Shown here: positions 1 to 61,282 of the stretch, piece after piece
Position numbering within the stretch: position 1 is the stretch's first letter
Layout of the letters: the number at the start of each line of letters is the position of its first letter
Assembly (NCBI GenBank): GCA_043797265.1
Contig: JAZDPV010000016.1
Location: 1 to 61,282, forward strand
Reading direction: 5' to 3'
From: an archaeon
GTDB taxonomy: Archaea; Nanobdellota; Nanobdellia; Pacearchaeales; GW2011-AR1
DNA: 61,282 bases
Translations under genes and position numbers: made by a program
Notes under the pieces: generated by a model
Databases searched by the model: none
What the model was told of the DNA's origin: nothing
What the model saw: the letters and a program-made list of their open reading frames with translations, nothing else

Positions 1-255
1 AGATTAAAAAAATTAAAATTAATTTTGAAGATGTTTTTTTAATGACACGTCCAGAACCCCTCAGAATCTTTAATGAACTAAACGCTCCAGACTTAAAACC
101 TTTGAAGCGGAGGTTTAGAAAATGAAATCTTTATTTGTTCAAGTTCAACTACTCGCCGACAAGCAACAGCAAACAGAACTTATTAACTTCTTAAAAAATT
201 ATTCTGGCTCTGTTGATTTTGAAAATATAATCGCTTTGGAGGTTGAAGATAGATA

Positions 256-957
256 ATGGCACGAACATTTTCACCAGCGGAAAAATTAGCACTCCTCCGA
301 GCAGGCGGACGAATAGATACCCCACCTCAAACTAAAAAAATTAATGAACCACAGCAAACACCAAAGAAAGAACAAAAGAAAAAAAAGATTGATTTTTATA
401 AATTGGCTCGAGATATTCGGAAGGATGCCGAGAAGCGACGAGAATATGCTCGAGACCTTCGGGATATTCGGCGACAAGAACGACAAGACCGATATTCCAA
501 GACGAGAAGCGGAAAGATTGGCTCTGGAGTAAGTAAGTTTTTTAATGTGGCACAGCGAGGGCTTACACAATCGCTTTATAGACAAGGAATGACAACCGAA
601 CAAATAAAAGAACTAAGCAAGAGATTTAAACAGCGACAACAAATTCAACTACCAATTCAAATACCAAGACCAGTAAGTTTTTTTGATAGTGTTTTTAATG
701 TGGGGGATATGGTCGCACCGATGGTCGAACGAGAAATTTTTAATATAGCGAGTGGTCGGGGTGAGGCAACCTTAGGAGATTCAACAGCTTTTAATTTGGG
801 GCGTGAGGTCTTTGGTCATGCAAATATAATAACAAATTTTAATTCGCCAGTTCAAGCGGTTGAACGTGAGGTTTGGTTAAACTCCAATCTCGCACACGTT
901 CAACCAACCCGAAGAGTATCAAACGAAGCTCTATTTTGGGCGAATCAAGTCCCTTAA
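256..957 (+). CDS. hypothetical protein with a highly basic K/R/Q-rich N-terminal half
   Basis: 233-aa ORF. It is TAATG-overlapped with an unlisted 44-aa ORF (122..256), which is itself ATGA-overlapped with 41..124. No domain recognised. Confidence 0.5.
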   Translation: MARTFSPAEKLALLRAGGRIDTPPQTKKINEPQQTPKKEQKKKKIDFYKLARDIRKDAEKRREYARDLRDIRRQERQDRYSKTRSGKIGSGVSKFFNVAQRGLTQSLYRQGMTTEQIKELSKRFKQRQQIQLPIQIPRPVSFFDSVFNVGDMVAPMVEREIFNIASGRGEATLGDSTAFNLGREVFGHANIITNFNSPVQAVEREVWLNSNLAHVQPTRRVSNEALFWANQVP

Positions 958-1046
958 ATTCTTAGTTGTTCTTTTTTTCTTTGGGGGATTATTGCCCCCA
1001 TTTCTTCTTTCCAAACATTCTTAAGGTTTGATTAAGTGATTGTTTT

Positions 1047-1406
1047 ATGCCAGATGTAAATACTCATTGCAAAATAAGTAAAGACAGAACCAATAAGGAA
1101 TTTAGAGAATTACACGAATGGATAGATGAGCCACAGAAATTTTTTGGTATAAATCATAGATTAGAAAGACATTCTTTAAATGACATATATAAAAAATATA
1201 TTGAGGAGAATTTTGGAGGCAAAAGGGCGGTTATTGAATGGTTGTTTCATATAGCAATAGATAATTTAGAGACAGCAAATAAGTTTGCTGTTGATGAATA
1301 TGTAGATAACTTCGGTGAGATTAAAATTGTTTTTAATGGGAAGGAAATTAAAGGTTGTGATTTTAAAAAAAATAAAAGCGGAGTAACTACTTTTTTTAAA
1401 AAATGA
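1047..1406 (+). CDS. hypothetical protein
   Basis: 119-aa ORF. Its stop overlaps the next start (ATGA). No motif recognised. Confidence 0.5.
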   Translation: MPDVNTHCKISKDRTNKEFRELHEWIDEPQKFFGINHRLERHSLNDIYKKYIEENFGGKRAVIEWLFHIAIDNLETANKFAVDEYVDNFGEIKIVFNGKEIKGCDFKKNKSGVTTFFKK

Positions 1407-1654
1407 AAACTGAAGATAAAATTAAATTACTTTACGATTATAGTAAAACTTATGCCTTTGCTTTTTTTACAGCAGAATTGGTTTTTGCCTTTGGAATTCT
1501 TTCAAATTTAGGAAAAATCAATAAGTTGTCTCTCTGGGTATTACTATTGATTATGTTTTTATTATTTATGGTATGTTTTTATTATATAATTATTTTTAAT
1601 AAAGCATATGGTAAATTACTTGGGAAAGATAAACTTTGTGATTTAATAAAATGA
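1403..1654 (+). CDS. small membrane protein (2 TM)
   Basis: 83 aa with two hydrophobic helices. ATGA-coupled on both sides. Confidence 0.5.
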   Translation: MKTEDKIKLLYDYSKTYAFAFFTAELVFAFGILSNLGKINKLSLWVLLLIMFLLFMVCFYYIIIFNKAYGKLLGKDKLCDLIK

Positions 1655-1836
1655 ACTGGAAAACTTTTCGGGTTTATTTATTTATTATTCTTGTTGCGTT
1701 AGTCGTCGTCGTCGGTGTTTCGTTTCTTTTAAAAATTTCAGGTTTTAGTTTATGGAATGGGGTTGGTATTCTTTATTGCGATAATCTTTGCGAGATGAGA
1801 ATGCCATTAAGTTTTTATGCAGGGGGGATGGGATGA
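1651..1836 (+). CDS. small membrane protein
   Basis: 61 aa with an N-terminal TM helix (LFIILVALVVVVGVSFLL). Its stop overlaps the ATG at 1833. Confidence 0.4.
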   Translation: MNWKTFRVYLFIILVALVVVVGVSFLLKISGFSLWNGVGILYCDNLCEMRMPLSFYAGGMG

Positions 1837-2057
1837 GGAAAAAAGAATCACCTTTTATTAAGTGGCTTAATATATTATCAAAGGAAGAGGTAGCTGGGGC
1901 AATGAGCACACCTGTTTTTAATAACAATTATAAAGAACCGCTAATTCAACTTTATTCTGCTTATCAAAACTACTTATTAGTTCAAAAAACAAAGTGGTTG
2001 GTTTGGGTCACATGGGCATTGGCTATTGGAACATTATTGGTATTGATATTTAAGTAA
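1833..2057 (+). CDS. small C-terminally anchored membrane protein
   Basis: Trimmed from ORF 1788..2057 to the ATG in the ATGA overlap (MRKKESPF...). C-terminal TM WLVWVTWALAIGTLLVLIF. Confidence 0.4.
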   Translation: MRKKESPFIKWLNILSKEEVAGAMSTPVFNNNYKEPLIQLYSAYQNYLLVQKTKWLVWVTWALAIGTLLVLIFK

Positions 2058-2141
2058 ATTCTTCTATCATTATTGGATGGCGTGTGAGTTGAGAGGAATT
2101 TGTAGATAGATTTTTAAGGTTTGATATGTTAGATATTTTAG

Positions 2142-2342
2142 ATGGTTAAACTTAATTGGTTTGAGGGGGGTTGTATAGACATTCTGGTTTTGATTGTTTT
2201 GGGGTATATCTTTAATAGTCTCGTTGAGGAATGGTATTGGCTTAATATAATAATTTTTATTATTCTTTGGTTGGGGGTCTCCAGTATTATTACAAAACTA
2301 ATTAGGGGCAAAGACACAAAAAAGTTGGGAAAGAAAAAATGA
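2142..2342 (+). CDS. small membrane protein (2 TM)
   Basis: 66 aa, hydrophobic, with a KKLGKKK tail. ATGA-coupled to the next ORF. Confidence 0.45.
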   Translation: MVKLNWFEGGCIDILVLIVLGYIFNSLVEEWYWLNIIIFIILWLGVSSIITKLIRGKDTKKLGKKK

Positions 2343-2545
2343 AAAACAAAACATTATTATGGATTTTGTATGGATTAGTAAATTTACTTGGTTTTTATGC
2401 GGGTTATCAGTTTGCTATTGTAGTATATGAAATTATAAAAGGGGCAAGGGGGTTTTTTGTTGTAGGACAATTAACAGGTGTAGCTCTTATGATATGGTTA
2501 TTTATTTATTTAAGGAATTTAATTAAAAGAGAATTGAAAAAATGA
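2339..2545 (+). CDS. small membrane protein (2 TM)
   Basis: 68 aa, hydrophobic. ATGA-coupled to an unlisted 22-aa ORF (2542..2610, MKSNGEHYF...). Confidence 0.45.
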   Translation: MKNKTLLWILYGLVNLLGFYAGYQFAIVVYEIIKGARGFFVVGQLTGVALMIWLFIYLRNLIKRELKK

Positions 2546-2606
2546 AAAGTAATGGAGAACATTACTTCTATAAGAAGGATGGGGGGAATTCTTATAGGAA
2601 GAAAAA

Positions 2607-3242
2607 ATGAAAAACAAATGGGGTTATAAAACGGAAGGCAATCCCATCCACAGAATAAGGGCATATAATCATATTTATTTGATGAATAGAAAAAAATATC
2701 CTCTACAATGGGGAGCTTATGAAGTTCATCATATAGACGGCGATAGAGATAATAACCGAATGGATAATCTTGCGGTATTAACTCCAGAAGAACATGATAA
2801 AGCACATGACAAAATGGAATATGAACTTAGGATATTTTCTAAATATGGAACCTTACCAGAAGATTTGTTAAAACTTAAGGATATCTTTTCAAAAGAATAT
2901 AATTTGAGTTGGGAAAAAATAGAAGAGGAATTTCATGAATTGAGCAAAGAGTTTTTTTTAGAATTTTGTAAGGAGGATGAGAAATATAAATCTAATGAAA
3001 TAGTATATGGTGAACAAGTAGCTCTTAATACCCTTCAATACCAACTTAAATTAGAAGAAGGTAGAATCCCAATTGAAATCTTAAAAAAAACTTGGAAAGA
3101 ATTATTAGAAAATTACAAGGAAGAAAAAGAGGAAGCCAAAGAAGAAGCCGAAAGAAAAGTAAAACGAAAAGAATTAATGGATAAAATAAAAAAAGGTGTT
3201 AAGAAAGGATTTAAAACTATTTTTAAGAAGAGGAAAAAATGA
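2607..3242 (+). CDS. HNH endonuclease-domain protein with a charged coiled-coil tail
   Basis: HNH signature 'EVHHIDGDRDNNRMDNLAVLTPEEHDKAH'. The C-terminal half is E/K-rich. Confidence 0.7.
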   Translation: MKNKWGYKTEGNPIHRIRAYNHIYLMNRKKYPLQWGAYEVHHIDGDRDNNRMDNLAVLTPEEHDKAHDKMEYELRIFSKYGTLPEDLLKLKDIFSKEYNLSWEKIEEEFHELSKEFFLEFCKEDEKYKSNEIVYGEQVALNTLQYQLKLEEGRIPIEILKKTWKELLENYKEEKEEAKEEAERKVKRKELMDKIKKGVKKGFKTIFKKRKK

Positions 3243-3448
3243 AAAAATTAAAATCTTTGTGGGAGAAAGGGTGGTTCTTTATACCTGTATCTTTTGTATT
3301 ATGGTGGATTGTGATGATGATAGTTTTTGCGTATATTCTTCCCGTATTATTTGATTTTCAGGCAAAAGTTGAGAATGTTGTAAAACTAATGCTCTTGTTT
3401 TGGGGAGGCAGTATTCTAAACAGATATTGGTGGAATAAGAAAAAATGA
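3239..3448 (+). CDS. small membrane protein (2 TM)
   Basis: 69 aa, hydrophobic. ATGA-coupled on both sides. Confidence 0.45.
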   Translation: MKKLKSLWEKGWFFIPVSFVLWWIVMMIVFAYILPVLFDFQAKVENVVKLMLLFWGGSILNRYWWNKKK

Positions 3449-3810
3449 AAAGTAATGGAGAAAACGCAATAGCCGAAGTCTTAACGAAATATAATGTTGA
3501 TTTTGTATATGAATATCCATTATTAATAAAAGAAACTAAAGAAAATGATGGTGAAAAATTAAGAATTTGGTATCCTGATTTTTGGCTTCCTAAATATTCT
3601 ATAATTATCGAATACTTTGGCATGATGGATAATGAATCTTATCTTAAGGGAAAAGAGGCAAAAATGAAAGCATACAAAAAATTAGATATTGATTGTATCC
3701 CAGTTTATCCAAAAACAATTCAGGGCGATTTAAAATCTTATCTTTTGATTAGTATTAAAAAATTGATAAATGAAAAGGTAAGACATTTTGAAGGTAGAAA
3801 CAAAAAATGA
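3445..3810 (+). CDS. PD-(D/E)XK (Vsr/DUF559-like) nuclease-fold protein
   Basis: Motif 'YPDFWLP...IIIEYFG', typical of restriction-endonuclease-like folds. The N-terminal MKSNGE is shared with the mini-ORF at 2542. Confidence 0.45.
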   Translation: MKSNGENAIAEVLTKYNVDFVYEYPLLIKETKENDGEKLRIWYPDFWLPKYSIIIEYFGMMDNESYLKGKEAKMKAYKKLDIDCIPVYPKTIQGDLKSYLLISIKKLINEKVRHFEGRNKK

Positions 3811-4022
3811 AAAGCAAAAAAATACCTGTTCATTTCGCCAAGCCCATTATTTATAATAATGAGGAGTGGTTATCGGATTTTGTAATTGGGTTAAAAGGAG
3901 TTGAACCACACGGACATTTAACAATGAGCGGTTCGATAGTTCAATATTTAAGAGATGGAACGGGCAAAGAAATTATTAAGGATGGGATTATAATAGCGGA
4001 TGTCGTGAGGGTTGACAAATAA
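3807..4022 (+). CDS. hypothetical protein
   Basis: 71-aa ORF, the last member of the ATGA-coupled chain. Confidence 0.4.
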   Translation: MKSKKIPVHFAKPIIYNNEEWLSDFVIGLKGVEPHGHLTMSGSIVQYLRDGTGKEIIKDGIIIADVVRVDK

Positions 4023-4103
4023 ACTTAAATACCTAAAAAATCTTTCATTCTCGGTCGAGATTTTATTAAATATCAACATTGTTGTAACGGTAAAAAATCG
4101 AAG

Positions 4104-4242
4104 CCCCTCATAGTTCAATGGTAGAACACGTGGCTGTAGAAGTGCGCTTGACGTTGTGCTGGGCACATAAGAATGATAGCGTTTTAGTCCGTATCGTGGC
4201 TGCAGAGCCCGCGATGTCCAAGTTCGATTCTTGGTGGGGGGA
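4104..4242 (+). tRNA. tRNA-Tyr (GUA) with a ~68-nt intron at the canonical 37/38 position
   Basis: Hand-folded cloverleaf:
- Acceptor stem CCCCTCA/TGGGGGG, giving C1-G72, with discriminator A73.
- D arm GTTC/GAAC.
- Anticodon stem CGTGG/CCGCG with loop CTGTAG|..|C.
- T arm CCAAG-TTCGATT-CTTGG.
The intron is ~4140..4207. Its 3' end (CTGCAG) pairs with the anticodon loop (CTGTAG) in a BHB-like way. Confidence 0.75.
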
Positions 4243-4304
4243 TGAAATTTTGTCGTTGCTGTTGAGTGATTTTAGGTGGTTACAAATATAGAAATATTTA
4301 TAAG

Positions 4305-5266
4305 TGTGGGCACCCTTAATATGTTATGTATATTGAGAAGAGGAAATCTGGGAGAAGTGTAAAATATTATTTGGTTCATTCTTATCGAAACAAGGAGAAG
4401 ATAGAGAAAATAAGAAGGTATCTTGGGGTTAATCTTTCTGAGAAAGAATTATTAAGAAAAAGAGAAAAAGTTGAGAAAATAATTTTAGAGTTATTAGCGG
4501 AGATGAATACGCGGGTGTTTTTCTTTGTGTTAACAAAAAAACAAATAGAAATTTTGAATAAGTTTAGTAATAAAATTGAAGTGGTTCATTTGAGTGAAAA
4601 AGAATGGGAAAATTTTACAGAAGATTTTGTTTATAATACAAATGCTATTGAAGGTTCGACTGTGTCCGAGGAAGAAGTTGCAGAAATTCTTTGTAAGAAA
4701 AGTGCTGAAAATACCGAGGAGGTGGAAGCAAAAGGTGTTGCGATGGCGGTTGAATATATAAGAAGGACAAAGGAGGGTTTGTCGTTAAATTTATTGTTGA
4801 AATTACACAATTTTTGTTTCAAAGGTTCAAAACATTTTACGGGAAAATTCAGGGATGTTAATGTGGTTGTAAGAAATTCAAAGGGGCAAATTCTTCATGT
4901 GGGAGTTCCAAAAAAAGAGTTGAATGATTATCTTAAGGATTTTATTGAATGGTATAAAGAAAATAAAAATAAATTCAAACCCTTGGTTTTGGCTGCGATA
5001 TTACATAATCAATTTGAGCATATTCATCCGTTTCAGGACGGGAATGGGAGGGTGGGGAGATTGTTATTGAATTATATTTTATTGAAGAATAATTATCCTC
5101 CGATAAATATAGTGCTTGAAGATAGGCAGGAATATTATAAATCGTTGTATGAATATTCGAAAAGAGATGATTTGAAGCCAACTCTTAAATTGTTAATCAA
5201 GCAATATAAAAAGACACTAAAAGAGGTGTCTACAAAAAAGAATAAGAAGTGAGTTTGTGGGCACCC
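4305..5266 (+). mobile_element. Fic gene cassette bounded by 11-bp direct repeats
   Basis: TGTGGGCACCC occurs at 4305..4315 (11 nt before the ATG) and at 5256..5266 (3 nt after the stop). Confidence 0.45.
4326..5252 (+). CDS. fic: Fic/DOC family protein (AMPylase-type)
   Basis: Canonical Fic motif 'HPFQDGNGRVGRLL' (HxFx[DE]GNGRxxR). 308 aa. Confidence 0.85.
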   Translation: MYIEKRKSGRSVKYYLVHSYRNKEKIEKIRRYLGVNLSEKELLRKREKVEKIILELLAEMNTRVFFFVLTKKQIEILNKFSNKIEVVHLSEKEWENFTEDFVYNTNAIEGSTVSEEEVAEILCKKSAENTEEVEAKGVAMAVEYIRRTKEGLSLNLLLKLHNFCFKGSKHFTGKFRDVNVVVRNSKGQILHVGVPKKELNDYLKDFIEWYKENKNKFKPLVLAAILHNQFEHIHPFQDGNGRVGRLLLNYILLKNNYPPINIVLEDRQEYYKSLYEYSKRDDLKPTLKLLIKQYKKTLKEVSTKKNKK

Positions 5267-5396
5267 CTAGTTTGATTAAATATGCTTGATTCTATTCGCA
5301 AACGAACACTTTTGGTTGGGTCTTGGTGGGGGGATTTGTGCGATGGTCGGTGGGGGCTGGGCGAAGGTTTTTAAAGTTTGGAATTATGGTTTTGTG

Positions 5397-5621
5397 ATGA
5401 AGAGGATGTTTGGTTCGTATGTTCCGAGGAAAGGTTTTGGTTGGGCGGTGTTTTTTACGTTTGTTACATTTGTTTTAGTTTTTTGCGGGGTGAGTGAGAG
5501 GGATGTTCCTATTCTTGTTTTGTCGTTGGTCTCAGGGTTTGTCGGGCTTTATTTCACGAAGAAGAGTTGGGTTCCTTATTGGCCGAAGAAGAAAGTGCGT
5601 TCTTCTAAAAGAAGGAAATAG
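5397..5621 (+). CDS. small membrane protein (2 TM)
   Basis: Trimmed to the ATG (MKRMFGSY...). Two TM helices and a basic tail. Confidence 0.4.
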   Translation: MKRMFGSYVPRKGFGWAVFFTFVTFVLVFCGVSERDVPILVLSLVSGFVGLYFTKKSWVPYWPKKKVRSSKRRK

Positions 5622-5658
5622 TTGTGAAGGTTTTTATAGTTTGGTTGTGTGGTTATAT

Positions 5659-5823
5659 ATGGCGGTTCTGAAAGATTACGATTGGTGCGACGAGCGAACT
5701 TTTGCCGAGATAAAAAAGAAGTTTAGTAATGACGGAGTGGCGTTGTCGCAGGAAGAAATAGACGAATTAATTAGAGATAAAGATTTGAAGCTGAAGCAGA
5801 TTGTTAAAAAGGAATTTGATTAG
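5659..5823 (+). CDS. small hypothetical protein (54 aa)
   Basis: In-frame ATG within ORF 5494..5823. The upstream part overlaps the previous gene. Confidence 0.35.
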   Translation: MAVLKDYDWCDERTFAEIKKKFSNDGVALSQEEIDELIRDKDLKLKQIVKKEFD

Positions 5824-7178
5824 TCTTTGCGGATTTGGTCACTCATGAAGAAAATTTTGTTTGATTCGACTTCGTGGATTTTGTCGGCTTGTTCGAATAC
5901 GACTGTTGCTTCTGGGAGTGCGAATTTACCGATGACGCCGACTTTTGAGTATACTATATAAGAGAACAGTCTTTCTTCGCCGGCGTTAAGGTCGCCGATG
6001 TTCCAGTGGATTCGTCGGCTTGCTGCGTCGATTTTGTCGGGTTTGTTCATTCCGAACTTGTTATAAATTTTTACAATTGCCGGGACTTTGTCGATGAGGG
6101 TTACATTTTCGACATTCTTTTTTGCTTTGAGCGACAGATTTATTTTAAGTGCGAATTCGTCGTGTTTTGTGCGGACGTGGTGGACGGATTTTTTGACTTC
6201 GACTTTTGTTTCGGTGAATCGCTTGAATCCGAAGAGGGCGAGTGTGACGACGACGATTATAAGGAATGGGAAGATGTAGTTTGTTCTGGCTTTGATTGTG
6301 AATGTTTCGGTTGGGTTTAGTTTTTGTTTTAGCCATGAATATTCGATGGCGAATCCTTTTCTTTCGACGGTGTCTGGTTCGATGTTGAAGGTTGTGAAGA
6401 GTCGAGAGAAAATATTTTTTGTTGCTTGGACTTGGACGTTTTCGAGGACGTTGCCGGCGTTGGTTTTGGTTATTGTTTGTGTCCGGATTAGGATTCCTGA
6501 TTTATCTTCGGTTGTTGTTATTCCTTTTTTTTCGCCGAGGTAGAGGTTGCCTTCGATTTTTTTCTTGCCGTCTTTTGTCTGGAAGGTTGATTCTATAATG
6601 TAGATGCCGGCTTTTGTTTTTTTAAGTTTGTCGTCGCTGACGTTTGCCGTGAATTCGAGTTTTTGATTTGGGCCGAGGTCAAATGTTGCTTCGGTGCTGA
6701 ATAGGATTGATGAGAATTTTGCTTCGAGATTTTTGAGTGTTGTTGATTCAAGATTTTTGACATAGAATTTTACTTCGCCTGATGCGGGGTCGATTGTGTC
6801 GGAGCCGACTTCAATTGTGTCTTCGAGTTTTAGAATTTTGGCCAGGAATTTTTCTTCGGTTTTTTCAAAGCCGCGGTGGTTGAGGATGTATGTGAAGGTG
6901 TAATAGCCGTCGACGTCGAGATTTTCGGTCGGGGAGATTGTGAATGTTTTTATGAATGGGTCGGTTGAAATTGTAAATATTTCTGATGGTGTGGTTGTGA
7001 TGTCGGCGAGGGTGTAGAGGTTGTATGTTCCGGGTGTTGCGTTTGTGATTGTGAGTGTCAGGTCGATTGATGAGTCGATTTCTGGGATGAGGACGTTTGA
7101 GTTGTATTGGGCTGAGATGTTCAATGCCGATGCGAAACTGAGCGAGATTAATATTGCTATTAAGAATAATAGTTTCAT
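5820..7178 (-). CDS. exported protein with Ig-like/DUF11-like regions and one internal TM helix
   Basis: Signal peptide MKLLFLIAILISLSFASA. TM helix IFPFLIIVVVTLALFGF. C-terminal 'IHWNIGDLNAGEERLFSYIV' resembles the DUF11 conserved repeat. Confidence 0.55.
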   Translation of the reverse strand: MKLLFLIAILISLSFASALNISAQYNSNVLIPEIDSSIDLTLTITNATPGTYNLYTLADITTTPSEIFTISTDPFIKTFTISPTENLDVDGYYTFTYILNHRGFEKTEEKFLAKILKLEDTIEVGSDTIDPASGEVKFYVKNLESTTLKNLEAKFSSILFSTEATFDLGPNQKLEFTANVSDDKLKKTKAGIYIIESTFQTKDGKKKIEGNLYLGEKKGITTTEDKSGILIRTQTITKTNAGNVLENVQVQATKNIFSRLFTTFNIEPDTVERKGFAIEYSWLKQKLNPTETFTIKARTNYIFPFLIIVVVTLALFGFKRFTETKVEVKKSVHHVRTKHDEFALKINLSLKAKKNVENVTLIDKVPAIVKIYNKFGMNKPDKIDAASRRIHWNIGDLNAGEERLFSYIVYSKVGVIGKFALPEATVVFEQADKIHEVESNKIFFMSDQIRKD

Positions 7179-7223
7179 AAAATAGGGGGTTTTGATTATT
7201 TTATAAGTATTATTGTGGTAGAG

Positions 7224-7721
7224 TTATTTTGTCGGGATTCTTAGGAATGCTTTTACTTCTTTTATCATATCTTTTAGTTCGTCTTCGAGGTTGCCTTCGT
7301 ATTCGTCGATTGTTTCGCGGATGATGTATTTTTCGTAGATTCCGCGCAGGAATTTCCAGATTGGCTTGTCTTCCCATCGCTTTTCGTAATCCTTGATGAT
7401 GTTTGCCTTGAATGCGATTTCGATTTCGCCTTTGTTTGTGCTGACTTTTTTGCCGTCGATTTCGACTTCGGCGTCTTTCATCCCGAGGATGTGCCAATTT
7501 AGTTTGATTTGGAATTGGAAGTAATCGGTGACTTTTTTGTTGGCGGTCCATTCGATTATTATTTCTTTGCCGTTGGTTGAGAGTTTTTCGTTGTATAAAT
7601 CTTCCTGAACGCTGTAGTTGGAGTCCTTGAGCCAAGAGAATGCGAGGTCGTAGACTTCTTTGTATTTCCAGTGTCCGGTTTGTTTGAGTTTTTCTTTGTA
7701 GACTTCTTTTTTTTGCGCCAT
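7224..7721 (-). CDS. hypothetical protein
   Basis: 165-aa ORF with normal amino-acid composition. The overlapping ORFs 7210..7635 and 7559..8299 are low-complexity artefacts. Confidence 0.55.
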   Translation of the reverse strand: MAQKKEVYKEKLKQTGHWKYKEVYDLAFSWLKDSNYSVQEDLYNEKLSTNGKEIIIEWTANKKVTDYFQFQIKLNWHILGMKDAEVEIDGKKVSTNKGEIEIAFKANIIKDYEKRWEDKPIWKFLRGIYEKYIIRETIDEYEGNLEDELKDMIKEVKAFLRIPTK

Positions 7722-7818
7722 ACGAAATGTTTAGATTGTTTTAATATATAAACATTTCGAGGACAGAGGACGGGGGGCGGAGAGTTTTCGATTGTTGTCA
7801 CAATCGATGTGTATGTGA

Positions 7819-8376
7819 TTATCTTTTGTTGTAGCAGTCGTCGCAGAGCCATTGGGCTTCGTCTTGGTAGAGAATTTCGTATTCGCCGCACTCTTCGCAG
7901 ATGCCTTGTTTTCGCGGGGCGACGATGCTGCTTCGGTTTAGTTTTTCTGTTTCTTCCTTGATTTTTATTGTTTCGGCTATTAGTTGAAAAAGTCCGGGGT
8001 CTATTTTTAGGATGTCTTTGGTTGTGAGGAAGCCGATTATTTTGCCGCGCTCTACGACGGGAAGCCGTCGGATTTTTTTCTTTTTGAATTTTTTTAGGGC
8101 GTCGGTGATGTCGGCGGAAGGTTTGATTGTGATGACTTTTCGTTTCATGAGGGCTTTTGCCGGGATGTTTTTTAAATCGTATTTTGATTTTTTTACGATT
8201 GCCCAGAGGATGTCTTTTTCGGTGAGGATTCCCTTGAGTTTGTCGCCGTCTTTGATTATCAGGCTTCCGACTCTTTTTTTGACCATTGTTTTGGCGCATT
8301 CTCTGAGGTTTGTGTCGGGCGCGACGTAGATGAAGTTTCGTGTCATGAGGTCGCCGACTTTGATTCCGGTGTCCAT
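7819..8376 (-). CDS. CBS-pair protein with a C-terminal zinc ribbon
   Basis: Two CBS-like halves (VGSLIIKDGDKLKGILTEKDIL; RRLPVVERGKIIGFLTTKDIL), followed by CEECGEY...CDDC. Confidence 0.75.
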   Translation of the reverse strand: MDTGIKVGDLMTRNFIYVAPDTNLRECAKTMVKKRVGSLIIKDGDKLKGILTEKDILWAIVKKSKYDLKNIPAKALMKRKVITIKPSADITDALKKFKKKKIRRLPVVERGKIIGFLTTKDILKIDPGLFQLIAETIKIKEETEKLNRSSIVAPRKQGICEECGEYEILYQDEAQWLCDDCYNKR

Positions 8377-8424
8377 AATTATATTAGGGATAGGAGGTAT
8401 TTATATGTTGGTTAGTATTTTAAG

Positions 8425-8910
8425 ATGACACTGGAGTATAATAATTTTTATAAATCGGGTTGGTGGGTTTTTAGCATGGATGAGAAAAGTGTTAGAATAA
8501 TCCAAGCGGGTGGATTGGAGTTAATTAGAATTTCTCCGTCTGAGAAAATTCATTCTGGAGATGTAATTAATATTGACGATGGCAGAAAGGAGTTGGTTTG
8601 GGGTCGTCCGAAATATCGTGAAGTAGATTACAATCAAGAGAGGTTGCCTTTTAGTTTTGATACTATTTCTCAAAGTGAAAGAGGTGGCAAATTCGCAGTG
8701 TTGTATAAAATCTATAATGAATTATTTTTTTCTGATGTGATAACTGGGCTTGATATTGGGCTTGGAGTTCCGGAGGGTCTTTATTTGAGATTTAAATCAG
8801 ATAATGATGTAAGTGGTTATAATTATGGATGGGTTATTGATAATTCTGAAGCTAGACAAAGGGAGTTTGAAGCTTTGAAAAATGCGGGATTATGGGAAAA
8901 TAAGAAATAG
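8425..8910 (+). CDS. hypothetical protein
   Basis: 161-aa ORF. A TATA-like TTTATAT lies about 20 nt upstream. No motif recognised. Confidence 0.5.
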   Translation: MTLEYNNFYKSGWWVFSMDEKSVRIIQAGGLELIRISPSEKIHSGDVINIDDGRKELVWGRPKYREVDYNQERLPFSFDTISQSERGGKFAVLYKIYNELFFSDVITGLDIGLGVPEGLYLRFKSDNDVSGYNYGWVIDNSEARQREFEALKNAGLWENKK

Positions 8911-8946
8911 TTGCAATTTCTTGATATTTAATTTATCACAATAATT

Positions 8947-8955
8947 CTTATAAAT
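8947..8955 (+). promoter_or_regulatory. TATA-box-like element upstream of the thermosome gene
   Basis: CTTATAAAT lies ~21 nt before the ATG at 8976, which suggests a leaderless or very short leader transcript. Confidence 0.4.
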
Positions 8956-8975
8956 GCGGTATTATCTTTTTATTT

Positions 8976-10565
8976 ATGGTTGAAAATGTTGGAGCGGAGG
9001 ACGCGCAGAGGATTTTGGGGCGGGACGCGCAGAGGAATAATATTTTGGCGGCGAGAGTTGTGGCAGAGACGGTTAAAACTACTTTGGGTCCGAAGGGAAT
9101 GGATAAGATGTTGGTGGACCGGGCTGGGAATATTATTGTGACGAACGACGGGGTGACGATTTTGAACGAGATGGATATTGAACATCCGGCGGCGAAGATG
9201 GTTGTCGAGATTGCGAAGACGCAGGACGATGAGGTTGGGGACGGGACTACGACGGCGGTGATGTTGGCTGGGAAATTTTTGGAGAATGCCGAGAAACTTT
9301 TGGACATGAAGATTCATCCGACGGTTATTACGCGGGGTTATCGATGGGCGGAGGAGAAGGCACAGGAGATTTTGAGGGATTTGGCTTTTGAGATTGCCTC
9401 GAAGGAAGATTTGGTGAAGGTTGCGCAGACGGCGATGACGGGGAAGGGCGTTGAGTATTTGAGAGAGAAGTTTGCGGAGATTGTTGTTGATGCTGTTGAT
9501 ATTATTTCAGAGGGGAAGAAAGTTGATTTGGGGAATGTCAGGATTGAGAAGAGGAAGGGTGGGGCGATTGAAAATTCGGAATTAATTCGGGGAATTGTTT
9601 TAGACAAGGAAAGGATTTCAATGGACATGCCGTCGAGGGTTGATGGGGCGAAGATTGTGTTGGTCGAGGACGCGCTGGAGGTCAAGGGGCCGGAGATGGA
9701 GGCGAAGATTTCTGTGTCGTCGCCGGAGCAGTTGCAGAGTTTTTTGAATCAGGAGGATTTTATTTTGAGGGAGAAGGTCGAGATGATTAAATCGTCGGGG
9801 GCGAATGTGGTTTTTGTGCAGAAGGGCGTTGATGAGTTGGTGCAGTATTATCTGGCGAAGGCGGGGATTTATGTCGCGAGGCGGGTTGCGAAGTCGGACA
9901 TGCAGAGTTTGGCGAAGGCGACGGGCGGGCGGATTGTTTCGAAGTTGGGCGAGTTGAGGGTCGAGGATTTGGGATTTGCTGAATATGTTGAGGAGAGGCG
10001 GAGTGGGGATGAGGGGATGACTTATATCATGGGGTGCAAGAATCCGAGGGCATTGACGATTTTGATTAGGGGCGGCAGCGAGCATATTGTTGACGAGGTT
10101 GAGCGGGCGGTGAAGGATGCGCTTGGTGATGTCGCGGCGGTCGTGAAAGATTCGAAAGTTGTCGCGGGCGGGGGCGCGGTTGAGATTGAGTTGGCGAAGA
10201 GGTTGAGGGAATTTGCGTCGGGGTTGAAGGGGCGTGAGAGGTTGGCGGTTGATGAGTTTGCTGGGGCTTTGGAGTTTGTGCCGACGACGCTGGCGGAGAA
10301 TGCGGGTATGGACCCGATTGATGTTTTGACGGAGTTGAGGGCGATGCATGACGCGGGGAATCGGGATTATGGTTTGAATTTGTTTAGCGGTGGCATTGAG
10401 GATAATATGGATAATGGGATTGTCGAGCCATTGAAAGTTAAGACGCAGGCGATTGCGTCAGCGACGGAGGTTGCGATTATGATTTTGAGGATTGATGATG
10501 TGATTGCGGCGCGGAAGAGTTCTGGCGGTTCGATGAAGATGGGCGGGATGGAAGGGTATGAGTAA
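8976..10565 (+). CDS. ths: thermosome subunit (group II chaperonin)
   Basis: '[33 protein letters not shown]', 'GDGTTTAV' and a C-terminal GGM-type tail. 529 aa. Confidence 0.95.
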
Positions 10566-10566
10566 A

Positions 10567-10601
10567 TAGGTGGTAGGAAGTAGGAGGTAGGCGGTGGGCG
10601 G
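10567..10601 (+). repeat. heptamer tandem array (TAGGNGG x5) starting 2 nt after the thermosome stop
   Basis: TAGGTGG TAGGAAG TAGGAGG TAGGCGG TGGGCGG. The TAGs at 10567, 10574 and 10581 fall in three different frames. Confidence 0.85.
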
Positions 10602-10710
10602 ATGCGAAATCCTGTTCGCAAAATGCATTTCGCGACAAATTTATTTGTTTATTGTTTTATTTGTCGCTCAAAGCGTTTTGCTCAAATCGAACTGTTCGAT
10701 TCTAAATATA

Positions 10711-10781
10711 TGCGAAATCCGAGAATCGAACTCGGGTCTCAACGTTGGCAACGTTACGTTCTACCACTAAACCAATTTCGC
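10711..10781 (-). tRNA. tRNA-Gly (GCC)
   Basis: Reverse complement folds as GCGAAAT-TG-GTTT..GAAC-G-TAACG-TTGCCAA-CGTTG-AGAC-CCGAG-TTCGATT-CTCGG-ATTTCGC-A. Confidence 0.9.
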
Positions 10782-10880
10782 TGTAATTTTATAGATTTGG
10801 GATTTAAAAGATTGTTGGAAAGGTTTATTAATTGCCTAAGAAACCAGGGTTTCTTGAGGCTTCAACTTCCTTTGAGATAG

Positions 10881-10890
10881 TTTTATATAA
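10881..10890 (+). promoter_or_regulatory. TATA-box-like element upstream of gap
   Basis: TTTTATATAA lies 26 nt before the ATG at 10916. GAGAGG sits just before the ATG. Confidence 0.45.
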
Positions 10891-10915
10891 TTGTTTTTGT
10901 TTATTTTTTGAGAGG

Positions 10916-11890
10916 ATGAGAGTTGCGATAAATGGTTTTGGGCGGATTGGACGTGCTGTTTTTAGGCGGGCGATTGAGAAAGGCGTGAATGTCGTCGCTG
11001 TAAATGATTTGGCGAATGCGAAAACGTTGGCTTATTTGTTGAAGTTCGATTCTGTTTATGGGAATTATGGGAAATCGGTTGAGGCGGGAGATGGCTTTAT
11101 TAAAGTTGATGGGAAAAAGATAATTATTTGTTGTGAGAAAGAGCCGGAGAATTTGCCGTGGAAGAAGTTGGGAGTTGATATTGTCGTCGAGTCGACGGGA
11201 TTTTTTACGGATGGGAAGAGTGCTTCGAAACATTTGGCTGCGGGAGCGAAGAAGGTTTTGATTTCAGCGTCGGGGAAGAATGTTGATTATAATGTTGTGC
11301 TTGGCGTTAATGAGAAAGGTTTGAAGCGGGAACATAAAATTATTTCGATGGCTTCGTGCACGACGAATTGTCTTGCGCCGATTGTTAAGATTTTGGATGA
11401 TGAGTTTGGGGTGAAGAGCGGATTTTTGACGACGGTGCACGCGTATACCGGGGACCAGAAAATTATTGATAGTCCGCACGGGGATTTTAGGCGAGGTCGT
11501 GCGGCTGGTGTGAATTTGGTTCCGACGACTTCGGGTGCGGCAAAGGCGACGGCTGATGTTATTCCGAAGTTGAAGGGGAAGATTGACGGGATGGCGATTC
11601 GTGCGCCGGTTGCGTGCGGGAGTATTTGTGATTTTGTTTGTGAGGTTGGGAAGTCGGTTAGCGTCGAGGAAGTTAACCGAGTTATGAAAAAAGCGGCGGG
11701 GAAGATGAAAGGGATTTTGGAATATAGCGAGGACGATTTGGTTTCGACGGATGTTATTGGGAATTCGGCGTCGTCAATTTTTGATTCGAAGTTGACGAAG
11801 GTGAATGGGAATTTGGTTAAGGTTTTGTCGTGGTATGATAACGAGTGGGGATATTCTTGTAGGGTAATTGATTTGTTGAGGAAATTGTAA
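10916..11890 (+). CDS. gap: glyceraldehyde-3-phosphate dehydrogenase, type I (bacterial/eukaryotic-like)
   Basis: 'MRVAINGFGRIGR' and the active site 'SCTTNCLAP'. Trimmed from ORF 10832 to the ATG following the TATA box. Confidence 0.9.
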   Translation: MRVAINGFGRIGRAVFRRAIEKGVNVVAVNDLANAKTLAYLLKFDSVYGNYGKSVEAGDGFIKVDGKKIIICCEKEPENLPWKKLGVDIVVESTGFFTDGKSASKHLAAGAKKVLISASGKNVDYNVVLGVNEKGLKREHKIISMASCTTNCLAPIVKILDDEFGVKSGFLTTVHAYTGDQKIIDSPHGDFRRGRAAGVNLVPTTSGAAKATADVIPKLKGKIDGMAIRAPVACGSICDFVCEVGKSVSVEEVNRVMKKAAGKMKGILEYSEDDLVSTDVIGNSASSIFDSKLTKVNGNLVKVLSWYDNEWGYSCRVIDLLRKL

Positions 11891-11891
11891 G

Positions 11892-12851
11892 ATGTATGAT
11901 TTGGTGATTGTTGGTGCGGGGCCGGCGGGGATGACTGCGGCGATTTATGCGGCGAGGCGGAAGATTAATTTTTTGGTTATTAGTATGGATGTCGGGGGGC
12001 AGATGAGTTGGAGTTCGGAGGTTGAGAATTATCCGGGGATTGATAGGACGCTGACGGGGATTGAGTTGACGAATCATTTTAGGAAAAATTTAGATAAATA
12101 TAAAATTAAGATAAAGTCAGAGGAAGTTTTGAGGATTAAGAAGGGGGGTGTTGGGTTTGTTGTTGAGACGAATCGGGGGAAGTATGAGGCGCGGGCGGTG
12201 ATTGTTGCGACGGGGAAGAAGCCGAGGAAGCTGGGGGTGCCGGGCGAGGAGAAATTTTTAGGGAAGGGTTTGAATTATTGTGCGACTTGTGATGCGCCGT
12301 TGTATAAGGGGAAAGTTGTTGCTGTTGTCGGTGGCGGGAATTCTGGGATGGAGGCGGTTTTGTTTTTGGCGAAGTATGCAAAGAAGGTTTATTTATTGGA
12401 GGCGATGGCGAAGTTGGGCGGTGAGAAATATTTACAGGATAGGGTTTTGGCGGATGAGGGGATTGAAGTGATAACTGGGGCTACGACGACGGAGATAGTT
12501 GGCAATAGTGTCGTCGAGGGGATACGACTTACTAAGTCGAGGGGCTTTGCTTCGCAAGGGGGTTCGGCTTCGCCGAGGGCGGGGGCTACTGAAAAAGTTT
12601 TGAAGGTTGATGGGGTTTTTGTTGAGATTGGGTTGGTGACGGATGTGGGGTTTGTTGATGTTAAGAAGAATAAGTGGGGGGAGATTATGTTGTTTCGTGG
12701 GACGCGGACGCATAATGAGAATTTGACGTCGGTGCCTGGGATTTTTGCGGCTGGGGACTGCACGGATATTCCGGCTAAGCAGATTATTGCGGCGGCGGGC
12801 GAGGGTTGTAAGGCGGCGTTGGCGGCGATGGATTGGGTGATGAGGAAGTGA
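11892..12851 (+). CDS. trxB: thioredoxin-disulfide reductase
   Basis: 'VIVGAGPAGMTAAIYAAR', redox 'CATCDA', 'GGGNSGMEA' and 'GIFAAGDC'. Carries an extra 'SRGFASQGGSASPRAGA' segment. Confidence 0.9.
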   Translation: MYDLVIVGAGPAGMTAAIYAARRKINFLVISMDVGGQMSWSSEVENYPGIDRTLTGIELTNHFRKNLDKYKIKIKSEEVLRIKKGGVGFVVETNRGKYEARAVIVATGKKPRKLGVPGEEKFLGKGLNYCATCDAPLYKGKVVAVVGGGNSGMEAVLFLAKYAKKVYLLEAMAKLGGEKYLQDRVLADEGIEVITGATTTEIVGNSVVEGIRLTKSRGFASQGGSASPRAGATEKVLKVDGVFVEIGLVTDVGFVDVKKNKWGEIMLFRGTRTHNENLTSVPGIFAAGDCTDIPAKQIIAAAGEGCKAALAAMDWVMRK

Positions 12852-12864
12852 GTTGTTTGTTAGC

Positions 12865-12891
12865 AGGATGAATAGGATGAATAGGATTTGT
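12865..12891 (+). repeat. 9-mer tandem repeat (YAGGATGAA x3) after the trxB stop
   Basis: CAGGATGAA TAGGATGAA TAGGATTTG. Confidence 0.7.
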
Positions 12892-12898
12892 TGGGAAA

Positions 12899-12907
12899 TT
12901 TTATATA
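12899..12907 (+). promoter_or_regulatory. TATA-box-like element upstream of pgk
   Basis: TTTTATATA lies ~31 nt before the ATG at 12938. Confidence 0.4.
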
Positions 12908-12937
12908 GGTTGGTTGCGTTGATTTGTTGAGGTAGTT

Positions 12938-14125
12938 ATGAAAATTTTGAATGATTTTGATTTTAAGGGGAAGGCGGTTTTGGTTCGGAGTGATTTGAAT
13001 TGTGATGTTCGAGTTTCGCAGGTCGCAGGTCGCAGGTCGCAGGTCGCAAAGGTTATTGAGAGTGAGCGGGTTCGGGCGTCGGCGGAGACGATTAAAGAAT
13101 TGAAGCGGAAGGGGGCGAGGGTTGTCGTCGTTGCGCATCAAGGTCGGAAGGGGAAGGGTGATTTTGTTTCTTTAAAACAGCATTGTCGGTTGTTGAATAA
13201 GTATGTGAAGGTGAGGTTTGTCGAGGATGTTTGCGGGGCATTGGCTTTGAGTGAGATTGGGAAGTTGAAGGGTGGCGAAGTGATTTTGTTGGAGAATGTG
13301 AGGTTTGTCGCGGATGAAGATAAGCCAGAGAAGGGGAAACGGAATGAGTTGTATAAGTTGGTTGGGGTTTGTGATTATTTTGTTAGTGATGCGTTTTCGG
13401 TTTGTCATCGGGCGCAGGCGTCGGTGGTTTTGTTTCCTCGGTATCTTAAGAGTTTTACTGGACGACTTCTTGAGCGAGAGGTTGATGCTTTGAAGAAGAT
13501 TAAGTTGAAGAATTGTTTGTATGTTTTGGGCGGGGCGAAGCCAGCAGACAACATGAAATTGTTGTCTGCAGAAGTCAGAAGTCAGAAGTCAGAAGTCAGA
13601 AATAAAATATTGGCGTGTGGTTTGTTTGGGCAAATGTGCTTGATTGCGTCGGGAAAAAATCTTGGGGCACAGAATAAATATTTGAAAAGTGTCGTCGACG
13701 GTTACGATGGGATTTTGAAAGAGTTGAAGGGGCGATTGAAAAATGTTGAGATGCCGATTGATTTTGCGGTGAAGGTTGGTGGGCGACGGGTTGAGTTGGC
13801 GGTTGAAGATTTTCCGAGCGAGTATGAGATTTTTGATATTGGAAAAAAGACGCGGGAGAAATATGTTGGTGAAATTAAAAAGGCGAAGGCTGTTTTTATG
13901 AAGGGACCGGCCGGGGATTCTGCCGACGATAAATTTGCGAAAGGGACGGTTGCGTTGTTGCGGGCGGTTTCGAAGGTTGATTTTAGTTTGATTGGCGGTG
14001 GGCATTTGAATGATACGATAAAAAAATATCGGCTTAAAGGATTTGGGCATGTCAGTTTGTCGGGCGGGGCGTTGCTGAGTTATATTGCTGGAGAAAAACT
14101 TCCTGGAATTTTAGCCTTGAAATAA
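12938..14125 (+). CDS. pgk: phosphoglycerate kinase
   Basis: 'VLVRSDLN', 'VVVVAHQGR', 'LLENVRF', 'FVSDAFSVCHR' and 'LGGAKPADN'. Two heptamer-array-encoded inserts. Confidence 0.9.
   Translation: MKILNDFDFKGKAVLVRSDLNCDVRVSQVAGRRSQVAKVIESERVRASAETIKELKRKGARVVVVAHQGRKGKGDFVSLKQHCRLLNKYVKVRFVEDVCGALALSEIGKLKGGEVILLENVRFVADEDKPEKGKRNELYKLVGVCDYFVSDAFSVCHRAQASVVLFPRYLKSFTGRLLEREVDALKKIKLKNCLYVLGGAKPADNMKLLSAEVRSQKSEVRNKILACGLFGQMCLIASGKNLGAQNKYLKSVVDGYDGILKELKGRLKNVEMPIDFAVKVGGRRVELAVEDFPSEYEIFDIGKKTREKYVGEIKKAKAVFMKGPAGDSADDKFAKGTVALLRAVSKVDFSLIGGGHLNDTIKKYRLKGFGHVSLSGGALLSYIAGEKLPGILALK
13017..13048 (+). repeat. in-frame heptamer array (CGCAGGT x4.5) inside pgk
   Basis: Encodes VSQVAGRRSQVAK. 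Confidence 0.85.
13569..13603 (+). repeat. in-frame heptamer array (CAGAAGT x5) inside pgk
   Basis: Encodes AEVRSQKSEVRN. It shares an identical 31-nt block with the array in fba. Confidence 0.9.
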
Positions 14126-14151
14126 AATTTTAGTTCGCTTCGCTTTTAGTT

Positions 14152-14261
14152 TGGGAAATTGGAGTAGGGAGGGAAAATTAGAGCGGGGAGGGAAAATTGG
14201 AGAGGGGAGGGAAAATTAGAGCGGGGAGGGGAAATTGGAGAGGGGAGGGGAAATTGGAGAG
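14152..14261 (+). repeat. 19-bp tandem repeat, ~5.8 copies (GGGAGGGAAAATTRGAGMG)
   Basis: Contiguous units at 14167, 14186, 14205, 14224 and 14243, plus a partial leading unit. Located between pgk and nagB. Confidence 0.9.
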
Positions 14262-14303
14262 CTTCGCTCTCGTATCTTGGCGGCTTCGCCGCCCCGCGCG
14301 GGG
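14257..14303 (+). other. two GC-TTC-GC hairpins plus a GC palindrome
   Basis: GAGAGC-TTC-GCTCTC (14257..14271), GGCGGC-TTC-GCCGCC (14279..14293) and CCCCGCGCGGGG (14292..14303). Confidence 0.8.
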
Positions 14304-14355
14304 CGCGTTGGTTTTTGGGCGATGGTTTTAAATAATTGGTTTTAGTTTGGTTGTT

Positions 14356-15054
14356 ATGAAGGTGATTAGGGTTAAGAATTATGAGGAAATGTCGCGGACA
14401 GCGTCGGAGATTTTGATTGGCGAGATTCGGAAGAAGAAAAATATTGTGGTTGGTTTTGCGACGGGGCGGACGCCATTGGGGTTGTATAAAAATTTGGTGA
14501 GGGCGTATAGAAAGAGAGAGGTTGATTTTTCGGGGGTGCGAAGTTTTAATCTTGATGAATATTATCCGGTTGCGAAAAATAGTCGAAGAAGTTTTTTTAG
14601 TTATATGTTTAGGAATTTGTTTGGGTTGGTTAATATCAAGGAAGGTAATATGAATTTTTTGGACGGCGAGGTGAGGGATTGGCGGGCGGAGTGCGCGCGT
14701 TATGAGGGGTTGATTAGAAAGAGTCCGATTGATGTGCAGATTTTGGGAGTTGGGGTGAACGGGCATATTGGGTTTAATGAGCCGGGTTCGAGTTTTAGTT
14801 CGAGGACGAGGTTGGTTGAGTTGAGCGATGAGACGCGACGACAGAATTCCGGGATTTTTTGGAGGGCGCCGAAGCAGGCGTTGACGATGGGAGTTGGGAC
14901 GATTTTGTCGGCGAAGAAAATAATTCTTTTGGCGTCGGGACGGGAGAAGATGAAAGCGGTTGAGAGGTTGGTTAAGGGGAAAATTAGTAAGGATTGCCCG
15001 GTTAGTTTTTTGAGGGGGCATAAAGATTTGGTTGTGGTGACGGATAGTTTTTAG
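14356..15054 (+). CDS. nagB: glucosamine-6-phosphate deaminase
   Basis: 'GFATGRTPLGLY', 'FNLDEY', 'GVGVNGHIGFNEPGSSF' and 'ALTMGVGTIL'. Start trimmed to the ATG. Confidence 0.85.
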   Translation: MKVIRVKNYEEMSRTASEILIGEIRKKKNIVVGFATGRTPLGLYKNLVRAYRKREVDFSGVRSFNLDEYYPVAKNSRRSFFSYMFRNLFGLVNIKEGNMNFLDGEVRDWRAECARYEGLIRKSPIDVQILGVGVNGHIGFNEPGSSFSSRTRLVELSDETRRQNSGIFWRAPKQALTMGVGTILSAKKIILLASGREKMKAVERLVKGKISKDCPVSFLRGHKDLVVVTDSF

Positions 15055-15148
15055 CTGTTGGTTTGGTTGCTGGATTTTTTGGCTGGAGATGATGAAGAAG
15101 TAGTTCCGAAAAGTATTTAAGGTTTAAATTTTTAGTATAATTATATAC

Positions 15149-15176
15149 GCTCGTCCCTGCTTTGCAGGGGATGAGC
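15149..15176 (+). terminator. 12-bp stem-loop followed by a T-run, downstream of nagB
   Basis: GCTCGTCCCTGC-TTT-GCAGGGGATGAGC (one bulge, one G:U pair), followed by ATTTTAATTTT. Confidence 0.45.
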
Positions 15177-15229
15177 ATTTTAATTTTGTGGGATAGGTTT
15201 AAAATCTCGTTAGTATTTGTTTTGGAAAG

Positions 15230-16357
15230 ATGGTTGGTGAAAATGATTTAGATGTTGCTTATAGAAAAGCGGTCGAGGTTTTGAAAATTTGTTCTACGAA
15301 GTATGGGTTGTTTGCGTCGGGGGGAAAGAAGGGGTATAAGGGGGTTTGGAGCCGGGATAGTTTTATTGCGATGCTCGGGGCGAGTTTGGTTGGCGGCGAG
15401 GATGGGGAGTTGATTAGAGAGACATTTAAGAGGAGTTTGGAAACGCTTGGTAAATATCAGAGCGAGCGGGGGCAGATTCCGAATGCGGTTTTGAAATTTG
15501 AGAGACGGAAGCCGCAGGTTGATTATCTTTCGATTGATTCGAGCTTGTGGTTTGTGATTGGGCATTATGTTTATCGACGGAGATATAGGGATAGTTCGTT
15601 GTTTGGGAAGTGGAAGAAGGAAATTGAGAAGGCGATTTTTTGGTTGACGTTTCAGGATATGGGCGAGGATTTGATGTTGGAGCAGTTGCCGACGACGGAT
15701 TGGCAGGACGCGTTTCCGCACAAGTATGGGAGGACGATAAATACGCAGGCGTTGTATTACAAAGTTTTGAGGTTGGTTGGGAGGAGGAGGATTGCGAGGA
15801 GGTTGAGGAAGTTAGTTAACAAGGAGGATGATGTGAATTTGTGGAACGGGAATTTTTATTGGGCGTATCGGTGGAAGAATCACAACAAGTATCGGGAGAT
15901 TGGGGAGTGGTTTGATTCGCTGGGAAATTTGCTGGCGATTGTTTTCGGGTTGGCGGATAGGAAGATGGCGAGGAAGATTGTTAGTTATATCGAGGAGAAC
16001 AGGATTGCGGAGCCGTATCCGGTTAAGGCGATTTTTCCGACGATAAAAAGGGGGAGCAAGTATTGGCAGGATTATTATATGGATTGTGCGGCGGGGAAGG
16101 CGGGGCATTATTTGAATGGTGGGATTTGGCCGTTTATCGGCGGGTTTTATGTTTTGGCGTTGGTGAAGTTGAGGAAGTTTGGAGAGGCGGAAGTTGAGTT
16201 GAGGAAGTTGGCGTCGTCGTGTCTGAGGGGAAATGTTTTTCCGGAGTGGATTGAGCCGAAGACGAAAAAGACGCACGGGGTTTATCAGGCGTGGAGTGCG
16301 GGGATGTATATTTTGGCGCATGAAAGTTTGAAGAGAAGACGGGTGCTGATATTTTGA
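15230..16357 (+). CDS. six-hairpin glycoside hydrolase (GDE_C / GH100 invertase-like)
   Basis: 'WSRDSFIAMLGA', 'LPTTDWQDAF' and 'YLNGGIWPFIGGFY', typical of (alpha/alpha)6 glucosidase/debranching-type enzymes. Confidence 0.6.
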   Translation: MVGENDLDVAYRKAVEVLKICSTKYGLFASGGKKGYKGVWSRDSFIAMLGASLVGGEDGELIRETFKRSLETLGKYQSERGQIPNAVLKFERRKPQVDYLSIDSSLWFVIGHYVYRRRYRDSSLFGKWKKEIEKAIFWLTFQDMGEDLMLEQLPTTDWQDAFPHKYGRTINTQALYYKVLRLVGRRRIARRLRKLVNKEDDVNLWNGNFYWAYRWKNHNKYREIGEWFDSLGNLLAIVFGLADRKMARKIVSYIEENRIAEPYPVKAIFPTIKRGSKYWQDYYMDCAAGKAGHYLNGGIWPFIGGFYVLALVKLRKFGEAEVELRKLASSCLRGNVFPEWIEPKTKKTHGVYQAWSAGMYILAHESLKRRRVLIF

Positions 16358-16362
16358 AGGGG

Positions 16363-16402
16363 AATAATTGCTTACAAATTTCACAGATGGACACGGATTT
16401 TT
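16363..16402 (+). repeat. solo copy of the CACGGAT-type 3'-flank element
   Basis: AATAATTGCTTACAAATTTCACAGATGGACACGGATTTTT has about 35/40 identity to the element after the GxxExxY gene at 19546..19585. Confidence 0.7.
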
Positions 16403-16472
16403 ATAAAGGTATGTTGAAAATAAAAACGAGCGAAGAAAGTTTTTTCTGATTTGAGAAAATATTTTTATTAAA

Positions 16473-17612
16473 TTATTTTAAGTCTAATTTTTCTTTCGTG
16501 ATGTCAATCATTTTTTTTGAGATGTCGCGGTAGTCGAGATTTTTTATGACGTGCTCTCTGCCTGCTTCTCCCATTTTTTTACATAGTTTGTCGTCGGTTA
16601 AAAGTTTTAGCGTGAATTTTCGGAGGTCTTCGATGTCGGCGCGGTAAGCGAAAGTTTTTGGGGAGTCGAACTTGACGATTTGTTTTGTGTGAAAGCCCAT
16701 CGAGGGGTAAGCCCATTCTTCGTTTAGTTTGATTTCTTCGGCGACTTTTGCGAGGAATCCGGTTTTGTTATGGATGATTGTTTCGGCCGGGCCGCCTGCG
16801 TTTATCGAGATGACTGGTTTGCCACACGCCATCGCTTCAACTTGTATCATTCCAAATCCTTCAATTCTCGACGGGGCGGCGTAGATGTCGCAGGTGTTCA
16901 GAACTTCTGCCATGAATTCTTGCGTGAAGTAGTCATCTATAAATATTACTTTATCTTGTATTCCTAATTCGTTAACTAACTCCTCTTCTTTCTCTCTCCA
17001 TTCTGATGCACATTCGCTTGGCCATGATTTGCAAACATATTTCCAATTTTTGAATTCTTTGTCAATTTCTGCCAATGCTCTGAACATTTCTTGGGCTCCT
17101 TTTGAGGTGACATCTCCTCCTATTGTTAAAATCATTTTTTCATTATCTTTTATTCCGAACATTTTTCTTAGGGCTGATTTTCTTTCTGGGTTGTCTGTTG
17201 GCTTGAATAGGTCGGTGTCTATTCCAATGTGCATTGGGATTATTTTGCTTACGTCGACGCTGTCTCTTTTGTAAATGTCTTTGACCCATTGGCTTGTCGT
17301 GAACATCAGGTCGAGCTTGTCGAATTCTTCTTGATAGTTGGCGACCCATCCATCGGAGTTGAACCAGGGGACGGGGCGGATTCCATATTTCAGGGGAGAT
17401 TGTATGATTTCCGGAACGTTGCCCCAAAATCCTATGCCGAATGAAACGTCGGGCTTGGTGTGTTTCAAATAAAATTGTTTTTGTAGGCTGTCTTTGAAGT
17501 GGCAGGGGATGACTTCGTGATTGTAGTTTAGGATTCCTCTACGAAGCAGGTCTCCTTGAAGACTTTGTCCGTCGGGTTCGGTGGGGTGTGCGTATAGTAT
17601 TAAACATTTCAT
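16473..17612 (-). CDS. glycosyltransferase family 4
   Basis: 'PSRIEGFGMIQVEAMACGKPVI' (EX7E motif). 379 aa. Confidence 0.8.
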   Translation of the reverse strand: MKCLILYAHPTEPDGQSLQGDLLRRGILNYNHEVIPCHFKDSLQKQFYLKHTKPDVSFGIGFWGNVPEIIQSPLKYGIRPVPWFNSDGWVANYQEEFDKLDLMFTTSQWVKDIYKRDSVDVSKIIPMHIGIDTDLFKPTDNPERKSALRKMFGIKDNEKMILTIGGDVTSKGAQEMFRALAEIDKEFKNWKYVCKSWPSECASEWREKEEELVNELGIQDKVIFIDDYFTQEFMAEVLNTCDIYAAPSRIEGFGMIQVEAMACGKPVISINAGGPAETIIHNKTGFLAKVAEEIKLNEEWAYPSMGFHTKQIVKFDSPKTFAYRADIEDLRKFTLKLLTDDKLCKKMGEAGREHVIKNLDYRDISKKMIDITKEKLDLK

Positions 17613-18193
17613 CTTTTTTGTTTGAAGGTTTCGAGATTTCTTGAAGATGTTTCTTCGAAACTTCCTTTATCGAATCCATAAACGTCATGGATTAAATATT
17701 TTTTTTCCGTTAGGTGAACATCGCTCAATTTTATAAACTTATCTGAGTTTTTGTTTGCGCGACAAGATGCGCCGTCTTTGATGTAAGAGAAGAAGAAAAG
17801 TTTGTTGCATGAGAGCTGTTTGTTTTTTATCATTTTGTCGACGCTGTTGTGGACTTCCTTGTGCCGGATGTGTCCGTATTCGCCGTTTTCGCCGTGAGTG
17901 AAGATGTAGTCGTAGTTCTTGCGCAACGAGAGTTGTTTGATTCTGTCTGCAATTTCGCTGAGCGGGAGCTCGTTTAATTTTTCGTCTTCGAGGTCCGAGA
18001 TGAAACTTTTTGCGTTCAGTATCTTGCAGACTTTCTTGAATTTTGGCGCGCGGTCCTTGTCGTCTCGTCGGCACAAACTGATTATTGTCGTGTTCCATTT
18101 GTTTTTGTTCATCAGGAGAGTTCCGCCCATCCAGATTGTTTCGTCGTCGGGATGCGCCACGATGATTAGAATTTTTTTCTTTTCCTCTTTCAT
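17609..18193 (-). CDS. PIG-L/LmbE family N-acetylglucosaminyl deacetylase
   Basis: 'ILIIVAHPDDETIWMGG' and 'HGENGEYGHIRH'. Overlaps the GT4 gene start. Confidence 0.8.
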   Translation of the reverse strand: MKEEKKKILIIVAHPDDETIWMGGTLLMNKNKWNTTIISLCRRDDKDRAPKFKKVCKILNAKSFISDLEDEKLNELPLSEIADRIKQLSLRKNYDYIFTHGENGEYGHIRHKEVHNSVDKMIKNKQLSCNKLFFFSYIKDGASCRANKNSDKFIKLSDVHLTEKKYLIHDVYGFDKGSFEETSSRNLETFKQKR

Positions 18194-18235
18194 TGCAATG
18201 AAAAGATTTTTAATTAGATAAACCTTTCTTTATTG

Positions 18236-19114
18236 ATGAGGTTTGATGTTGTGACTTTTGGCTCGGCGGTTGTGGACGCATTTGTGTCGACGGAGCAGAG
18301 GGGTAAGAAGTTTGAATACAAGCTTGGTTCTAAAATTTTGATTGATGACTTGAAGTTTGACGTCGGTGGCGGTGCGACGAATTCTGCGGTTGCGTTTGCG
18401 CGGCTTGGTTTGAAGACGGGTTGTATTTGTAAAGTTGGCGATGATAATAATGGCGAGGATGTTTTAGATTGTTTGAAAAAAGAGCGTGTGAAATTTTTGG
18501 GGAAAGTTGTCGGTGGTAAAACTGGTTATTCTGTGATTTTGGATAGTCGAGGCGGGGACAGAACGATATTGACTTTCAAGGGTCCGGGAAATGATGTGAG
18601 GTTTTTTGATATCGTGAAGTTTAGGACTAAGTGGTTGTATTTTTCGTCGGTGTTGGGCGAGAGTTTGCGGACGCAGATTAAATTGGCTGAGCGGATGAAA
18701 AGGTCCGGAGTGAAGTTGGCGTTTAATCCGAGTGAATATTTGATTCGGGCGGTTGATATTCGGAAGTTGTTGGTGATGAGTGATGTTGTTGTTTTGAATC
18801 GGGAAGAGTTTGATTTGGTCGGGAAGAAGTATGGGAAAAGTTTGCTGGAGATTTGTACGGGGGTTGTTGTTGTGACAGATAAGGATAAGATTATAACTTG
18901 TTATGTCGACGGGAAAAAGTATTTTTTGAAGCCGCATAAAATTAAAGTTGTCGAGAGGACCGGGGCGGGCGATGCGTTTGCGTCGGGGTTTGTTGCGGGG
19001 CAGATTGTCGGGATGTCGATTGAGAAATGTTTGGAGTTGGGGCTTGAGGAGAGTGAGGCCGTGATTGGGTTTTTTGGGGCGAAGAATAATCTTTTGAAGA
19101 GGAAGTTGAGATGA
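18236..19114 (+). CDS. PfkB-family sugar kinase
   Basis: 'DVGGGATNSAVAFARLG' and 'GAGDAFASGFVAG'. Start trimmed to the ATG. Confidence 0.8.
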   Translation: MRFDVVTFGSAVVDAFVSTEQRGKKFEYKLGSKILIDDLKFDVGGGATNSAVAFARLGLKTGCICKVGDDNNGEDVLDCLKKERVKFLGKVVGGKTGYSVILDSRGGDRTILTFKGPGNDVRFFDIVKFRTKWLYFSSVLGESLRTQIKLAERMKRSGVKLAFNPSEYLIRAVDIRKLLVMSDVVVLNREEFDLVGKKYGKSLLEICTGVVVVTDKDKIITCYVDGKKYFLKPHKIKVVERTGAGDAFASGFVAGQIVGMSIEKCLELGLEESEAVIGFFGAKNNLLKRKLR

Positions 19115-19124
19115 TTGAATTAAA

Positions 19125-19585
19125 ATTGCTCACGGATTGGCACGGATTAAAATTAAGATGAAACATGAATATATTACGGAGAAAATTATAAAAGTTTTTT
19201 ATGAAGTTTACAATGTTCTTGGGTATGGATTTTTGGAGAAGGTTTATGAAAATGCTTTGAAAATTGAGTTTGATAAAATTGGGTTGAGATATGTTAATCA
19301 GTATTCGATTAAAGTTTTTTATAAGGGAAAAATTGTAGGAGATTATGTTGCTGATTTTATTGTTGAGAATAAGGTTGTAGTTGAGGTGAAGGCGATTAAA
19401 AAATTTAGTAAGGTCGAAGAGTCACAGTTGTTGAATTATTTGACTGCTACAGATAAGGAAGTTGGGTTGTTGTTGAATTTTGGAGAAGAGGCGGAGTTTA
19501 AGAGGAAGGTTTATGATAATGAATTAAAGAAATATTTAGGTGAGGAATAATGGCTCACGGATTTCACGGATGGACACGGATTTTT
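19125..19585 (+). mobile_element. GxxExxY gene cassette bounded by CACGGAT-type repeats
   Basis: Left flank is ATTGCTCACGGATTGGCACGGATTAAAATT. Right flank is AATAATGGCTCACGGATTTCACGGATGGACACGGATTTTT. The interior is AT-rich. Confidence 0.5.
19158..19550 (+). CDS. GxxExxY family protein (PD-(D/E)XK-like)
   Basis: 'GYGFLEKVYENAL' (GxxExxY) and 'DFIVENKVVVEVKA'. Paralog of 22435..22836. Confidence 0.8.
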   Translation: MKHEYITEKIIKVFYEVYNVLGYGFLEKVYENALKIEFDKIGLRYVNQYSIKVFYKGKIVGDYVADFIVENKVVVEVKAIKKFSKVEESQLLNYLTATDKEVGLLLNFGEEAEFKRKVYDNELKKYLGEE

Positions 19586-19626
19586 GGTTTGGGGAAATTA
19601 ATAAATGTGTTTTGGGTTGGGTTGAG

Positions 19627-20112
19627 ATGAAAACAGAATTGAGATATAGTATAATTCATGAAGTTATTCTCAGCCATGGGAATGTCGATAGAGCGTTTGA
19701 TTTAAATGAATATAAAAAATTAGAAAAGAAGTCCGAGAAGTTCGTAAAATTATATAATCAGAATATAAAGAAAATTGTTGAATTATTAGAGAAAAAAGTT
19801 GGTTCAAGAAAGTGGCAATATGAATTTGTTCCAATTTATATTGTTGATATTAATTTGGAGAAATGTTATTTGTTTTCAGGAGAGAAAAAAATTAACTGGA
19901 AAGGATATGGTGATCCAATTACAATTCTTTTAAGGCAGGAGAAAGTGATGTTGTTTACTTTAATTCATGAGCTTGCTCATAATTTGATTGATTTAGAAAC
20001 ACAAGTGAAGATGGGTGAAGAAAAAGCAGAGAATTATATTCATTTAGATGTTTCTCAATATGTTTGGGATCAATTAAATATAGGGGACTGGAGAGAGTAT
20101 ATTAAAAAATGA
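19627..20112 (+). CDS. hypothetical protein with an HExxH motif (putative metallopeptidase)
   Basis: 'LIHELAHNL'. Trimmed to the ATG (MKTELRYS...). AT-rich. Confidence 0.4.
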   Translation: MKTELRYSIIHEVILSHGNVDRAFDLNEYKKLEKKSEKFVKLYNQNIKKIVELLEKKVGSRKWQYEFVPIYIVDINLEKCYLFSGEKKINWKGYGDPITILLRQEKVMLFTLIHELAHNLIDLETQVKMGEEKAENYIHLDVSQYVWDQLNIGDWREYIKK

Positions 20113-20900
20113 AAGTTAAATTGAATAAGATTTTGCGGAAGGGGCGGGGAATGTTTTTGGCTTATGACCAGGGGATGGAGCATGGGCCGACGGATTTTAA
20201 TGACAGGAATGTTGACCCGGTTTATATTATTGATATTGCTCGACGGGGGAAATTTACGGCGTTGATTTTTCAGAAGGGTATTGCGGAGAAGTATAATTCT
20301 GAAATTAGGAAATCGGGGGTGCCATTGATTGTGAAGTTGAATGGGAAGACGAGTTTAGTTCGGGGCGAGCCGGTGTCGAGGCAGTTGTGTTCCGTCGGTG
20401 AGGCGGTGAAGTTGGGTGCGGTTGCGGTTGGTTATACGATTTATATTGGGAGCGAGTTTGAGAGTGAGATGATGGCGGAGTTCGAGAGGATTCAGGTTGA
20501 GGCGCATGAGAGAGGACTGCCGGTTGTTGTTTGGATTTATCCGCGTGGAAAATTTCTAAGAAATTTTCCACGAGAAGTCAGAAGTCAGAAGTCAGAAGTC
20601 AGAGATAAAAATAGGGAGTTGATGGCATATGCGGCGCGGGTTGGTTTGGAGATTGGTGCGGATATTGTTAAGTTGCAGTCGAACGGGGACAAGGAAGATT
20701 TGGCGTGGGCGGTTGAGTCGGCGGGGAAGTGCAAGATTGTCGTCGCTGGTGGAAAGAAGAAAAGCGAGGGGGAGTTGTTGGCTGAGGTTCGAGATGCGAT
20801 GAGTGTTGGTTGTGTCGGGGTCGCGGTTGGACGAAATGTTTGGCAGGCGGAGAAGCCGGTTGATGTTGCTGGTAAATTGAGGAAGATAATTTGGGGATGA
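20109..20900 (+). CDS. fba: class I fructose-bisphosphate aldolase, archaeal (DhnA/FbaB) type
   Basis: 'YDQGMEHGP', 'LIVKLNG', 'GADIVKL' and 'GVAVGRNVWQ'. Carries a heptamer-encoded REVRSQKSEVRD insert. Confidence 0.8.
   Translation: MKVKLNKILRKGRGMFLAYDQGMEHGPTDFNDRNVDPVYIIDIARRGKFTALIFQKGIAEKYNSEIRKSGVPLIVKLNGKTSLVRGEPVSRQLCSVGEAVKLGAVAVGYTIYIGSEFESEMMAEFERIQVEAHERGLPVVVWIYPRGKFLRNFPREVRSQKSEVRDKNRELMAYAARVGLEIGADIVKLQSNGDKEDLAWAVESAGKCKIVVAGGKKKSEGELLAEVRDAMSVGCVGVAVGRNVWQAEKPVDVAGKLRKIIWG
20572..20606 (+). repeat. in-frame heptamer array (CAGAAGT x5) inside fba
   Basis: GAGAAGT CAGAAGT x3 CAGAGAT. The 31-nt block AGAAGTCAGAAGTCAGAAGTCAGAAGTCAGA is identical to the one in pgk. Confidence 0.9.
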
Positions 20901-21367
20901 AAGCAAATAAATTTTTGGAGATTTGTAAAAAATGCGGAGCACTTTGTTGTAGAGTTGGTGGTTCAACCTATACAGAAGAGGAAAAAAATAGGGTTTTAAA
21001 GGCAGGATACGAGGATTATTTTGTTGAGGTTGAGACAGGATTTTATGAAACAAAATGTAAAAATGGAAGATGCCCATATCTAAAGGAGAATAATTCGTGC
21101 GAGATTCAAGAGGTTAAACCTATTGTTTGTGTTTCTTATCCAATATTTCCTAATTTTAAAGGTAAAGAGGGATATACTTTGATTGAGTGTCCATTGGCTA
21201 AAATAATGTCAAAAAAAGAAATTAGTAAATGCAAAAGGGATGCCGATAAAGTTTCAAAAAAATTAATGGACGTTGTATTAAATTATGAGACAATAAAAAA
21301 TGAAAATGAAAGAGAATTGGCTATGAAGAATTTTAAAAAATTAGGTAAGCAGGTAGATTTAGAATGA
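20891..21367 (+). CDS. YkgJ/UPF0153-type CxxCxxCC zinc/iron-chelating domain protein
   Basis: 'CKKCGALCCRVGG' plus downstream Cys residues. Confidence 0.6.
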   Translation: MGMKANKFLEICKKCGALCCRVGGSTYTEEEKNRVLKAGYEDYFVEVETGFYETKCKNGRCPYLKENNSCEIQEVKPIVCVSYPIFPNFKGKEGYTLIECPLAKIMSKKEISKCKRDADKVSKKLMDVVLNYETIKNENERELAMKNFKKLGKQVDLE

Positions 21368-21386
21368 AGTTGGAAGAGATTTTGTT

Positions 21387-21722
21387 TTGGATGATGATGG
21401 GGGTTATGTTGTTGTTGATAGTGTTGATAGGAATATGGTTGATAACAGGCGTGAAGTGAGGAAGAGGATTTTAGATGTGGTGTATATTGTGGCTATGATA
21501 TTTGTAATTGTGTTTGGATTGTTTATTGCTTATCAGTTGATTAGAAGGTTGTTGGGTGGTTCGTGGGGAGTTGAAGATTTAGTGTTGGGGTTGTTGATGG
21601 CGCTTGTTGGTTTGTTTTTTATTATTGCTATTAGTCAGGTTAAGTTGGGAATGGAATTTAAATTTTTTCGAAGGCAGTTTGGTGGATTAGTAAATGATTT
21701 GAAAAGAAAAGGTGTAATATGA
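21387..21722 (+). CDS. membrane protein (2 TM)
   Basis: Two hydrophobic helices. Starts with TTG, so the start is uncertain (next in-frame ATG at 21435). Confidence 0.4.
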   Translation: MDDDGGYVVVDSVDRNMVDNRREVRKRILDVVYIVAMIFVIVFGLFIAYQLIRRLLGGSWGVEDLVLGLLMALVGLFFIIAISQVKLGMEFKFFRRQFGGLVNDLKRKGVI

Positions 21723-22345
21723 AGCCGATTGTTGTTGTGAATTTTAAGACGTATAAGCAGGGGGCTGGGGTTTTGAAGTTGGCGCGGGCAATTGAGAAAG
21801 TTGATGAGGAAATTATTGTCGGGGTGCAAGCGTGTGATGTTTTGGCGGTTTCGTCGAGGACGAATTTGAAAGTTTTTTGCCAGCATGTTGATTGGCAGAA
21901 GCCGGGGCGCGGGACCGGGTTTATTTTGCCCGAGGCGGTGAAAGCGGATGGGGCGGTTGGAGTTTTTTTGAATCATTCGGAGCATAAATTGAAATGGAGA
22001 ATTTTGAAGAGGACGGTTCGGAGATGTCGCGAGGTTGGGCTGGGTGTTTTGATTTTTGCGTCGGGGTTGAGAGAGGCCCGACGAGTCCGGAAGTTGAAGC
22101 CGGATTATTTGGTTGTTGAGCCGCCGGAGTTGGTTGGTGGAAAGGTTTCAGTTTCTTCCCGTCCTGAATTTATTTTGGATTTGTCGAGGAATCTGAAATG
22201 TGATTTTTTGGTTGGAGCCGGGATTTGTTCGAGGAGGGATGTTGTTCGGGCTTTGGAGTTGGGGGCGGTTGGCGTCGCTGTTTCTTCTGGTATCGTGAGG
22301 GCTCGCGAGCCGGGGCGAGTTTTGCGGAGGATGCTCACGAAATAA
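21719..22345 (+). CDS. tpiA: triosephosphate isomerase (short archaeal type)
   Basis: 'VVVNFKTY', 'GVFLNHSEH', 'PDYLVVEPPELVG' and 'LVGAGI'. 208 aa. Confidence 0.9.
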   Translation: MKPIVVVNFKTYKQGAGVLKLARAIEKVDEEIIVGVQACDVLAVSSRTNLKVFCQHVDWQKPGRGTGFILPEAVKADGAVGVFLNHSEHKLKWRILKRTVRRCREVGLGVLIFASGLREARRVRKLKPDYLVVEPPELVGGKVSVSSRPEFILDLSRNLKCDFLVGAGICSRRDVVRALELGAVGVAVSSGIVRAREPGRVLRRMLTK

Positions 22346-22875
22346 TTGCTCACGAATAACACGGATTGACACGAATTTTTTATTGGGGTAAATTATATGG
22401 AAGGTTTTTTATATAAGGAGTATTTGTTGGGCTGATGGAGTTTGAGGGGATTAGCGGGAAAGTTATTGAGATTTTTTATCGGGTTTATAATGGATTGGGT
22501 TATGGATTTTTGGAGAGTGTTTATGAGAGGGCGATGATGCACGAGTTTGTGAAGGAGGGGATTGAATTTGTTAATCAGTTTCCGATTAAGGTTTATTATG
22601 ACGGGGTTGTCGTCGGGAGTTTTGTTGCGGATTTTGTCGTTGAAGGGAATTTGGTGGTTGAGTTGAAAGCGGTGCGTGAGGTGTCTCAGGCAGATGAGAA
22701 TCAGTTGTTGAATTATTTGAGTTCGACAGACAAGGAAATAGGATTATTGTTGAACTTTGGTGAGAAACCGGAGATTAAACGAAAGGTTTATGATAATGTT
22801 CGGAAGAAAAATTATCGTGGTGGGCTCACGAAATAATTGCTCACGAATAAACACGGATTGACACGAATTTTTTTT
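22333..22875 (+). mobile_element. GxxExxY gene cassette flanked by ~50-bp direct repeats that include the tpiA stop region
   Basis: GCTCACGAAATAATTGCTCACGAATAACACGGATTGACACGAATTTTTT at 22333..22381 is repeated at 22824..22875 with one extra A. Both tpiA and the cassette ORF therefore end in LTK-stop. Confidence 0.7.
22435..22836 (+). CDS. GxxExxY family protein (PD-(D/E)XK-like)
   Basis: 'GYGFLESVYERAM' and 'DFVVEGNLVVELKA'. It has its own TATA (TTTTATATAA, about 20 nt upstream). Confidence 0.8.
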   Translation: MEFEGISGKVIEIFYRVYNGLGYGFLESVYERAMMHEFVKEGIEFVNQFPIKVYYDGVVVGSFVADFVVEGNLVVELKAVREVSQADENQLLNYLSSTDKEIGLLLNFGEKPEIKRKVYDNVRKKNYRGGLTK

Positions 22876-22993
22876 GGGTTGGGATAGATGAAGTATAAAG
22901 AGAATTAAAATCGAAAAATTTATAAATTTGGAATTACTACTTAGTTTAAGTTAATTAAATTTTACAAGGCCGATAAGGTATTGATTTTGTAAA

Positions 22994-23341
22994 ATGGGTG
23001 AGTCGGGGGAAACAGAAGAGAATAAAACAGAAGAGAAAGTGAGTGTGTCTTTAAAAGGGGATACTATCTTGCTTCTTGATGAAGTAGCGAGAAAGAAAGT
23101 TGCTTTGGCTATGAAAAATGGTTCTTTTGATATAATTAATTTAATAAGAAGCAAGAGGGGCAGGGGAATTTCTTATGATCGTGAAGTAAATTATTTAGCA
23201 AGAATTTATCTTGCAGTAATGGATGAAACCGCTTTAAGTAGAGACATGATAGATAAGAATCCACAATTAAAAAAAGTTCTTGATAGATTAAATGAAATTA
23301 ATAATTTTTTTATTAAGTCTGAGCACAGGGATGAAGAATAA
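22994..23341 (+). CDS. hypothetical protein, possibly with an N-terminal ribbon-helix-helix
   Basis: 'VSVSLKGDTILLLDEVARKK' resembles the RHH beta-strand plus helix. Confidence 0.4.
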   Translation: MGESGETEENKTEEKVSVSLKGDTILLLDEVARKKVALAMKNGSFDIINLIRSKRGRGISYDREVNYLARIYLAVMDETALSRDMIDKNPQLKKVLDRLNEINNFFIKSEHRDEE

Positions 23342-23349
23342 TTCTATAT

Positions 23350-23385
23350 ACTAACATTACTAACATTACTAACATTACTAATATT
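23350..23385 (+). repeat. 9-mer tandem repeat (ACTAACATT x4)
   Basis: ACTAACATT x3 followed by ACTAATATT, directly after the stop at 23341. Confidence 0.85.
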
Positions 23386-23445
23386 TTGAGGTTTATTTAT
23401 TAAGTTCGTCATCTTGATTGCTTTACAATATTGCTTTACGATAAG

Positions 23446-23661
23446 ATGAAGAAAAAAAGAGAAGATGCTAATTATAATCAAGAAAAAATTATAAAAGAAT
23501 TAAAAGAAAATCCGGAGGGATTTACTGTTTCTGAATTGTCCAAAAAAATTAGTGTTTCAAGGCAAACGGTATCCAATCATTTTGCATTTTTGGAAGGCGC
23601 AAAAAAAGTTAAAACGAGGCAGACAGGTATGGCTAAAATTTATTTTTGGGGTGGAAAATGA
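23446..23661 (+). CDS. winged-helix DNA-binding protein
   Basis: 'FTVSELSKKISVSRQTVSNHFAFLEGAKKV'. Stop is ATGA-overlapped with the next gene. Confidence 0.6.
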   Translation: MKKKREDANYNQEKIIKELKENPEGFTVSELSKKISVSRQTVSNHFAFLEGAKKVKTRQTGMAKIYFWGGK

Positions 23662-25067
23662 GCAAGAACTTTTTTATTTTAATGGGCGTGTTTATTTTGG
23701 CATTAACTATAAATATTGTTTCAGCGTCGGATGTTTTGGTTTGGCAGGGGCAGTATTATACTGGGACGACTTTTAATGTGGGGACTTATGAATTTAATTT
23801 TAGTGTTTATGATGCTTTGACGGGAGGGAGTGTTTGTTATTCTAATACGACGAGTTTGACGACGGGAAATTTTGGAGAGTGGAGAACTGAGCAGAGCGGT
23901 GTGAGTTCTGCTTGTAGTAATGTTTCGAAGGATTATTATTTGAATATAAATATCGATGGGGTGGACCAAACTCCGAGGAGAAGGGTGGCGGTTTGGAATT
24001 TTTTAAGGAAGGATGTTGATGAAGTTTCAACAGGAAATTTAGTGTTGCATGGTGTATTGCAGGGTTTAAGCCCGCTGAAGTTACAGGATGAAATTAATTT
24101 TCTTAAATCTGATGGAATTGTTACATCAGCATTATATAATGCTCCAAGAGAACTTTCATCCACACTTCCATCTGTTTTTGCAGATTCATTAATCCATGAT
24201 ATTATACAAGAAACAAATGATTATGGGATGCAGGAATGCTTTTGGGATGAAAATACAGAGACAATGCAAATGTGTATTAGTGGGTCGTATTTACCATACA
24301 GAGCAACTACTGTTTCAAGAAGTTTTCAGGTAGTGGGGAACACAACAAACAAGCCAGTAAATGAAAATTTTACTTTATGTGAAGGAAATAATTATGTTGA
24401 TTGCGACAGCGATGCGACGGGGGCGGATTTGTTGGTTGAGGATGATATTGAGGCGATTGGAAGTATATTCTCGCAGGAAAATATAACTGCGAATTATTTT
24501 ATCGGGGATGGGAGTTTGTTGACGGGAATTTCAGGAGGGGGAAATCCATTTAACCAAGTTTGTAATACAACTTCAAATGTTACTTTCAATACAATTACTG
24601 GAACAGGGTTAATTACCGGCGTAGGATTAATAGCCAAAAGTACTAGTGGAACAAAGAATTTTACTATAAACTATACTGGAACTGAATGGGATTTATCTCA
24701 ATCGGGAACATCAGGGGAAATTCATTTTATGACTAATGCCCATAATCCCCAAATATCTGCGGGAAGATCTGATTCGGGAGGTTCTTTCTTTATAGATATG
24801 CATAATGGAAGACCAATAAAACTTAGTACTATTAGCAAAGGAGAGGTTCAAGTGGGTGCTAATCTTACCGTTGGAGAAAATATTAACGTAACAGGAAGTA
24901 TAACTACTGGAGGAAAAATTCAAGGAGATTATTATGCTAATGATAGTTCGGAGGGAATAACTAATCTGGGAGGTTATAGTATTTGTCTTTCAGTTAATGG
25001 TGGAGGTGGATGTGATACTTGGTGCACATTACAAATTAAGAATGGTTTAATTACGGGATGTAGTTGA
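23658..25067 (+). CDS. secreted protein, fibre/adhesin-like
   Basis: Signal peptide FFILMGVFILALTINIVSA. Many N-x-S/T sites. 'YFIGDGSLLTGISGG' is reminiscent of tail-fibre repeats (weak). Confidence 0.5.
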   Translation: MSKNFFILMGVFILALTINIVSASDVLVWQGQYYTGTTFNVGTYEFNFSVYDALTGGSVCYSNTTSLTTGNFGEWRTEQSGVSSACSNVSKDYYLNINIDGVDQTPRRRVAVWNFLRKDVDEVSTGNLVLHGVLQGLSPLKLQDEINFLKSDGIVTSALYNAPRELSSTLPSVFADSLIHDIIQETNDYGMQECFWDENTETMQMCISGSYLPYRATTVSRSFQVVGNTTNKPVNENFTLCEGNNYVDCDSDATGADLLVEDDIEAIGSIFSQENITANYFIGDGSLLTGISGGGNPFNQVCNTTSNVTFNTITGTGLITGVGLIAKSTSGTKNFTINYTGTEWDLSQSGTSGEIHFMTNAHNPQISAGRSDSGGSFFIDMHNGRPIKLSTISKGEVQVGANLTVGENINVTGSITTGGKIQGDYYANDSSEGITNLGGYSICLSVNGGGGCDTWCTLQIKNGLITGCS

Positions 25068-25069
25068 AA

Positions 25070-25528
25070 ATGAAATTTATAATCCTTATAATTCTTTTAT
25101 TTTTATTTATTCCTTTAGTTTTCGCAGAAACAACCTTCTTTGATAATCCCGACGATGCTTTTGTTATGGGAAATTCTCCAGCAACAGGAGGAGTTATAAT
25201 AACTGAGGAACAACAGGCAGGTGGTGGTGGTTGTTTATATAAATGGAATTGCACGGATTGGAGCGAATGTTTTTCATCGGGAGAGCAAACAAGAGATTGT
25301 GTTAATGTTGGGAGTTGTCCTGATACATATAAAGTTCCGGAGACAAGACAAAATTGTACTTATGTGGTTTCGGGGATTGGAGAAGATTTGGAGAAAGAAG
25401 GCGAGGAGGAAGGGATAGTAAATGAGAATAGGATATTTATTTATGTTGTTGTAGTTTTGATAATTCTTTTTGTTGTGTTTTATTTGGAGAAGGATTATTT
25501 TAAAAAGTTAATTAAGAAGAGTTTTTGA
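25070..25528 (+). CDS. secreted Cys-containing protein with a C-terminal TM anchor
   Basis: Signal peptide, 'CLYKWNCTDWSECFSSGEQTRDCVNVGSCPD', and TM helix IFIYVVVVLIILFVVF. Confidence 0.5.
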   Translation: MKFIILIILLFLFIPLVFAETTFFDNPDDAFVMGNSPATGGVIITEEQQAGGGGCLYKWNCTDWSECFSSGEQTRDCVNVGSCPDTYKVPETRQNCTYVVSGIGEDLEKEGEEEGIVNENRIFIYVVVVLIILFVVFYLEKDYFKKLIKKSF

Positions 25529-25557
25529 AGATTGAATGTTTTTGGGAGTTAATTATT

Positions 25558-26307
25558 TTATAATGAGCAGATCCAGCCGCCGTCGACGACTATTTCGCTT
25601 CCGGTCATGTATGAAGAGGCGTCGGATGCAAGGAAAACTGCGGGGCCTGCGATGTCGACGGGCTTGCCTACTCTTTTAATTAAGAATTTGGATATCATTC
25701 CTTCGAGTGCTTTTTTGTCTTTTGTGAATGCGGTCGTCATTGGGGTGTCTATTAATCCTGGGTGAATTGAGTTGACTCTTATTCCCGAGGGGCCGACTTC
25801 TGCTGCGAGGGCTTTTGTAAATAATCTGATTCCACCTTTGCTTGCGCAGTATGCGGCTCCACCGGCGGAACCTTTTATTCCGGCTACGGAAGAAATGTTG
25901 ATTATCGAGGCACCTTTTTTCATATATTTTAATGCTGCCTGAGAACACAGGAATGGGCCTTTTAGATTTATATTCATTGTCTTGTCCCAATTTTCTTCTG
26001 GCAAATCTGAAGTATTTCCCGGGATGTAGATTCCTGCGTTGTTTACCAAGATGTCTATTTTTTTGAAAGTTTTTATTGTTTTGTTAATTAATTTTTCTAC
26101 TTCTGTTTTTTTGGAGATGTCTGTTTTTACATAGATTGCTTTTTGTTTTAGTTTTTTGATTTCGTTGATTGTTTCGTTTCCCGGGATGATGTCAGAGACG
26201 ACGATGTCCGCTCCGTTTCTTGCCAGCTCGACGGCGATGGATTGTCCGATGCCTCTTGCGGCGCCGGTTACAATTGCGACTTTATTTTTTAGACTGAACA
26301 TGTTCAC
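25558..26307 (-). CDS. SDR-family oxidoreductase (FabG/glucose dehydrogenase-like)
   Basis: 'VTGAARGIGQ', 'NNAG' and 'YCASKGG'. Confidence 0.85.
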   Translation of the reverse strand: MNMFSLKNKVAIVTGAARGIGQSIAVELARNGADIVVSDIIPGNETINEIKKLKQKAIYVKTDISKKTEVEKLINKTIKTFKKIDILVNNAGIYIPGNTSDLPEENWDKTMNINLKGPFLCSQAALKYMKKGASIINISSVAGIKGSAGGAAYCASKGGIRLFTKALAAEVGPSGIRVNSIHPGLIDTPMTTAFTKDKKALEGMISKFLIKRVGKPVDIAGPAVFLASDASSYMTGSEIVVDGGWICSL

Positions 26308-26386
26308 CTCTTTTGTGTTTGGGGGTTTGGTTATTTAAAAGTTTTGGTTTGAGAGAGTTTTTAAAGATTGGATTCTAATTATTTTT

Positions 26387-26491
26387 ATGAAAGTGGTGAG
26401 GCGGCCGTGGGGAGCGAGAATTTTTGATTCTCGAGGTTTCAGGTTTCAGGTTTCAGGTTTCAGGTGTTTGTTTACTTGGAGGTTTCGATGA
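26387..26491 (+). other. relic N-terminus / upstream ORF of the cupin gene
   Basis: The ATG lies 20 nt after a TATA-like GTTTTTAAAG. It encodes MKVVRRPWG..., compared with MKKIVRPWG for the real gene. The TGA stop overlaps the real ATG (ATGA). Confidence 0.5.
26433..26467 (+). repeat. heptamer array (CAGGTTT x5)
   Basis: GAGGTTT CAGGTTT x3 CAGGTGT, preceded by the hairpin CGAGAAT-TTTTG-ATTCTCG (26415..26433). Confidence 0.9.
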
Positions 26492-26850
26492 AAAAAATTG
26501 TGCGTCCGTGGGGAAATTTTTTGGAGTTTGTTAAGAATAGGGAGTGCACGGTGAAGATTTTGAGGGTAAGGGCTTTTGGAGAACTGAGTTTGCAGAAGCA
26601 TAATCGTCGTCGGGAAATGTGGTATTTTTTGAGTGACGGATGGGCGAGTTTCGCTAGAGGTCAGAAGTCAGAAGTCAGAACTCAGAAATTTAAGAAGGGG
26701 GACGTTCTCGAGATACCTAAAGGAAGTTTACATCGGTTGTTTTCAAAAGGCGGGCGAGTTGAGGTTTTGGAAATTTCGTTTGGGACTTTTGATGAGAGGG
26801 ACGAGGTGAGGTTGGAGGATAAGTATGGGAGAGTAGGGGGTAGATTGTAG
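26488..26850 (+). CDS. cupin-domain protein (mannose-6-phosphate isomerase type II C-terminal-like)
   Basis: 'VRPWGNF', 'LSLQKHNRRREMWY' and 'IPKGSLHRL'. Contains an in-frame heptamer insert. Confidence 0.65.
   Translation: MKKIVRPWGNFLEFVKNRECTVKILRVRAFGELSLQKHNRRREMWYFLSDGWASFARGQKSEVRTQKFKKGDVLEIPKGSLHRLFSKGGRVEVLEISFGTFDERDEVRLEDKYGRVGGRL
26655..26689 (+). repeat. in-frame heptamer array (CAGAAGT-type x5) inside the cupin gene
   Basis: TAGAGGT CAGAAGT CAGAAGT CAGAACT CAGAAAT. Encodes GQKSEVRTQK. Confidence 0.9.
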
Positions 26851-26868
26851 ATGGTAGATAGTAGGATT
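26834..26868 (+). repeat. TAG-heptamer array spanning the cupin stop and the ROK start
   Basis: TAGGGGG TAGATTG TAGATGG TAGATAG TAGGATT. The third TAG is the cupin stop codon. Confidence 0.85.
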
Positions 26869-27672
26869 GTGGCGATTGATTTGGGTGGGACGAATTTGCG
26901 GATTGGTATTGTCAGGAACAGGAAGATTTTGAAATATTGGAAGGAGAAAACGCCGAAGACAGCGTCGGAGATTAAGAAAAGAATTTTTGAGTTGATTGAA
27001 AGTTTTATGTCGGATGATGTTAGGGGGATTGCTGTCGCGTCGCCGGGGCCGTTGAAAGATGGGACGATTCGGAATCCGCCGAACTTGCCGTTGAGGAATT
27101 ATAATTTGAAGAAGGCGTTGGAGGATAGGTTTGGGGTTCCGGCGGTTGTGAAGAATGACGCGGATTGTGTTGCGTTTGCGGAGTTGGAGCTCGGGCACAA
27201 GAAGAAGAATTTTATTTTGTTGACGCTGGGGACGGGGATTGGCGGCGGTGTGATTATCGACGGGAAACTTTATCGTGGTTGTGGTTATGCCGGGGAGCTT
27301 GGTTATATTATTCTTGATGATGGTAAGTATTTTGAGAATTTGGCGGCGTCGAAGAGGTTGCAGGTTGTGACGAGGAAAATTTTTGGCGAGGTGAAGTTGT
27401 TTCATGAGCTGATGAAGATGAGGGATGTGCGGGCGAAAAGAATTTTGGGTGAGTTCATGGAGTATTATGGGCAGGGGATAGCGTCGCTGATTCATTGTTT
27501 TGACCCGGAGATTGTTGTTTTGGCTGGCGGAGTTTCCGAATGCGGGGAAGGGTTTTTGAGAATGGTTCGGAAGAGTGTTTTGAAATATAACAAGTTGCCG
27601 AAGAGGACGCCGATTGTGTGGACTAAGTTGAAGCATCCGGGAGTGCTTGGTGCTTCGCTTTATTTTGAATGA
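26851..27672 (+). CDS. ROK-family sugar kinase (glucokinase-like)
   Basis: 'VAIDLGGTNLRIG', 'ENDADCVAFAE'-like segment and 'GYAGELGY'. Confidence 0.8.
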   Translation: MVDSRIVAIDLGGTNLRIGIVRNRKILKYWKEKTPKTASEIKKRIFELIESFMSDDVRGIAVASPGPLKDGTIRNPPNLPLRNYNLKKALEDRFGVPAVVKNDADCVAFAELELGHKKKNFILLTLGTGIGGGVIIDGKLYRGCGYAGELGYIILDDGKYFENLAASKRLQVVTRKIFGEVKLFHELMKMRDVRAKRILGEFMEYYGQGIASLIHCFDPEIVVLAGGVSECGEGFLRMVRKSVLKYNKLPKRTPIVWTKLKHPGVLGASLYFE

Positions 27673-27688
27673 GCGCCAAGTAGGGGGT

Positions 27689-27784
27689 AATCGCTTCGCG
27701 ATTGGGGATATTTTTGCTTTGCAAAAATGGGGGTACAAAAAATCGAAGATTTTTTGTGGTGATATGAAAATCTTTGATTTTCAT
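27689..27784 (+). other. four consecutive perfect hairpins with 3-nt loops
   Basis: AATCGC-TTC-GCGATT; TTTTTGC-TTT-GCAAAAA; CAAAAAATC-GAA-GATTTTTTG; ATGAAAATC-TTT-GATTTTCAT. Confidence 0.85.
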
Positions 27785-27797
27785 GGGCGTTGGAGGA

Positions 27798-28166
27798 ATG
27801 ATGTGGAATTATAAAAATTTGGAAGTTTGGAAGAGGGCACATGAGTTGATGAAGAATGTGTATAAAGTTATTGATGCGTTTCCTGAGAAGGAGAGGTATA
27901 ATGCGGTTTTCCAGATTAGGAAAGCGGTTTTTAGTGTTCCGAGCAATATTGTTGAGGGTTCGGGAAAGGATACTAATAAAGATTTTGCTCATTATTTGGA
28001 TAATGCGATTGGGAGTTTGAAGGAAGTTGAGTATCAGATTTTTGCGTCATGGGAGTTGGGTTATGTTGGCGAAGAGAAATATAAAGAGTTAAAAAAGGAG
28101 ATGACTATATTTGGGATGAAATTGAGGGCTTATCGGAGGTTTATTGGAGGAGGTGAGAAAAAATGA
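27798..28166 (+). CDS. four-helix-bundle protein (TIGR02436 family, formerly '23S rRNA intervening sequence protein')
   Basis: 'YKNLEVWKRAHELMKNVYKV', 'RKAVFSVPSNIVEGSG' and 'AIGSLKEVEYQI'. GGAGGA lies before the ATG. Stop is ATGA-overlapped with the next gene. Confidence 0.8.
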   Translation: MMWNYKNLEVWKRAHELMKNVYKVIDAFPEKERYNAVFQIRKAVFSVPSNIVEGSGKDTNKDFAHYLDNAIGSLKEVEYQIFASWELGYVGEEKYKELKKEMTIFGMKLRAYRRFIGGGEKK

Positions 28167-29008
28167 AAAAAACTAAGAGGGTTCGCGCTCCGGTGAGGGT
28201 TGATTTTGGCGGAGGGACGACGGACATCGAGCCGTTTTATTCGAAGTATGGCGGGGCGGTTTTGAATTGCGCGATTAGTAAATATGTTGTCGGCGAGATT
28301 TTTTCGAGTGATAAAAAAACTGGATTGAGTTATGGCGGTGACATCCCGACTTCTTCTGGGCTTGGAACTTCTGGCGCGATGACTTTGGTTTGGCTGGCGT
28401 TAATTACCGACGAGAAAGATAGGAGAAAATTGTGTGAATGGGTTTGGAATGTTTCGCAGGCGAGAGAACTTTTTGCCGACGGAAAACAGGACCAGTATGC
28501 GGCGGCGTTTGGCGGGATTAATTTTTTTGAGTTTGACAAGAAGGGGCGGGTGAAGATTGAGAGGTTGAATTTGAAGAAGTCGGTGATTAAGGAGTTGGAA
28601 GATAATCTTGTTTTGGTTTATAGTGGGAAGCCGCATTATTCTGGTGATGGTAACGGCGCGGCGATTGAAAATTTGAAGAGGGGTAAGAATGTCGGGAATT
28701 TATTAGCGATAAAGAAAATTGCTTATGAAATGAGGGCGGCTTTGTTGCGGGGGGATTTGGATGAATTTGTGAATTTGATGAATCGCGAGACGGAGCAGAG
28801 AGGGATGTTGGATGAGATTACAATTCCGTCGAGGATTCGGAAGTTGATTAATGATGGGATGATGAATGGAGCGCGGGCGGCGAAAGTTTGCGGGTCTGGC
28901 GGCGGCGGGAGTGTTTTGTTTTTTGGGGATAAGAAAAAGTTGGAGAGAAAGTTTGGCTCGAGAGTTATTGATTTTAAATTTGATTTTGGCGGGATGAGAT
29001 GGGATTAG
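28163..29008 (+). CDS. GHMP-family sugar kinase (HddA/fucokinase-like)
   Basis: 'RAPVRVDFGGGTTD' and 'PTSSGLGTSGA'. Confidence 0.7.
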   Translation: MKKTKRVRAPVRVDFGGGTTDIEPFYSKYGGAVLNCAISKYVVGEIFSSDKKTGLSYGGDIPTSSGLGTSGAMTLVWLALITDEKDRRKLCEWVWNVSQARELFADGKQDQYAAAFGGINFFEFDKKGRVKIERLNLKKSVIKELEDNLVLVYSGKPHYSGDGNGAAIENLKRGKNVGNLLAIKKIAYEMRAALLRGDLDEFVNLMNRETEQRGMLDEITIPSRIRKLINDGMMNGARAAKVCGSGGGGSVLFFGDKKKLERKFGSRVIDFKFDFGGMRWD

Positions 29009-30021
29009 AGATAAAGAGGGAGCTTTTTATGGAATCTTCTGGGAATGATTGGGAGGCGCGGGCGATTTTAAATCCGAGTGTTTTGAGAGAGAAGGGTGTT
29101 GAGCATATGTTTTATCGGGCTGTTGCGAAGAATAAAATTTCGAGCGTGGGTTATGCGCGGATTATTAAGGGCGAGGTTGAAAGGTTTGATGAGCCGGTGC
29201 TTTTTCCGACGAGGGATTATGAAAAGAAGGGGATTGAAGATTCGAGGGTGACGAAGGTTGGGAGTAATTATTATTTATTGTATACGGCTTTTGATGGGAA
29301 AGATGCGCGAGTTGCTTATGCTGTTTCGAAGGATTTGAAGAGGTGGAAGAAGAAGGGGATTATTAGTCCGGGTATTCTTGTGAGCGATGCGAGAAAGCTG
29401 GTGAAGATAAAAAAGTATCGGGATAATTGGAAGTTGTATCAGAATTCTCACGGGAACAGTGTGTTGTTGTGGGACAAGGACGCGGTTTTGTTTCCCGAAA
29501 AGATTGACGGACATTTCGTGATGCTTCATCGATTTTTGCCGGATATTCAGATTGTGAAGTTCAAGAGTTTTTCGAAGTTGAAGGACGATGATTTTTGGAG
29601 GGATTATATTTCTAATTTGAGCGAGGCGGAGGACAAGGTTTCGTTGTATCGAAGGTATAATTGGGAGGGCGAGCATATCGGGGCGGGGGCGGTTCCGATA
29701 AAGACGAAGAGGGGCTGGCTTTTGATTTATCACGGGGTTGAGTTGCGCAAGAATATTTTGACTGGTTTGCCGGATAGAATTTATCATACGGGGGCTGCGT
29801 TGCTGGATTTGAAAAAGCCGGAGACCGAGATTACGAGATTAGAGGAGCCGTTGTTTTCGCCGAAATATAAATGGGAGAAGAGCGGGGACATGAATAATGT
29901 TGTTTTTCCCGAGGGGGCGGTTGTCGAGGGTGATAAGTTGAAAATTTATTATGGGTGTTCGGATTCGAGGATTGGATTAGCGACGATGAGTTTCAAGAAG
30001 TTGATGAAAGAGTTTAAATGA
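28999..30021 (+). CDS. GH130-family glycoside phosphorylase/hydrolase (DUF377-type)
   Basis: 'WEARAILNPSV', 'MFYRAV', 'SVGYA', 'GIEDSRVT' and 'LYTAFDG'. Confidence 0.7.
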   Translation: MGLEIKRELFMESSGNDWEARAILNPSVLREKGVEHMFYRAVAKNKISSVGYARIIKGEVERFDEPVLFPTRDYEKKGIEDSRVTKVGSNYYLLYTAFDGKDARVAYAVSKDLKRWKKKGIISPGILVSDARKLVKIKKYRDNWKLYQNSHGNSVLLWDKDAVLFPEKIDGHFVMLHRFLPDIQIVKFKSFSKLKDDDFWRDYISNLSEAEDKVSLYRRYNWEGEHIGAGAVPIKTKRGWLLIYHGVELRKNILTGLPDRIYHTGAALLDLKKPETEITRLEEPLFSPKYKWEKSGDMNNVVFPEGAVVEGDKLKIYYGCSDSRIGLATMSFKKLMKEFK

Positions 30022-32266
30022 TTTTTGAAAATTTTCTGGATTCTTCGATGAATAATCTTGCGGTCAAATAGGAGAGTGTGGATTCGGCGCCTTGGTTCAG
30101 GTTTAGGGCGTGTTCGCCGACGCCGTCGAAGCAGCCGCCTGTTGTTTCGTCGTAGACAATTTGGTTGAGGTGATTTTTTCCGAAGAACCAGTTGAAGGAG
30201 AAAATTGCTTTGTCATAATATTTTTTATTATTTGTTATCGAGTGGGCTGTCAGGAATGTGTGGACGAGTGACGATGCGTCGACTGGTTGTTGGTCGAAAA
30301 ATGCTCTTTTGCCGTTTTTTTTGCACCAGCCGTTTTGTCCGATTAGGCATAATTTGTCGTCGATAAAAATTAGTTCTGATAAAAATTTTAGGGATTTTTC
30401 GGCGATTTCGAGATATTCTTGATTTTTTGTCGTTTCATATGCGAGGTAGAGTGCTTCCGGCAGTTTTGAGTTTGAGTATGACAGGACTTCTTCGAACCAG
30501 TGCCAATCTTCCGCGCATACTTTTTTGTAGCATTTGGTCAGGTAGTCTGCGAGTTTTTTTATCTGGGCTATTGTTTCATCTTTTGGGATTTTTTTGTTGT
30601 AGTGGTATAGACCGATTATCGAGAAGGCGACGGCTCTCGGGGATTTTATTTTTTCCAAAGAGTTCAGGGATTTTTTCAGGAGGGTTTCTGCTTTTTGGAT
30701 TTGGTTTGGATTTTCTGATTTATTGATGGTGTATCCCAGCGCCCAGATTGCTCTTCCGAAGGCGTCTTCGCTTTTGTCGTTTATTATTTTGTCGTTGTTT
30801 ATTATGTTGTTGAACCAGCCGTTTTCTTGTTGACAGTATTCTATGAATTTGAGATATGTGTTTGAGAGGGTCGAGGAGATTTCCGAGTTGAAGATTTTGT
30901 TGTGGAGGGTTGTTGCTATCAGCGCGCGCGAGTTGTCGTCGAGGGTGTATCCGGAGTTGATGTCGGGGGCCGTGTTGTTTGCGAATTGTATTATGCCGAA
31001 GTCGTTTGTCATGTTCTTGACGTGGTCTAGTTTTATTTCCGGGAATTCGTTTATTATTTCGTCTTTTAGCTTCAGGGCCTTGTTGAATGCTTTGAGATAA
31101 TTGATTGCGACGTTTGGCCATGTCATTGATCTTGAAAATGCGTAGGCGCTTCTTTCGGTTGTTTTTCTTAGTTCTGGGTTTGAGAGTATGTAATCTATTT
31201 TTTGGGCGAATGATTCCGAATTTTTTTCTTTGACTATGAAACCCCTGCTTTCGGAGAGGAGTTCTTTTGCGTATATAATTGGAGTTGATACGACTGTTCT
31301 GCCGCAGCCCATCGCGTAAGAGAGGGTTCCGCTTACTATCTGATTTTTGTCCAAGTTTGTGAAGATGTAGATATCCGTCGCTAAAAGACATTCTATTATT
31401 TCTTGTATTGTTAAATATTTGTTGTAGAATTTTACGTTGTTTTTTAGGCCGAGGTCTTTGATTTCCTGCATGAGTTCTTTTCGATATTTTTCGCCTTCTT
31501 CTTTTCTTATGACGGGATGAGTTTCTCCTATTATTAGATATAGGATGTTTGGGTATTTTTTGACGAGAGCGGGAAGGGCGCGAATCATATATTCTATTCC
31601 TTTTCCTTTGCTTAGCAGCCCGAATGTCGAGAGGACGATTTTGTTTTCGAGATTTAGTTTTTTCTTGGATTCTTCCTGTGAGACGAAGGGGACGCTCGGG
31701 ATTCCGTGCGGGATGAAGAATAATTTATTTTCTTCGATTTCGTAATCGTTTTTTAAAATTTCTATGGCTTTTTTTGCCATGACTATTACGACTGAACTTT
31801 TTTTGCACAGAGATTTCACAATTCTTTTTCTTGCTTTGTCTGGGTTTGGGAGGACTGAGTGGAAAGTTACGACGACGGGTTTTTCTATCAGTTCTAGAAA
31901 CGGGATGAGATGGTTGCCGTATTCGCCGCCGAAAATTCCGAATTCGTGCTGGATGCAAATTAGTTTTATTTCTTTTGACTGATTGATTTCTTTCGCCTTG
32001 TCGATGTAGTCGTCTATGTCGTCTTTGTTTATTTCCATTATGACATTTTTTTTGTAGTTGTAGAAATGGGCGTCGTCGTTCAGGGCGATGATTTGTGATT
32101 TTAATTTTGGGTTGAATTTTTTGTTCATTGCCGACGACAAATCTTGCGTGAAGGTTGCTATTCCACATTCCTTTGGTGGGAAGGTGCTTAGAAAACAGAT
32201 TTTTGAATTTTCGGAGATTTGGTCTTCGTTTACTTCTTCGTTGTCTACCGCCTCTTCCATCAGCAT
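30014..32266 (-). CDS. fusion of GT4 glycosyltransferase (N-terminal) and an (alpha/alpha)-toroid domain (C-terminal)
   Basis: N-terminal ~400 aa is GT4-like ('CGIATFTQDL', 'GETHP'). C-terminal ~330 aa is a six-hairpin-like repeat region ('NGWFNN', 'GQNGW'). Confidence 0.65.
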   Translation of the reverse strand: MLMEEAVDNEEVNEDQISENSKICFLSTFPPKECGIATFTQDLSSAMNKKFNPKLKSQIIALNDDAHFYNYKKNVIMEINKDDIDDYIDKAKEINQSKEIKLICIQHEFGIFGGEYGNHLIPFLELIEKPVVVTFHSVLPNPDKARKRIVKSLCKKSSVVIVMAKKAIEILKNDYEIEENKLFFIPHGIPSVPFVSQEESKKKLNLENKIVLSTFGLLSKGKGIEYMIRALPALVKKYPNILYLIIGETHPVIRKEEGEKYRKELMQEIKDLGLKNNVKFYNKYLTIQEIIECLLATDIYIFTNLDKNQIVSGTLSYAMGCGRTVVSTPIIYAKELLSESRGFIVKEKNSESFAQKIDYILSNPELRKTTERSAYAFSRSMTWPNVAINYLKAFNKALKLKDEIINEFPEIKLDHVKNMTNDFGIIQFANNTAPDINSGYTLDDNSRALIATTLHNKIFNSEISSTLSNTYLKFIEYCQQENGWFNNIINNDKIINDKSEDAFGRAIWALGYTINKSENPNQIQKAETLLKKSLNSLEKIKSPRAVAFSIIGLYHYNKKIPKDETIAQIKKLADYLTKCYKKVCAEDWHWFEEVLSYSNSKLPEALYLAYETTKNQEYLEIAEKSLKFLSELIFIDDKLCLIGQNGWCKKNGKRAFFDQQPVDASSLVHTFLTAHSITNNKKYYDKAIFSFNWFFGKNHLNQIVYDETTGGCFDGVGEHALNLNQGAESTLSYLTARLFIEESRKFSKII

Positions 32267-32405
32267 TTAGATTTCTGATGTTTATAAGTTTTATTAGGAT
32301 TTTGTTTTTTATGGTGCATAGTTTTTTAAACTGATAAAAACTTTTATAATGAATATTATTGAAGATTTATTTTTCTCTAATATGATTTAATGAAAGGAGA
32401 AAAAT

Positions 32406-32612
32406 ATGGAAAGAAAATTCGACAATAAGAGAAACAGCTTTGGAAGAGGCAATTTCAAAGGAAGAAGTAATTTTGGAAGAAGTAATTTTGGTGGCCCGAG
32501 AGAAATGCATAAGGCGATTTGCGCGAAGTGCAAGAAAGAATGTGAAGTGCCGTTCAAGCCGACCGAAGGAAGAGATGTTTTTTGCAAGGATTGTTTTGTA
32601 AAGAGAGAATAA
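32406..32612 (+). CDS. CxxC-x17-CxxC zinc-ribbon protein with an RG/FG-rich N-terminus
   Basis: 'CAKCKKECEVPFKPTEGRDVFCKDC'. AAGGAG ribosome-binding site. Confidence 0.7.
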   Translation: MERKFDNKRNSFGRGNFKGRSNFGRSNFGGPREMHKAICAKCKKECEVPFKPTEGRDVFCKDCFVKRE

Positions 32613-32649
32613 CTTCTAACGAAGTTTTAATTTTTATTTTTTGGATGGA

Positions 32650-32721
32650 CGCCCCAACCGGGAGTTGAACCCGGGTCTTGGCCGCGACAGGGCCACGTAC
32701 TAACCGCTATACTATTGAGGC
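32650..32721 (-). tRNA. tRNA-Asp (GUC)
   Basis: Reverse complement folds as GCCTCAA-TA-GTAT..GTAC-G-TGGCC-CTGTCGC-GGCCA-AGAC-CCGGG-TTCAACT-CCCGG-TTGGGGC-G. Confidence 0.9.
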
Positions 32722-32752
32722 TGGATATTAATTGAGGAATTGGTTTAAAAGA

Positions 32753-32968
32753 TTATTGTTTCTTTTTCTTGGTTGTTTTGTGGTTTGGTTTTGTGGTTTG
32801 GTTTTTGAGTTTCGTGATTTCTTCGAGGAGCATTGCGTGGTTCAAAGAGAGGTGCTGGATTTTGTCGTTGAGGTCTGAGAATGCGTCGTTGAGCATCAGT
32901 ATATCTTTTTTAACACTTGCGAAACTTGCTGAAACATTTTTTTCGATTTGGTTTGTTGTTTTTTTCAT
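32753..32968 (-). CDS. small coiled-coil protein
   Basis: 71 aa. The C-terminus (TTKPNHKTTKKKKQ) is encoded by a 13-mer repeat (GGTTTGGTTTTGT on the + strand). Confidence 0.45.
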   Translation of the reverse strand: MKKTTNQIEKNVSASFASVKKDILMLNDAFSDLNDKIQHLSLNHAMLLEEITKLKNQTTKPNHKTTKKKKQ

Positions 32969-33064
32969 AATTTTTTATGATTTTGATATTTATAAACTTT
33001 TGTAACTTTATAATTAAGACAGGTTGGTAGTTAGATTTATATGATGTTTTTGTGTTTTGATTTT

Positions 33065-34240
33065 ATGAAGTGCGAGTTGCTTGCGCCGGTTGGGGATTTT
33101 CGTAGTTTGAGGGCGGCTGTTGATGCGGGGGCGGATGCGGTTTATTTTGGGATTAAGGGTTTTAATATGAGGGATGCGGCGAGGAATTTTGAGTTGAAGG
33201 ATTTGAAAAAGATTCGGAAGATTTGCGGGGGCGTCAAGATGTATTTGACTTTGAATGTTGTGGTTTACGACGGAGAATTGGCGAGAGTTGAGAAGATTGT
33301 TAAGGGTGTTAAAAATTATATTGATGCGATTATCTGCTGGGATTTTGGCGTGATTGAACTTTGCCGGAAGCATAAAGTTCCTTTTCATGTTTCTACTCAG
33401 GCGTCGGTTTCGAATTTGTCGGCGGCGAGGTTTTATAAAAATCTGGGGGCGAAGAGAGTTGTTTTGGCGAGGGAGTTGAGTTTGAAACAGATTAAGAAGA
33501 TTGCGAAGATTATTGATGTGGAGTGTTTTTGTCACGGGGCGATGTGTGTCGCGGTTTCGGGGCGGTGTTTCATGTCGCAGTTTAGTTATGGGTTGTCGGC
33601 GAATCGCGGGCAGTGCGCGCAGCTTTGTCGTCGGAGTTGGGACTTGATTGATGATGACGGGAAGAGATTAAAGTTGGAAAATTCGCGAGTGATGTCGGCG
33701 AAGGATTTGTGCGCGTTGCCATTTATTGAGGAGATGAAGAGGGCGGGGGTTAAAGCGTTCAAGATTGAGGGGCGGAATAGAAGTCCTGAATATGTTAGTG
33801 TTGTCGTCGGTGAATATCGGAAAGCGTTGGATGCCAGATGCAAGATGTCAGATGTTAGAATTCAGGAAGCGGTCGAGAGGTTGAAAAGAGTTTATAATCG
33901 CGGGTTTAGTTCGGGGTTTTATTTTGGCGTGCCGACGGCGGACGATTTTTCATGGAGTGAGAACGGGGAGCAGAGCGAGAGGAAAGAGTTTGTCGGGAAG
34001 GTGTATAAATTTTGGCCGAAGGTTGGCGCGTGTTCGGTTAAGATGAGTGCGGGGCGATTGAAAGTTGGGGATGAAGTTTATTTGATTGGCGACGATGTCG
34101 GGGCCGAGCGGGTTGTTGTCAAGAGTATTGAGCTCGACGGGAAAGGGATTGGCGTCGCGAAGAAGGGGCAGGATGTTGGCGTTGATTTTGGAGTTAAGGT
34201 TGGGAGAGGTTGTGAGGTTTATTTGATTTTGAGAAAATGA
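33065..34240 (+). CDS. peptidase U32 family protein
   Basis: 'ELLAPVGDFRSLRAAVDAGADAVYFG', 'ARELS' and 'FCHGAMCVAVSGRC'. Confidence 0.8.
   Translation: MKCELLAPVGDFRSLRAAVDAGADAVYFGIKGFNMRDAARNFELKDLKKIRKICGGVKMYLTLNVVVYDGELARVEKIVKGVKNYIDAIICWDFGVIELCRKHKVPFHVSTQASVSNLSAARFYKNLGAKRVVLARELSLKQIKKIAKIIDVECFCHGAMCVAVSGRCFMSQFSYGLSANRGQCAQLCRRSWDLIDDDGKRLKLENSRVMSAKDLCALPFIEEMKRAGVKAFKIEGRNRSPEYVSVVVGEYRKALDARCKMSDVRIQEAVERLKRVYNRGFSSGFYFGVPTADDFSWSENGEQSERKEFVGKVYKFWPKVGACSVKMSAGRLKVGDEVYLIGDDVGAERVVVKSIELDGKGIGVAKKGQDVGVDFGVKVGRGCEVYLILRK
33837..33878 (+). repeat. degenerate in-frame heptamer array (NCAGATG-type x6) inside the U32 gene
   Basis: TTGGATG CCAGATG CAAGATG TCAGATG TTAGAAT TCAGGAA. 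Encodes LDARCKMSDVRIQE. Confidence 0.65.
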
Positions 34241-34739
34241 TTTTGTTGAAAATTTGGATTGCGATGATTAGAATTATTAAGCCGAGGATGAGGCCGGCGA
34301 GGATGTCTGTGAGCCAATGGACTCTGAGGTAAATTCTTGAGAGAACGACGGCGAAGATGATTAGTACTGTTGCGATTTTTGTTTTGGCTGAATTGTTTTT
34401 TGTGAATATGTATATGATTAGCCCCAAAAATACGACGGACGTTGTGACGTGGCCGCTCGGGAATGAGAAGCCGGTTGCTGTGATTATTGGATTTGGCGGG
34501 CGGGCGACTTGAAGAATGTTTTTTAGTATTTCGATTATTGCGGCTGTGATTAGAATTGTTGATGCGAGGAGTATGCTTTGTTTTTTTTGGGATTTGGCTG
34601 CGAGGTAGATTGATGTTGCGATGGCGATTATGGTGAGTGTTATTGGGTCGAAGATTAGGGATATGATTTTTGCGAAGATGGTTATTGTGGGATTTTGGAT
34701 TTGTTGGATTAGGTTTAGTGTTGTTGTGTCGAGTGTCAT
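34194..34739 (-). CDS. PAP2-family phosphatase (undecaprenyl-diphosphatase-like)
   Basis: 'KNILQVARPP', 'FPSGH' and 'SRIYLRVHWLTD'. Multi-TM. Confidence 0.8.
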   Translation of the reverse strand: MTLDTTTLNLIQQIQNPTITIFAKIISLIFDPITLTIIAIATSIYLAAKSQKKQSILLASTILITAAIIEILKNILQVARPPNPIITATGFSFPSGHVTTSVVFLGLIIYIFTKNNSAKTKIATVLIIFAVVLSRIYLRVHWLTDILAGLILGLIILIIAIQIFNKIIFSKSNKPHNLSQP

Positions 34740-34789
34740 GTTTGTATTTGGATGGAATATTTTATAAAGTTTGGGTTGGTTTGATTTTC

Positions 34790-35200
34790 ATGAGAGTTGT
34801 TTTGATTTCTTGTGTGAGTAAAAAATTAGACGAAAAAGCGAAGGTTAAAGATTTGTATATTAGTTCTCTCTTTAGATATAATTTGAGATATGCTTGTTTG
34901 TTGAAACCTGATAAGATTTTTGTTCTTTCTGCGAAGTATGGGCTCGTTGGTTTAGATGAGGAGATTGAACCATATGATAAAACTTTAAATGGGATGAACA
35001 GCGTCGAGAAAAAGAAATGGGCGGATGATGTTTTTGTTCAATTAAGTAATGAGATTGATGTTGATAGGGATGAGGTGATTTTTTTGGCGGGAGAGAATTA
35101 TAGAAAATATTTAATTGAGAGAGTGAAAAATTTTAGAATTCCCCTGAAAGGATTGGGTATTGGGAGGCAGTTAAAATTTTTAAAGGAGAATGTGACATGA
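34790..35200 (+). CDS. conserved hypothetical protein (DUF6884-like)
   Basis: 'VVLISCVSKK...DLYISSLF...FVLSAKYGL...IEPYDKTL'. Stop is ATGA-overlapped with the next gene. Confidence 0.4.
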   Translation: MRVVLISCVSKKLDEKAKVKDLYISSLFRYNLRYACLLKPDKIFVLSAKYGLVGLDEEIEPYDKTLNGMNSVEKKKWADDVFVQLSNEIDVDRDEVIFLAGENYRKYLIERVKNFRIPLKGLGIGRQLKFLKENVT

Positions 35201-35853
35201 GTGAAATATGCAAAGAGTTGCATTTGATTTTTAATGAGATGAAAAGGTTTCGTTTCCCTTTTAATGAGAATAAGATTCCTTTGAATGGGATTTATGTTTT
35301 GTTTGAAAATGGAGAGGAGACGCATGGGGGAAATAGAATTGTCAGGGTCGGGACGCATACGGGAGTTAATCAATTGAGGTCGAGGATTAGACAACATTTT
35401 GTTAACGAGAATAAAGACCGAAGTATTTTCAGGAAGAATATTGGTCGGGCGTTGCTCAGTAAAAATAAGGATTTGTTTTTGGAAGATTGGGAGAAGGATT
35501 TGACGACGAGAAAGGCGAAAGAAAAATTTTCTGAGACAATTGATTTTGAGAAACGGAAGGCGGTCGAGAAACTTGTGACGGATTGTCTTAGAAAAAATTT
35601 CAGTTTTGTTGTTTTCGGGGTTGGTGATAAAGATAAGCGACTTGAATTTGAGTCGAAAATTATTTCTACGATTTCGTTGTGTGATGAATGTCGTGCTTCT
35701 AAAAATTGGCTTGGAAATTTTTCTCCGAAAACGAAGATAAGAGAGAGTGGGTTGTGGTTGGTTAATGAATTGTATAAAGATGGGTTTGATGAGGATGGTT
35801 TTAGGGAGTTTGTGAAGGAGTTGAAGTTGAGCGTATCTGATGGGAGTTTGTAA
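35197..35853 (+). CDS. GIY-YIG-like nuclease-domain protein
   Basis: 'NGIYVLFENGE...RIVRVGTH...LRSRIRQH'. The second motif is divergent (RVG in place of YIG). Confidence 0.45.
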   Translation: MSEICKELHLIFNEMKRFRFPFNENKIPLNGIYVLFENGEETHGGNRIVRVGTHTGVNQLRSRIRQHFVNENKDRSIFRKNIGRALLSKNKDLFLEDWEKDLTTRKAKEKFSETIDFEKRKAVEKLVTDCLRKNFSFVVFGVGDKDKRLEFESKIISTISLCDECRASKNWLGNFSPKTKIRESGLWLVNELYKDGFDEDGFREFVKELKLSVSDGSL

Positions 35854-35889
35854 TTTGGTTGATGTAACTTTATTGCAACTATAAAGAAC

Positions 35890-35932
35890 ATGGATGAGGC
35901 ATGGATTACACGGATAACGTGGATTTAAAAAA
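35890..35932 (+). repeat. degenerate CACGGAT-type 3'-flank element
   Basis: CATGGATGAGGCATGGATTACACGGATAACGTGGATTTAAAAAA. Confidence 0.5.
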
Positions 35933-35944
35933 GGAAATTAGAAT

Positions 35945-35956
35945 ATTTTATAAAAT
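35945..35956 (+). promoter_or_regulatory. TATA-box-like element upstream of the hydrogenase operon
   Basis: ATTTTATAAAAT lies ~20 nt before the ATG at 35976. Confidence 0.45.
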
Positions 35957-35975
35957 AAGGATTGTTTAGGTTTGA

Positions 35976-36449
35976 ATGGTGAAGAAACTGAAGGTTGGGT
36001 TTTTTTCGTTTACGTGTTGTGAGGGGTGCGTGGTTTCGTTTTTGGAAATTTTGAATGAGAAGTTTTTTGAATGGCGGGACAAGGTTGATATTTTGTATTT
36101 GCGGGCGCTGAAAAAGGACGGGGAGATTGCGCCGATGGATGTTGCGTTTGTCGAGGGTGCGGTGTCGACGGAGAGCGAGGTCCGGAAGTTGAAGTTGATT
36201 CGAAAGAACGCGGGGAAGTTGGTCGCGATTGGGAGTGGGGCGATTAATGGATGGCCGTCGAATTTTAGGAATAATTTTAAGGGCGAGAAAAAAAAGAGGG
36301 TGGATGTTTTAGTGAAGAAGATGGGGCAGATTAAGAAAGTTTTGCCGTTGAAGGATGTCGTGAAAGTTGATGATGAGGTGCCGGGTTGCCCGATTGACGA
36401 AAAGATTTTTATCGAGAAGATGGAGAGGTTGATGGGGGGTAGGGGGTAG
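35976..36449 (+). CDS. [NiFe]-hydrogenase small subunit, short group-3 (delta-like) form
   Basis: 'FFSFTCCEGC' and 'VPGCPID'. Only 157 aa, with only proximal-cluster-type Cys residues visible. Confidence 0.75.
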   Translation: MVKKLKVGFFSFTCCEGCVVSFLEILNEKFFEWRDKVDILYLRALKKDGEIAPMDVAFVEGAVSTESEVRKLKLIRKNAGKLVAIGSGAINGWPSNFRNNFKGEKKKRVDVLVKKMGQIKKVLPLKDVVKVDDEVPGCPIDEKIFIEKMERLMGGRG

Positions 36450-36488
36450 GGGGTAGGGGGTAGATGGTAGGGGGTAGGAGGTAGGGAG
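36440..36488 (+). repeat. TAG-heptamer array x7 (TAGGGGG-type) containing the small-subunit stop codon
   Basis: TAGs at 36440, 36447 (the stop codon), 36454, 36461, 36468, 36475 and 36482. Confidence 0.9.
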
Positions 36489-36498
36489 AGGAAAAAAT

Positions 36499-37266
36499 TG
36501 GAGGAGAAAATGCATAAGTTTGATTTGGATTTGAAGAATAGTAAAATATTTAAATCTATGAATATTAATTGTATTAGCGCTTTTCGGAGCGTGAGTATAT
36601 CCCCCGGTGATCTTTTGGGGTTGCCGGATGATTTTATTTTTTTTGGAGTGTGTTTTTAATGGAAGATGTTGTGGTTTTTGTTGATGATGGTTTTTTTGGA
36701 TTGGTAAAAAAACATTTTCAAAAAGAAACTAAGAAGAGGGGTTGTTTTCTTCAGACTTTTAGAAATATTTGTAAAAATGAAAATTTAAATTTGAAACATT
36801 TATTTTTTTATACTGCGCCTCCTTATCAAAATAAAATTTCTGATAATAAAGAAGATTTTTTAAAAAAGAAATATGATCTTTTGGTAAAGATGTTGAAAAA
36901 TAAGAAGTGGATTACGGTTCGAGAGGGAAGATGCCAGCGATTGAAAATAGGTGATGAATTTAAATATTTTCAAAAGGGTGTTGATTCTTGGATAGTTGCT
37001 GATATGTGTTTAATGAAAGAAGATTTCCCGGAAGTTAAGAAAATAATTTTGATTTCTTCTGATTCAGATTTTGCTCCGATAATTAAATATCTTAAGGAAA
37101 GAAATAAGTTTGAGGTGATATTGTATACTTATTTTGATAAGAAGAGAAATAGTTGTTTTTCTCTAAGTAATTATCTTTTGCAAGCTTGTTCTAAGTGGGT
37201 TAGAATGACCAGCTCTTTTTTTAATGGAGGAGAAAATGCATAAGTTTGATTTGGATTTGAAGAATA
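36499..37266 (+). mobile_element. NYN-gene cassette with perfect 42-bp flanking direct repeats
   Basis: TGGAGGAGAAAATGCATAAGTTTGATTTGGATTTGAAGAATA occurs at 36499..36540 and 37225..37266. The repeat holds the RBS and first 10 codons of the hydrogenase large subunit. Confidence 0.8.
36659..37243 (+). CDS. NYN-domain (LabA/DUF88-like) predicted RNase
   Basis: 'VVVFVDDGFF', 'KGVDSWIVADM' and 'ILISSDSDFAPII'. The ATG is TAATG-overlapped with a 49-aa leader ORF (36510..36659) that begins at the stranded hydrogenase start. Confidence 0.75.
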   Translation: MEDVVVFVDDGFFGLVKKHFQKETKKRGCFLQTFRNICKNENLNLKHLFFYTAPPYQNKISDNKEDFLKKKYDLLVKMLKNKKWITVREGRCQRLKIGDEFKYFQKGVDSWIVADMCLMKEDFPEVKKIILISSDSDFAPIIKYLKERNKFEVILYTYFDKKRNSCFSLSNYLLQACSKWVRMTSSFFNGGENA

Positions 37267-38525
37267 TTTCGAAGATTGAGGGACACACGCACATGAGTGT
37301 GAAGGCTCGGGATGGGAAAGTTGTCGAGTGCAAGTTGAGGATTGACGAGAACAAGAGATTTTTTACCGACGCTGTTGCTGGGTTGAGTTACGACAAGGTT
37401 CCGGCGACGATGTCGCGGATTTGCGGGACGTGCAGTTCGGCGCACGTTTTGTGTTCGATTGAGGCGATTGAGAAAGGGTTTGGGGTTGAGGTTTCGGAAC
37501 AGACGAAGAGGTTGAGGAATTTACTGATTAATGCGAGTCATCTTCGGGACCACGCGATGCATTTGTATTTTTTTGTTTTGCCTGATGTGTTCGGGGTTGA
37601 TTCGGTTTTGGATTTTGGGAACAAGTTGCATGGGTGGATTCATTATGGGCTGGATGTGAAGGCGGCGGGAAATTATTTGGCGACGGTGATTGGGGGGCGA
37701 GCGGTTCATCCGCCGTTTGCTGTCGTCGGTGGATTTACGAGTTTTCCGAAGCGGGGGGAAATTAATGAGGCGATTGAAAAGCTGGGAGATGTTAGGAAGA
37801 AAATTATTATGTTGATTGATTTGCTTTACAAGAAGCGGGATGGTTGGGTTTTTAATCGGAAGACGAATTATGTCGGGTTGGTTAATGATAATTATAATTT
37901 TTTGGAGGGGAAGATTCGGACGGCGATGGGGAGCGAGATTGAGGAGCGGGATTTTGGCGAGCATCTTGAGAGGGTTGTGCTTCCGTATTCGCACGCGACG
38001 GGATTTGAGTTTGAGAGTGAGGAGTATTTGGTCGGGGCGTTGGCGAGGATGAATATTAACAAGGATAAACTGAATGAACGGACGAAGAAAGATGCCGAGA
38101 AATATTTGGGCGTTTTCCCGTCGGTGAATGTGTTTGATAATAATTTGGCGCAGGCGATTGAGATGCTGAACATTGTTGATAATTCTTTGAGGATGCTGGC
38201 GGTTCCGATTGATGAAGAGAAGATTGTGAAGGTTGTGCCGAGAGCAGCGACGGGAGTTGGGGTGATTGAGGCGCCTCGGGGAACTTTGTATTATCGGCTG
38301 GATTTTGACGAGAAGGGAATTGTGACTTTCGCGGACTTGTGCATTCCGACGCAGCAGAATATTATTCATATGGAGAATTCGATTGGGGCTTATGTTGAGT
38401 TATTGTTGAAGAAGAATTTAGATAAAGAGAAGATTGGTTTTGAAGTTGAGAAAATGATTCGGGCTTATGACCCGTGCATGAGTTGTGCGGCGCATTTTTT
38501 GGAAGTTGAGTGGGACGCCTCTTAA
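37236..38525 (+). CDS. [NiFe]-hydrogenase large subunit (group 3-like)
   Basis: N-terminal 'RICGTCSSAH' and C-terminal 'DPCMSCAAH'. Start trimmed to MHKFDLDLKN. Confidence 0.9.
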   Translation: MHKFDLDLKNISKIEGHTHMSVKARDGKVVECKLRIDENKRFFTDAVAGLSYDKVPATMSRICGTCSSAHVLCSIEAIEKGFGVEVSEQTKRLRNLLINASHLRDHAMHLYFFVLPDVFGVDSVLDFGNKLHGWIHYGLDVKAAGNYLATVIGGRAVHPPFAVVGGFTSFPKRGEINEAIEKLGDVRKKIIMLIDLLYKKRDGWVFNRKTNYVGLVNDNYNFLEGKIRTAMGSEIEERDFGEHLERVVLPYSHATGFEFESEEYLVGALARMNINKDKLNERTKKDAEKYLGVFPSVNVFDNNLAQAIEMLNIVDNSLRMLAVPIDEEKIVKVVPRAATGVGVIEAPRGTLYYRLDFDEKGIVTFADLCIPTQQNIIHMENSIGAYVELLLKKNLDKEKIGFEVEKMIRAYDPCMSCAAHFLEVEWDAS

Positions 38526-38560
38526 AATAATAGAGAATTGATGACTTGTTATATAAGTAA

Positions 38561-38599
38561 AATGGCACACGGACTAACGCGGAATTAACACGGATTTTG
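38561..38599 (+). repeat. CACGGAT-type 3'-flank element
   Basis: AATGGCACACGGACTAACGCGGAATTAACACGGATTTTG. Overlaps the 3' end of the convergent protease gene. Confidence 0.55.
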
Positions 38600-38965
38600 T
38601 CTTAGGGTTGTTGAGATTTGTTTTAATGCTTCGGATTTGGAGATGTTCATTGGTATTCCAATAATTATTACTGAATCTATTTTTCCGACTTTCTTTAATA
38701 GTTTTAAGTTGAGGGCGAGGTCGAAGTCGTGCATTGAGTAGAGTTTGTTGGTTTTGAGTTTGTCGATGTCGTCGATGATTGTGATTTTTTTTATTCCTTT
38801 GATTGTGTCTAAGATGATTAAGTTTTTTCCTTGTTTGTCGAGGTCTTCGGTTGGGTCGATTTCTTTGAATTGGATGTTTGGGAATTTTAGTTTTAGGATT
38901 GGGAGAATTTTTAGGGGGAGGGAATCTTGTTTAAGCAGCGGGTTGCCGAAGACGAGAATTTTCAT
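38585..38965 (-). CDS. hydrogenase maturation endopeptidase (HycI/FrhD-like)
   Basis: 'ILVFGNPLLKQD', 'LIILDT' and 'SMHDFDL'. Confidence 0.65.
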   Translation of the reverse strand: MKILVFGNPLLKQDSLPLKILPILKLKFPNIQFKEIDPTEDLDKQGKNLIILDTIKGIKKITIIDDIDKLKTNKLYSMHDFDLALNLKLLKKVGKIDSVIIIGIPMNISKSEALKQISTTLRQNPC

Positions 38966-39290
38966 GTTGGTGTATGTATTTAGAAAGTTCTTGTTTTGTC
39001 ATTGTATCGACGGGGAGTCCGGCGTGGAGAATTACATATTCTTCTAATTGGATTGGAAGATGAATTCCTTTTTGTTTTAATATTTCAAGAAAACTTGGGG
39101 AGATTGCTCTTGATATTTTTGGGTCGGTGATATGATATGCTACTGCTTTATGAATTTCTTGCGTTGAGTTCTGGTTGTGTTCGCCGAGCATGTATTTTCT
39201 TATTTCGTCGTCGGTTGAATTGGGATTTATTTTTGTTGTTCTGTGATTCCCCCTGCAACAAGATGTGTAGTTTTTGTAAAGTTGGCTCAT
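38931..39290 (-). CDS. hypothetical protein
   Basis: 119-aa ORF overlapping the protease start by 35 nt. No motif recognised. Confidence 0.3.
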   Translation of the reverse strand: MSQLYKNYTSCCRGNHRTTKINPNSTDDEIRKYMLGEHNQNSTQEIHKAVAYHITDPKISRAISPSFLEILKQKGIHLPIQLEEYVILHAGLPVDTMTKQELSKYIHQHENSRLRQPAA

Positions 39291-40019
39291 TTAATTGTAT
39301 CGTTGGAATATTAATAAACCTTTCTCATCTCTTATGTAAATTGTGTCGCCGTCGTCATTCCAAATATGGGAAGTTGTTTTTGTGAGTTGCGATTTCGGAT
39401 TTAGGATTTCGTTGTAGATATGGTTGGCGTCGTCTTTGAATGTGATATTTAGGATTTTGTCGCAGGTGTTTTGGAGGATTAGAATTTCTGGTTCGTCGGT
39501 TTGGAATTTTATGATTTCGATGCAGTTGGCGTCGGGTGATTTTTGCCAGAGAGCTTTTTGGTTTAGGCGCGCGAATTCTTCGGCCTGTTTTAGTTTTTCG
39601 TAGTAGTTGTCTTTTTCGTAATAGTATAGCGTCGCCAAACCTTGTTTCAGGATTTGCTCGTTGATGTTTACTCTCACAGATTTAAGTTTTTTATAGGTTG
39701 GGGCAGGCTCTTTGTCGTCGAGGAAAATGTATGCGAGGGTTCGGCCGTATTTGTCGGTGCCATAGATTTTGGTTTTGACTGATTTGTTTTGGATTTGTTG
39801 AGATAGGAAGTTAGTTGCTTCGGTGTAGAATGGCTGGGATTTTTCGGGAGTGTTGATGCCGAGGAGACGGATTTGGATGTTGGTTGATGTTTCGATTGTG
39901 TCGCCGTCGATAACTCTTGTGATTTGGAATGTTTGAGTTTGGGTCGGGTCGGTGATGTGGTAGTAGAAAATTGCGGAGGTGAAAAATAAAATTAGGATTA
40001 TTAATGATTTTTTGTTCAT
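39291..40019 (-). CDS. secreted staphylococcal-nuclease (SNase) homolog with a C-terminal lamin-tail-like domain
   Basis: N-terminal TM/signal. 'VIDGDTIE...IRLLGINTPE...DKYGRTLAYIF'. The C-terminal beta-rich region 'IEIIKFQTDEPEILILQN...NDDGDTIYIRD' is LTD-like. Confidence 0.7.
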   Translation of the reverse strand: MNKKSLIILILFFTSAIFYYHITDPTQTQTFQITRVIDGDTIETSTNIQIRLLGINTPEKSQPFYTEATNFLSQQIQNKSVKTKIYGTDKYGRTLAYIFLDDKEPAPTYKKLKSVRVNINEQILKQGLATLYYYEKDNYYEKLKQAEEFARLNQKALWQKSPDANCIEIIKFQTDEPEILILQNTCDKILNITFKDDANHIYNEILNPKSQLTKTTSHIWNDDGDTIYIRDEKGLLIFQRYN

Positions 40020-40068
40020 ATTGATTTAAGTTGGAAAGGTTTAAAAGTGTAATTTTTGTTTGTGTCGT

Positions 40069-40377
40069 ATGACAAAGGTCCGGATAAAATTGCAGAGCGT
40101 CGAGATTGACAAGTTGAATGAGGTCATCGAGCGGATTAGCACGATTGCGAGCGGGGCGGGGATTCCGATTTCAGGACCGATACCGTTGCCGACGAAAAGG
40201 TTGAGGATTACGACGCGGAAGTCGCCGTGCGGGAATGGGACCGCGACGTTTGACAGGTATGAGATGAGGATTCATAAAAGGATTATTGATTTGCCGGCGA
40301 ACGACAAGATTTTGCATAATATCATGAGGATTAATATTCCGAGGACGGTCAAGATAAAGATTGAGATGGTTGATTGA
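40069..40377 (+). CDS. rps10: 30S ribosomal protein uS10
   Basis: 'RIKLQS...ISGPIPLPTKRLRITTRKSPCGNGTATFDRYEMRIHKRIIDL'. Confidence 0.9.
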   Translation: MTKVRIKLQSVEIDKLNEVIERISTIASGAGIPISGPIPLPTKRLRITTRKSPCGNGTATFDRYEMRIHKRIIDLPANDKILHNIMRINIPRTVKIKIEMVD

Positions 40378-40394
40378 AAATCGGAGATTTTCAG

Positions 40395-40436
40395 TAGTTG
40401 GTAGTAATTAGTTTTTAGTTAGTAGTGTTAGGTAAT
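40395..40436 (+). repeat. TAG-heptamer array x5-6 (TAGTNNN) downstream of rps10
   Basis: TAGTTGG TAGTAAT TAGTTTT TAGTTAG TAGTGTT AGGTAAT. Confidence 0.8.
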
Positions 40437-40519
40437 TTTTTAAAGTTGGGTTGATGATTGATAATAAGCCCGTGTCGCATAAAGTAACATCGAAGATGTT
40501 TCATGGATGCAACTCGGAT

Positions 40520-40628
40520 GCCCGTGTCGCATAGTGGTATTGCATACCCCTTCGGGGCACGAGAACCTGCTCATAAATTCGCAGGCAAGACTGGAAATCT
40601 TGGTCCTTCGGGACGCCCAGGTTCAATT
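40520..40628 (+). pseudogene. truncated tRNA-Ser(GGA) copy with a 41-nt insertion after the D arm
   Basis: Matches the intact gene from position 1 to the T loop. It lacks the T-stem 3' strand and acceptor 3' strand. The insert is TACCCCTTCGGGGCACGAGAACCTGCTCATAAATTCGCAGG. A further 14-nt 5' fragment lies at 40468..40481. Confidence 0.6.
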
Positions 40629-40681
40629 TGTAATTTGCATTTACAACAATTTTAAAAAGTGATTTATTTTAGGTTGGATGA

Positions 40682-40762
40682 GCCCGTATCGCATAGTGGT
40701 ATTGCACAAGACTGGAAATCTTGGTCCTTCGGGACACCCAGGTTCAATTCCTGGTGCGGGCG
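40682..40762 (+). tRNA. tRNA-Ser (GGA), class II with a long variable arm
   Basis: Folds as GCCCGTA-TC-GCAT..TTGC-A-CAAGA-CTGGAAA-TCTTG-[GTCCTTCGGGACAC]-CCAGG-TTCAATT-CCTGG-TGCGGGC-G. Confidence 0.85.
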
Positions 40763-40774
40763 TATGGAGGTAAG

Positions 40775-40939
40775 ATGGATAGGGAAAATATAGAGTTGGC
40801 CAAGGAGCATATTGAGTTGGCTGGGGAATTAATTGAGAAAGAGGCGGTTGATGTCGAGGGGGAGAAGCGTGAGATTTTGAGGAAGAGTGTTTTTGACTTG
40901 GAGAAGGCCGGGGCTGAGCTTGAAGAGGGTGCGGATTAA
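40775..40939 (+). CDS. small acidic helical protein (54 aa)
   Basis: Trimmed from ORF 40721, whose 5' part overlaps the tRNA-Ser gene. Confidence 0.4.
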   Translation: MDRENIELAKEHIELAGELIEKEAVDVEGEKREILRKSVFDLEKAGAELEEGAD

Positions 40940-41048
40940 TTTAAGTTTGAATTTAGGACGCGGATGTCGGGGCTGTAGAGATTAACTTTGTCGCCTTCGT
41001 CAAGATAGAATTCTATGAATTTTTGTGGTTGTTTTTTTTCAGGATTTT
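40936..41048 (-). pseudogene. displaced, frameshifted 3'-end remnant of the XPD-like helicase gene
   Basis: 41 nt (40955..40995) are identical to 41706..41746. 40996..41048 is about 90% identical to 41796..41848. Relative to the intact gene it has a 51-nt gap and a 1-nt deletion. Confidence 0.75.
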
Positions 41049-41848
41049 GATGCTGAGAAATTTGTTAGGTCTTTGATAAATTCTGTATTTATTATTTGTG
41101 TGGATGAGGCTACTTTTTTTAGATGGTATGAAATTGATTTTTTGTTTCCAATTGCTACGTATATTATTTTTTTGTTGAGCCTGTTGATTATTGATGAGAT
41201 AACGCTTGAGAAGTCGCCGTCGTTTGATATCAGGAAAGCTTTGTCGTAATTATTGTTTATGGCGTCGAAGATTAAATCTTGTGCTATGTTTATATCTGTT
41301 GCTTTTTCTATGTAGAATGTTTTGTTGTCTTTTTTGTGTTTTTCTAATCTGCCGAATATTATTTTTAGTTTTTCTATTTTTCTTATTTTTTCGAAGAAGC
41401 GTTGTTGTTCTGCATACATTTTTGGGTTTGATTCTCCCACTGGAGAGATGTAATAATTAATTTTGACTAACTTGTATTTTTTTGCGAGTTTTTTGCAGAA
41501 TTTTTCTATGTCGATTTTTTGGTTAAAAGTTTTCTTAATGGAAAAATAAAAATTATTTCCGTCGATATATATTATCACTTTTTTCTTATCAGAATTCATA
41601 TTATAAAAAACATGGGGTTAGTTTCCTATCCCCATGGTGTTAATTAATGTTGATAATTATTTAGAGTTATTAAATCTTTCTGTTGTTGCTATTTGATTTG
41701 CGTTGAGGACGCGGATGTCGGGGCTGTAGAGATTAACTTTGTCGCCCTTGAATCGGATGCCTCTTGCGATTTTTTGATAGAGGTCTCGTCGGGCTTTGTC
41801 GAGATAGAATTCCATGAATTTTTGTGGTTGTTCTTTTTTTAGGATTTT
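40955..41848 (-). mobile_element. NYN-gene cassette flanked by duplicated helicase 3'-end sequence
   Basis: The intact helicase C-terminus (41657..41848) and the remnant (40936..41048) bracket a hairpin plus the NYN gene. Confidence 0.7.
41039..41599 (-). CDS. NYN-domain (LabA/DUF88-like) predicted RNase
   Basis: 'VIIYIDGNNFY', 'KATDINIAQDL' and 'FLISNDGDFSSVI'. Its last codons run into the duplicated helicase sequence. Confidence 0.75.
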   Translation of the reverse strand: MNSDKKKVIIYIDGNNFYFSIKKTFNQKIDIEKFCKKLAKKYKLVKINYYISPVGESNPKMYAEQQRFFEKIRKIEKLKIIFGRLEKHKKDNKTFYIEKATDINIAQDLIFDAINNNYDKAFLISNDGDFSSVISSIINRLNKKIIYVAIGNKKSISYHLKKVASSTQIINTEFIKDLTNFSASKS

Positions 41849-43630
41849 CCAGAAGAGGCCCTGGATGTTTGGGTAGGGAAATTTTGTGATGACGATTGAG
41901 TTGCATTTGTCGCCGGGGAAGTCGACGCCTCGCGCGCATTTTGTCGTGAATAAAATATCTGTTTCGCCCGATGTGAATTTGTCGACGGCGGTGTTGCCTT
42001 TTGATTGGAGCTCGCTGAGTTTTTCCTGGGTGATTAGGTTTTCGAGTTTTAGGGTTTCGTTTTCTGAATTTGTCGGGAGGTCGCTGAATGCGGAGATGTG
42101 GACGAGGGTTGGCGGTTCTGCTTTTGCCATGCACATGTCGAGGATTTTCAGGTATTGGTTTCGCGTGATTGTTCCGTCTTTGAAATTTTGGAAGGCGCAA
42201 TTTTTTTCGAGGCCGGTTCGTTGTTTGTTGATTGTGCCGGGATTTTGTGTTTCAGCCTCGATGGTTTTGAAATCTTTTAGCCCGAAGATGTCTTTGAGAA
42301 CTTGCTCGGAGTGGAGCGTGCCGGACATCATGACAAGGACGTTGTTTTGCTCGATTAGTTCTTTTAGTTTTTGGGCGAGATTGATTGAGACGATGGTGAC
42401 GAAAGTAGTTGGTAGGTGGTAGGGGGTAGAAGGTGGTTGATTGAATAATTTGTTTTGAACAGAATCTTTGTTGGTTTTTTCTATCGAGATGTAGGTTTCG
42501 TCGAGGAGGTTCTTGAAAGATTGGGCGATTTCGACGAGCGTGTTGTAGTAGTTTAGTTCTTCGTCTTCGGCGAGGTTCGGGTTTTCGATTGCGGTCTTGA
42601 TTATTTTTATAATTGGAGATTGTTTTATTTTTTGGATTTCGATTTCTTCGGAGTAAATGGCGTCGTTGATTTCGCGGATTAATTTTTTTATAATTGTCTT
42701 GTCTGTTTGTTTTTGCGGGGCGAGGTTTGAGAGCGCGGTGTGGAGCCGGTTGAGATTTATTTTGCGCTCGTTGGCGAAGGAGTCGAGGAATTCGTCGCAT
42801 TCGTCGACGATGTCGAGGTCGGTTTTTGGTTTTCGTCCGATCATTGTTTCGATTTGATATTTTGCCGAGTTGAAGATTAGGACGTCGGCGTTGGCGTAGG
42901 CTTCGCATTGGTCGTAGTAGGCGCAACCTTTTTTTCGCTGGAAGAGTGCGAATTCTTTTCCGCAAGTTGCTTCGTATTTTATTTTTTTGAAGTCGGTGAG
43001 GCCTTTTGGTTTTATGTCGGCGGGGATGAGCGGGGACCAGTAGGGGCAGGCGGGGGCGATGTTCATTCTTCTGATGTCCGACGCTGTTTTGAAATCTTCC
43101 GGACTGACCAGTGGATTTTTGTTGATGTATCCCAAAAGTTTTGCCGTGTTTTTTTCGCGGATTTCGATTGTGCAAGGGAGGTCTGGCGAATCTGCAGTTG
43201 GTAGTTGGCAGTTGGTAGTTGGTAATTCTTTTTCTGCGAATGGACATCGGAAATTATTTCGGCCTTTTATGACGGCGATGTCGAGGGGTTTTTTGTTTTG
43301 CTTGAGGATGAATTTGTTTTTAGTGTAATCTTTTTCGTATTGTTCCTGGAGGGATTTGATTGGGACGATGATTGATGTTTTTTTGAAATGGCGCGCGAGG
43401 TTGAGGGCGATTGCTGATTTGCCGGTGCCACAGACGCCCTTGATGAAAATTAATTTGTTGCCGGCGTTGATTGCGTCGAGGATTTCCTTAACGACGTCGG
43501 CCTGGGTTTTGTTATTTGAGAAAAGCAGGGGCTTGAGTTCTTCTCCTTCTGTGTCGAAGGGACCGAAGAACTTGCTGTTAGATTGTCGCTTGTCGCTTGT
43601 CGCATCTGTTCGTTTATATAATGACCACAT
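41657..43630 (-). CDS. XPD/Rad3-like (DinG family) superfamily 2 DNA helicase
   Basis: Walker A 'GVCGTGKS', 'VDECDEF', FeS-type Cys residues ('NFRCPF','LPCT','ACPYW') and C-terminal 'ARGVDFPGD'. Confidence 0.8.
   Translation of the reverse strand: MWSLYKRTDATSDKRQSNSKFFGPFDTEGEELKPLLFSNNKTQADVVKEILDAINAGNKLIFIKGVCGTGKSAIALNLARHFKKTSIIVPIKSLQEQYEKDYTKNKFILKQNKKPLDIAVIKGRNNFRCPFAEKELPTTNCQLPTADSPDLPCTIEIREKNTAKLLGYINKNPLVSPEDFKTASDIRRMNIAPACPYWSPLIPADIKPKGLTDFKKIKYEATCGKEFALFQRKKGCAYYDQCEAYANADVLIFNSAKYQIETMIGRKPKTDLDIVDECDEFLDSFANERKINLNRLHTALSNLAPQKQTDKTIIKKLIREINDAIYSEEIEIQKIKQSPIIKIIKTAIENPNLAEDEELNYYNTLVEIAQSFKNLLDETYISIEKTNKDSVQNKLFNQPPSTPYHLPTTFVTIVSINLAQKLKELIEQNNVLVMMSGTLHSEQVLKDIFGLKDFKTIEAETQNPGTINKQRTGLEKNCAFQNFKDGTITRNQYLKILDMCMAKAEPPTLVHISAFSDLPTNSENETLKLENLITQEKLSELQSKGNTAVDKFTSGETDILFTTKCARGVDFPGDKCNSIVITKFPYPNIQGLFWKILKKEQPQKFMEFYLDKARRDLYQKIARGIRFKGDKVNLYSPDIRVLNANQIATTERFNNSK
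42406..42436 (+). repeat. heptamer array (TAGNNGG x4), antisense to and in frame within the helicase gene
   Basis: TAGTTGG TAGGTGG TAGGGGG TAGAAGG on the + strand. Encodes PPSTPYHLPTT on the - strand. Confidence 0.85.
43195..43225 (+). repeat. heptamer array (YAGTTGG x4), antisense to and in frame within the helicase gene
   Basis: CAGTTGG TAGTTGG CAGTTGG TAGTTGG. Encodes LPTTNCQLPTA on the - strand. Confidence 0.9.
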
Positions 43631-43913
43631 GTTTTCACCTCGCTTTGAAATCGGGTGGTCGGTTTTTAAGGATTGTCATAGTAGATGGTAGTGAGTTGGT
43701 GATGGGAGTGGAAGATTTGTTGTCGTGGATTTTGTTTGTTGTAGTAGTTACATGCTTTTTTGTCGTCGGTGATTTTTTTTTGCTGGTTGGATTTTTTTCG
43801 GGAGATATATAGTCGATAATATACGTTGAAGTCCATAAGTGTTTAAATAGAAAATTAATATAATTTTTTTATGGGAGAGGTAAAAGGGTTGATTTTGTCG
43901 AGGGGAAAATGGC

Positions 43914-43948
43914 GAGGTATTAGGTGTCGGGTGTCAGGTGATAGAAAT
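43914..43948 (+). repeat. degenerate heptamer array (NAGGTGT-type x5)
   Basis: GAGGTAT TAGGTGT CGGGTGT CAGGTGA TAGAAAT, in the leader region of the 44032 gene. Confidence 0.65.
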
Positions 43949-43990
43949 TTCAAACTTAATTTTCTGAGAGTAGCGTCGGAGACGCTTCAC

Positions 43991-44015
43991 TCAAATTTTC
44001 TGCTCGAAAATTTGA
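43991..44015 (+). promoter_or_regulatory. perfect 10-bp hairpin immediately 5' of the RBS of the 44032 gene
   Basis: TCAAATTTTC-TGCTC-GAAAATTTGA, then AAGGAGG (44016..44022), then the ATG at 44032. Confidence 0.6.
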
Positions 44016-44031
44016 AAGGAGGTTTTAAAAT

Positions 44032-45108
44032 ATGAAAAAAACTTTTAGTTTATTGACTATGGCTCTTTTGGTGCTTTCTATTACCCCGGTTGTTTTTGCG
44101 GCGAGTGTTGGAAGTGGAATTGGCGTCGATATTATAACTGAAGATTTTGCTCCATTGGTTTGGATGTGTGACAACAGGATTGTTGTTGATGATGCGACTG
44201 AACCTGGAAGAGTAAGTTTGGATGGTGAGTCTCTAGTAGAGAGGATGAATAACTATGCTTTTGAAGGAGAACAAATTCAATGGAATGTTCTTGTAATGGA
44301 CAAAAACGGTGTTGAAAAGATAGAAGACGTTTTTGCAACTATCGGAGATGCTCAGGGCGAAGGGAATGATATCGAAGTTAATTGTCAAAGAGTTGGTTAT
44401 AAAGATAACACTAAACTTCCAGGAGAATGTAATGCAAAAATTTTGGAAGAAGGATTGTCGTATTTCGATGCTGACGTGATGGAAATGTATCAATGTACTT
44501 TTACTGTTGAAACTCCTTTGAGCATGTATGGAGAATATTGGATAACTGTTGAGGCTCTTGATTTGGATGGTTTGTCAGGGACAATGGATGAGAATGAATA
44601 TTGGTTCTTGAATCCTGAAATTGCTTTGAGTATCGACGGAGATTTGGTATTCGAAGATGTAAGGCCGGGAACTTATAGTTATTCCGATACATTGTTGGTG
44701 GGTAATGATGCTGATGATGGAAGTGGAGTTAGGCTTGATATGTTTATATCAGGAACTGATTTTTATGATTCATCAAGTAGTGGTGCGATGTGCCCAACTA
44801 CAAACCAGCTTTCGTTAAGTGCATTTAGTTACTATGTTACACATGGTGCTTATTCGTCGAGCAACGATGGAAGAAATGATGCAGAGGGTTATGTTCCAAT
44901 AAAATATGGTATTGGGTTTAACGATCCAAATCCATTCTATAATGTGAATGAGATTTTGCAATCTGGACCAATGAATGGACCATATTACCAGGCAAACATT
45001 TTGAGTCCTGGTGCAGAGATGGCATTGACTTTCAGATTGGATTTGCCGGAGCCATGTAATGGTGACTTTGATACAGGAAGTATTTATTTCTGGGGAGAAG
45101 CTATCTAA
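44032..45108 (+). CDS. secreted protein (candidate abundant surface or fibre subunit)
   Basis: Signal peptide LLTMALLVLSITPVVFA. Strong RBS, structured leader and terminator hairpin. No confident domain. Confidence 0.6.
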   Translation: MKKTFSLLTMALLVLSITPVVFAASVGSGIGVDIITEDFAPLVWMCDNRIVVDDATEPGRVSLDGESLVERMNNYAFEGEQIQWNVLVMDKNGVEKIEDVFATIGDAQGEGNDIEVNCQRVGYKDNTKLPGECNAKILEEGLSYFDADVMEMYQCTFTVETPLSMYGEYWITVEALDLDGLSGTMDENEYWFLNPEIALSIDGDLVFEDVRPGTYSYSDTLLVGNDADDGSGVRLDMFISGTDFYDSSSSGAMCPTTNQLSLSAFSYYVTHGAYSSSNDGRNDAEGYVPIKYGIGFNDPNPFYNVNEILQSGPMNGPYYQANILSPGAEMALTFRLDLPEPCNGDFDTGSIYFWGEAI

Positions 45109-45126
45109 ATTAATTTATTTTTATTT

Positions 45127-45154
45127 GCTTGTTTATTTTTTGACAAGCTTTTTT
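45127..45154 (+). terminator. stem-loop plus T6
   Basis: GCTTGT-(10 nt)-ACAAGC followed by TTTTTT. A second hairpin, TTTACC-TTAG-GGTAAA, follows. Confidence 0.5.
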
Positions 45155-45200
45155 ACCTTAGGGTAAATAGTTATTAGATAGAACTAATACTGATGAGGAA

Positions 45201-46370
45201 ATGGAAAGGAAAAAAATATTGATGGTGGGAATGGTTTTGATTTTAGCGGTGAGCTTTGTTTCGTTTGCGAGCGCGGAGTTTTGGGCGTGTTTTGAGAAGG
45301 GGGATGTTGTTAAATATTGTAGCGGGTATAAACCGGATTGGACTTGTGGTTTGTCGTCGGGGTGCGAGAAGTGTATATCTATTTATAGGGAGAGTGAAAA
45401 TTGTTATGTTCATGGTATTTGGTCGGAGTGTAATAAGGTAAGTAAAAATTGTTCGAATTTAGGGACGAATCAAACGGTTGATGGTGAGCCGCCGGAGTTT
45501 GATTTGAATTCGCCGGTCGAGGGTGGGTTGTATAGTTCGCGTTCGGTTTTGGTTGATTTTGATTTGAATGAGATTGCGGATGTTTATTATTATGATAATA
45601 TTAACGGGCGGGGGAAGTGGGTTCGTGTTTGTCAGGAGTGTTCGGCTGGGGCGCATAGTTATAGCAAGACGAGGTCGTTTAGCGAGGGGCTGAATGATTT
45701 GACTTTCAAAGCGGTTGATGTCGTCGGTAATTCGGTTGAGGTCGGGAGGACTTTTATTGTCGATTCGAAGAAGCCGAAGATTTCGGGGGTTGAGCCGAGG
45801 AGCGGGGCGACGAATGGTTTGTTGAGTTTGGATTTTATCGAGGAGAATCCGGAGGAAATTGTTTTGGAGTTTGGAGTTGCCGGGGATATGGAGATTATGA
45901 ATTTTGATTCGAATTGGATTGCGGGGAATTGTGGCGTGAATGTTAAGGATGCGAGGAAAAGGCATTGTGAGTTTGACGTGCGGGCGGAGATGGCGCGGTT
46001 TGACGGGGAGATTAGTTATAGTTTTAGCGTCGAGGATGTCGTGGGGAATGTTTACGAGAAGGGCGTGAAGAAAATTGTTGCGGACACGTCGGCGCCGGTT
46101 TTGAATAATCCTTTGGATTTTTGGCGGGTTGATGGCAAATATGTTTATTTTAATTTGAATATTAGCGAGGAGAATTTGGACGAGGTGACTTATTCTTATA
46201 TTGATAGTCGGGGGCGGGAGAAGGTCGGGAAGATTTGCTCGCGGTTGAAGAACGGGATTTGCGAGGCGAAGAAAAGTTTTAGGAGCGGAGAGGAGATTGT
46301 CGGAATTCAGATTGTCGACGAGGCGGGGAACGGGGTCGGGTATGGGATTAATTTTTTGATGCAGTATTAG
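45201..46370 (+). CDS. secreted protein with a Cys-rich N-terminal region and Ig-like repeats; C-terminal module paralogous to 49474..51711
   Basis: Signal peptide. The C-terminal 'YFNLNISEENLDEVTYSYIDSRG...IQIVDEAGN' is matched by 'YFNLNISEDNLGEVSYLYVDSKN...VSIVDEAGN'. Confidence 0.6.
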   Translation: MERKKILMVGMVLILAVSFVSFASAEFWACFEKGDVVKYCSGYKPDWTCGLSSGCEKCISIYRESENCYVHGIWSECNKVSKNCSNLGTNQTVDGEPPEFDLNSPVEGGLYSSRSVLVDFDLNEIADVYYYDNINGRGKWVRVCQECSAGAHSYSKTRSFSEGLNDLTFKAVDVVGNSVEVGRTFIVDSKKPKISGVEPRSGATNGLLSLDFIEENPEEIVLEFGVAGDMEIMNFDSNWIAGNCGVNVKDARKRHCEFDVRAEMARFDGEISYSFSVEDVVGNVYEKGVKKIVADTSAPVLNNPLDFWRVDGKYVYFNLNISEENLDEVTYSYIDSRGREKVGKICSRLKNGICEAKKSFRSGEEIVGIQIVDEAGNGVGYGINFLMQY

Positions 46371-46440
46371 CGACGAAGATGCTGATTACTTTATTGAGCG
46401 GGATAGGAAGGATTTTAAATGATTGTGTTTTAATTTCTTT

Positions 46441-46626
46441 ATGGAAAAGATTAGAGAGAAATTTTTAAGAGCTTATTCTAATTTGTTAGAAAAAATTAGG
46501 GGGGAAATAATTGTTGTTGTTGAGGATAAACCGTTTACCTGGAATAGCGCTTATTTTGAAATTAGAAATAATACAGAGATGGGAAATAAAATTTTAAATA
46601 CATTAAAGGAATTAGAAATAATATGA
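46441..46626 (+). CDS. small hypothetical protein (61 aa)
   Basis: First gene of an AT-rich, stop/start-overlapped three-gene unit. Confidence 0.4.
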   Translation: MEKIREKFLRAYSNLLEKIRGEIIVVVEDKPFTWNSAYFEIRNNTEMGNKILNTLKELEII

Positions 46627-46865
46627 CTGAAGATTCTAATAATTTTGAAGAGAAATGGAAGCAGTTAGTTGTTGAAAGAGTTAATGCTGGGATGTCAGCT
46701 AATTTAAAACTTTCAATAGGAATGGGGAAAAGTTTTAACAAGGAGGAAGTTTTGGAGCACGTTAGAAAAGGTGATGAGATTGGACAGCAAGTAATTAATA
46801 TGCATAAAAATTTTATGCAGGCTCAGGTATCTGGACAATTTACTAATGCTCTTAATAGTGTTTAA
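46623..46865 (+). CDS. small hypothetical protein (80 aa)
   Basis: ATGA-coupled upstream and TAATG-coupled downstream. Confidence 0.45.
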   Translation: MTEDSNNFEEKWKQLVVERVNAGMSANLKLSIGMGKSFNKEEVLEHVRKGDEIGQQVINMHKNFMQAQVSGQFTNALNSV

Positions 46866-47512
46866 TGAAATCTGCTATTTTGATGACATTGCCCCAGTGG
46901 GATGATGTGACAGAATATTTGCATGCATTTTCTCAGAGTATTATAAATACTGCGAAAGATGCTGGTGTTCCAATTAATGTTCTCGAAAGAGAAAGTGCGA
47001 CGAGAAATAATTTTGAATTTGAACTTAGAGATAATCATCGGTTAATTGTTTTTAACGGGCATGGTTCTGACGATATAATTGCGGGGCATAAGAATGAAGT
47101 GATTATAAAAAATGGGGAGAATGAGAATTTATTGAAAGAGAAAATAACTTACGCCCGTTCTTGTTTCTCTGCGAAAGGGATTGGTGTTTCTTCAATGAAA
47201 AATAGCGACGCAGGGTGTTTTATTGGATATACTTTACCTTTCATGTTTTATAATGATATTACTTGGTCCAGCAATCCTTTAAAGGATTCTATCGCGAGAA
47301 TCTTTTTTACGACGACAAATGTGATTCCGAACGATATAATAAGAGGCAAATCTTGTATTGAGGCTAATGAAAATTCTAAAAGAGATATGTTGAAAGCGAT
47401 AAAGAAAGCTTTGTTAAGGAAAGATAATATGGACTCACAATCAATAGTGGAAGCTCTTTGGAATAATTATTCTTTTCAGGTGGTTGTTGGAAATAAAAAT
47501 GTTAAGTTTTAG
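46865..47512 (+). CDS. hypothetical protein with a possible clan-CD (caspase/gingipain-like) His-Cys dyad
   Basis: 'LIVFNGHGS' and, 34 residues later, 'ITYARSCFS'. Each follows a hydrophobic strand, as in clan CD peptidases. Motif-level evidence only. Confidence 0.3.
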   Translation: MKSAILMTLPQWDDVTEYLHAFSQSIINTAKDAGVPINVLERESATRNNFEFELRDNHRLIVFNGHGSDDIIAGHKNEVIIKNGENENLLKEKITYARSCFSAKGIGVSSMKNSDAGCFIGYTLPFMFYNDITWSSNPLKDSIARIFFTTTNVIPNDIIRGKSCIEANENSKRDMLKAIKKALLRKDNMDSQSIVEALWNNYSFQVVVGNKNVKF

Positions 47513-47544
47513 CTGTTAGTTATTAGTCGTTAGTTTTTAGGGAA
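47510..47544 (+). repeat. TAG-heptamer array x5 starting with the stop codon of the 215-aa gene
   Basis: TAGCTGT TAGTTAT TAGTCGT TAGTTTT TAGGGAA. Confidence 0.85.
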
Positions 47545-47555
47545 GTTGGGGAAGT

Positions 47556-47596
47556 AACACAGACGAGGCATAGAGAACACGAATTACACGAATTTT
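47556..47596 (+). repeat. degenerate CACGAAT-type 3'-flank element
   Basis: AACACAGACGAGGCATAGAGAACACGAATTACACGAATTTTA. Confidence 0.5.
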
Positions 47597-47712
47597 ATAT
47601 TTGTTGCTGGATTATTTCATCGGGGTTGAGTAGTAAGACAAGTTTAAATAAAACAGAGGAGTTATTGGTTTATGATTTTTAGAGATGATATGAAAGGGGG
47701 TTTGAAAAAGAG

Positions 47713-48165
47713 ATGAAAAAAATTTTAGTTTTTTTGATTTCGTTTTTGGTTGTTGCTGGGGTTGTGGGGGCTTTGAGTACGACGACGAGTTTGGATTATA
47801 CTAACGATGCTTATGCGTCTTTGTCGATGGAACATTCTGTTTCTGGTAATTCGGCAAGATTGAGTGCTTGGAATCAGGGCGTGGGGCGAGAAGGAAGAGT
47901 TCATATTGGACTTCCATCTGGTTTTAAGTTGAGTGACTTGGAAAGTATTGATTGGAAACAATATATTGAAAATGGATATATGGCTCATGTTGATGTTCTT
48001 TTGGATATTAATAATGATGGAGTTTATGATTCAGGAACTGATGATGCATTAGTTTTTGAATATGCTAAAGTTGATCCTAATCATTGTGAAGAATCGGAAT
48101 ACAAAGATGCGGGAGAAGGAACTCAGATAACAACTTTTGGAGCTAATTGGTGCAGAAGTGAATAA
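47713..48165 (+). CDS. secreted protein, N-terminal part of a possibly frameshifted gene
   Basis: Signal peptide VFLISFLVVAGVVGA. The ORF ends 29 nt inside the next ORF. Confidence 0.5.
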   Translation: MKKILVFLISFLVVAGVVGALSTTTSLDYTNDAYASLSMEHSVSGNSARLSAWNQGVGREGRVHIGLPSGFKLSDLESIDWKQYIENGYMAHVDVLLDINNDGVYDSGTDDALVFEYAKVDPNHCEESEYKDAGEGTQITTFGANWCRSE

Positions 48166-48793
48166 TAATTCTTATGCGTGGTTGACTTCCGGTGAACCGG
48201 GACCTGCTTGCTTACATAATCCTAGTGCCGGTAGTAAAGGTTTTTATTACTTTTCTTTGAAAAACTGGAAAGATGGTCCAATAACAGCGAATGCGCATAA
48301 TAAAATAATAAATAGAGAGACAAGGGTTTTGGCTTTAGAGATTGAGGTAGATTCTTGGGTTTCAACACCAACTGCTTTTATCGACGATGTTATGATAAAT
48401 GGGGAACTTGTTCAAAATTTTGATGGCGACCAAGATATTGAAGTAGATGTTAATGGGTTTGTTACTGCGGTGATTAGTCCGTCATTGTTGAATTTTGGAA
48501 ATTTGTTGCCGGGGACATTTGGTAATCCGGGTCCGATGGTTACTATTGACCCAACTGGAAGCAATGTTGGTGTTCGGGTTAGTGTTAGTGATGTTACGGG
48601 ATTTCCGTTTGTAACAGGATTGAAATTTGATGGAGTTCTTGCTGGGGGGCAAATGTTTGATATGAATTGTGTTGGGAGTCCTATTTGTACATATACTCCG
48701 AAAGAAATAGATACAACATTAGATATTCCTGCGGGTGCTGCGTCGACGACTTATACTGGAACGGTAACTTATACTATTGCTCAAAATCCATAA
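48137..48793 (+). CDS. C-terminal part of a possibly frameshifted surface protein
   Basis: No ATG (TTG start only) and no signal peptide. Lies in the +1 frame relative to 47713..48165. 'LLNFGNLLPGTFGNPGPMVTI' resembles the beta-sandwich segment of the 44032 protein. Confidence 0.45.
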   Translation: MELIGAEVNNNSYAWLTSGEPGPACLHNPSAGSKGFYYFSLKNWKDGPITANAHNKIINRETRVLALEIEVDSWVSTPTAFIDDVMINGELVQNFDGDQDIEVDVNGFVTAVISPSLLNFGNLLPGTFGNPGPMVTIDPTGSNVGVRVSVSDVTGFPFVTGLKFDGVLAGGQMFDMNCVGSPICTYTPKEIDTTLDIPAGAASTTYTGTVTYTIAQNP

Positions 48794-48794
48794 A

Positions 48795-49481
48795 ATGAAA
48801 TCATTATTTTTTATTTTATTTTTTATTTTTGTTGGGTTAGCTTGTGCTGGGAGTGTTTCTCCTGGGATTGTTAATTATGATGTGAGTCAGGGTGGCGAGG
48901 TTTGTCATAGTATTCATGTTGATTTGGGTTCCGTCGATGTTTTTGATTTGTGGGCGAAGAATACTTCTGTTGATTGGAACATTGTTTTATTTAATGTTAA
49001 TTCGTCGGAGTATGGGCTTATTGTTGATTATCCAAAAGTTTTGAATAGTGAGGGGGATATTGAGATTTGTATTTCTGGCGAAGAGTTGGGAGAGTATCGT
49101 GGAGCGATTGTTTTCAGACAGGGAAAACAAGGTAGTTCGATTATTCAGTATGCTGTTTGGCTTAATGTTTCGATTAGTGAAAAGGTTGAGGAGAAAGTCG
49201 CGCCGATTGTTGAGAGTCCGTTGGGTTCGTCGTCGTCGGGTTCGGGTTCTGGTGGCGGTGCGTTACTTGAGGTTTTTGATAATAGTTCTCAGGTGGTGGA
49301 AAATAATTCGGTTGGTGGGATGATTGTTGAGGTTGTCGATGAGGTTGAGGATTTTGAGAGTGCTGGTGTGACTGGCGCGGTTGTTGGAGGTCGTGGAAAT
49401 TGGAAAGTTGCCGTCGGTGTTTTGGTTTTGGTTGGAGTTGGTTTGGTTTTAGTTTATAGTAGGAGAAAAAAATATGCGTAA
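48795..49481 (+). CDS. signal-peptide, Ig-like, C-terminally TM-anchored protein
   Basis: Signal peptide FFILFFIFVGLACA. Ser/Gly linker. TM helix VAVGVLVLVGVGLVLVY. Stop overlaps the start of the next giant gene. Confidence 0.55.
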   Translation: MKSLFFILFFIFVGLACAGSVSPGIVNYDVSQGGEVCHSIHVDLGSVDVFDLWAKNTSVDWNIVLFNVNSSEYGLIVDYPKVLNSEGDIEICISGEELGEYRGAIVFRQGKQGSSIIQYAVWLNVSISEKVEEKVAPIVESPLGSSSSGSGSGGGALLEVFDNSSQVVENNSVGGMIVEVVDEVEDFESAGVTGAVVGGRGNWKVAVGVLVLVGVGLVLVYSRRKKYA

Positions 49482-51711
49482 ATTATTATTGATGATGATT
49501 GGGATTTTGTTAGTTGGAAGTTTGGTTAGTGGTGGGGTTTATATTAATGAGGTGGAGATGAATCCGGCGACGGGAAAAGAGTGGGTGGAGGTTGTAAATA
49601 TGGGTGATACCGATGTAGATATTAGTGGCTGGAAACTTTATGATGGATTGGCAAGTGAACATTTGATGAAGATAATCGGTTCTGTTATTCTTGGAGATGG
49701 AGAATTTTATGTTGTTGATGTTTCGGGTTTGAATGATGATGGGGATTTTGTAATTTTAAAAAATAGTGATGGAGAAATTATTGATACAACTACTACCAAA
49801 AAAGATAATTATGGTGACAATAGAACTTGGCAGAGAGTTCCCGACGGGACGGGGAATTTTACATTTAAAGAGATGACGAAGGGTGTGACAAATGAGGAAG
49901 TTGTTTTGCTACCTGTTTTGTCGGGAGATAATGTGACGCAGAATTTGAGTGTTTATGTTGTGAATGAGAGTTTGGTTGAGGATGAGAGTTATCCGGCGTG
50001 CGCGTTTGAGGGGCAGAACTTGACGATTTCGGCGAAAGTTTTTTGGGGAGAGTGTTCGGATGGCGAGGTGTGGGCTGAGGTTAAGCTTGGGAATTTGGGT
50101 TGGCAGAATTTTAGCGCGACTCTTGACGGGGATTCGATTTATTATATTGTTTTGAATTCGAGTTTGGTGAATGAGTCGGACGAAATTTATTTTCAGTTTT
50201 TTGCGAAGGATTGTTTTAATTTTAGTTATAATGGGAGTGTGTGGAATTTTGCGGTGAGGAATTTGACTTATCTTGGGGTTAATCCGTGGCCGGTGAATGG
50301 GTTGAACGGTTGGTTTGTGACGTCGCCGATTTTTAATTTAGTTGAGGATGGTTTGGGCGGGAATGTTTATTATCAGTGGGACAGCGACGATGTTTATCTT
50401 TATGGTGTTCCGTTTGGGCTTGAGAATATTCCGAATGGCGAGCCGGTGACGGCGGGGACATTGGGTTTGAACTGGTGGACTGATTTTGGAGTTTGTGGAA
50501 ATGAGACGAAGAATAGTCAAACATTTTATATTGATTTGACGGACCCTTATGTTAATGGTTTGTGGCCGGCGCCGGATGATGTGATTTATGAGAATCGGCC
50601 GACGATATATTCTTATATTGATGAAGTATACCAGAGTAATTCGGGAGTTAATTTGAGCAGTGTCGTGATGAAGGTTGATGGAGTTATTGTTAATGCGAGT
50701 GTTATTGGAGTTGGTGAGATTGATGCGGAAGTTTCGTATTTGCCGACGGAGAATTTGAGCGAGGGGAGGCACAATGTTTCTGTTTATGCTGTTGATAATG
50801 CCGGGCGAGTTGGTCATGAGTTTTGGGAGTTTGATGTCGGGAATGCTAGTTTGTTTTTTATGAATGTTTATTCGCCGGTTGATGGGAATTATAATTCTAG
50901 GCGGGTTGAGTTTAATTTGACGACGAGCGAGGAGGTTGCGAAGATTGAGTATATTAATTATAATGATAGTCGGCCGAGGTGGAGGATGTTGTGCCGAGAT
51001 TGTGAGGAGTATGGTTTTTTGAAAAAGAAGACGAAGAGTTTGGGTGAGGGTGAAAATATTTTGGGGCTTAGAGCGACGAGTTATGAGGGGTTGGTTGTCG
51101 AGGAGAGTGTGAGTGTTTTTATTGACAGCAAGGCGCCGAAAATTTCGAAGACATTGCCGAAGAGAAATAGGTATACCAATGGCTCTGGATTTTATGTGAA
51201 GTATACCGAGGAGAATCCCGTGAGGTTGAGTGTTTTTTATAATGCGAGTTTAAATTTGAGTTTTGAAAATTGCAGTGAGATTGGGAGTTATAAGGAATGT
51301 TGGTTTGATTTGAATTTAAGCGAGCATAATGGGGATGAGATTGAATATAGGTTTGAGATTGAGGATGTCGTCGGGAATGTTGTTTCGTCGAGGCCGACCA
51401 AGGTTAATGTTGATACAACTGCGCCGGTTGTGGAAAATAATGATTCGTTTTGGCAACAAGGGATTGGGAGATATGCGAGGTATATTTATTTTAATTTGAA
51501 TATTAGCGAGGATAATTTGGGCGAGGTTAGTTATTTGTATGTTGATTCGAAGAATGTGACGAGAGAGAGGAGTTTGTGTAATCGATTGAGGGATGGGATT
51601 TGTGAAAAGAGAGTTTCGTTTAGGAAGGGGGATTTTTTGATGAGTGTTAGTATTGTGGATGAAGCGGGAAATAGTATTGCTTATCCTATTAATTATTTGA
51701 TTGATTATTAG
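49474..51711 (+). CDS. large secreted protein with an N-terminal lamin-tail domain (LTD)
   Basis: 'VYINEVEMNPATGKEWVEVVNMGDTDVDISGWKLYD...GDFVILKNSDGEIID'. The C-terminal module is paralogous to 45201..46370. Confidence 0.7.
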   Translation: MRKLLLMMIGILLVGSLVSGGVYINEVEMNPATGKEWVEVVNMGDTDVDISGWKLYDGLASEHLMKIIGSVILGDGEFYVVDVSGLNDDGDFVILKNSDGEIIDTTTTKKDNYGDNRTWQRVPDGTGNFTFKEMTKGVTNEEVVLLPVLSGDNVTQNLSVYVVNESLVEDESYPACAFEGQNLTISAKVFWGECSDGEVWAEVKLGNLGWQNFSATLDGDSIYYIVLNSSLVNESDEIYFQFFAKDCFNFSYNGSVWNFAVRNLTYLGVNPWPVNGLNGWFVTSPIFNLVEDGLGGNVYYQWDSDDVYLYGVPFGLENIPNGEPVTAGTLGLNWWTDFGVCGNETKNSQTFYIDLTDPYVNGLWPAPDDVIYENRPTIYSYIDEVYQSNSGVNLSSVVMKVDGVIVNASVIGVGEIDAEVSYLPTENLSEGRHNVSVYAVDNAGRVGHEFWEFDVGNASLFFMNVYSPVDGNYNSRRVEFNLTTSEEVAKIEYINYNDSRPRWRMLCRDCEEYGFLKKKTKSLGEGENILGLRATSYEGLVVEESVSVFIDSKAPKISKTLPKRNRYTNGSGFYVKYTEENPVRLSVFYNASLNLSFENCSEIGSYKECWFDLNLSEHNGDEIEYRFEIEDVVGNVVSSRPTKVNVDTTAPVVENNDSFWQQGIGRYARYIYFNLNISEDNLGEVSYLYVDSKNVTRERSLCNRLRDGICEKRVSFRKGDFLMSVSIVDEAGNSIAYPINYLIDY

Positions 51712-51755
51712 GGGGTATGGCAATATTTTATAAAGTTTGAGTGGCGGGAGGTTGC

Positions 51756-52229
51756 ATGGGTGCGAAAGAATTCGATTTTTATGTTTTTATTGATTATTCT
51801 GAAAATTATTTGGGATACTTAATAATTGAAAAAGAAAAGATTAGAAATTTTCTTCCGAAAATTTCCAGGTTTGCACATTATAGAGAATTAAAGCATAAGA
51901 AAGCATATCTTGATTCTGTAAGGAAAATTGTTGACAAAAATAAAATTTGTTCTTATTTTTATAAGTTAAAGATTCGGAAGACAGAGGCGACTCCTGAAAT
52001 TTATTCTGATATTTTGGATTTTTTGAAAAAGCATGATAATTGTTTGATTTTTGTTTGTGTTGATAATAAGCAGTTTAGGAATTTTAGTAGAATTGTGCAT
52101 ATCATCGACGGTAAAAATATTAAAGTAGTTAAGGAGAGTGAATTGAAAAAGAATACGTCGGAGTATAAAATAAATTTGGTTTTGGATAGTTTATTGAATC
52201 TTGCTAGGTTGGGGAATGATAAATTTTGA
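51756..52229 (+). CDS. hypothetical protein (AT-rich insert between surface-protein genes)
   Basis: 157-aa ORF with its own TATA (ATTTTATAAAG). Hydrophobic strands ending in D ('FYVFIDYS', 'IFVCVDNK') hint at a PIN/RNase-H-like fold (weak). Confidence 0.4.
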   Translation: MGAKEFDFYVFIDYSENYLGYLIIEKEKIRNFLPKISRFAHYRELKHKKAYLDSVRKIVDKNKICSYFYKLKIRKTEATPEIYSDILDFLKKHDNCLIFVCVDNKQFRNFSRIVHIIDGKNIKVVKESELKKNTSEYKINLVLDSLLNLARLGNDKF

Positions 52230-52235
52230 AAAATA

Positions 52236-52327
52236 GCATAGGGTAAGGAGGTCCGTCAATCCTATTAACCGTATCATCGCAAGCGAGCACGGGGTTCGTC
52301 AGGTCCTATTCCCCTATGGGAATAGGA
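52236..52327 (+). other. candidate structured RNA or terminator region
   Basis: Perfect 9-bp hairpin CCTATTCCC-CTAT-GGGAATAGG (52305..52326). TCCTATT occurs twice. Inner hairpin TCGC-AA-GCGA. CATAGGG and CCCTATG are complementary. Confidence 0.3.
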
Positions 52328-52451
52328 GTTTGTATTGGAATATAAATGTTTCGGTTGAGTGTTTTCATTGTGGTTTGGAATCTTGGTATTGTATTTTCAT
52401 CAAATGAAAGTGGTAAGAAGCTTTTATAAAAAGGATTGATTTTCGTTGTTT

Positions 52452-53495
52452 ATGAAAAGGGGTTTGATGTTTGGGTTTTTGTTTTGCGTGGTTTTGTTGG
52501 CCGGGGTTGTTTCAGCGTCGGGAAATGTTGCTTACGTTTATAGGAATTTTCGGATGGTTGATGATGCTTTTGTTTCGGCTTTTGGGGAGATGGGTTTGAG
52601 TGTTGATTTAGTTGATGATAAAAGTATCGGGGATTTTAATTTTTCTGGATACGAAATGATTTTTGTCGGCGATGAGAGGTTTAGGAATTTGAAGTATTTG
52701 CCGGAGATGTCGATTGTTGTCGCGAATGGTTATTATGGCGAGGATTTGGGTTTTATCGACGGGGGAAGGATTTCGAAGTTGAGTTCTAATATGCCGTTGA
52801 GCGTTGAGTTGAATCCAATGGTTCAGGTTTATGACAGGGCGTCGTTTAAATTGGGAAGTCGCGGGATTTCTTATTATTATATTCCGAGCAAATATCAGAG
52901 GCCGGATGCGGAGAGTGTTGCGCGGACGCCGATTGGATACAAGCGAGCGGCGGGAGATGTGATTTCGTATCTTCCGAAGAAATGTTTTTTTGGGATTGTG
53001 GATGCGAAATATTGGACTGATGATGCGAAGGGTTTGTTCGAGGATTGTGTTAATCACGTTTTGGGCGGGTATGTTCCTGAGCCCGTTAATGATTCTGAGC
53101 CAGTTGAGGGGGTTCATGATGTTGAGATTGTTGAGGATTATGCAAATAGCGTCGGTGGAATTAGGATTAAGGATGAGGAGAGTGATGAGTATTTATTGGA
53201 TTCGATTTCTCAGTTGAGTTGTAATAAGAAATATAAGATTGATTTTAAGACGGAGAATGTTGGGAATTTTACTGAGAATGTTGTTATTAGCGGCGTGTTT
53301 GGTGATTTTAATTGGACGTCGACGAAGGATGAGCTTGAGGCGGGGAAGAGCACCACGACGGGCTCGAAGACGATTAATGTGACTTTTGATTCTGGTTTTT
53401 ACGATGTGGAAATTTTGTCCTGGATTGAGAATGATGCGACGCCTTGGAATAATTTGAGAACTCGTCAGGTTGAAGTTGTCTGCGGTATTCATTGA
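52452..53495 (+). CDS. secreted protein sharing a ~200-aa N-terminal module with 53544 and 57415
   Basis: Signal peptide. 'NVAYVYRN...GLSVDLVDD...FSGYEMIFVGDERFRN...VVANGYYGEDLGF'. Confidence 0.6.
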   Translation: MKRGLMFGFLFCVVLLAGVVSASGNVAYVYRNFRMVDDAFVSAFGEMGLSVDLVDDKSIGDFNFSGYEMIFVGDERFRNLKYLPEMSIVVANGYYGEDLGFIDGGRISKLSSNMPLSVELNPMVQVYDRASFKLGSRGISYYYIPSKYQRPDAESVARTPIGYKRAAGDVISYLPKKCFFGIVDAKYWTDDAKGLFEDCVNHVLGGYVPEPVNDSEPVEGVHDVEIVEDYANSVGGIRIKDEESDEYLLDSISQLSCNKKYKIDFKTENVGNFTENVVISGVFGDFNWTSTKDELEAGKSTTTGSKTINVTFDSGFYDVEILSWIENDATPWNNLRTRQVEVVCGIH

Positions 53496-53543
53496 TTGAA
53501 AGTAGTAAGGCAGATTTATATATAAAATGTTCTTTTGTTTTTT

Positions 53544-56500
53544 ATGGTGACGAGGAGAGTTTGTTTTTTTGTTGTTCTGGTTTTTTTGTTGGTTGGCATT
53601 GTTTCTGCTTCTTCTGATGTTGCTTATATTTACAAGAGTTCTGCCAGCGTCGATGAAAATGTCCTTGATGTTTTTTCTAAACTTGGTTTGAGTGTGGATA
53701 AAATTAATGAAAAGAATTTGTATGGTCTTGATTTTTCCGACTACAAGATGATTTTTGTCGGTGATGAGAGATTTAGAAATGAGGGGCGGATTCCTATTTA
53801 CGATAAGCCGACGGTCATTGCGAATTATTATCACGGGGAGGAGTTCGGGCTGACTGATTATGACGGGGTTTCGAAGCTGGCTGGGACGGAGCCATTGAAG
53901 GTGAAGAAGGGCGGAAAGATTTTGCAGGTTTACACCCAGTCGGAATATAAACTCGGCGGTATTTCAATTCCTTATTATTATCTCGACGATGAGAACAAGG
54001 TGCCCGAGGCGGAGAGTGTTGCGAGGACTTATACCGGCGGGGAAAATGGTTATGATTTTGGAGATGTAATTTCTTATATCGGGTCCGGGACTAAGTTGGT
54101 TAATGGGAAAACGACTCGGGGGAATATTTGTTTTTTTGGGATAATTGAAAGTGATTTTTGGACGGCGGCAGCGAGGGATATGTTTAAGGATTGTGTCGGC
54201 TATGTTGCTACGGCTTGTGGTTCTGATTTGGATTGCCCGAATGATGATGTTGGTGGATTGTATTGTCTTGCCGACGATGTTTATCAGGATGTTCGGGAGT
54301 TTAGGTGCGAGAATGCCGGGACGGTTAAGAGTGAGTGTGTTGATGATTTGAATTCTGAGCTGGTCGAAAATTGCGGTGAGAGTTATTGTGAAAATTTTGG
54401 CGAGTTGTATTGCGCGTCCGGAGATGTATATCATTCGAGAACCTGTTATGACAAGGGTTGTTCTGCGGGTTCCTGTTTTTTGAATTCTTACAAGGATGAG
54501 AAAATTTTTGATGATTGTTTGGGTGGAGAGGTTTGCATGAATGGGAAGTGCGAGAGCATTGCTTGCTATGTCGACGCTGATTGTGACGATTCTGATGGAT
54601 ATACTATTGATATTTGCGAGAACGCCGGGACGCCGGATAGTTATTGCAGGCACGAGGAACTTCAATGTTTGAGCGACGCTGATTGTGATGATGATTTTTA
54701 TTCTGCTAATTATTGCGATGGTAATTCGGTGTTTCGTGATTTGCATGATTTTTCTTGCGGGGCGGGTTTATGTAATGAGAATGTGATTCCTAAGTTGGTC
54801 GAGGAGTGTTCGGATGTTTGCGTCGAGGGCGAGTGCAAGGAGATTGTTTGTTCTTTGAATTCGGATTGCGGGATTAATTTGTTTTCCGGAGAAAAGTTTT
54901 GCCAGAATGATAATTCTTATGAATATTTTAATTCTTATATTTGTAGAAATCCGGGGAAGCTGAATTCTTATTGTGAAAATTATTCTTTGCCTATCTTGAT
55001 TGAGTATTGTGATTTTGATTGCGTCGGCGGTGAGTGTTATAGTTGTTTTAATGATTTGTCCTGCGGGACAGACGGATATGTTGGGAGCAAATATTGTGTG
55101 GGTGATGACAGTTATCAAAATTATCAGACTTTTTTGTGTGAGAACGCCGGGACGCCAGATAGCGATTGTTCTTCTGATATTTCGCCGAGATTGATTGAGA
55201 AGTGTGATGGGGCTTGCGTTGGGGGCGAGTGCGTTCCTATTGAGTGTTACGTCGACGCTGATTGTGATGATTTGGATTTGTATAGTGTTGATGTTTGCGA
55301 GAATGCCGGGACGCCGGATAGTTATTGTTCGCACACGCCGATAAATTGCATCAATAATAATGACTGCGGGACGACTGGATTTTTTGGGGACGAGTTTTGT
55401 TCTAATAATGATTTGTTTAAAAAATATCGGAGCGCGGTTTGCGTGAATGCCAACACGTCCGAGTCATATTGCGATGTTTCTTTGATGGAGAAAAATATTG
55501 TTGATTGCGGGGAGGATGAAGTTGGAGAAATGAAAAGTTATTGTTCTAATGACGATGTTTGGATGAGCCAGAATTCTTTTTCGCGCGGGTGTTCTAATGC
55601 GAGTTGTTTTGAAAATGTTTTTAGCGACGAGAAGATGAAGGAAGATTGCGGGGAAGATTCTTACGGGGCGTTTGGGGATTTGTATTGTGTGGGCGACGAT
55701 GTGTATAAAAATAGGACGCGTTATGACAGGGGCTGTGCGGGTGCGGAATGTTTTGTAAATGATTCTGTCGAGGAGAAGTTTGTCGCGCATTGTGAAGTTG
55801 GCTGCGTCGGCGGAGAGTGTATTGAACCTTCTTGCGGTGATGGGAATTTGGATTCTGGTGAAGAATGTGATGACGGGAATGTTGTCGGGGGAGATGGGTG
55901 TGATGAGAATTGTTTGGCTGAGGAGTGTGTTGTCGACGGGGATTGTGATGATGGTTTGTTTTGTAATGGCGAGGAGAGTTGTGTTGGCGGTGAGTGTGTG
56001 AGCGGTGATGCCGTGGTTTGTGATGTTTTTGATTTGGATGAGATTGCGAGTTGTGATTGGGATGAGAACGTTTTGACGTGGGATTATTTTGAAGGTTTTG
56101 ATTCTGTTTGTAGTGAGAGTTTGGACTCGTGCACTAGTGGGAGCGTTGATGTTGTGAGCGAGTGTGATTTTGACTGCGGGGCGGAATGTGTTGTCGACGG
56201 GGATTGTGGTTGTGATGAGGATTATTGTGATGGGACGACTTTGTATGATTATGTGGATTATGGTTTGTGTGACGATTGTTTGTGCGGGAATTGCGGGGTT
56301 GAAGTTTTTTTGAATTCTTCCGAGTGTGGTTATGTTGCGCCTTATTGCGGGGATGGGAATTTGGATTCTGGTGAAGAATGTGATGACGGGAATAATTATA
56401 ATGACGATGGGTGTGATGAGAATTGCGAGATAGAATGCGAGTGTTATAATGATAGCGACTGCGGCGAGGATTATTGCGATGATTGGGAATATTATTGCAA

Positions 56501-56732
56501 GTTGAATAGCGTCATGAAGAAAAGAACTTGTTATGATAATTTTTGCGACGCTGGGGAATGTTCACAGAAGAGTCGTGTTGAGAAGAAATTATTTGAGAAG
56601 TGTTTGTTTGGCTGTGAAAATGGGAAGTGTCTTGGATGTGATTTTAATTTTAGTTGTGACTTAAATTTTAGTTGTGGTGGCGGGTGTGATTGGAATAAGG
56701 ATTTTTTTGAATTTAATTGCAGTTTTTGCTGA
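53544..56732 (+). CDS. giant secreted Cys-rich repeat protein with the shared N-terminal module and Myxococcus-type cysteine-rich repeats
   Basis: 'DVAYIYKS...YKMIFVGDERFRN'. Repeated 'CYVDADCDD..D.Y..D.CENAGTPDSYC' modules. Two copies of 'CGDGNLDSGEECDDGN...DGCDENC'. Confidence 0.7.
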   Translation: MVTRRVCFFVVLVFLLVGIVSASSDVAYIYKSSASVDENVLDVFSKLGLSVDKINEKNLYGLDFSDYKMIFVGDERFRNEGRIPIYDKPTVIANYYHGEEFGLTDYDGVSKLAGTEPLKVKKGGKILQVYTQSEYKLGGISIPYYYLDDENKVPEAESVARTYTGGENGYDFGDVISYIGSGTKLVNGKTTRGNICFFGIIESDFWTAAARDMFKDCVGYVATACGSDLDCPNDDVGGLYCLADDVYQDVREFRCENAGTVKSECVDDLNSELVENCGESYCENFGELYCASGDVYHSRTCYDKGCSAGSCFLNSYKDEKIFDDCLGGEVCMNGKCESIACYVDADCDDSDGYTIDICENAGTPDSYCRHEELQCLSDADCDDDFYSANYCDGNSVFRDLHDFSCGAGLCNENVIPKLVEECSDVCVEGECKEIVCSLNSDCGINLFSGEKFCQNDNSYEYFNSYICRNPGKLNSYCENYSLPILIEYCDFDCVGGECYSCFNDLSCGTDGYVGSKYCVGDDSYQNYQTFLCENAGTPDSDCSSDISPRLIEKCDGACVGGECVPIECYVDADCDDLDLYSVDVCENAGTPDSYCSHTPINCINNNDCGTTGFFGDEFCSNNDLFKKYRSAVCVNANTSESYCDVSLMEKNIVDCGEDEVGEMKSYCSNDDVWMSQNSFSRGCSNASCFENVFSDEKMKEDCGEDSYGAFGDLYCVGDDVYKNRTRYDRGCAGAECFVNDSVEEKFVAHCEVGCVGGECIEPSCGDGNLDSGEECDDGNVVGGDGCDENCLAEECVVDGDCDDGLFCNGEESCVGGECVSGDAVVCDVFDLDEIASCDWDENVLTWDYFEGFDSVCSESLDSCTSGSVDVVSECDFDCGAECVVDGDCGCDEDYCDGTTLYDYVDYGLCDDCLCGNCGVEVFLNSSECGYVAPYCGDGNLDSGEECDDGNNYNDDGCDENCEIECECYNDSDCGEDYCDDWEYYCKLNSVMKKRTCYDNFCDAGECSQKSRVEKKLFEKCLFGCENGKCLGCDFNFSCDLNFSCGGGCDWNKDFFEFNCSFC

Positions 56733-56806
56733 TGTTTGTGAATTACTATTTCTGAGTATAATAATCTTTAAATAGAGAATGTGTTGTAACTTTTTAGTTA
56801 GTCAAT

Positions 56807-57418
56807 ATGGAAAATAAAAAGGTAGCTGGTGTGCTTTGTGTCGTCTTGTTAATTTTGATTGGTTCTGTTTCTGCGATAACTGGCAGTATCGGGAATGCGA
56901 GAATGATTTTGAGGGCGGAGACCGGCGATGTGATTGATAAATATATTCTTGTGAAGAATGTCAATAATGTTTCGGTTAATATTAGTTTGTCAGCGTCGGG
57001 GGATTTGGCGGAGTATATTGATATTCTGGATAATTCTTTTGTGCTTGAGCCGGATAGCGAGATGAGGGCGCGGTTTGTTGTGAATGTCAAGAAGGTGGGG
57101 ACGACTGAGGGAACGATAGATGTGAAGTTCGCGCCGGTTGACGGGAAGAACGGGGTCGGGCTGATGTCGACGGTGATTGTGATTGCGGAGAAAGGCAGTT
57201 TTTGGGATTGGGGGAGTGGCGATGAAGATGAGGGAAATGTCGATGTTAATAATTCTGTTACTGGCGGAGCCGTTGGCGTGTCGGATGGCGCGAACTTTGC
57301 GGTGGTTTTTCTTATGATTGCAATTTTTATTTTGTTGGTTTTGATAATTATTTTTTTTATTTTGTTGGGGAAAGAAAAAACTCGGAGCGTTGTAAGTAAG
57401 CGGAGGAAGGGGAAATGA
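56807..57418 (+). CDS. signal-peptide, Ig-like, C-terminally TM-anchored protein
   Basis: Same architecture as 48795..49481. ATGA-coupled to the next giant gene. Confidence 0.55.
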   Translation: MENKKVAGVLCVVLLILIGSVSAITGSIGNARMILRAETGDVIDKYILVKNVNNVSVNISLSASGDLAEYIDILDNSFVLEPDSEMRARFVVNVKKVGTTEGTIDVKFAPVDGKNGVGLMSTVIVIAEKGSFWDWGSGDEDEGNVDVNNSVTGGAVGVSDGANFAVVFLMIAIFILLVLIIIFFILLGKEKTRSVVSKRRKGK

Positions 57419-60400
57419 AGAGGTGTTTTTTTCTTTTGCTGGTTGTTTTGTTTTTTTCGAGTGTTTTGGCGACGGATGTTGCTTATGTTGTCAGGGATGT
57501 TGATAATGTTGAGGTGAATGTTATTTCTGGGATTGAGGCGTTGGGTTTTAGTTATGAGTTGATTGATGATTCGAAAATTTCGTCGACGGATTTTGACAAG
57601 TATGGGATGATTCTTGTTTGGGATGAGTTGTTGTCGGATGCTGAGCTTTTGCCCGTTGGTGAAAAAAATTCGCTGGTGGCCAACAGTTATTATCTGGAAG
57701 ATTGGGGGATTGCGGATTATGCCGGGAGCCAGGTTTCGACGGGTTATCTTTCCGGGAAAATTCTTGTTGATAATATGGTCACGGATGGGTTTCAGCTTTT
57801 GAGTTCAGTTAGTGTTTATAGCAAAACTAATGTTGTGCTTTATCATCTTCCTTATTCTGTCAAGAGGGCGCCGGGACTTGTGAATGTTGTTTCGACTGAT
57901 AATTCAAATAAATATCCTGTCGTCGGGATAATTAATGGTGGCGGGAAATTATATCTTGGCGGGACCTCGTCGGAGAGAATTGCTTTTTTTGGAATAACTG
58001 AGTCGGATTATTGGAGTTCTAATTCTATGAAACTTTTTAAGAATACTTTGCATTGGGTTTTGACTGGTGAGGACGGCGATGGCGACGGATTTTTTTATGA
58101 TGAAGATTGCGACGATTCTAATGCCGGATTGTGGCAGATTCTTTCCGGTTATTCTGATAATGACGGCGATGGTTTTGGCGCTGGAAGTTTGATGGAAGTT
58201 TGTTCTGGTAATTTTTTGCCGAAAGGATATTCTGATGTCGACGGAGATTGCAATGATTCTGATGCTTTGTATAATTTAGATTCAGATGATGTTTTTAAAA
58301 ATTGTGTGAATGATGCGCCGATTGTTTATCCGCTTGGGAAACTTGTTGTTAATGAGACCGATGTTGTCGTGATTGATTTGAATGTCAGCGACCCTGAGTT
58401 TGATTTTCTTGAATATGAGATTGATGACGGCAGGTTTGTTGAGAATGGCGGGATGTTTAGATGGCAGACAGAAAATGGTGACGAGGGGGTTTATGTTTTT
58501 TGGGTGGTTGTCAGCGACGGCGAGTTTGAAGTTGAGGTTCGGGTTGAAGTTGAGGTTTTGAATCAGTTGTCGGTGTGGGATGAAATTTCTGATGTTGGGT
58601 GGGATGAAGATAGTAATAATTTTTTGGATTTGAAATTGTATGTTTCTAATGGCGATGGGGATGATTTGATTTTTTTTGTTAATTCTACTTCGGAGGACAA
58701 GAATATTAAAATTGAAGATATTGACGACGGGGTTGTTAAATTTTCCGTTGATAAAAATTGGAATGGGGAGGACTGGGTTGTGTTTTCGGTTTACGACGGG
58801 AGTTCTGTTGTTAATTCGGGGAACGTGACGCTGAGAGTTTTGCCGGTGAATGATGCGCCGAAATTTATTGATAATCCCGGGAAGATTGGGGATAAAACGT
58901 GGAGCGAGGGTGGGGGACTTGATGATGAAGTGAATTTGAGTTATTATTTTTCGGATGTTGATTTTGATGTTCTTGTTTTTGATGTTGTTGGCAATCATTT
59001 TATAACGGTTGAGATAAATCAGAGCACCGGGATGGTTTCGTTTTATTCTGATGCTGACTGGTTTGGTTCTGAAAATATTGTCTTTTCAGCGACGGATGGC
59101 TTTGATATTGTTTATTCCAATGCCATTGTTTTGACTGTGATTGATGTTAATGAGGTTCCGGAGTTTGGGAATTTTTCTTGTGAGGGCGAGATTGATGAGG
59201 ATGTTGGGCATGAGTGCGAGTTGAGTGCTGATGATTTTGAGGGGGATGATTTTTGGTTTAGTGTTGTCGACGGGAAGAATGCGGATTGCAAAATTAATGG
59301 CGATATTTTGCTTTATGTGTCGAAGAAAGATTATGTTGGCGCGGGTTCTTGCTTGATTAGGGTGTCTGATGCTTATGGGTATTCTGAGAGGTTGATTGAG
59401 TTTGAAATTTTGCCGGTGAATGATGCGCCGAGGATTGTTAAGTATGCGCCGGTTGGTTCTTTGAAATTGATGGAGGAGGTTGATGAGATATTTAGTGTTG
59501 TTGTTTCTGATGTTGACGACGAGGATTTGGAAATTTACTGGGCTCTTGATTCTGAAAATGTTTCGACCGGCAAGAGTTATTTGTTTAATCGACAGAAGGG
59601 TGTTTATTCTCTTGAGGCCGTTGTTTCCGACGGTGAGTTTTCTGATAGTCATGTTTGGAATGTTTTTGTGGGGGATATTTCTGATTTTAGCTGCGAGGAG
59701 GTTGGGGGTTTTGTTTTTGGCGAGGATGAAATTTGCCTGGGGGATGTTTTGGGAGTTTCGGATGTGAACTGCTGTTCGATTGCTCCTACCGAGAGGCCAC
59801 CGGAATTTTCTGATGCCAAGACATGTTCTTCTGCGAAGTTGAATTTGTCTTCTGGCTTAAAGATTGATATTGTGTATCCCGACGAGGGCGACGAGTTTGA
59901 GCCCGGTGAGGGGATTGAAATCGAGATTGATGTTGATAATAATTTTGATGAGAATTTGAATTTGGATGTTGGGGTTTATCTTTATGATATTAGCGACGAG
60001 GATTCTATTAAGAACGCGGATGATAGCGTCAGGGTGAAGAAGGCGGACGGGGAGACTTTGGGTTTTGTGCTTGATGTTCCAGAAAATATTGATGTGGATG
60101 ATGATTATGTTATTTTTGTGAGAGTTGTCGACAGGGGCGAGGTTTATTGCAATGAGGATTTTGTCAAGATAGATTTGGAGAGGGTGGATGATGATGTTGT
60201 GATTGATAGTTTTAGAATTGTCGGCGACGATTTGATTTGCGGGAGTTATGTTTCTGTCGAGGGGAAGATTAAAAATCTTGGGATGTCTGATTGGGATGAT
60301 GTCGTTTTTGTCGTGAAAAATTCTGAACTTGGTATTTTTGAAGAGAGCGAGGAATTTGAGTTGGAGGAATTTGGGGGAGATGATGTGGTGAAGAAAAATT

Positions 60401-60672
60401 TTGGTTTTAGAATTCCTGACGACGCTGTTGCCGGTGATTATAAACTTGAGGGAAGTGTTTCTTACGGGGGTGGCAAGTTTTCTACTTCTGTTGACTTGGT
60501 CTTAGAAGAGTGCAGGAAGTTAAGCGTTAGCAGTTCCGTTGTTGAGCCGGTTGGTTTGAATGGCATTATTTCTGAGGCTGTTCGTGAGGAGAATGGGAAT
60601 TCGGGTTTTGTTATTTTGGGCGGTGCTTTGATTTTGTTGCTTATTATTTTAATTGTGATTTTGTTTTTGTGA
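57415..60672 (+). CDS. giant surface adhesin-like protein with the shared N-terminal module, MopE-like metal-binding motifs, cadherin-like repeats and a C-terminal TM anchor
   Basis: 'DVAYVVRD...YGMILVWDE'. 'GDGDGFFYDEDCDD' and 'DNDGDGFG'. Repeat boundaries 'VNDAPIV', 'LPVNDAPKF', 'IDVNEVPEF' and 'LPVNDAPRI'. TM helix FVILGGALILLLIILIVILFL. Confidence 0.7.
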   Translation: MKRCFFLLLVVLFFSSVLATDVAYVVRDVDNVEVNVISGIEALGFSYELIDDSKISSTDFDKYGMILVWDELLSDAELLPVGEKNSLVANSYYLEDWGIADYAGSQVSTGYLSGKILVDNMVTDGFQLLSSVSVYSKTNVVLYHLPYSVKRAPGLVNVVSTDNSNKYPVVGIINGGGKLYLGGTSSERIAFFGITESDYWSSNSMKLFKNTLHWVLTGEDGDGDGFFYDEDCDDSNAGLWQILSGYSDNDGDGFGAGSLMEVCSGNFLPKGYSDVDGDCNDSDALYNLDSDDVFKNCVNDAPIVYPLGKLVVNETDVVVIDLNVSDPEFDFLEYEIDDGRFVENGGMFRWQTENGDEGVYVFWVVVSDGEFEVEVRVEVEVLNQLSVWDEISDVGWDEDSNNFLDLKLYVSNGDGDDLIFFVNSTSEDKNIKIEDIDDGVVKFSVDKNWNGEDWVVFSVYDGSSVVNSGNVTLRVLPVNDAPKFIDNPGKIGDKTWSEGGGLDDEVNLSYYFSDVDFDVLVFDVVGNHFITVEINQSTGMVSFYSDADWFGSENIVFSATDGFDIVYSNAIVLTVIDVNEVPEFGNFSCEGEIDEDVGHECELSADDFEGDDFWFSVVDGKNADCKINGDILLYVSKKDYVGAGSCLIRVSDAYGYSERLIEFEILPVNDAPRIVKYAPVGSLKLMEEVDEIFSVVVSDVDDEDLEIYWALDSENVSTGKSYLFNRQKGVYSLEAVVSDGEFSDSHVWNVFVGDISDFSCEEVGGFVFGEDEICLGDVLGVSDVNCCSIAPTERPPEFSDAKTCSSAKLNLSSGLKIDIVYPDEGDEFEPGEGIEIEIDVDNNFDENLNLDVGVYLYDISDEDSIKNADDSVRVKKADGETLGFVLDVPENIDVDDDYVIFVRVVDRGEVYCNEDFVKIDLERVDDDVVIDSFRIVGDDLICGSYVSVEGKIKNLGMSDWDDVVFVVKNSELGIFEESEEFELEEFGGDDVVKKNFGFRIPDDAVAGDYKLEGSVSYGGGKFSTSVDLVLEECRKLSVSSSVVEPVGLNGIISEAVREENGNSGFVILGGALILLLIILIVILFL

Positions 60673-60685
60673 TATTCTTGTTCAA

Positions 60686-60937
60686 TCAGGTGAGAAGTCG
60701 GGTTATAATTAAGAGTTCGATTAGGGAGACAAAGAGGAGGATGTAGGATGCGGCGGAATAGCGTGTTTTGATTTCGGAGAGGTTTATTGATATTAGGGGA
60801 TTTTGTGAGACGTTGGTTGCGTTTTCACCTTGAATTATTTTATGGGTGTCGATTACTATGACTTGCGATAAGAACACTGCTCCCAGTATGAATGTTACGA
60901 TGGCTTGAAAAATTAGCACGAGTCTTCCCCACTTCAT
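60686..60937 (-). CDS. small membrane protein (paralog family)
   Basis: 'MKWGRLVLIFQAIVTFILGAVFLSQV' plus a C-terminal TM helix. Confidence 0.5.
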   Translation of the reverse strand: MKWGRLVLIFQAIVTFILGAVFLSQVIVIDTHKIIQGENATNVSQNPLISINLSEIKTRYSAASYILLFVSLIELLIITRLLT

Positions 60938-60959
60938 AGATGTTTTAAAGAGAAGAAGT

Positions 60960-61172
60960 TTATAAGGTTTTGGAAGAGATTTCTTTCTTGAGTTGGGCGA
61001 TGAATTTGTCGAGGGTTGTTGTTGTGATTTCTTTTGAGTCGCGTTTTCGGATTGCGATTTCGGATTGGGCTATTTCTTTAACGTTGATTGTCAGGACTTG
61101 CGAGAAGAACACAATTCCTAATACCAGTGTTATGAAAGCTTGGGCCAGCAGTATTAGTTTTCCCCACCTCAT
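60960..61172 (-). CDS. small membrane protein (paralog family)
   Basis: 'MRWGKLILLAQAFITLVLGIVFFSQV'. Tandem duplicate unit. Confidence 0.5.
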   Translation of the reverse strand: MRWGKLILLAQAFITLVLGIVFFSQVLTINVKEIAQSEIAIRKRDSKEITTTTLDKFIAQLKKEISSKTL

Positions 61173-61194
61173 AGATGTTTTAATTAATGGAAGT

Positions 61195-61282
61195 TTATAA
61201 GGTTTTGGAAGAGATTTCTTTTTTGAGTTGGGCGATGAATTCGTCGAGAGTTGTTGTCGTAATTTCTTTTGAGTCGCGTTTC
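61195..61282 (-). CDS. 3' end of a third tandem paralog (truncated by the window edge)
   Basis: 61170..61282 is nearly identical to 60936..61050. Confidence 0.45.
   Translation of the reverse strand, partial: KRDSKEITTTTLDEFIAQLKKEISSKTL

Follow-up and report, generated by a model that had tools for sequence, protein, structure and literature searches.

Among prokaryotic simple-sequence repeats with units of 5-11 nt, heptamers are the most abundant class, and individual genomes have favourite heptamer units that are dispersed at many loci (PMC4679880, PMC4692102). About four units per array are preferred in the described cases (PMC4692102). The latter include TAACTGA repeats in Beggiatoaceae, cyanobacteria and Bacteroidetes (PMC4679880), and GGGNATC repeats in Xanthomonas and Nostoc (PMC4692102). 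The spreading mechanism is not known, and the dispersal of one unit over many loci has no accepted explanation (PMC4679880, PMC4692102). The arrays described here can be assigned, with a probability that we put at roughly two in three, to this LSSR/STRR class, as heptanucleotide repeats of one DPANN lineage that are mostly intragenic and translated, and that are turned over by slippage or templated repair.

In the window, by which we mean the whole stretch of 61,282 nt that was analysed, the pgk and fba genes share 31 identical nucleotides, AGAAGTCAGAAGTCAGAAGTCAGAAGTCAGA or (AGAAGTC)4AGA (pgk 13570-13600, fba 20573-20603), directly followed in both by A or G and then ATAAAA, exactly as a sequence-only reading of this DNA had reported. 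Both arrays are perfect repeats at the DNA level (100% matches in TRF). The same reading ascribed the array to a cupin gene as well. The unit is indeed the same there, but the array, TAGAGGTCAGAAGTCAGAAGTCAGAACTCAGAAAT, is decayed and deviates from the AGAAGTC unit by 3 mismatches. CAGAAGT is thus dispersed over three loci of the window, and all three arrays end in the variant unit CAGA(A/G)AT. The sequence CAGAAGTCAGAAGT, with up to 2 mismatches, has 12 matches in the window, compared to 0.26 expected from shuffles. The first unit of the fba array comprises 8 nt, CGAGAAGT, when the preceding C at position 20571 is counted. The three products are assigned by Pfam to phosphoglycerate kinase (PF00162), to the aldolase family PF01791, with homologues named fructose-bisphosphate aldolase, and to the mannose-6-P-isomerase type (PF01050, MannoseP_isomer). 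Ortholog alignments agree with the earlier suggestion that the arrays are in-frame inserts where homologs are shorter. In pgk, the insert has 30 nt and is translated as AEVRSQKSEVRN. In fba, the array is the variable part of an insert of 39 nt (13 amino acids), translated as REVRSQKSEVRD, and in the cupin gene the insert has 18-21 nt, with the peptide GQKSEVRTQK.

The pgk/fba identity exemplifies a heptamer-repeat phenomenon that extends over the genome and over the clade. The window contains about 12 period-7 arrays in all (Table 1), a set that the sequence-only reading missed, together with a second array in pgk itself. This array at pgk site 1 is also a 30-nt in-frame insert, with the peptide SQVAGRRSQVA. 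Period-7 arrays are the only enriched class of tandem repeats, with 7 perfect arrays, while the other periods between 2 and 15 have 0-2 each (TRF and our own scan). Seven arrays lie inside ORFs (two in pgk, one each in fba and the cupin gene, three in the helicase gene) and five are intergenic or at gene ends. Stop-containing units are confined to intergenic regions and gene ends; the (GGGGGTA)7.4 array, for example, has TAG in every frame. The GTAG(N)TGG-type array in the helicase gene has its G-rich strand on the plus strand, although the gene is on the minus strand. TTAGCTN arrays akin to the TTAGYNG-type array of the window are present in two contigs of relatives (L121, 967-1002; L165, 7336-7370).

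Table 1. Period-7 arrays of the window and their genomic context
Array	Coordinates	Strand	Context
(TAGGCGG)5	10567..10601	+	just past the stop codon of the thermosome gene 8976..10565
pgk site 1: (TCGCAGG)4.7	13014..13050 (also 13016-13048)	+	same pgk gene as site 2
pgk site 2: (CAGAAGT)4 and terminal CAGAAAT	13569..13603	+	inside phosphoglycerate kinase ORF 12938..14125
fba: GAGAAGT (CAGAAGT)3 CAGAGAT	20572..20606	+	inside class I fructose-bisphosphate aldolase ORF 20109..20900
(AGGTTTC)4.6	26434..26465	+	directly upstream of, or overlapping, the cupin gene start
cupin, decayed: AGAGGTC AGAAGTC AGAAGTC AGAACTC AGAAATT	26655..26689	+	inside ORF 26464/26488..26850
GTAGAT(N)	26840..26864	+	junction of cupin stop codon and ROK kinase start codon
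(GGGGGTA)7.4	36435..36486	+	Oxidored_q6 hydrogenase-subunit ORF 35976..36449 ends within the array
GTAG(N)TGG-type	42405..42429	+	within minus-strand XPD/Rad3-like helicase gene 41657..43630
(AGTTGGT)4	43196..43227	+	within the same minus-strand helicase gene; translated as PTTNCQL-type residues
(TTGTCGC)3	43579..43607	+	within the same minus-strand helicase gene, close to the N-terminus
TTAGYNG-type, stop-containing	47500..47540	+	intergenic

As 7 is coprime with 3, a heptamer array encodes one and the same cyclic peptide of seven residues whatever the frame. The stop-free unit AGAAGTC yields the hydrophilic cyclic peptide EVRSQKS in all three frames, and the different frame of the cupin array, pointed out in the sequence-only reading, is therefore trivial. 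A stop-free unit is in this sense frame-proof, so that a non-triplet repeat can colonise essential genes. The requirement that total array length must keep the frame is borne out by the net inserts, which are multiples of 3, mostly 30 nt long, with a range of 18-39 nt. Every orthologous array examined (more than 20 arrays from at least nine lineages) is in frame, and according to the ortholog alignments the inserts are tolerated in otherwise conserved proteins. In the AlphaFold2 model of PGK (mean pLDDT 90.5), the confidence falls below 50 only at residues 214-219, at site 2, and is about 70 in the site 1 region (residues 21-40). In the FBA model (mean pLDDT 87.1), it is below 50 at residues 154-164, PREVRSQKSEV, and in a second, short stretch (residues 23-26) that is unrelated to the array. 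The low-confidence array segments of PGK site 2 and FBA have no predicted secondary structure. The models would thus fit array peptides that form disordered, floppy surface loops.

Related genomes, represented by contigs or loci designated with L numbers and compared in codon alignments in register, show that the insertion sites are old and common to relatives, and that the content of the arrays turns over in concert. At pgk site 1, the unit is TCGCAGG in the window, TCGCGGG in L123, L131 and L211, TCGGAAG in L121 and L126, and TCGGAAA in L127; the array is absent in L125. At pgk site 2, CAGAAGT of the window corresponds to CAGGCGT in L131, L211, L212 and L356, CAGGTCG in L121, CAGGTCA in L125, GAGKTGG/GAGGTGG in L124 and a GGTCGTC-type unit in L165, with no array in L123, L126 and L127. 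In fba, the perfect CAGAAGT array of the window has a decayed CAGANGT counterpart in L128, whereas the units are CAGAGGA in L129 and TAGGNGG in L130, and there is no array in L211. Many of the units have a YAGR core (CAGA, CAGG, TAGG or TAGA). Orthologous arrays have the same codon position and the same length, but different units, and the pgk site 2 versions are each internally uniform. The peptides at a given position differ between orthologs, and the same peptide in unrelated lineages, which the sequence-only reading had named as evidence against its case, was not found. Its notion of a recent spread, understood as recent insertion, is not supported, because the sites are occupied by arrays down to 54% PGK identity (L165), and because L128, at 86% identity, has the decayed ortholog of the fba array.

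The concerted character of the turnover is apparent from the comparison with a lineage that we call lineage Z. The flanking DNA differs by about 20% from that of the window. Even so, the units within an array are 100% identical in both, and those of the two lineages differ at 2 of 7 positions, the same two throughout. In the arrays of the relatives, all interior units have altered together, while position, register and the length of about five units have been kept. Divergent flanks together with uniform arrays require homogenisation. The (AGGTTTC)4.6 array by the cupin gene start is absent from lineage Z. Four independent assemblies of this lineage carry an identical (CAGGCGT)4 array, so that no copy-number polymorphism was seen among them, and one metagenome scan with the flank of pgk site 2 matched only lineage Z, again with an invariant array. 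Ongoing slippage is thus suggested by the phylogeny and not by observed variants. A 304-residue PGK (P0015) was considered as a possible frameshifted allele and rejected, because the gene is truncated at a contig end and does not differ from lineage Z.

Different loci of one genome have units in common to a greater extent than orthologous sites do. In a test with 15 arrays from 4 genomes, the mean rotation-invariant distance is 1.78 for different sites of the same genome (6 identical pairs of 23, 3 of them from a single gene, pgk of L121), and 2.54 for the same site in different genomes (0 identical pairs of 13; permutation p = 0.016). CAGGTCG is found at 3 sites in L121. The pgk site 2 unit of the window differs at 2-4 of 7 positions from all orthologs, which have CAGG-type or GAGG-type units, and at none from the fba array of the same genome. 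This pattern supports array-to-array copying, and the earlier preference for templated copying over independent slippage holds up, since CAGAAGT occurs at pgk site 2 only in the window genome, where it equals the fba unit, terminal CAGA(A/G)AT included. The pgk/fba identity is most parsimoniously explained by an origin through templated copying from one locus to another.

Carriers of the arrays form a small clade of Pacearchaeota/Woesearchaeota-like DPANN genomes with an extremely C-poor plus strand (C about 10-11%, GC skew about 0.5). Loci with a GC skew of at least 0.44 (the window, L121-L131 and L165) contain about 21 arrays in about 155 kb, compared to 1 array in about 1.2 Mb for 77 other Pacearchaeota/Woesearchaeota PGK loci, for which the skew is mostly below 0.35. 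The link holds only within this archaeal group. Bacterial array loci have a median absolute skew of 0.03-0.04, and GC skew can thus be dismissed as a general prerequisite for heptamer arrays. Arrays of the archaeal clade have 4.4-4.7 units, with perfect runs of 29-33 nt. More widely, (AGAAGTC)4 occurs at 120 or more genome loci from many phyla, isolate genomes included. Bacterial arrays of this unit, with 4-5 copies in frame, are found in the genes for RecJ, chorismate synthase, PheT and an E2 acyltransferase, and the array is also present in 23 viral contigs. A composition-matched control, (ACAGAGT)4, likewise has at least 120 genome loci. As the control is equally common, heptamer arrays (of about 33 nt) are generic in bacteria and AGAAGTC is not special, which led us to reject the possibility that it is a horizontally spread element in its own right. 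The bacterial loci of these searches contain 214 perfect period-7 arrays, versus at most 6 for other periods. Run lengths at the (AGAAGTC)4 and (ACAGAGT)4 loci have a mode of 33-34 nt, which stands out only when arrays of 28 nt or more are considered. A strictly preferred length was rejected for non-selected bacterial arrays, because their distribution is mostly decaying, with bumps at 20, 27, 33-34 and 41-42 nt.

How the turnover comes about can be outlined tentatively. Simple slippage changes the length by 7 nt and would break the frame, and the 30-nt inserts are not multiples of 7. Repeated slippage or microhomology-primed short-patch repair within the array may take place, with another array of the same genome occasionally serving as the template. 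Templating by another array would account for the unit and the terminal variant common to pgk site 2, fba and the cupin gene, and for the different units of the orthologs. The in-frame lengths of 30 nt could result from multi-unit or imprecise events, or from out-of-frame intermediates that were tolerated.

A stronger version of this scenario, which we consider possible but doubtful, is that a dedicated or lineage-specific process actively copies arrays from locus to locus and, irrespective of the unit, writes patches of about 30-34 nt; candidates would be a reiterative polymerase or templated repair primed by microhomology. A trans-acting writer (a reverse transcriptase or primase-polymerase with a 7-nt template) that rewrites arrays genome-wide with the current unit would account for genome-specific units at several loci, for run lengths near 33-34 nt regardless of unit, taxon and coding status, and for the frequent YAGR core. 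This support is entirely indirect, a single genome, or even a single gene (pgk sites 1 and 2), can harbour several different units, and neither a candidate enzyme nor a template was found in the window, so that such a writer seems highly improbable. A small mobile cassette of about 31-33 nt, (AGAAGTC)n, that was recently inserted independently in pgk, fba and the cupin gene, is unlikely. The 31 identical nucleotides and similar 3' ends in pgk and fba, the equal net inserts of 30 nt at three pgk sites, and the occurrence of the same array as an in-frame part of unrelated bacterial genes, and in viral contigs, would all fit this scenario. Moreover, CGAG recurs at the 5' junction in 7 of 19 arrays (5% background), but the number of independent sites among these junctions is only about 3-4. 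Heptamer arrays are already present at all three sites in relatives, so that the sites are older than the present unit; the decayed fba ortholog of L128 and the equally widespread control heptamer also argue against a cassette. No terminal repeats or target-site duplications were found at the arrays, and Pfam scans of the 36 ORFs of the window did not detect a reverse transcriptase, transposase or integrase. A hairpin, MITE or RNA element was rejected, as the folding energies at the arrays (-0.1 to -2.0 kcal/mol, z-scores -0.1 to 1.2) do not exceed those of shuffles, and the Rfam scan identified only tRNAs. The absence of structure and of an Rfam match at the arrays likewise rules against an archaeal BHB intron, and an insert of 11 residues is far too short for an intein.

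Purely in situ slippage from a local seed, with the identity of the pgk, fba and cupin arrays due to convergence, would find support in seed-like heptamers at sites without an insert: CGAGGTCGGAAA at pgk site 2 of L123 (compare the unit CAGGTCG) and GGAGTCAAGGGA in fba of L211 (compare GAAGTCA). Microhomology-mediated tandem duplication is, moreover, a general mechanism by which tandem repeats arise (bioRxiv 10.64898/2026.02.28.708716). Nevertheless, convergence on four copies of one 7-mer and on the same terminal variant in two or three genes is very improbable, and neither the distances of the pgk site 2 unit to its orthologs and to fba nor the 30-nt inserts are as expected. We therefore regard convergence as quite unlikely. 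Phase-variable genes classically carry, inside the ORF, a repeat whose unit length is not divisible by three, and DPANN archaea are host-dependent. The arrays match this architecture, and in a host-dependent symbiont glycolysis might be conditionally dispensable, so that changes of unit number could act as an on/off switch for pgk, fba and other genes. It appears very unlikely that they are such contingency loci, since all orthologous arrays examined are in frame, copy number is the same in four assemblies of one lineage, there are merely 4-5 units per array, and the genes concerned encode housekeeping enzymes (PGK, FBA, cupin, XPD-like helicase) and not surface, host-interaction or restriction-modification proteins. 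Finally, chimeric joins at low-complexity repeats might be suspected from the contigs of L124 and L130 (same run), which break within a (GGAAGTC)n array, and from L123 and L131, which are identical over about 520 nt and then diverge. An assembly or sequencing artefact is nonetheless extremely improbable: the arrays are in frame with both flanks collinear with the same orthologs, the same arrays are present in independent assemblies of different samples, and such arrays occur in isolate genomes too.

The arrays sit in conserved enzymes, and the orthologs therefore supply a fixed coordinate system for the turnover of heptanucleotide repeats. Within it, sites persist, length is kept, one unit is swept through the array, and units are common to loci of a genome. 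For the concerted turnover, this is direct comparative evidence, and the similarity of units suggests that the exchange probably extends to different loci. If active copying occurs, the strand-asymmetric DPANN clade would be a natural system to trace heptamer dispersal site by site in essential genes. The arrays are also a marker of a DPANN lineage in which replication or repair is unusual, with C at about 10% on one strand. In practical terms, they break metagenome contigs, and they add disordered loops to enzymes that are used as phylogenetic markers.

Several known systems share features with the arrays. Rickettsia palindromic elements and in-frame MITEs are also dispersed DNA inside coding genes that is translated as extra surface segments. 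The Rickettsia elements are reportedly about 100-150 bp long, palindromic and capable of forming hairpins, whereas the arrays are direct repeats of about 33 nt without a fold. Phase-variable contingency loci have a non-multiple-of-three unit inside an ORF in common with the arrays, but differ with respect to the low copy number, the housekeeping functions of the genes, and the lack of length variation or out-of-frame alleles among the arrays seen here. The aaTRs of the Borgs of Methanoperedens (PMC9879509) resemble the arrays as perfect, fast-evolving and genome-specific ORF repeats that encode intrinsically disordered segments, with partial repeats at the flanks, co-oriented genes and a C-poor sense strand (12.5% C in Borgs, about 11% here). 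However, the unit of Borg repeats in ORFs is divisible by 3, whereas here the unit has 7 nt, only the total length keeps the frame, and the same units recur at different loci. The closest relatives are the LSSR/STRR repeats, cyanobacterial STRRs included, which have 7-nt units in head-to-tail arrays (about 4 units, compared to 4.4-4.7 here), one or a few favourite units dispersed over many loci of the genome, and a stop-containing orientation that is kept out of ORFs. Unlike the known families, which are mainly intergenic or protein-peripheral, the arrays described here are mostly in internal loops of housekeeping enzymes, the host is a DPANN archaeon, and orthologous arrays reveal turnover of the unit in place, which is not reported in PMC4679880 and PMC4692102. 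The arrays of the window can thus be described as a new, mostly intragenic variant of the known heptanucleotide simple-sequence repeats, with slippage or templated repair as the putative mechanism.

The 31 nt common to pgk and fba, (AGAAGTC)4AGA, are the same in both genes by sequence comparison and are followed by A or G and then by ATAAAA, and the cupin gene (mannose-6-phosphate isomerase type) contains a version with three mismatches. The shared array and its related copy, first noticed in the sequence-only reading, are thus confirmed in the sequence. All three CAGAAGT arrays have CAGA(A/G)AT as a terminal variant unit. The gene assignments are based on PF00162 for pgk, on PF01791 and homologues named FBA for the class I fba, and on a PF01050 match for the cupin gene. 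With up to two mismatches, the 14-mer CAGAAGTCAGAAGT has 12 matches in the window, against 0.26 expected from dinucleotide shuffles.

Coordinates of arrays and other features in the window and in comparison loci (L-numbers: fetched DNA of relatives or bacteria)
Feature	Locus	Coordinates	Strand	Remark
pgk ORF	window	12938..14125	+	array peptide AEVRSQKSEVRN
pgk site 1, (TCGCAGG)4.7	window	13016-13048	+	second array of pgk
pgk site 2, 31 nt	window	13570-13600
fba ORF	window	20109..20900	+	array peptide REVRSQKSEVRD
fba array, 31 nt	window	20573-20603
cupin ORF	window	26464..26850	+	array peptide GQKSEVRTQK
cupin array	window	26655-26689
(AGGTTTC)4.6	window	start of cupin gene	+	relaxed scan
(TAGGCGG)5	window	10567-10601	+	relaxed scan
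(GGGGGTA)7.4	window	36435-36486	+	relaxed scan
Three arrays	window	within XPD-like helicase gene	gene on -	relaxed scan
CGAG junctions	window	20569-20573, 26430-26434, 13009-13013
CGAG junctions	L121; L129	10080-10084; 10539-10543
TTAGCTN / TGTTAGT family	window; L121; L165	47500-47540; 967-1002; 7336-7370		intergenic
TACTAACAT x4.1	window	23349-23385		intergenic
AAATTGGAGAGGGGAGGGA x5.6	window	14156-14261
ORF, 382-400 aa	L121; L124	11397-12599; 4130-5278
NYN-domain genes	window	36650-37243, 41039-41599 (-), 51741-52229
NYN-domain genes	L121	8713-10004, 17039-17599
GxxExxY/PDDEXK_3-like genes	window	19137-19550, 22435-22836
23S-rRNA-IVP-type four-helix protein	window	27774-28166
tRNA match	window	4104-4242		139 nt
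Bacterial loci with in-frame (AGAAGTC), several phyla	L004; L035; L076; L105	6188-7984; 247-1557; 625-2826; 2019-3371

As 7 shares no factor with 3, a stretch of three units (21 nt) runs through every frame, and the cyclic heptapeptide is the same in each of them, R-S-Q-K-S-E-V for (AGAAGTC)3. The "other frame" reported for the cupin array is therefore uninformative. The complementary strand, GACTTCT, has TGA in every frame, so that the array is tolerated in genes in one orientation only. Judged by its sequence, the array has a design compatible with translation. Window PGK has 395 aa (typically ~376) and window FBA 263 aa (typically 250). In the AlphaFold2 model of PGK (mean pLDDT 90.5), residues 214-219 (site 2) are the only ones below 50, and residues 21-40 (site 1) have lowered confidence. 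In that of FBA (mean 87.1), values drop below 50 at 154-164 and in a short stretch at 23-26; residues 154-164 are exactly PREVRSQKSEV and lie between one barrel strand and the helix that follows. The inserts therefore fall on low-confidence loops, probably disordered, of models that are mostly confident elsewhere.

In TRF output and in our own scan, no repeat period other than 7 is enriched in the window: seven perfect arrays have this period, and every other period between 2 and 15 has 0-2. Relaxed criteria give about 12 heptamer arrays. Where the unit has a stop codon in the sense of the gene, the array is intergenic or ends an ORF; arrays of stop-free units lie within ORFs. The plus strand carries nearly all genes and is poor in C (C 11.4%, G 29.0%, T 33.8%); the GC skew is ~0.5 overall, 0.3-0.56 in most 2-kb bins and ~0.2 at minus-strand genes. 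The relatives are equally asymmetric (C 9-11%), and most other Pacearchaeota loci are not. The (GGGGGTA)7.4 array supplies the stop codon of a hydrogenase small-subunit-like gene (35976..36449). It is a strong candidate for a G-quadruplex and is comparable to the G4-forming GGGNATC heptamer repeats (PMC4692102). The window, L121 and L165, all of the high-skew clade (array-bearing DPANN genomes with a C-poor plus strand), share a stop-containing family, TTAGCTN / TGTTAGT, which may be a conserved non-coding signal. Many units share a YAGR core. In many arrays CGAG stands directly before the repeat, which makes the first unit read C-G-AG instead of CAG; of 19 perfect arrays, 7 have this junction (background 5%), but these represent just 3-4 independent sites. 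The window's only perfect non-heptamer array of similar length is a 9-nt repeat, TACTAACAT, upstream of a large secreted or surface-protein gene (23646..25067).

Homologues of PGK and FBA come from DPANN archaea labelled Pacearchaeota, Woesearchaeota or Nanoarchaeia, and the sites were compared in codon alignments from fetched DNA. At pgk site 1, a 30-nt insert relative to L125 in a register common to all copies, the unit is TCGCAGG in the window, TCGCGGG in L123, L131 and L211, TCGGAAG in L121 and L126, TCGGAAA in L127, and decayed in L124. At site 2, an insert of 27-30 nt relative to L123, L126 and L127, it is CAGAAGT in the window, CAGGCGT in lineage Z (L131, L211, L212, L356), CAGGTCG in L121, CAGGTCA in L125, GAGKTGG in L124, and GGTCGCA/GGTCGTC in L165, which is distant (54% PGK identity) yet equally extreme in skew. 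In L121, pgk carries two additional arrays, at sites 3 and 4, and the site-4 insert likewise measures 30 nt. In fba, the window array consists of perfect CAGAAGT units; those of L128 (86% amino acid identity) are decayed (CAGATGT/CAGAGGT/CAGAAAT), and the unit is CAGAGGA in L129 and TAGGNGG in L130. The insert is missing from the alignment for lineage Z (L211) and for distant orthologs, whose sequence there is GKGVKGKKK. The cupin array is decayed in L130, and L129 and L211 lack the insert in the alignment. Arrays at the same positions with differing units indicate that the sites are old and shared between lineages, and do not support the initially proposed recent spread in the sense of recent insertion.

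Two observations concern the comparison loci themselves. The pgk genes of L123 (42-1226) and L131 (2601-3788) are 100% identical over the first ~520 nt and ~75% identical thereafter, and the site-2 array is present in one and absent from the other. The break stems either from homologous recombination between strains, giving a mosaic, or from chimeric assembly of a short contig. The L124 contig end (9656-9686) and the L130 contig start (1-34), both from run SRR22388041, fall inside (GGAAGTC)n in a PfkB sugar-kinase gene, so heptamer arrays break assemblies; the window PfkB gene (18233..19114) lacks this array.

Across lineages, place, register and length (~5 units) are constant, and the unit differs, yet is uniform inside each array. 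Uniform arrays with fixed differences at the same unit positions, in flanking DNA only ~80% identical between the window and lineage Z, require repeated homogenisation. On the evidence of these alignments, the arrays undergo concerted turnover in place. Site 2 of pgk is of CAGG or GAGG type in every relative, and only the window has CAGAAGT, the unit of its own fba. In a small sample (15 arrays, four genomes; rotation-invariant distance), the mean unit distance was 1.78 between different sites of one genome (6/23 pairs identical) and 2.54 between the same site of different genomes (0/13; permutation p = 0.016). The most parsimonious explanation of the pgk/fba identity would be array-to-array copying inside the genome, limited to the array. 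The earlier suggestion of templated copying is plausible to this extent. Turnover could proceed by slippage or by short-patch repair primed by microhomology, occasionally with another array as template, and purifying selection would retain only in-frame, stop-free outcomes. Simple 7-nt steps would break the frame, with potentially lethal intermediates, and net inserts of 30 nt are not multiples of 7. Fast phase variation is disfavoured, since the four assemblies of lineage Z that were compared show no length polymorphism. Folding revealed no hairpin, an Rfam search no family at the arrays, and a Pfam scan of window ORFs no mobile-element gene near them.

In a set of 80 PGK loci of species-representative genomes together with the fetched contigs, period-7 arrays are almost confined to loci with a GC skew of at least 0.44 (~21 arrays in ~155 kb, against one in ~1.2 Mb elsewhere). 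Within the archaeal group, the arrays are restricted to one clade. The link to skew is absent in bacteria, where array-bearing loci have a median |skew| of 0.03-0.04. At least 120 genome loci, spread over many bacterial phyla, contain (AGAAGTC)4, as do 23 viral contigs. Among the matches listed, bacterial loci contain 214 perfect period-7 arrays and at most 6 at any other period, the modal run length is 33-34 nt for AGAAGTC as well as for ACAGAGT units, and some genomes have one unit on many contigs. The composition-matched, stop-free control (ACAGAGT)4 also has at least 120 loci, so AGAAGTC is not special. Arrays of 4-5 AGAAGTC units are in frame in bacterial RecJ, chorismate synthase, PheT and the 2-oxoacid dehydrogenase E2 acyltransferase; this archaeon is thus not alone in having housekeeping genes with translated heptamer arrays.

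Other features of the window deserve mention. Between pgk and the glucosamine-6-phosphate isomerase gene, a short gap contains a 19-nt (38-nt) tandem repeat, AAATTGGAGAGGGGAGGGA; at this position relatives have an ORF that the window lacks. NYN-domain genes are repeatedly scattered and non-syntenic between the window and relatives, and may be selfish or defence-related. The tRNA match was found by Rfam and not by ARAGORN, and is probably an intron-containing archaeal tRNA.

The window arrays belong to the heptanucleotide class of simple-sequence repeats. According to the summary of Mrazek 2007 in PMC4679880, heptanucleotides are the most abundant 5-11-nt repeats of prokaryotes, for which a 7-nt polymerase footprint has been put forward as an explanation. 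Two described families, TAACTGA (169 sets in one genome; PMC4679880) and GGGNATC (four units preferred; PMC4692102), are dispersed, lie mainly between genes and have no established origin. What is new here is a mainly intragenic, archaeal form of a known repeat class that lacks a mechanistic explanation, and its orthologous series reveals how such arrays evolve. Borg elements also have perfect, fast-evolving repeats within ORFs and a C-poor sense strand, but their units are divisible by three, unlike the 7 nt of the arrays described here (PMC9879509).

Follow-up and report, generated by a model that had tools for sequence, protein, structure and literature searches.

At the end of tpiA, the triose-phosphate isomerase gene, in a 61,282-nt stretch of DNA from an archaeon of the Pacearchaeales (hereafter the window), a small gene of the GxxExxY family is enclosed by two nearly identical direct repeats of about 50 bp. 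Most of each repeat belongs to a family of short arrays, here called arms, that recurs after unrelated genes. We consider it probable (roughly 0.6) that the GxxExxY cassette inserted beside a resident arm and that this arm was duplicated together with the last three codons of tpiA. The anatomy of the locus, the protein family assignments, a relative with a single arm and no cassette, and the arm family with its enrichment near GxxExxY genes can all be read directly from the sequences compared below.

The cassette at the end of tpiA and its empty site

tpiA (21719–22345, + strand) encodes a 208-aa archaeal triose-phosphate isomerase (NF003302, 186 bits; PF00121) equal in length to its counterparts in the relatives L150, L151 and L253. 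Its final three codons and stop are part of the first repeat copy, arm D (GCTCACGAAATAATTGCTCACGAATAACACGGATTGACACGAATTTTTT, 22333–22381, + strand), which is present again with one extra A as arm E (22824–22875, + strand). Direct reading, a repeat scan and gapped alignment (49 of 50 bases) agree with the preliminary description on this repeat and on the shared LTK-stop endings: tpiA closes with ..RRMLTK* and the ORF at 22435–22836 with ..RGGLTK*, each stop codon lying within the repeat. Without gaps, the pair appears as stretches of 27 and 24 identical bases at spacings of 491 and 492; no other ungapped match fits such an indel pairing, nor did any of 100 shuffles. Direct repeats of at least 22 nt number 17 in the window, against 0–1 in Markov controls. 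Arm D comprises the tpiA LTK codons and TAA, the leader AAATAATTG, the units CTCACGAAT, CACGGAT and CACGAAT, and a run of six T.

The 442 bp between the repeats hold nothing but one PDDEXK_3 ORF, with no transposase, integrase, methyltransferase or other gene. This ORF, GxxExxY-2 (22435–22836, + strand, 133 aa; TIGR04256 126 bits, PF13366 E = 3e-37), obtains its final three codons and stop from arm E. The TATA box ascribed to the cassette in the preliminary description corresponds to a BRE/TATA-like sequence, AAGGTTTTTTATATAAGG, at 22402–22419 (+ strand), 16–33 nt before the ATG; similar boxes (GGTTTTTATAT / GGGTTTTTAAG) precede five other DPANN-type GxxExxY genes (L217, L205, L114, L145 and L142), and the box is a predicted promoter of the cassette. 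We rejected an assembly artefact as the source of this architecture: the flanking repeats in the window vary in length (24, 42, 50 and about 110 bp) and include one with an indel, the enclosed genes are intact, and the same arrangement is found in independent assemblies (L145–L148, L177 and L217).

That the cassette is an insertion with a duplicated target of about 50 bp, as had been proposed, is supported by Rel-1, a syntenic relative represented by two independent contigs from two samples (L253/L249 and L255), with a tpiA 77.5% identical to that of the window. Its tpiA ends in ..ATGTTCACGAAATAATTGCTCACGAATTTACGCGAATGGACACGAATTTTTT, a single homologous arm at exactly this position that provides the stop codon, and its contigs carry no GxxExxY gene. 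About 60 nt further on lies the 3′ end of a convergent SDR gene, which aligns to window positions 25543–25593; besides the cassette, the window has another 2.7-kb low-GC island (22.9–25.5 kb) that sets it apart from Rel-1. The cassette-less loci that the preliminary description proposed to look for exist at the level of a different species-level lineage, which is the nearest empty site; no strain-level empty allele was found, and an exact look-up of the window TpiA in the contig index returned no record. More distant syntenic relatives (L149–L151, 58–68%) have neither arm nor cassette, and in L149 the PfkB, fba and tpiA genes overlap start to stop. At the PfkB/fba junction, the site of a second GxxExxY gene in the window, Rel-1 holds a PF05635 gene.

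Arms D and E differ from each other by one indel and from the Rel-1 arm at 6–7 positions each, and arm E has the window-specific codon CTC where Rel-1 has TTC; the duplication is therefore later than the split between the window and Rel-1. Judged from these sequences, the LTK-stop of GxxExxY-2 is derived from the copied end of tpiA. Two qualifications apply: gene conversion could have made D and E identical, and the single arm of Rel-1 could equally reflect loss of a cassette by recombination of one repeat with the other, which would leave the same single arm.

A family of arms in and beyond the window

The duplicated sequence is not, as the preliminary description had it, simply the gene end of tpiA. 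It is mostly a member of a pre-existing arm family that is widespread in bacteria and archaea, and a simple target-site duplication of tpiA-specific sequence is rejected, as the same arm type flanks the second cassette and stands solo elsewhere. The arm plan is a TAA-bearing leader, three CACGRAT units phased at about 10 nt, and a T-run. A search for paired and solo copies within the window identified eight arms, some beside GxxExxY genes (B–E) and others solo (A and F–H). All eight are on the + strand, each at most 40 nt past an ORF end, and most end in a T-run; no reverse-orientation array occurs anywhere in the window.

The second cassette (19119–19586) had been described as a paralogue between the PfkB kinase gene and fba, flanked by related repeats. 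The paralogue and its CACGRAT arms are there; however, an unannotated HExxH ORF (about 19628–20112) intervenes before fba, and the arms are alike over 24 nt only (22 identical, one gap), a dissimilarity that counts against the insertion-with-duplication model. The cassette consists of arm B, with two units (19119–19148, + strand), 5 nt past the PfkB stop; the GxxExxY-1 ORF (19158–19550, + strand, with its ATG at 19158, the mechanical ORF list starting at a TTG at 19137), 58% identical to GxxExxY-2; and arm C, with three units and a T-run (19541–19586, + strand), whose leader GAATAATGG holds the GxxExxY-1 stop codon. Arm A (16361–16402, + strand) stands alone after a GDE_C-like gene and is 83% identical over 54 nt to the end of GxxExxY-1 plus arm C; from this resemblance, it may be the remnant of a cassette 3′ end and not a plain solo repeat. 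The other three are degenerate arrays on the + strand. Arm F (35880–35925) has four units followed by TTT and an A-run, with no T-run, before hydD and with no GxxExxY gene nearby; arm G (38563–38597) follows hydA; and arm H (47552–47597) follows the ORF at 46865–47512. L260 has an intact arm at the site of arm G, L257 and L258 have decayed ones, and L259 and L261 lack it. The window arms match no Rfam family; at gathering thresholds, the window yields four tRNAs only and no rRNA.

In GTDB genomes, the exact pattern CTCACGRAT..CACGGAT..CACGRATTTT occurs at 61 loci, compared with about 0.006 expected by chance according to our own calculation. A GxxExxY gene lies near 4 of these 61 and near none of 80 viral-contig loci. 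Most arms are thus far from any GxxExxY gene, and the arms therefore have a life of their own. Among 137 GxxExxY loci, looser arrays (at least three C[AG][CT]N[GA]AT units) occur at about 0.6 per kb beside the gene, a figure that we calculated from the counts, compared with 0.03 per kb more than 600 nt away. This enrichment of about 20-fold extends across archaea, bacteria and many phyla and is conservative, because a strict expression of at least three units undercounts degenerate arms.

The arrangement of arms around the gene takes two main forms. All DPANN-type GxxExxY genes examined have a forward arm right after the stop codon; in L163, L178, L205 and L114, this downstream arm has no upstream partner, which points to an arm carried by the cassette itself. 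Most bacterial loci instead have the gene between a forward and a reverse-complement arm, and inverted flanks scoring at least 30 were found at 37 of 71 GxxExxY loci, against 3 of 71 in the best of ten shuffles. In DPANN-type loci, the two arms of one cassette are more alike than arms elsewhere (L145, L177, L217 and L142). One protein subfamily has closely related GGAC(G/A)CAGAT-type arms, mostly exact GGACGCAGAT, in metagenome-assembled genomes (MAGs) labelled Desulfobacteraceae/Thermodesulfobacteriota, Scalindua, Brocadia, Balneolales and Ratteibacteria, and gene-less forward-loop-reverse hairpins are multicopy within single bacterial MAGs. By their sequence, the arms look like phased protein-binding sites. 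A literature search for the arm sequences as text returned, by titles and abstracts, unrelated papers only.

GxxExxY proteins and other repeat-flanked nuclease genes

Profile searches confirm that both small ORFs are GxxExxY proteins: the two score 125.7 and 129.2 bits against TIGR04256 (cut-off 35) and 128 and 131.6 bits against PF13366 (cut-off 22; E = 3e-37 and 2e-38). In alignments of 24 and 20 sequences, G24, E27 and Y30 of the motif and D66 and K78 of the catalytic core are invariant, and E76 is invariant in one alignment and nearly so in the other. An AF2 model of GxxExxY-2 (pLDDT 89.3, pTM 0.82) retrieves LHK-Exo, Cas4 SSO0001, Hjc and lambda exonuclease in Foldseek with probabilities of 0.99–1.0, at TM-scores of only 0.4–0.5. 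The model confidently gives GxxExxY-2 a PD-(D/E)XK (restriction-endonuclease-like) fold, and the protein is a predicted nuclease; its activity and specificity are putative, as is binding or cutting of the arms.

The family is very large, with more than 8,000 candidates scored in one search, and we know of no function for GxxExxY/PDDEXK_3 and of no cleavage specificity for GxxExxY or NYN proteins. Papers on GxxExxY, PF13366 or TIGR04256 gave passing mentions only, and a sequence search of the PDB with the family profile gave no match. Among PADLOC defence models, GxxExxY-2 has no match and GxxExxY-1 only a weak match to Cas4 (E = 5e-4). A metagenome scan with a single GxxExxY protein found no relatives, which were retrieved once an alignment was used as the query; scans of viral contigs found none, although arm arrays are common there.

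The preliminary description had further proposed a class of single-gene elements that duplicate gene ends, counting NYN, Fic and four-helix-bundle genes among them. A class of single-gene inserts duplicating host-gene ends does exist in this genome, with two NYN genes and an HNH gene as members in addition to the GxxExxY cassette; the Fic gene is flanked by an 11-mer only, with no comparable duplication, and no long flanking repeat was found for the four-helix-bundle gene (PF05635, S23p; 27774–28166). The four-helix-bundle genes that we examined have different upstream hairpin modules, not CACGRAT arms.

The NYN1 cassette (36499–37266, + strand) comprises a TATA box, a structured leader of about 85 nt and the NYN ORF (36659–37243), flanked by a perfect 42-bp repeat (36499–36540 and 37225–37266) that spans the start of hydA from the ribosome-binding site and ATG through codon 10. 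In L259 and L261, hydD and hydA overlap at their native junction. A permissive Rfam scan of the leader gave a chance-level match only. NYN2 (41039–41599, − strand) is flanked by repeat copies of about 110 nt (40938–41848), one of which (40938–41048) is a relic with a 48-nt deletion and the other (41690–41848) inside the 3′ end of the gene at 41657–43630. The HNH endonuclease gene (2607–3242, + strand; unit 2536–3462) has a perfect 24-bp repeat (2536–2559 and 3439–3462) covering the start of the ORF at 3445–3810. PADLOC models do recognize NYN2 (as HEC-09) and Fic (as SoFic/PDC-S04). Elsewhere among DPANN genomes, homologues of NYN occur in unrelated contexts, and their flanks are 42–108-nt copies of the start of the downstream gene; in L245, the two RFC gene-start copies flanking NYN differ by about 20%, mostly at conservative positions. 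Repeat-flanked nuclease genes, four in 61 kb, are more than incidental.

Mechanism, alternatives and known systems

For the tpiA locus, we infer the following order of events and enzymology of duplication. A compact cassette of about 440 bp, consisting of the BRE/TATA-like promoter and the GxxExxY ORF, would have landed immediately downstream of an arm that already ended tpiA; this arm contributes the stop codon and plausibly also, the host being an archaeon, the terminator of the gene. Arm D would be the resident copy and arm E the duplicate. In the process, 49 bp of target (the three last tpiA codons, the stop and the arm) would have been doubled, so that tpiA stays intact and the nuclease ORF likewise ends in LTK-stop and an arm. 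The arm would serve either as the recognition sequence of the nuclease or as homology for integration. Because arrays adjoin GxxExxY genes across bacteria and archaea and most arrays are gene-less, the arm is most likely the landing pad of the cassette. Because the duplicated sequence is mostly a pre-existing arm that also stands solo after unrelated genes, GxxExxY cassettes appear to target arms, which stand at gene ends, and not gene ends as such.

A rather unlikely but substantive alternative makes the arm the element's own: a circle of promoter, ORF and arm would integrate and excise by homologous or site-specific recombination between its own arm and a resident one, in a Campbell-type or integron-like manner, and the Rel-1 arm would be an excision footprint. 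In its favour, a forward arm follows every DPANN-type GxxExxY gene examined, even where the upstream arm is lacking; arm A resembles a leftover cassette 3′ end; related lineages show solo arms behind hydA that have decayed to varying degrees; direct repeats of 50 bp readily support excision; and the divergence of the RFC-start copies in L245 fits one imported copy. However, recombination between differing arms should yield hybrids, and D and E are identical save for one indel while other arms differ at many positions. A travelling arm, moreover, would not be expected to bring along the final three tpiA codons unless it came from this very site, yet arm E contains them, the window-specific CTC included. 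In addition, Pfam and NCBIfam scans of about 30 window ORFs detected no integrase, and the arms have no attC-like internal inverted repeat.

It is improbable that the arms amount to no more than a terminator or regulatory repeat typical of the lineage, with the cassette and second arm arising by illegitimate recombination or local tandem duplication, without targeting or any link to the nuclease. Such a role would account for the T-runs, the position of every window arm close behind a + strand ORF, hydrogenase genes included, and the many arms with no GxxExxY gene nearby. In viral and proviral contigs, too, an ORF end on the same strand precedes 49 of 93 arrays, compared with 19.5% of random positions, and the conservation of the tpiA arm between the window and Rel-1 (about 86%), next to bases that are unalignable, suggests a host function. 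Termination requires only a T-run in archaea and a GC-rich hairpin in bacteria, requirements that do not account for the cross-domain conservation of three phased, sequence-specific units. The 20-fold enrichment beside GxxExxY genes in many phyla, the association of one protein subfamily with closely related arms from Desulfobacteraceae/Thermodesulfobacteriota to Ratteibacteria, and the presence, within 61 kb, of four nuclease genes flanked by long duplications also speak against this account.

Least credible is an RNA-level feature, in which paired arms form a stem that is cut from a longer transcript. It draws on the bacterial loci with forward and reverse-complement arms and on the documented ORF-bearing intervening sequences (IVSs) of 23S rRNA, whose inverted repeats are cut by RNase III (PMC4990558). 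In the window, an RNA hairpin is ruled out: the arms all have the same orientation, no reverse arm is present, and they fold no better than shuffles (z-scores −0.7 to +0.9). For bacteria, it is weakened by the mismatch spectrum of 94 loci, in which unit cores are conserved, spacers lack complementarity, transversions outnumber transitions among the mismatches (766 versus 414) and GU-compatible mismatches favour neither strand (223 versus 191, p = 0.13); Rfam searches of 20 bacterial GxxExxY loci gave no match.

Going beyond insertion beside a resident arm, we tentatively suggest, with the odds against it, that GxxExxY genes and CACGRAT-type arms phased at about 10 bp might together form an undescribed cross-domain mobile system. 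By analogy with RAYT/REP or IS/MITE pairs, the arms would be self-spreading ‘gene-end modules’ that supply a stop codon and, in archaea, a terminator, and the PD-(D/E)XK protein would recognize them and drive its own insertion with long duplication, on a restriction-endonuclease fold; NYN and HNH genes in DPANN archaea might share this route.

These observations make the genomic behaviour of GxxExxY genes concrete, as a cassette landing beside a defined repeat, and they provide sets of occupied, empty and solo-repeat alleles that can be used to work out the mechanism. They also define an arm repeat family that is present in bacteria and archaea, is absent from Rfam and supplies stop codons to host genes. 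As arms and duplicated gene ends yield short spurious ORFs and changed C termini, annotation pipelines should recognize them.

Several known systems share part of this architecture. In IS/MITE and RAYT/REP pairs, as here, gene-less repeats far outnumber copies with an enzyme gene. GxxExxY, however, belongs with the PD-(D/E)XK proteins and not with the DDE or HUH transposases, and, unlike IS/MITE elements, its cassettes have no demonstrated short target-site duplications; the archaeal arms are direct, with the gene beyond the arm's outer end, and terminal inverted repeats, absent in the window, are present in many bacterial relatives. Integron cassettes are likewise single-gene units ending in a conserved recombination-type repeat, with stacking possible and solo sites known. 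By contrast, attC is an imperfect palindrome recombined by IntI, whereas arms are direct triplets of one unit without symmetry; the roughly 30 scanned ORFs include no integrase, this cassette comes with a promoter-like box of its own, and its flanks are near-identical over 50 bp compared with 7-bp cores. Free-standing homing endonuclease genes are also small nuclease genes beside a presumed target, tolerated because the host gene stays intact, and the window has an HNH gene; homing, however, copies the gene by break repair without target duplication. The 23S rRNA IVSs are small single ORFs within repeats, scattered by horizontal transfer without destroying the host gene (PMC4990558). The GxxExxY cassette is similarly a small ORF with repeats in a harmless position, and a PF05635 gene is also present in the window. 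IVSs, however, lie inside rRNA and have inverted repeats that form an RNase III stem, whereas the repeats here are direct, non-folding and placed after protein genes.

Of the known processes, ‘insertion with long target duplication’ of restriction-modification units comes closest (Nobusato et al. 2000, as cited in Furuta, Abe & Kobayashi 2010, Nucleic Acids Res 38:2428; PMC2853133). There, restriction-modification genes that lack mobility genes have been inserted between repeats of more than 30 bp, one example being a 46-bp repeat that overlaps a gene 3′ end. Both cases involve nuclease genes without transposase or integrase and variable direct repeats above 30 bp (here 49 of 50 bp), with the repeat single-copy in a related genome and often over a host gene end (here L253 and L255, with TpiA at 77.5% and the extra 2.7-kb island). 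The differences are that the cargo here, whether GxxExxY, NYN or HNH, is one small nuclease gene on its own, without a methyltransferase, and not an R and M unit; that the host is a DPANN-type archaeon, whereas the survey in that paper kept no archaeal case (PMC2853133); and that, for GxxExxY, the target that was duplicated belongs to a conserved repeat family in its own right. The events at tpiA would be of this kind, and the same kind of process would also act on the NYN and HNH nuclease genes here. Documented until now for restriction-modification genes of bacteria, it would thereby extend to nuclease genes standing alone in the small genomes of DPANN archaea.

The repeat at the end of tpiA

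The feature at the end of tpiA is real. The gene (21719–22345) encodes an archaeal-type triose-phosphate isomerase (NF003302, 186 bits), and a 49-nt string at 22333–22381 recurs with one extra A at 22824–22875, giving 27 + 24 identical bases in ungapped comparison at spacings of 491 and 492. The stop codons of tpiA (..RRMLTK*) and of the downstream ORF at 22435–22836 (..RGGLTK*) both lie inside copies of this repeat. Shuffled sequence gave no comparable match. Counting direct repeats of 22 nt or longer whose copies lie no more than 4 kb apart gives 17 in the window and 0–1 in Markov controls. These results bear out the near-identical repeat and the common LTK-stop ending reported in the preliminary description.

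The repeat is not a random piece of tpiA but an arm consisting of a leader, AAATAATTG, whose TAA is the tpiA stop codon, three units (CTCACGAAT, CACGGAT and CACGAAT) placed 9–10 nt apart, and a T-run. Eight arms occur in the window, all on the + strand and each at most 40 nt past the end of a + strand ORF. Arm A (16361–16402) is solo, 3′ of a GDE_C-like gene; arms B and C (19119–19148 and 19541–19586) bracket GxxExxY-1 (19158–19550), and arms D and E, the two copies at tpiA, bracket GxxExxY-2 (22435–22836). The remaining three are degenerate: F (35880–35925), before hydD, ends in TTT and an A-run with no T-run, G (38563–38597) is 3′ of hydA, and H (47552–47597) is 3′ of the ORF at 46865–47512. 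No reverse-orientation array was found anywhere in the window, the arms folded as RNA no better than shuffles (z of −0.7 to +0.9), and Rfam matched only tRNAs in the window. The core of the earlier reading, a cassette at the tpiA stop between direct repeats, holds with two amendments, the first being that the duplicated target is a pre-existing arm of a repeat family. Separately, a 19-nt tandem repeat, GGGAAATTGGAGAGGGGAG, occupies 14153–14266, with five overlapping 38-nt copies listed at 19-nt spacing.

A single arm in a cassette-free relative

A tpiA locus without the cassette occurs on contigs from two samples. The four-helix-bundle protein of the window, used as query, retrieved an 87% identical protein on contigs of a relative, Rel-1 (L249/L253 from one sample and L255 from another), that are syntenic with the window. 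The gene order there is PfkB, a four-helix-bundle gene, fba, two small ORFs and tpiA, followed by a convergent SDR gene, mannose-6-P isomerase-like, ROK, four-helix-bundle and GHMP kinase genes. TpiA of Rel-1 is equal in length to that of the window and 77.5% identical, and its gene ends ..ATG TTC ACG AAA TAA TTG CTCACGAAT TTA CGCGAAT GGA CACGAATTTTTT, that is, with one arm at exactly the same position, likewise supplying the stop codon. The 3′ end of the SDR gene lies around 60 nt past this arm and aligns with 25543–25593 of the window; a profile search found no GxxExxY gene on the Rel-1 contigs. This comparison shows a discrete cassette and a resident arm, of which the empty allele has one copy and the occupied allele two.

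Two further differences were observed in this region. Between arm E and the SDR gene, the window has a 2.7-kb island of lower GC (22900–25540; 33–36%) with four ORFs and a threefold TACTAACAT repeat (23349–23384), and this island is absent from Rel-1. The PfkB/fba junction is a hot spot (window 19100–20112; L253 930–1480; L149 1750–1765), being empty with a stop/start overlap in L149, occupied by a four-helix-bundle gene in Rel-1 and, in the window, by GxxExxY-1 together with an HExxH ORF.

On the simplest history, the arm would first have been gained at the tpiA stop, before the lineages of the window and Rel-1 split; in a second step, the cassette would have been inserted just past it in the window lineage, with duplication of 49 bp. 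Its main rival is that Rel-1 once had the cassette and lost it by repeat-by-repeat recombination, followed by re-homogenisation. One indel separates arm D from arm E, each differs from the Rel-1 arm at 6–7 positions, and arm E has the window-specific CTC codon where Rel-1 has TTC. Between window and Rel-1 the arm is around 86% identical, and the bases directly beyond it are unalignable. Arm and cassette are both absent from the more distant syntenic relatives L149 (68%), L150 (60%) and L151 (58%); in L149, the stop of one gene overlaps the start of the next along PfkB, fba and tpiA.

The predicted nuclease and its arms in other genomes

GxxExxY-1 and GxxExxY-2 are 58% identical and match GxxExxY/PDDEXK_3 well above curated cut-offs. 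Residues E27, D66 and K78 do not vary in alignments of the family and E76 hardly varies, and a confident AlphaFold model (pLDDT 89) has as its best structural neighbours the PD-(D/E)XK nucleases LHK-Exo, lambda exonuclease, Cas4 SSO0001 and the archaeal resolvase Hjc, at TM-scores of only 0.4–0.5. On the basis of these residues and neighbours, the protein is predicted to be an active nuclease. It matched no PADLOC defence model; in the same search NYN2 matched HEC-09, and Fic matched SoFic and PDC-S04.

The exact arm pattern, CTCACGRAT-N1–3-CACGGAT-N2–3-CACGRATTTT, was found at 61 loci in one-genome-per-species GTDB contigs, including Chloroflexota, Spirochaetota, Cloacimonadota and two archaea, against a back-of-envelope chance expectation of around 0.006. 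Only 4 of the 61 have a GxxExxY gene, and many are gene-less forward-loop-reverse hairpins, multicopy per MAG. We also collected GxxExxY loci from genomes and metagenomes. Of these, 137 extended 150 nt or further to each side of the gene. In this set, arrays with a minimum of three looser units (C[AG][CT]N[GA]AT) have a density of around 0.6 per kb (calculated from the counts) up to around 250 nt from the gene and of 0.03 per kb at distances above 600 nt. Bacterial GxxExxY genes usually have a forward array on their upstream side and a reverse-complement array on the downstream side; an inverted-repeat score of at least 30 was reached by 37 of 71 loci, compared with 3 of 71 in the best of ten shuffles. 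The unit varies by group (CGCAGAT, CACGGAT, CACTGAT, CGCAAAT, CTCGGAT). All members of one GxxExxY subfamily have closely related GGAC(G/A)CAGAT-type arms, with exact GGACGCAGAT in most, and occur in MAGs labelled Desulfobacteraceae/Thermodesulfobacteriota, Scalindua and Brocadia, Balneolales and Ratteibacteria; the gene thus moves from phylum to phylum along with its arms, whereas arms often occur without the gene.

In 94 loci, each forward arm was set against its partner arm in reverse complement. Unit cores are conserved and the 2–3-nt spacers are non-complementary, mismatches comprise 766 transversions versus 414 transitions, and GU-compatible mismatches have no strand bias (223 versus 191, p = 0.13). 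A selected RNA stem fits this pattern less well than helically phased arrays of sequence-specific binding sites. All 80 viral or proviral loci with arrays lack a GxxExxY gene, and 49 of 93 arrays lie 3′ of a same-strand ORF end, versus 19.5% of random positions. On the viral or proviral IMG/VR contigs (L304–L383), triple CACGGAT arrays are common and enriched directly past ORF ends, with no GxxExxY gene nearby; their typical form is TTTAAC-CACGGAT-GAA-CACGGAT.., the leader including a TAA.

We call the source a DPANN-type archaeon because several window proteins have their closest relatives in MAGs labelled Woesearchaeota, Pacearchaeota and Nanoarchaeota and its TIM is archaeal-type. GC skew is around +0.5 on the + strand across most of the window (1–61282), and lower but positive (0.06–0.3) at the first kilobase and at minus-strand genes. 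DPANN-type loci, grouped by a similarly strong + strand skew, have either the gene with a downstream forward arm only (L163, L178, L205, L114) or forward arm, gene and forward arm (L145, L177, L217, L142 and the window). In the latter, the arms of one cassette are nearly identical over 24–75 nt, beginning at or just past stop codons. Several leaders (GGRAATAATKG) provide the stop codon of the preceding ORF.

Other duplicated gene ends and known processes

Several nuclease genes in this genome carry long duplications of host-gene ends. NYN1 (36659–37243), between hydD and hydA, is flanked by a perfect 42-bp repeat of the RBS, ATG and first 10 codons of hydA, and hydD and hydA overlap directly in relatives L259 and L261. 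Its cassette begins at a TATA box, includes a conserved leader of around 85 nt and ends at the stop-codon position. Homologues 60–66% identical occur in unrelated contexts in other DPANN genomes, flanked by copies of the downstream gene's start (42 nt in L243 and L244; 108 nt in L245, where both copies are in frame and differ mostly conservatively). NYN2 (41039–41599, minus strand) has flanking copies of around 110 nt of the 3′ end of gene 41657–43630, one decayed through a 48-nt deletion, and the HNH gene (2607–3242) has a perfect 24-bp flanking repeat covering the next ORF's start. The second amendment concerns the shared class of single-gene elements proposed in the preliminary description, which extends to NYN and HNH genes, with duplications of 24, 42 and around 110 nt, but not to the four-helix-bundle gene, for which no such repeat was found, or to Fic, whose flanking repeat is only an 11-mer.

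Other observations concern these loci. The TATA box and leader precede NYN genes in four genomes (window 36541–36658; L243, L245, L247); in the leader, a UUCG-capped stem varies in sequence but keeps its pairing in all four (fold z = −2.4), and the leader matched no Rfam family. In a relative with 87% identical hydA (L257 2495–2850), the first 57 nt or so of hydA stand three times in tandem with spacers of around 75 nt, one interval being masked as N; the hydA start therefore seems a recurrent duplication site. In the window, around eight copies of the G-rich heptamer GGTAGGG (36430–36490) replace the normal hydD C-terminus (..EKMEGFLNA* in relatives). A 43-nt partial tRNA-Ser copy (40586–40628 versus 40707–40749, 98% identical), 121 nt upstream of the intact gene (40682–40762), resembles what an integration into the tRNA would leave behind. 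A 139-nt tRNA (4104–4242), called by Rfam and missed by ARAGORN, probably has an intron, and Fic (4326–5252; 11-mer TGTGGGCACCC) follows it directly. Upstream of both four-helix-bundle (PF05635) genes (window 27690–27790; L253 960–1075) stand four tandem modules, each of GGGG(A/G)TA and a short hairpin; the hairpins differ in sequence between the two genomes with palindromy kept. A structured leader or a binding array not recognised before is a possible reading.

The cassette may integrate beside arms because the nuclease recognises the phased units or because the arms give homology, and the duplication could arise from widely staggered, filled-in breaks or from single-crossover integration of a circle. 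Such a duplication would leave both genes with a stop codon and T-run terminator, which may be why these insertions survive in a compact genome. A new type of mobile system, made up of nuclease and arms, is a substantial though unproven possibility; the accessible literature on GxxExxY/PF13366 offers almost nothing past a table entry, 'function unknown, multiple transfers'.

A looser analogue of the cassette is offered by the ORF-bearing intervening sequences of 23S rRNA (PMC4990558). The closest documented process is the 'insertion with long target duplication' of restriction-modification genes, defined by repeats of more than 30 bp and variable length, no mobility genes and a one-copy empty allele; one example has a 46-bp repeat overlapping a gene 3′ end, and that survey retained no archaeal case (PMC2853133). 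We rate the tpiA-end insertion as a variant of this already known kind of process, the variant itself being new.

Follow-up and report, generated by a model that had tools for sequence, protein, structure and literature searches.

An NYN-gene cassette inserted ten codons into a [NiFe]-hydrogenase gene of a DPANN archaeon, with duplication of the gene start

The hydrogenase locus and its insert

The window, that is, the whole stretch of 61,282 nucleotides analysed here (contig JAZDPV010000016.1 of GenBank assembly GCA_043797265.1), comes from a DPANN archaeon and carries [NiFe]-hydrogenase genes on its forward strand. The small-subunit gene (Oxidored_q6, Pfam E 4e-18) spans positions 35976–36449, and the large-subunit gene (NiFeSe_Hases, Pfam E 2.3e-31) spans 37236–38525. 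The latter is intact and encodes 429 amino acids, with 86–87% identity to its nearest relatives over the full length. A 42-mer, TGGAGGAGAAAATGCATAAGTTTGATTTGGATTTGAAGAATA, occurs exactly twice, at 36499–36540 and 37225–37266, with a spacing of 726 bp; none of 100 shuffles matched this, with 3 mismatches permitted. The right copy is the functional start of the large-subunit gene (ATG at 37236). The stranded left copy holds the Shine-Dalgarno (SD) sequence GGAGG, an ATG at 36510 and large-subunit codons 1–10. A preliminary description of this DNA had read the 42-mer as the ribosome-binding site and first ten codons of the large subunit, and GGAGG, the ATG at 37236 and the ten codons were all found in place; its coordinates for the two copies, their spacing, the leader ORF and the NYN stop codon were likewise reproduced.

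The two copies enclose an AT-rich insert of 684 bp (36541–37224, forward strand), which begins 31 nt, or ten codons, into the large-subunit gene and has a GC content of 0.22–0.32, compared with 0.45–0.52 in the hydrogenase genes. The AT-rich NYN gene reported between the copies corresponds to one ORF on the forward strand (36659–37243) for a protein of 194 amino acids, which matches the Pfam NYN domain (PF01936; 37.4 bits against a cut-off of 24.2) and is a predicted Mg-dependent endoribonuclease. The gene has GGAG 10 nt upstream of its start, and its last six codons and stop are supplied by the duplicated host segment. The stop codon (37241–37243) is located within ATGCATAA, 5 nt inside the large-subunit ORF. 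The only ORFs of the 684-bp cassette are the leader and the NYN gene; neither a transposase nor an integrase was found in it, nor were terminal inverted repeats or attC-like sites. Exact-sequence look-ups of the small subunit, the NYN protein and the large subunit (with two choices of start) returned no record and no empty site from the same strain.

The AF2 model of the NYN protein (pLDDT 90.9) has a PIN-like alpha/beta fold. The best Foldseek matches were 2qip (E 4e-9) and the NYN domain of MARF1 (E 5e-7), and the sequence identity to the solved structures is 12–16%. Asp9, Asp109, Asp135 and Asp137 are invariant across 18 homologues (alignment A1). Based on the modelled fold and these acidic residues, which it shares with the NYN/LabA-like ribonucleases (PF01936; 2qip, MARF1), the protein is probably a ribonuclease. 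The HMM of the candidate defence system HEC-09 (PADLOC) matched it weakly (E 0.002, 15.8 bits). The closest NYN homologue is only 66% identical and thus points to no donor of the cassette, and a virus or plasmid donor is unsupported, as no NYN relative was found among the viral contigs searched.

The leader ORF (36510–36659, forward strand; 49 aa) consists of the ten host codons fused in frame to a 5′-truncated cassette leader (..KIFK..SPGDLLGLPDDFIFF..). Its TAA (36657–36659) overlaps the NYN ATG (36659–36661) as TAATG, as described beforehand. The earlier proposal that the stranded hydrogenase start opens this ORF holds for the first ten codons, which are indeed borrowed; the remainder is a conserved leader that belongs to the cassette and contains two hairpins. 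In 45 of 48 loci, no stop codon interrupts the leader frame before the NYN start, compared with 25/48 and 0/48 in the other two frames, and this holds despite a variable spacing between loci. In a distant NYN subfamily, the leader peptide is fused to the NYN protein.

At the left end of the cassette, AAATATTTAAAT (36543–36555, forward strand) is the window form of a conserved TATA-like motif, AAAGTTTATAAA, and encodes K-I-F-K. The motif lies 24–28 nt upstream of hairpin 1, and it accompanies the hairpins and the NYN gene at all of the approximately 50 unique loci (Woese-, Pace- and Nanoarchaeota). The host promoters in the window have TTTTATAAA 22–24 nt before the ATG. By its sequence, the motif may serve as a promoter inside the cassette, a role made uncertain by the leader–NYN fusions, in which it is coding sequence.

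Hairpin 1 (GCGCTT TTCG GAGCGT; 36577–36592, forward strand) shows compensatory changes in all 6 of its pairs across 28 loci. Hairpin 2 (CCGGTGATC-loop-GGTTGCCGG; 36604–36627, forward strand) has 9 pairs, including conserved G.U wobble pairs, with 99.6% of the alignment cells paired; its stem alternates between CCGG/CCGG and CCAG/CTGG, CTGG/CCAG or CTAG/CTAG. For both hairpins together, 9 of 15 pairs have compensatory changes and 99.8% of cells are paired, a level of covariation that was reached in none of 500 shuffles. When positions 36400–37300 were searched with the Rfam 15 covariance models, the best score was 19 bits (E >= 1), and nothing came near a gathering score.

Empty sites, an older scar and recurrence at other loci

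The preliminary description had proposed an insertion and a comparison with relatives for empty sites. Two relatives, L003 and L096, have such sites, in which the small-subunit stop overlaps the large-subunit ATG; the latter is 79–82% identical to the window at the nucleotide level. The insert is missing in these two and in the sister species L001. A sister MAG, CAYXTT (87% amino acid identity), has no NYN gene at the hydrogenase; its NYN gene is located upstream of an RFC gene (locus L119). The insertion is thus lineage-specific, given the two empty sites.

Upstream of the left copy, the window bears an older scar (36434–36498, forward strand), a (GGGGGTA)n tandem repeat followed by GGGAGAGGAAAAAAT, which replaces the ancestral overlap of stop and start, where relatives read ..GGGATTTTTGAATGCATAAG. 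The small subunit ends in ..EKMERLMGGRG, compared with ..EKMEGFLNA in L001 and L003. The 3′ end of the scar is homologous to the end of a 73-nt spacer in L001, and the 11 nt before the ATG within the 42-mer match this spacer end. These 11 nt are therefore older than the NYN insertion, which thus looks like a simple target duplication. The 73-nt spacer itself has no similarity to the ends of the NYN cassette.

A second NYN cassette, of a different subfamily (Pfam NYN, E 1.2e-20, 75 bits), is located in the window at 41039–41599 on the reverse strand. Directly after its stop codon, there is a stranded, decaying copy of a helicase 3′ end (40939–41048, reverse strand). The source copy, the intact 3′ end (41691–41848, reverse strand) of the gene for a 657-aa helicase (41657–43630), is 91% identical to it in two blocks, with a 48-nt deletion. 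A partial tRNA-Ser copy at 40586–40628 is a small gene-end duplication without a cassette.

The duplication recurs elsewhere, in line with the expectation of the preliminary description that other NYN genes might be flanked by copies of a neighbouring gene end. We scored 49 NYN loci with the 99th percentile of cross-locus controls as the threshold; at least 9 of the 49, in addition to the second NYN gene of the window, have a flanking duplication of the neighbour gene end, against 1% in the controls. The repeats are 18–131 bp and more in length and 80–100% identical. Examples of long ones are 131 bp (126 identical; L124), 108 bp (L119), 102 bp in a CysRS gene (L150) and 72 bp (L125), and shorter ones measure approximately 42 bp (L053), 38 bp (L117) and 36 bp, exact (L066). 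The duplicated segments come from at least ten targets, including hydrogenase, CysRS, RFC and glycosyltransferase genes, a helicase 3′ end and intergenic DNA. At a locus with an RFC context like that of L119 (L048), the alignment for an orthologous, decayed duplication scored 13 (shuffle mean 10.8, maximum 19), which is not significant. In a 485-kb hydrogenase-centred background plus the window, there are seven repeat-insert-repeat structures outside repetitive proteins, three of which contain an NYN gene.

Seven recent duplications are start-proximal, with copies at least 88% identical, and in all seven the leader ORF continues the reading frame of the stranded host start (chance probability ~5e-4). 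Each recent case also has its NYN stop no more than a few nucleotides away from the host ATG. The left end of the cassette is variable, from 2 to more than 100 nt upstream of the TATA-like motif, and the right end lies 0–14 codons past the conserved C-terminal ..DFE motif of the NYN protein. No conserved cassette ends were found between NYN loci. The host sequences at the junctions have no crossover core TTTATAA in common, and the likeness between AAAGTTTATAAA at the left end and AAAGATTTTGAA at the right end, a candidate pair of terminal direct repeats, is too short and AT-rich for significance. Had the cassette and the host start simply been duplicated in tandem, two NYN copies would be expected, and these were never seen. 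When NYN contexts were compared across samples, an identical NYN protein was always found in an identical context, and no filled/empty polymorphism or ongoing mobility within populations was found.

Origin of the duplication

We consider it likely that a small, self-contained NYN cassette was inserted with a long target duplication of variable length, and that only events that preserved the gene and were in frame have persisted. The cassette comprises, in this order, the A/T-rich TATA-like motif, the leader ORF running through the two hairpins, an SD sequence and the NYN gene, which abuts the start of the next gene. A copy lacking the leader's own first codons would have entered 31 nt into the large-subunit gene, duplicating 42 bp of the target (SD sequence, ATG and ten codons). 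The downstream 42-bp copy keeps the large subunit intact, and the upstream one would give the leader ORF its ribosome-binding site and start codon. Ribosomes from the stranded host start would then translate through the hairpins and stop on TAATG at the NYN start, and NYN translation would in turn terminate 5 nt within the large-subunit ORF. Together, TAATG and this stop position suggest that the cassette is read along with the rest of the operon and has little polar effect. Translation is thus probably coupled from the leader to NYN and on to the large subunit, as far as the arrangement of starts and stops indicates. The earlier idea that the insert borrows the host start and hands translation back gains comparative support from the leader frame (45/48), the in-frame stranded starts (7/7) and the NYN stops near the host ATG.

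The persistence of such cassettes probably reflects selection. In genomes this compact, an insertion would persist only if it restored an intact neighbour, and a 5′-truncated cassette would also need to be in frame. The NYN gene might bring a benefit if it is of the addictive or defence type and controls its own expression by cleaving the leader. Points against this reading of the locus are that the cassette encodes only the NYN protein and the leader peptide, with no recognisable enzyme for insertion, and that it has neither terminal inverted repeats nor conserved ends. IS1549 and IS1634 provide a precedent for target duplications that are long and variable (8–514 bp; PMC2266710).

An insertion into a naive site in one event would not produce every structure seen. 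Both repeat copies of L124 contain the last ~30 nt of the NYN ORF, a feature seen less clearly at L053 and L119, and this requires either an older NYN scar at the site or a different mechanism. Such a mechanism could be homologous recombination between the flanking copies, without a dedicated recombinase: a circle of the cassette plus one repeat would be released and, through one crossover, enter any chromosome that has this gene start, which would recreate the repeat-cassette-repeat structure. In this generalised form of the earlier suggestion, the cassette carries a copy of its target. The NYN tails would then indicate a repeat unit defined after the joining of cassette and host. Further observations are consistent with this process. 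The MAG PFCY01 (L129 and L193) has arrays of 4–5 different cassettes, with one and the same host gene start repeated ahead of each; the L193 contig (3306 bp) has identical 72-nt ends and could be a circle; and the right end of the L150 cassette provides a foreign ATG, so that cassettes do carry some flanking DNA. However, recombination leaves the first duplication at each of at least ten new host genes unexplained, and the PFCY01 repeats, which derive from the 5′ region of a GT4-like host gene, are only 73–86% alike and thus not homogenised by frequent recombination. The non-ancestral 11 nt in the 42-mer belong to the older shared scar and are not cassette DNA, a repeat of 42 bp offers little length for homologous recombination to be efficient, and filled and empty forms were not found within a population. 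We therefore regard recombination as an improbable source of these duplications.

A two-step history is less probable again. It would begin with a tandem duplication of the gene start by slippage, followed later by a cassette landing there through illegitimate recombination. Gene-end duplications free of any cassette do exist, namely the two start copies with a 46-nt period in L053, the partial tRNA-Ser copy (40586–40628) and a 124-bp array of large-subunit starts in L001, L094 and L095. Against this, each recent cassette is bounded precisely by two complete copies whose end points agree, whereas a later random hit would usually split a copy or leave extra target, which makes a single event more parsimonious.

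Movement of a non-autonomous element in trans could involve either an IS1634-type DDE enzyme, which gives repeats of 8–514 bp, or target-primed reverse transcription of the cassette mRNA. The long and variable duplications and the variable left end, with a fairly constant right end, would suit it; reverse transcription yields both variable duplications and variable 5′ ends, and the IS1634 family, with its long variable repeats, has been reported mostly in Euryarchaeota (PMC2266710). The cassettes have neither terminal inverted repeats nor conserved termini, however, NYN genes number 1–3 per genome and are not multi-copy, and no viral contig has an NYN gene, all of which makes this route very unlikely. 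The chance of an assembly artefact, which the preliminary description had raised, is close to negligible: mis-threaded strain variants, or a small circle threaded into the chromosome path, could be suspected here because the integrated form and a free 726-bp circle plus an empty chromosome yield identical de Bruijn graphs, but both junctions must be present in real molecules, the repeat-cassette-repeat architecture is shared by many independent assemblies from other species, and copies only 80–85% identical (L119, L193 and L170) are impossible to obtain by mis-threading.

Relation to known mobile elements and wider meaning

A target-site duplication, as flanks IS elements and MITEs, is present as an exact 42-bp repeat here and as repeats of 18–131 bp at other loci. 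IS elements usually leave duplications that are much shorter and less variable than those at the NYN loci. The preliminary description was right that this is no ordinary IS insertion, as the cassette has no transposase and no inverted repeats. It shares with IS1549 and IS1634 the long, variable duplication and the lack of a mechanistic model, but not their large DDE transposase or terminal inverted repeats.

Integrative islands specific for tRNA genes and dusA rebuild the interrupted gene end; they are kilobases long, encode a tyrosine integrase and have a fixed attP that matches a single conserved target. Similarly, the NYN cassette is flanked by a gene-end direct repeat and leaves the interrupted gene intact. 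However, it is only 0.7 kb long, a tyrosine or serine recombinase is absent from the 684-bp insert, and the insertions have no common target gene or att core, with at least ten targets and repeat sequences. The suggested resemblance to elements that carry a replacement copy of their target is thus not upheld. Because the segment differs at each locus, its length varies (18–131 bp and more) and there is no integrase, a duplication made at insertion fits better than a carried attachment site.

Integron gene cassettes and CALIN arrays have been reported in Archaea, including Nanoarchaeota (PMC9668308). Like them, the NYN-type units are small, mostly contain one gene without their own recombinase, can form arrays at one site (L129, L193 and L053), carry cargo of the toxin, nuclease or defence type (NYN, NT+HEPN, VapBC-like and DUF3800) and are probably expressed in line with the flanking transcription unit. 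In contrast to integron cassettes, the NYN cassette has no attC-like hairpin, with no inverted repeat at 36541 or 37224; it was inserted within a coding sequence with a duplication; its repeats copy the local host gene end and not a cassette-specific site; and the ORF lists of these loci, which are on short contigs, showed no evident IntI or attI. An attC/integron reading of the arrays was rejected because their repeat units are host gene parts that do not fold into hairpins: as single-stranded DNA, the L129 and L193 repeats gave z values of −0.1 to −1.2 on either strand, no better than shuffles.

Free-standing homing-nuclease genes of phages copy themselves into the same site of a homologous genome without a duplication ("intronless homing"). 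The NYN genes resemble them as small, single nuclease genes that are wedged at conserved genes with overlapping starts and stops and are patchy among relatives, but they differ in having an RNase fold, with no indication of DNA cleavage, and in the duplication. Rae1/YacP of Bacillus, an NYN-type RNase, may be an attractive analogue for an NYN gene behind a conserved leader ORF. Rae1 cleaves mRNA within short ORFs only during their translation (PMC10351889). No mobile-cassette NYN family is mentioned in PMC5499597, and our literature search found no published description of NYN cassettes or start-duplicating insertions in DPANN.

More tentatively, these loci could exemplify a so far undescribed route of gene gain in DPANN, a generalisation that we hold possible but would not yet favour. 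Cassettes with their own leader (NYN RNases, NT+HEPN pairs, DUF3800 and others) would enter at gene boundaries while copying tens to more than 100 bp, without transposase, integrase or attC. The leader ORF with its conserved hairpin would capture the stranded start, the NYN 3′ end would give an SD sequence and sometimes an ATG to the restored host gene, and successive insertions would accumulate as integron-like arrays where a host gene begins. The duplication might be driven by the NYN nuclease or by the unusual replication of the clade (GC skew +0.44).

Compact archaeal genomes have overlapping genes and few safe insertion sites. An insertion that rebuilds the gene end and allows serial translation would show how selfish or defence genes can be taken up in such genomes without breaking essential operons. 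The locus also provides three leads. One is a new RNA element, conserved and strongly covarying, that precedes the genes of a widespread NYN ribonuclease family; another is that this RNase may regulate itself in a translation-dependent way; and the third is a type of target duplication that is long and variable and has no known enzyme. The repeat-cassette-repeat signature is easily searchable and might help to chart recent gene gain among uncultivated archaea.

An NYN cassette at the hydrogenase large-subunit start

A repeat search located the 42-mer at exactly two positions, 36499-36540 and 37225-37266 (0 matches in 100 shuffles). Each copy contains GGAGG, an ATG (37236 in the right copy), and the ten opening codons of the [NiFe]-hydrogenase large subunit (429 aa, ATG 37236; Pfam NiFeSe_Hases). 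The small subunit gene (35976-36449; Pfam Oxidored_q6) lies upstream, and a gene for the HycI maturation protease (Pfam) lies downstream on the opposite strand. The 684-bp segment between the copies (36541-37224) has a GC content of 0.22-0.32, compared with 0.45-0.52 in the hydrogenase genes, and its sole gene is the NYN gene (36659-37243; Pfam NYN match). The leader ORF (36510-36659) overlaps the NYN start as TAATG, and the NYN stop falls within ATGCATAA. The repeat coordinates, leader ORF, overlap, and stop position in the preliminary description were all reproduced from the sequence.

All 669 homologues of the NYN protein come from DPANN-type assemblies, the nearest being 66% identical. Its AlphaFold model is confident (pLDDT 90.9), and a structure search placed it nearest to 2qip, a LabA-like protein, and to the NYN endoribonuclease domain of MARF1. 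At the right end of the protein, the insert terminates just after a conserved C-terminal ..DFE motif, and the tail and stop codon are supplied by the following DNA.

Empty sites and an older event at the same junction

The relatives collected via the large subunit were Woesearchaeota and Nanoarchaeota MAGs. In L003 (75% amino acid identity), the small-subunit stop overlaps the large-subunit start (..TTGAATGCAT..), and the metagenome contig L096 (~80% nucleotide identity) has the same overlap. Because both are empty sites, in which the small subunit is joined directly to the large subunit without an NYN gene, the cassette is an insertion, as the preliminary description had proposed.

The nearest relative, L001 (87% amino acid identity), and the corresponding loci L094 and L095 from two independent metagenomes lack the NYN gene here; the L001 species has its own NYN homologue on a separate contig, upstream of an RFC gene (L119). 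In these three loci, the large-subunit start is present in at least three copies (3378-3711 in L001), as a 124-bp tandem unit of a 49-nt start and a 73-nt C-rich spacer. Their contigs break, or hold a 100-N gap, inside the array, and every stranded ORF terminates on the TAA of the next ATGCATAA. The 3′ end of the L001 spacer matches the 11 nt that precede the ATG inside the 42-mer, along with a few bases upstream of the left copy, indicating that the junction was already reshaped by an earlier event in their common ancestor. Two remnants of that event persist in the window: a (GGGGGTA)n tandem repeat (36434-36486) at and after the small-subunit gene end, and a small-subunit C-terminus unlike that of all relatives. 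The NYN cassette entered afterwards, giving a plain 42-bp duplication; the large-subunit gene start is thus a repeatedly hit site.

Two genes at 34670-35853, the first for a DUF6884 protein and the second for a 218-aa protein, separate the hydrogenase operon from a gene for a PAP2-like membrane protein and match PADLOC's candidate defence pair PDC-M57A/B (E 7e-57 and 3e-95); L003 has nothing at this position, and L001 has two other small ORFs. Strand asymmetry is extreme, with a GC skew of +0.44 for the whole 61 kb, each 4-kb block falling between +0.27 and +0.56, and T commoner than A regardless of coding strand. The asymmetry also occurs in L001, L095, L096, L119, and L124, and is absent from the more distant L003, L005, and L008.

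Recurrent duplications and other cassettes

For 49 complete loci, the DNA upstream of the leader was compared with that just past the NYN stop, using cross-locus pairs as controls. Duplication-flanked NYN genes, which the preliminary description had suggested looking for, do occur elsewhere: nine loci exceeded the 99th percentile of the controls. The duplication is exact in the window (42 bp, large-subunit start) and L066 (36 bp, start of a 545-aa protein). The others are L124 (131 bp, 126 identical; 31 codons of a signal-peptide protein), L119 (108 bp, 89 identical; RFC start), L125 (72 + 38 bp; the upstream gene's 3′ end plus 5 codons), L117 (38 bp; downstream gene's start), L053 (~42 bp; glycosyltransferase start), L129 (61 bp; downstream host gene's start), and L064 (18 bp; host ATG and first codons). 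Self-BLAST yielded further cases: L150 (102 bp, 95%, reaching 35 codons into cysteinyl-tRNA synthetase), L122 (59 bp), L170 (70 bp), L176 (40 bp), L186 (52 bp), and L193 (128 bp). In the window plus a 485-kb hydrogenase-centred background, repeat-insert-repeat structures outside repetitive proteins are few; three hold NYN genes, and one of these, L008, adjoins a hydrogenase small subunit.

Duplication length varies between 18 and >130 bp and identity between 100% and ~80%, suggesting events of differing age. Most include the host start codon, and some represent gene 3′ ends or intergenic DNA. The insert begins 2 to >100 nt upstream of a TATA-like motif, and in all recent cases only a few nt separate the NYN stop from the host ATG; in L150, the ATG of the intact host gene comes from the cassette end. 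The leader ORF shares its reading frame with the stranded host start in every recent start-proximal case, seven in all (window, L066, L053, L124, L117, L125, and L150); four older cases are out of frame.

The window contains a further NYN gene, unrelated to the first (41039-41599, minus strand). A 657-aa helicase gene flanks it on one side, and on the other, right after the NYN stop, the last ~150 nt of the helicase gene are repeated in decayed form (40939-41848, minus strand); immediately before the NYN start is a 7-bp hairpin (CATGGGG..CCCCATG). Nearby, 43 nt of tRNA-Ser(GGA) (40682-40762) recur at 98% identity 121 nt upstream (40586-40628), seemingly the scar of an old attachment site or duplication. 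The repeat-cassette-repeat layout is also found around NT+HEPN pairs, a VapBC-like pair, DUF3800, and a PD-(D/E)XK gene. In the window, a PDDEXK_3 gene (22417-22833) lies between 56-bp direct repeats of 96% identity (22333-22878); CACGGATTGACACGAATTTTT, inside this repeat, recurs in several intergenic regions, with a related motif near 16349 and 19532.

MAG PFCY01 holds an array of 4-5 cassettes, each preceded by a glycosyltransferase gene-start copy. The arrays, L193 (a whole 3306-bp contig) and L129 (640-4132), carry two NYN subfamilies, DUF3800, and a 155-aa protein beginning MKEFDYYIFIDYSEN (no Pfam match), and in front of each of the 4-5 cassettes the start of a GT4-like gene is repeated over ~90-130 nt. 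The identical 72-nt ends of L193 indicate either a circular or a collapsed array. An N run in L129 (2432-2490), exactly where the NYN leader hairpins are expected, may be masked or an assembly gap.

The conserved leader and the mode of insertion

Every homologue examined (~50 unique loci) is preceded by the same leader: a AAAGTTTATAAA motif, hairpin 1 about 20 nt past it, GTGAGTATGATCC, hairpin 2 with conserved G.U pairs, then GATG, a T-rich stretch, GGAGG, and the NYN start. RNAalifold predicted both hairpins, with compensatory changes in 9 of 15 pairs and 99.8% of cells paired; no shuffle or slid register approaches this covariation. The conserved wobble pairs in hairpin 2 argue for an RNA rather than a DNA structure. 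An Rfam search of the leader matched no family. Upstream of another NYN subfamily lies a further conserved hairpin motif, AGTCCCCGGTATG..(loop)..ATGCCGGGCTTCC (L053 1090-1130, L056 and L097 upstream of the NYN leader, L058, L088, and L008 ~4300-4340, minus strand), which at times forms a tandem with the two-hairpin leader.

From hairpin 2 to the NYN start, the leader frame is open in 45 of 48 loci (25 and 0 for the other two frames), usually stopping at the NYN start: 16 loci have TAATG, and most of the rest stop a few codons further on. A distant NYN subfamily and three close-subfamily loci carry it as an in-frame N-terminal extension of NYN (M..K[VI]YK..MLPGDLKGLPDESFF..), which the window leader peptide (..SPGDLLGLPDDFIFF) matches. 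The conserved frame, the fusion, and this match indicate that the leader ORF belongs to the module. The preliminary description regarded it as opened by the stranded hydrogenase start; this holds for its ten opening codons, the only host-derived ones, which stand where the native start (often MTNQK.YK) is absent, and the remainder is the conserved module part. That description's overall reading was partly right.

No transposase, integrase, or terminal inverted repeats were found in the cassette, and searches found no attC-like folding, viral carrier of the NYN gene, or change of NYN context within populations. The simplest account is that each cassette arrived in one insertion event, which duplicated a long target stretch of variable length, and that selection then retained insertions leaving the neighbouring gene intact and providing a start codon for the truncated leader ORF. 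To our knowledge, IS1549/IS1634 are the sole precedent for such long, variable duplications. Their duplications span 8-514 bp (PMC2266710), but unlike the cassette they have a transposase. The leading alternative is that a circular cassette bearing one repeat copy enters by homologous recombination; the cassette arrays and L124, where the NYN 3′ tail is present in both repeat copies, favour this route, which nevertheless leaves the first duplication at each new gene unexplained.

The cassette may contain its own promoter, and translation of the leader, NYN, and host genes may be coupled. Rae1 is an NYN-type RNase by fold. It cuts within translated short ORFs (PMC10351889), and by analogy the NYN protein may regulate itself by acting on its own leader. 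The architecture is recurrent in DPANN archaea and apparently undescribed; literature searches found no description of it in this group. The observation is confirmed and out of the ordinary, and the window locus is one clean, recent example of this recurrent architecture.
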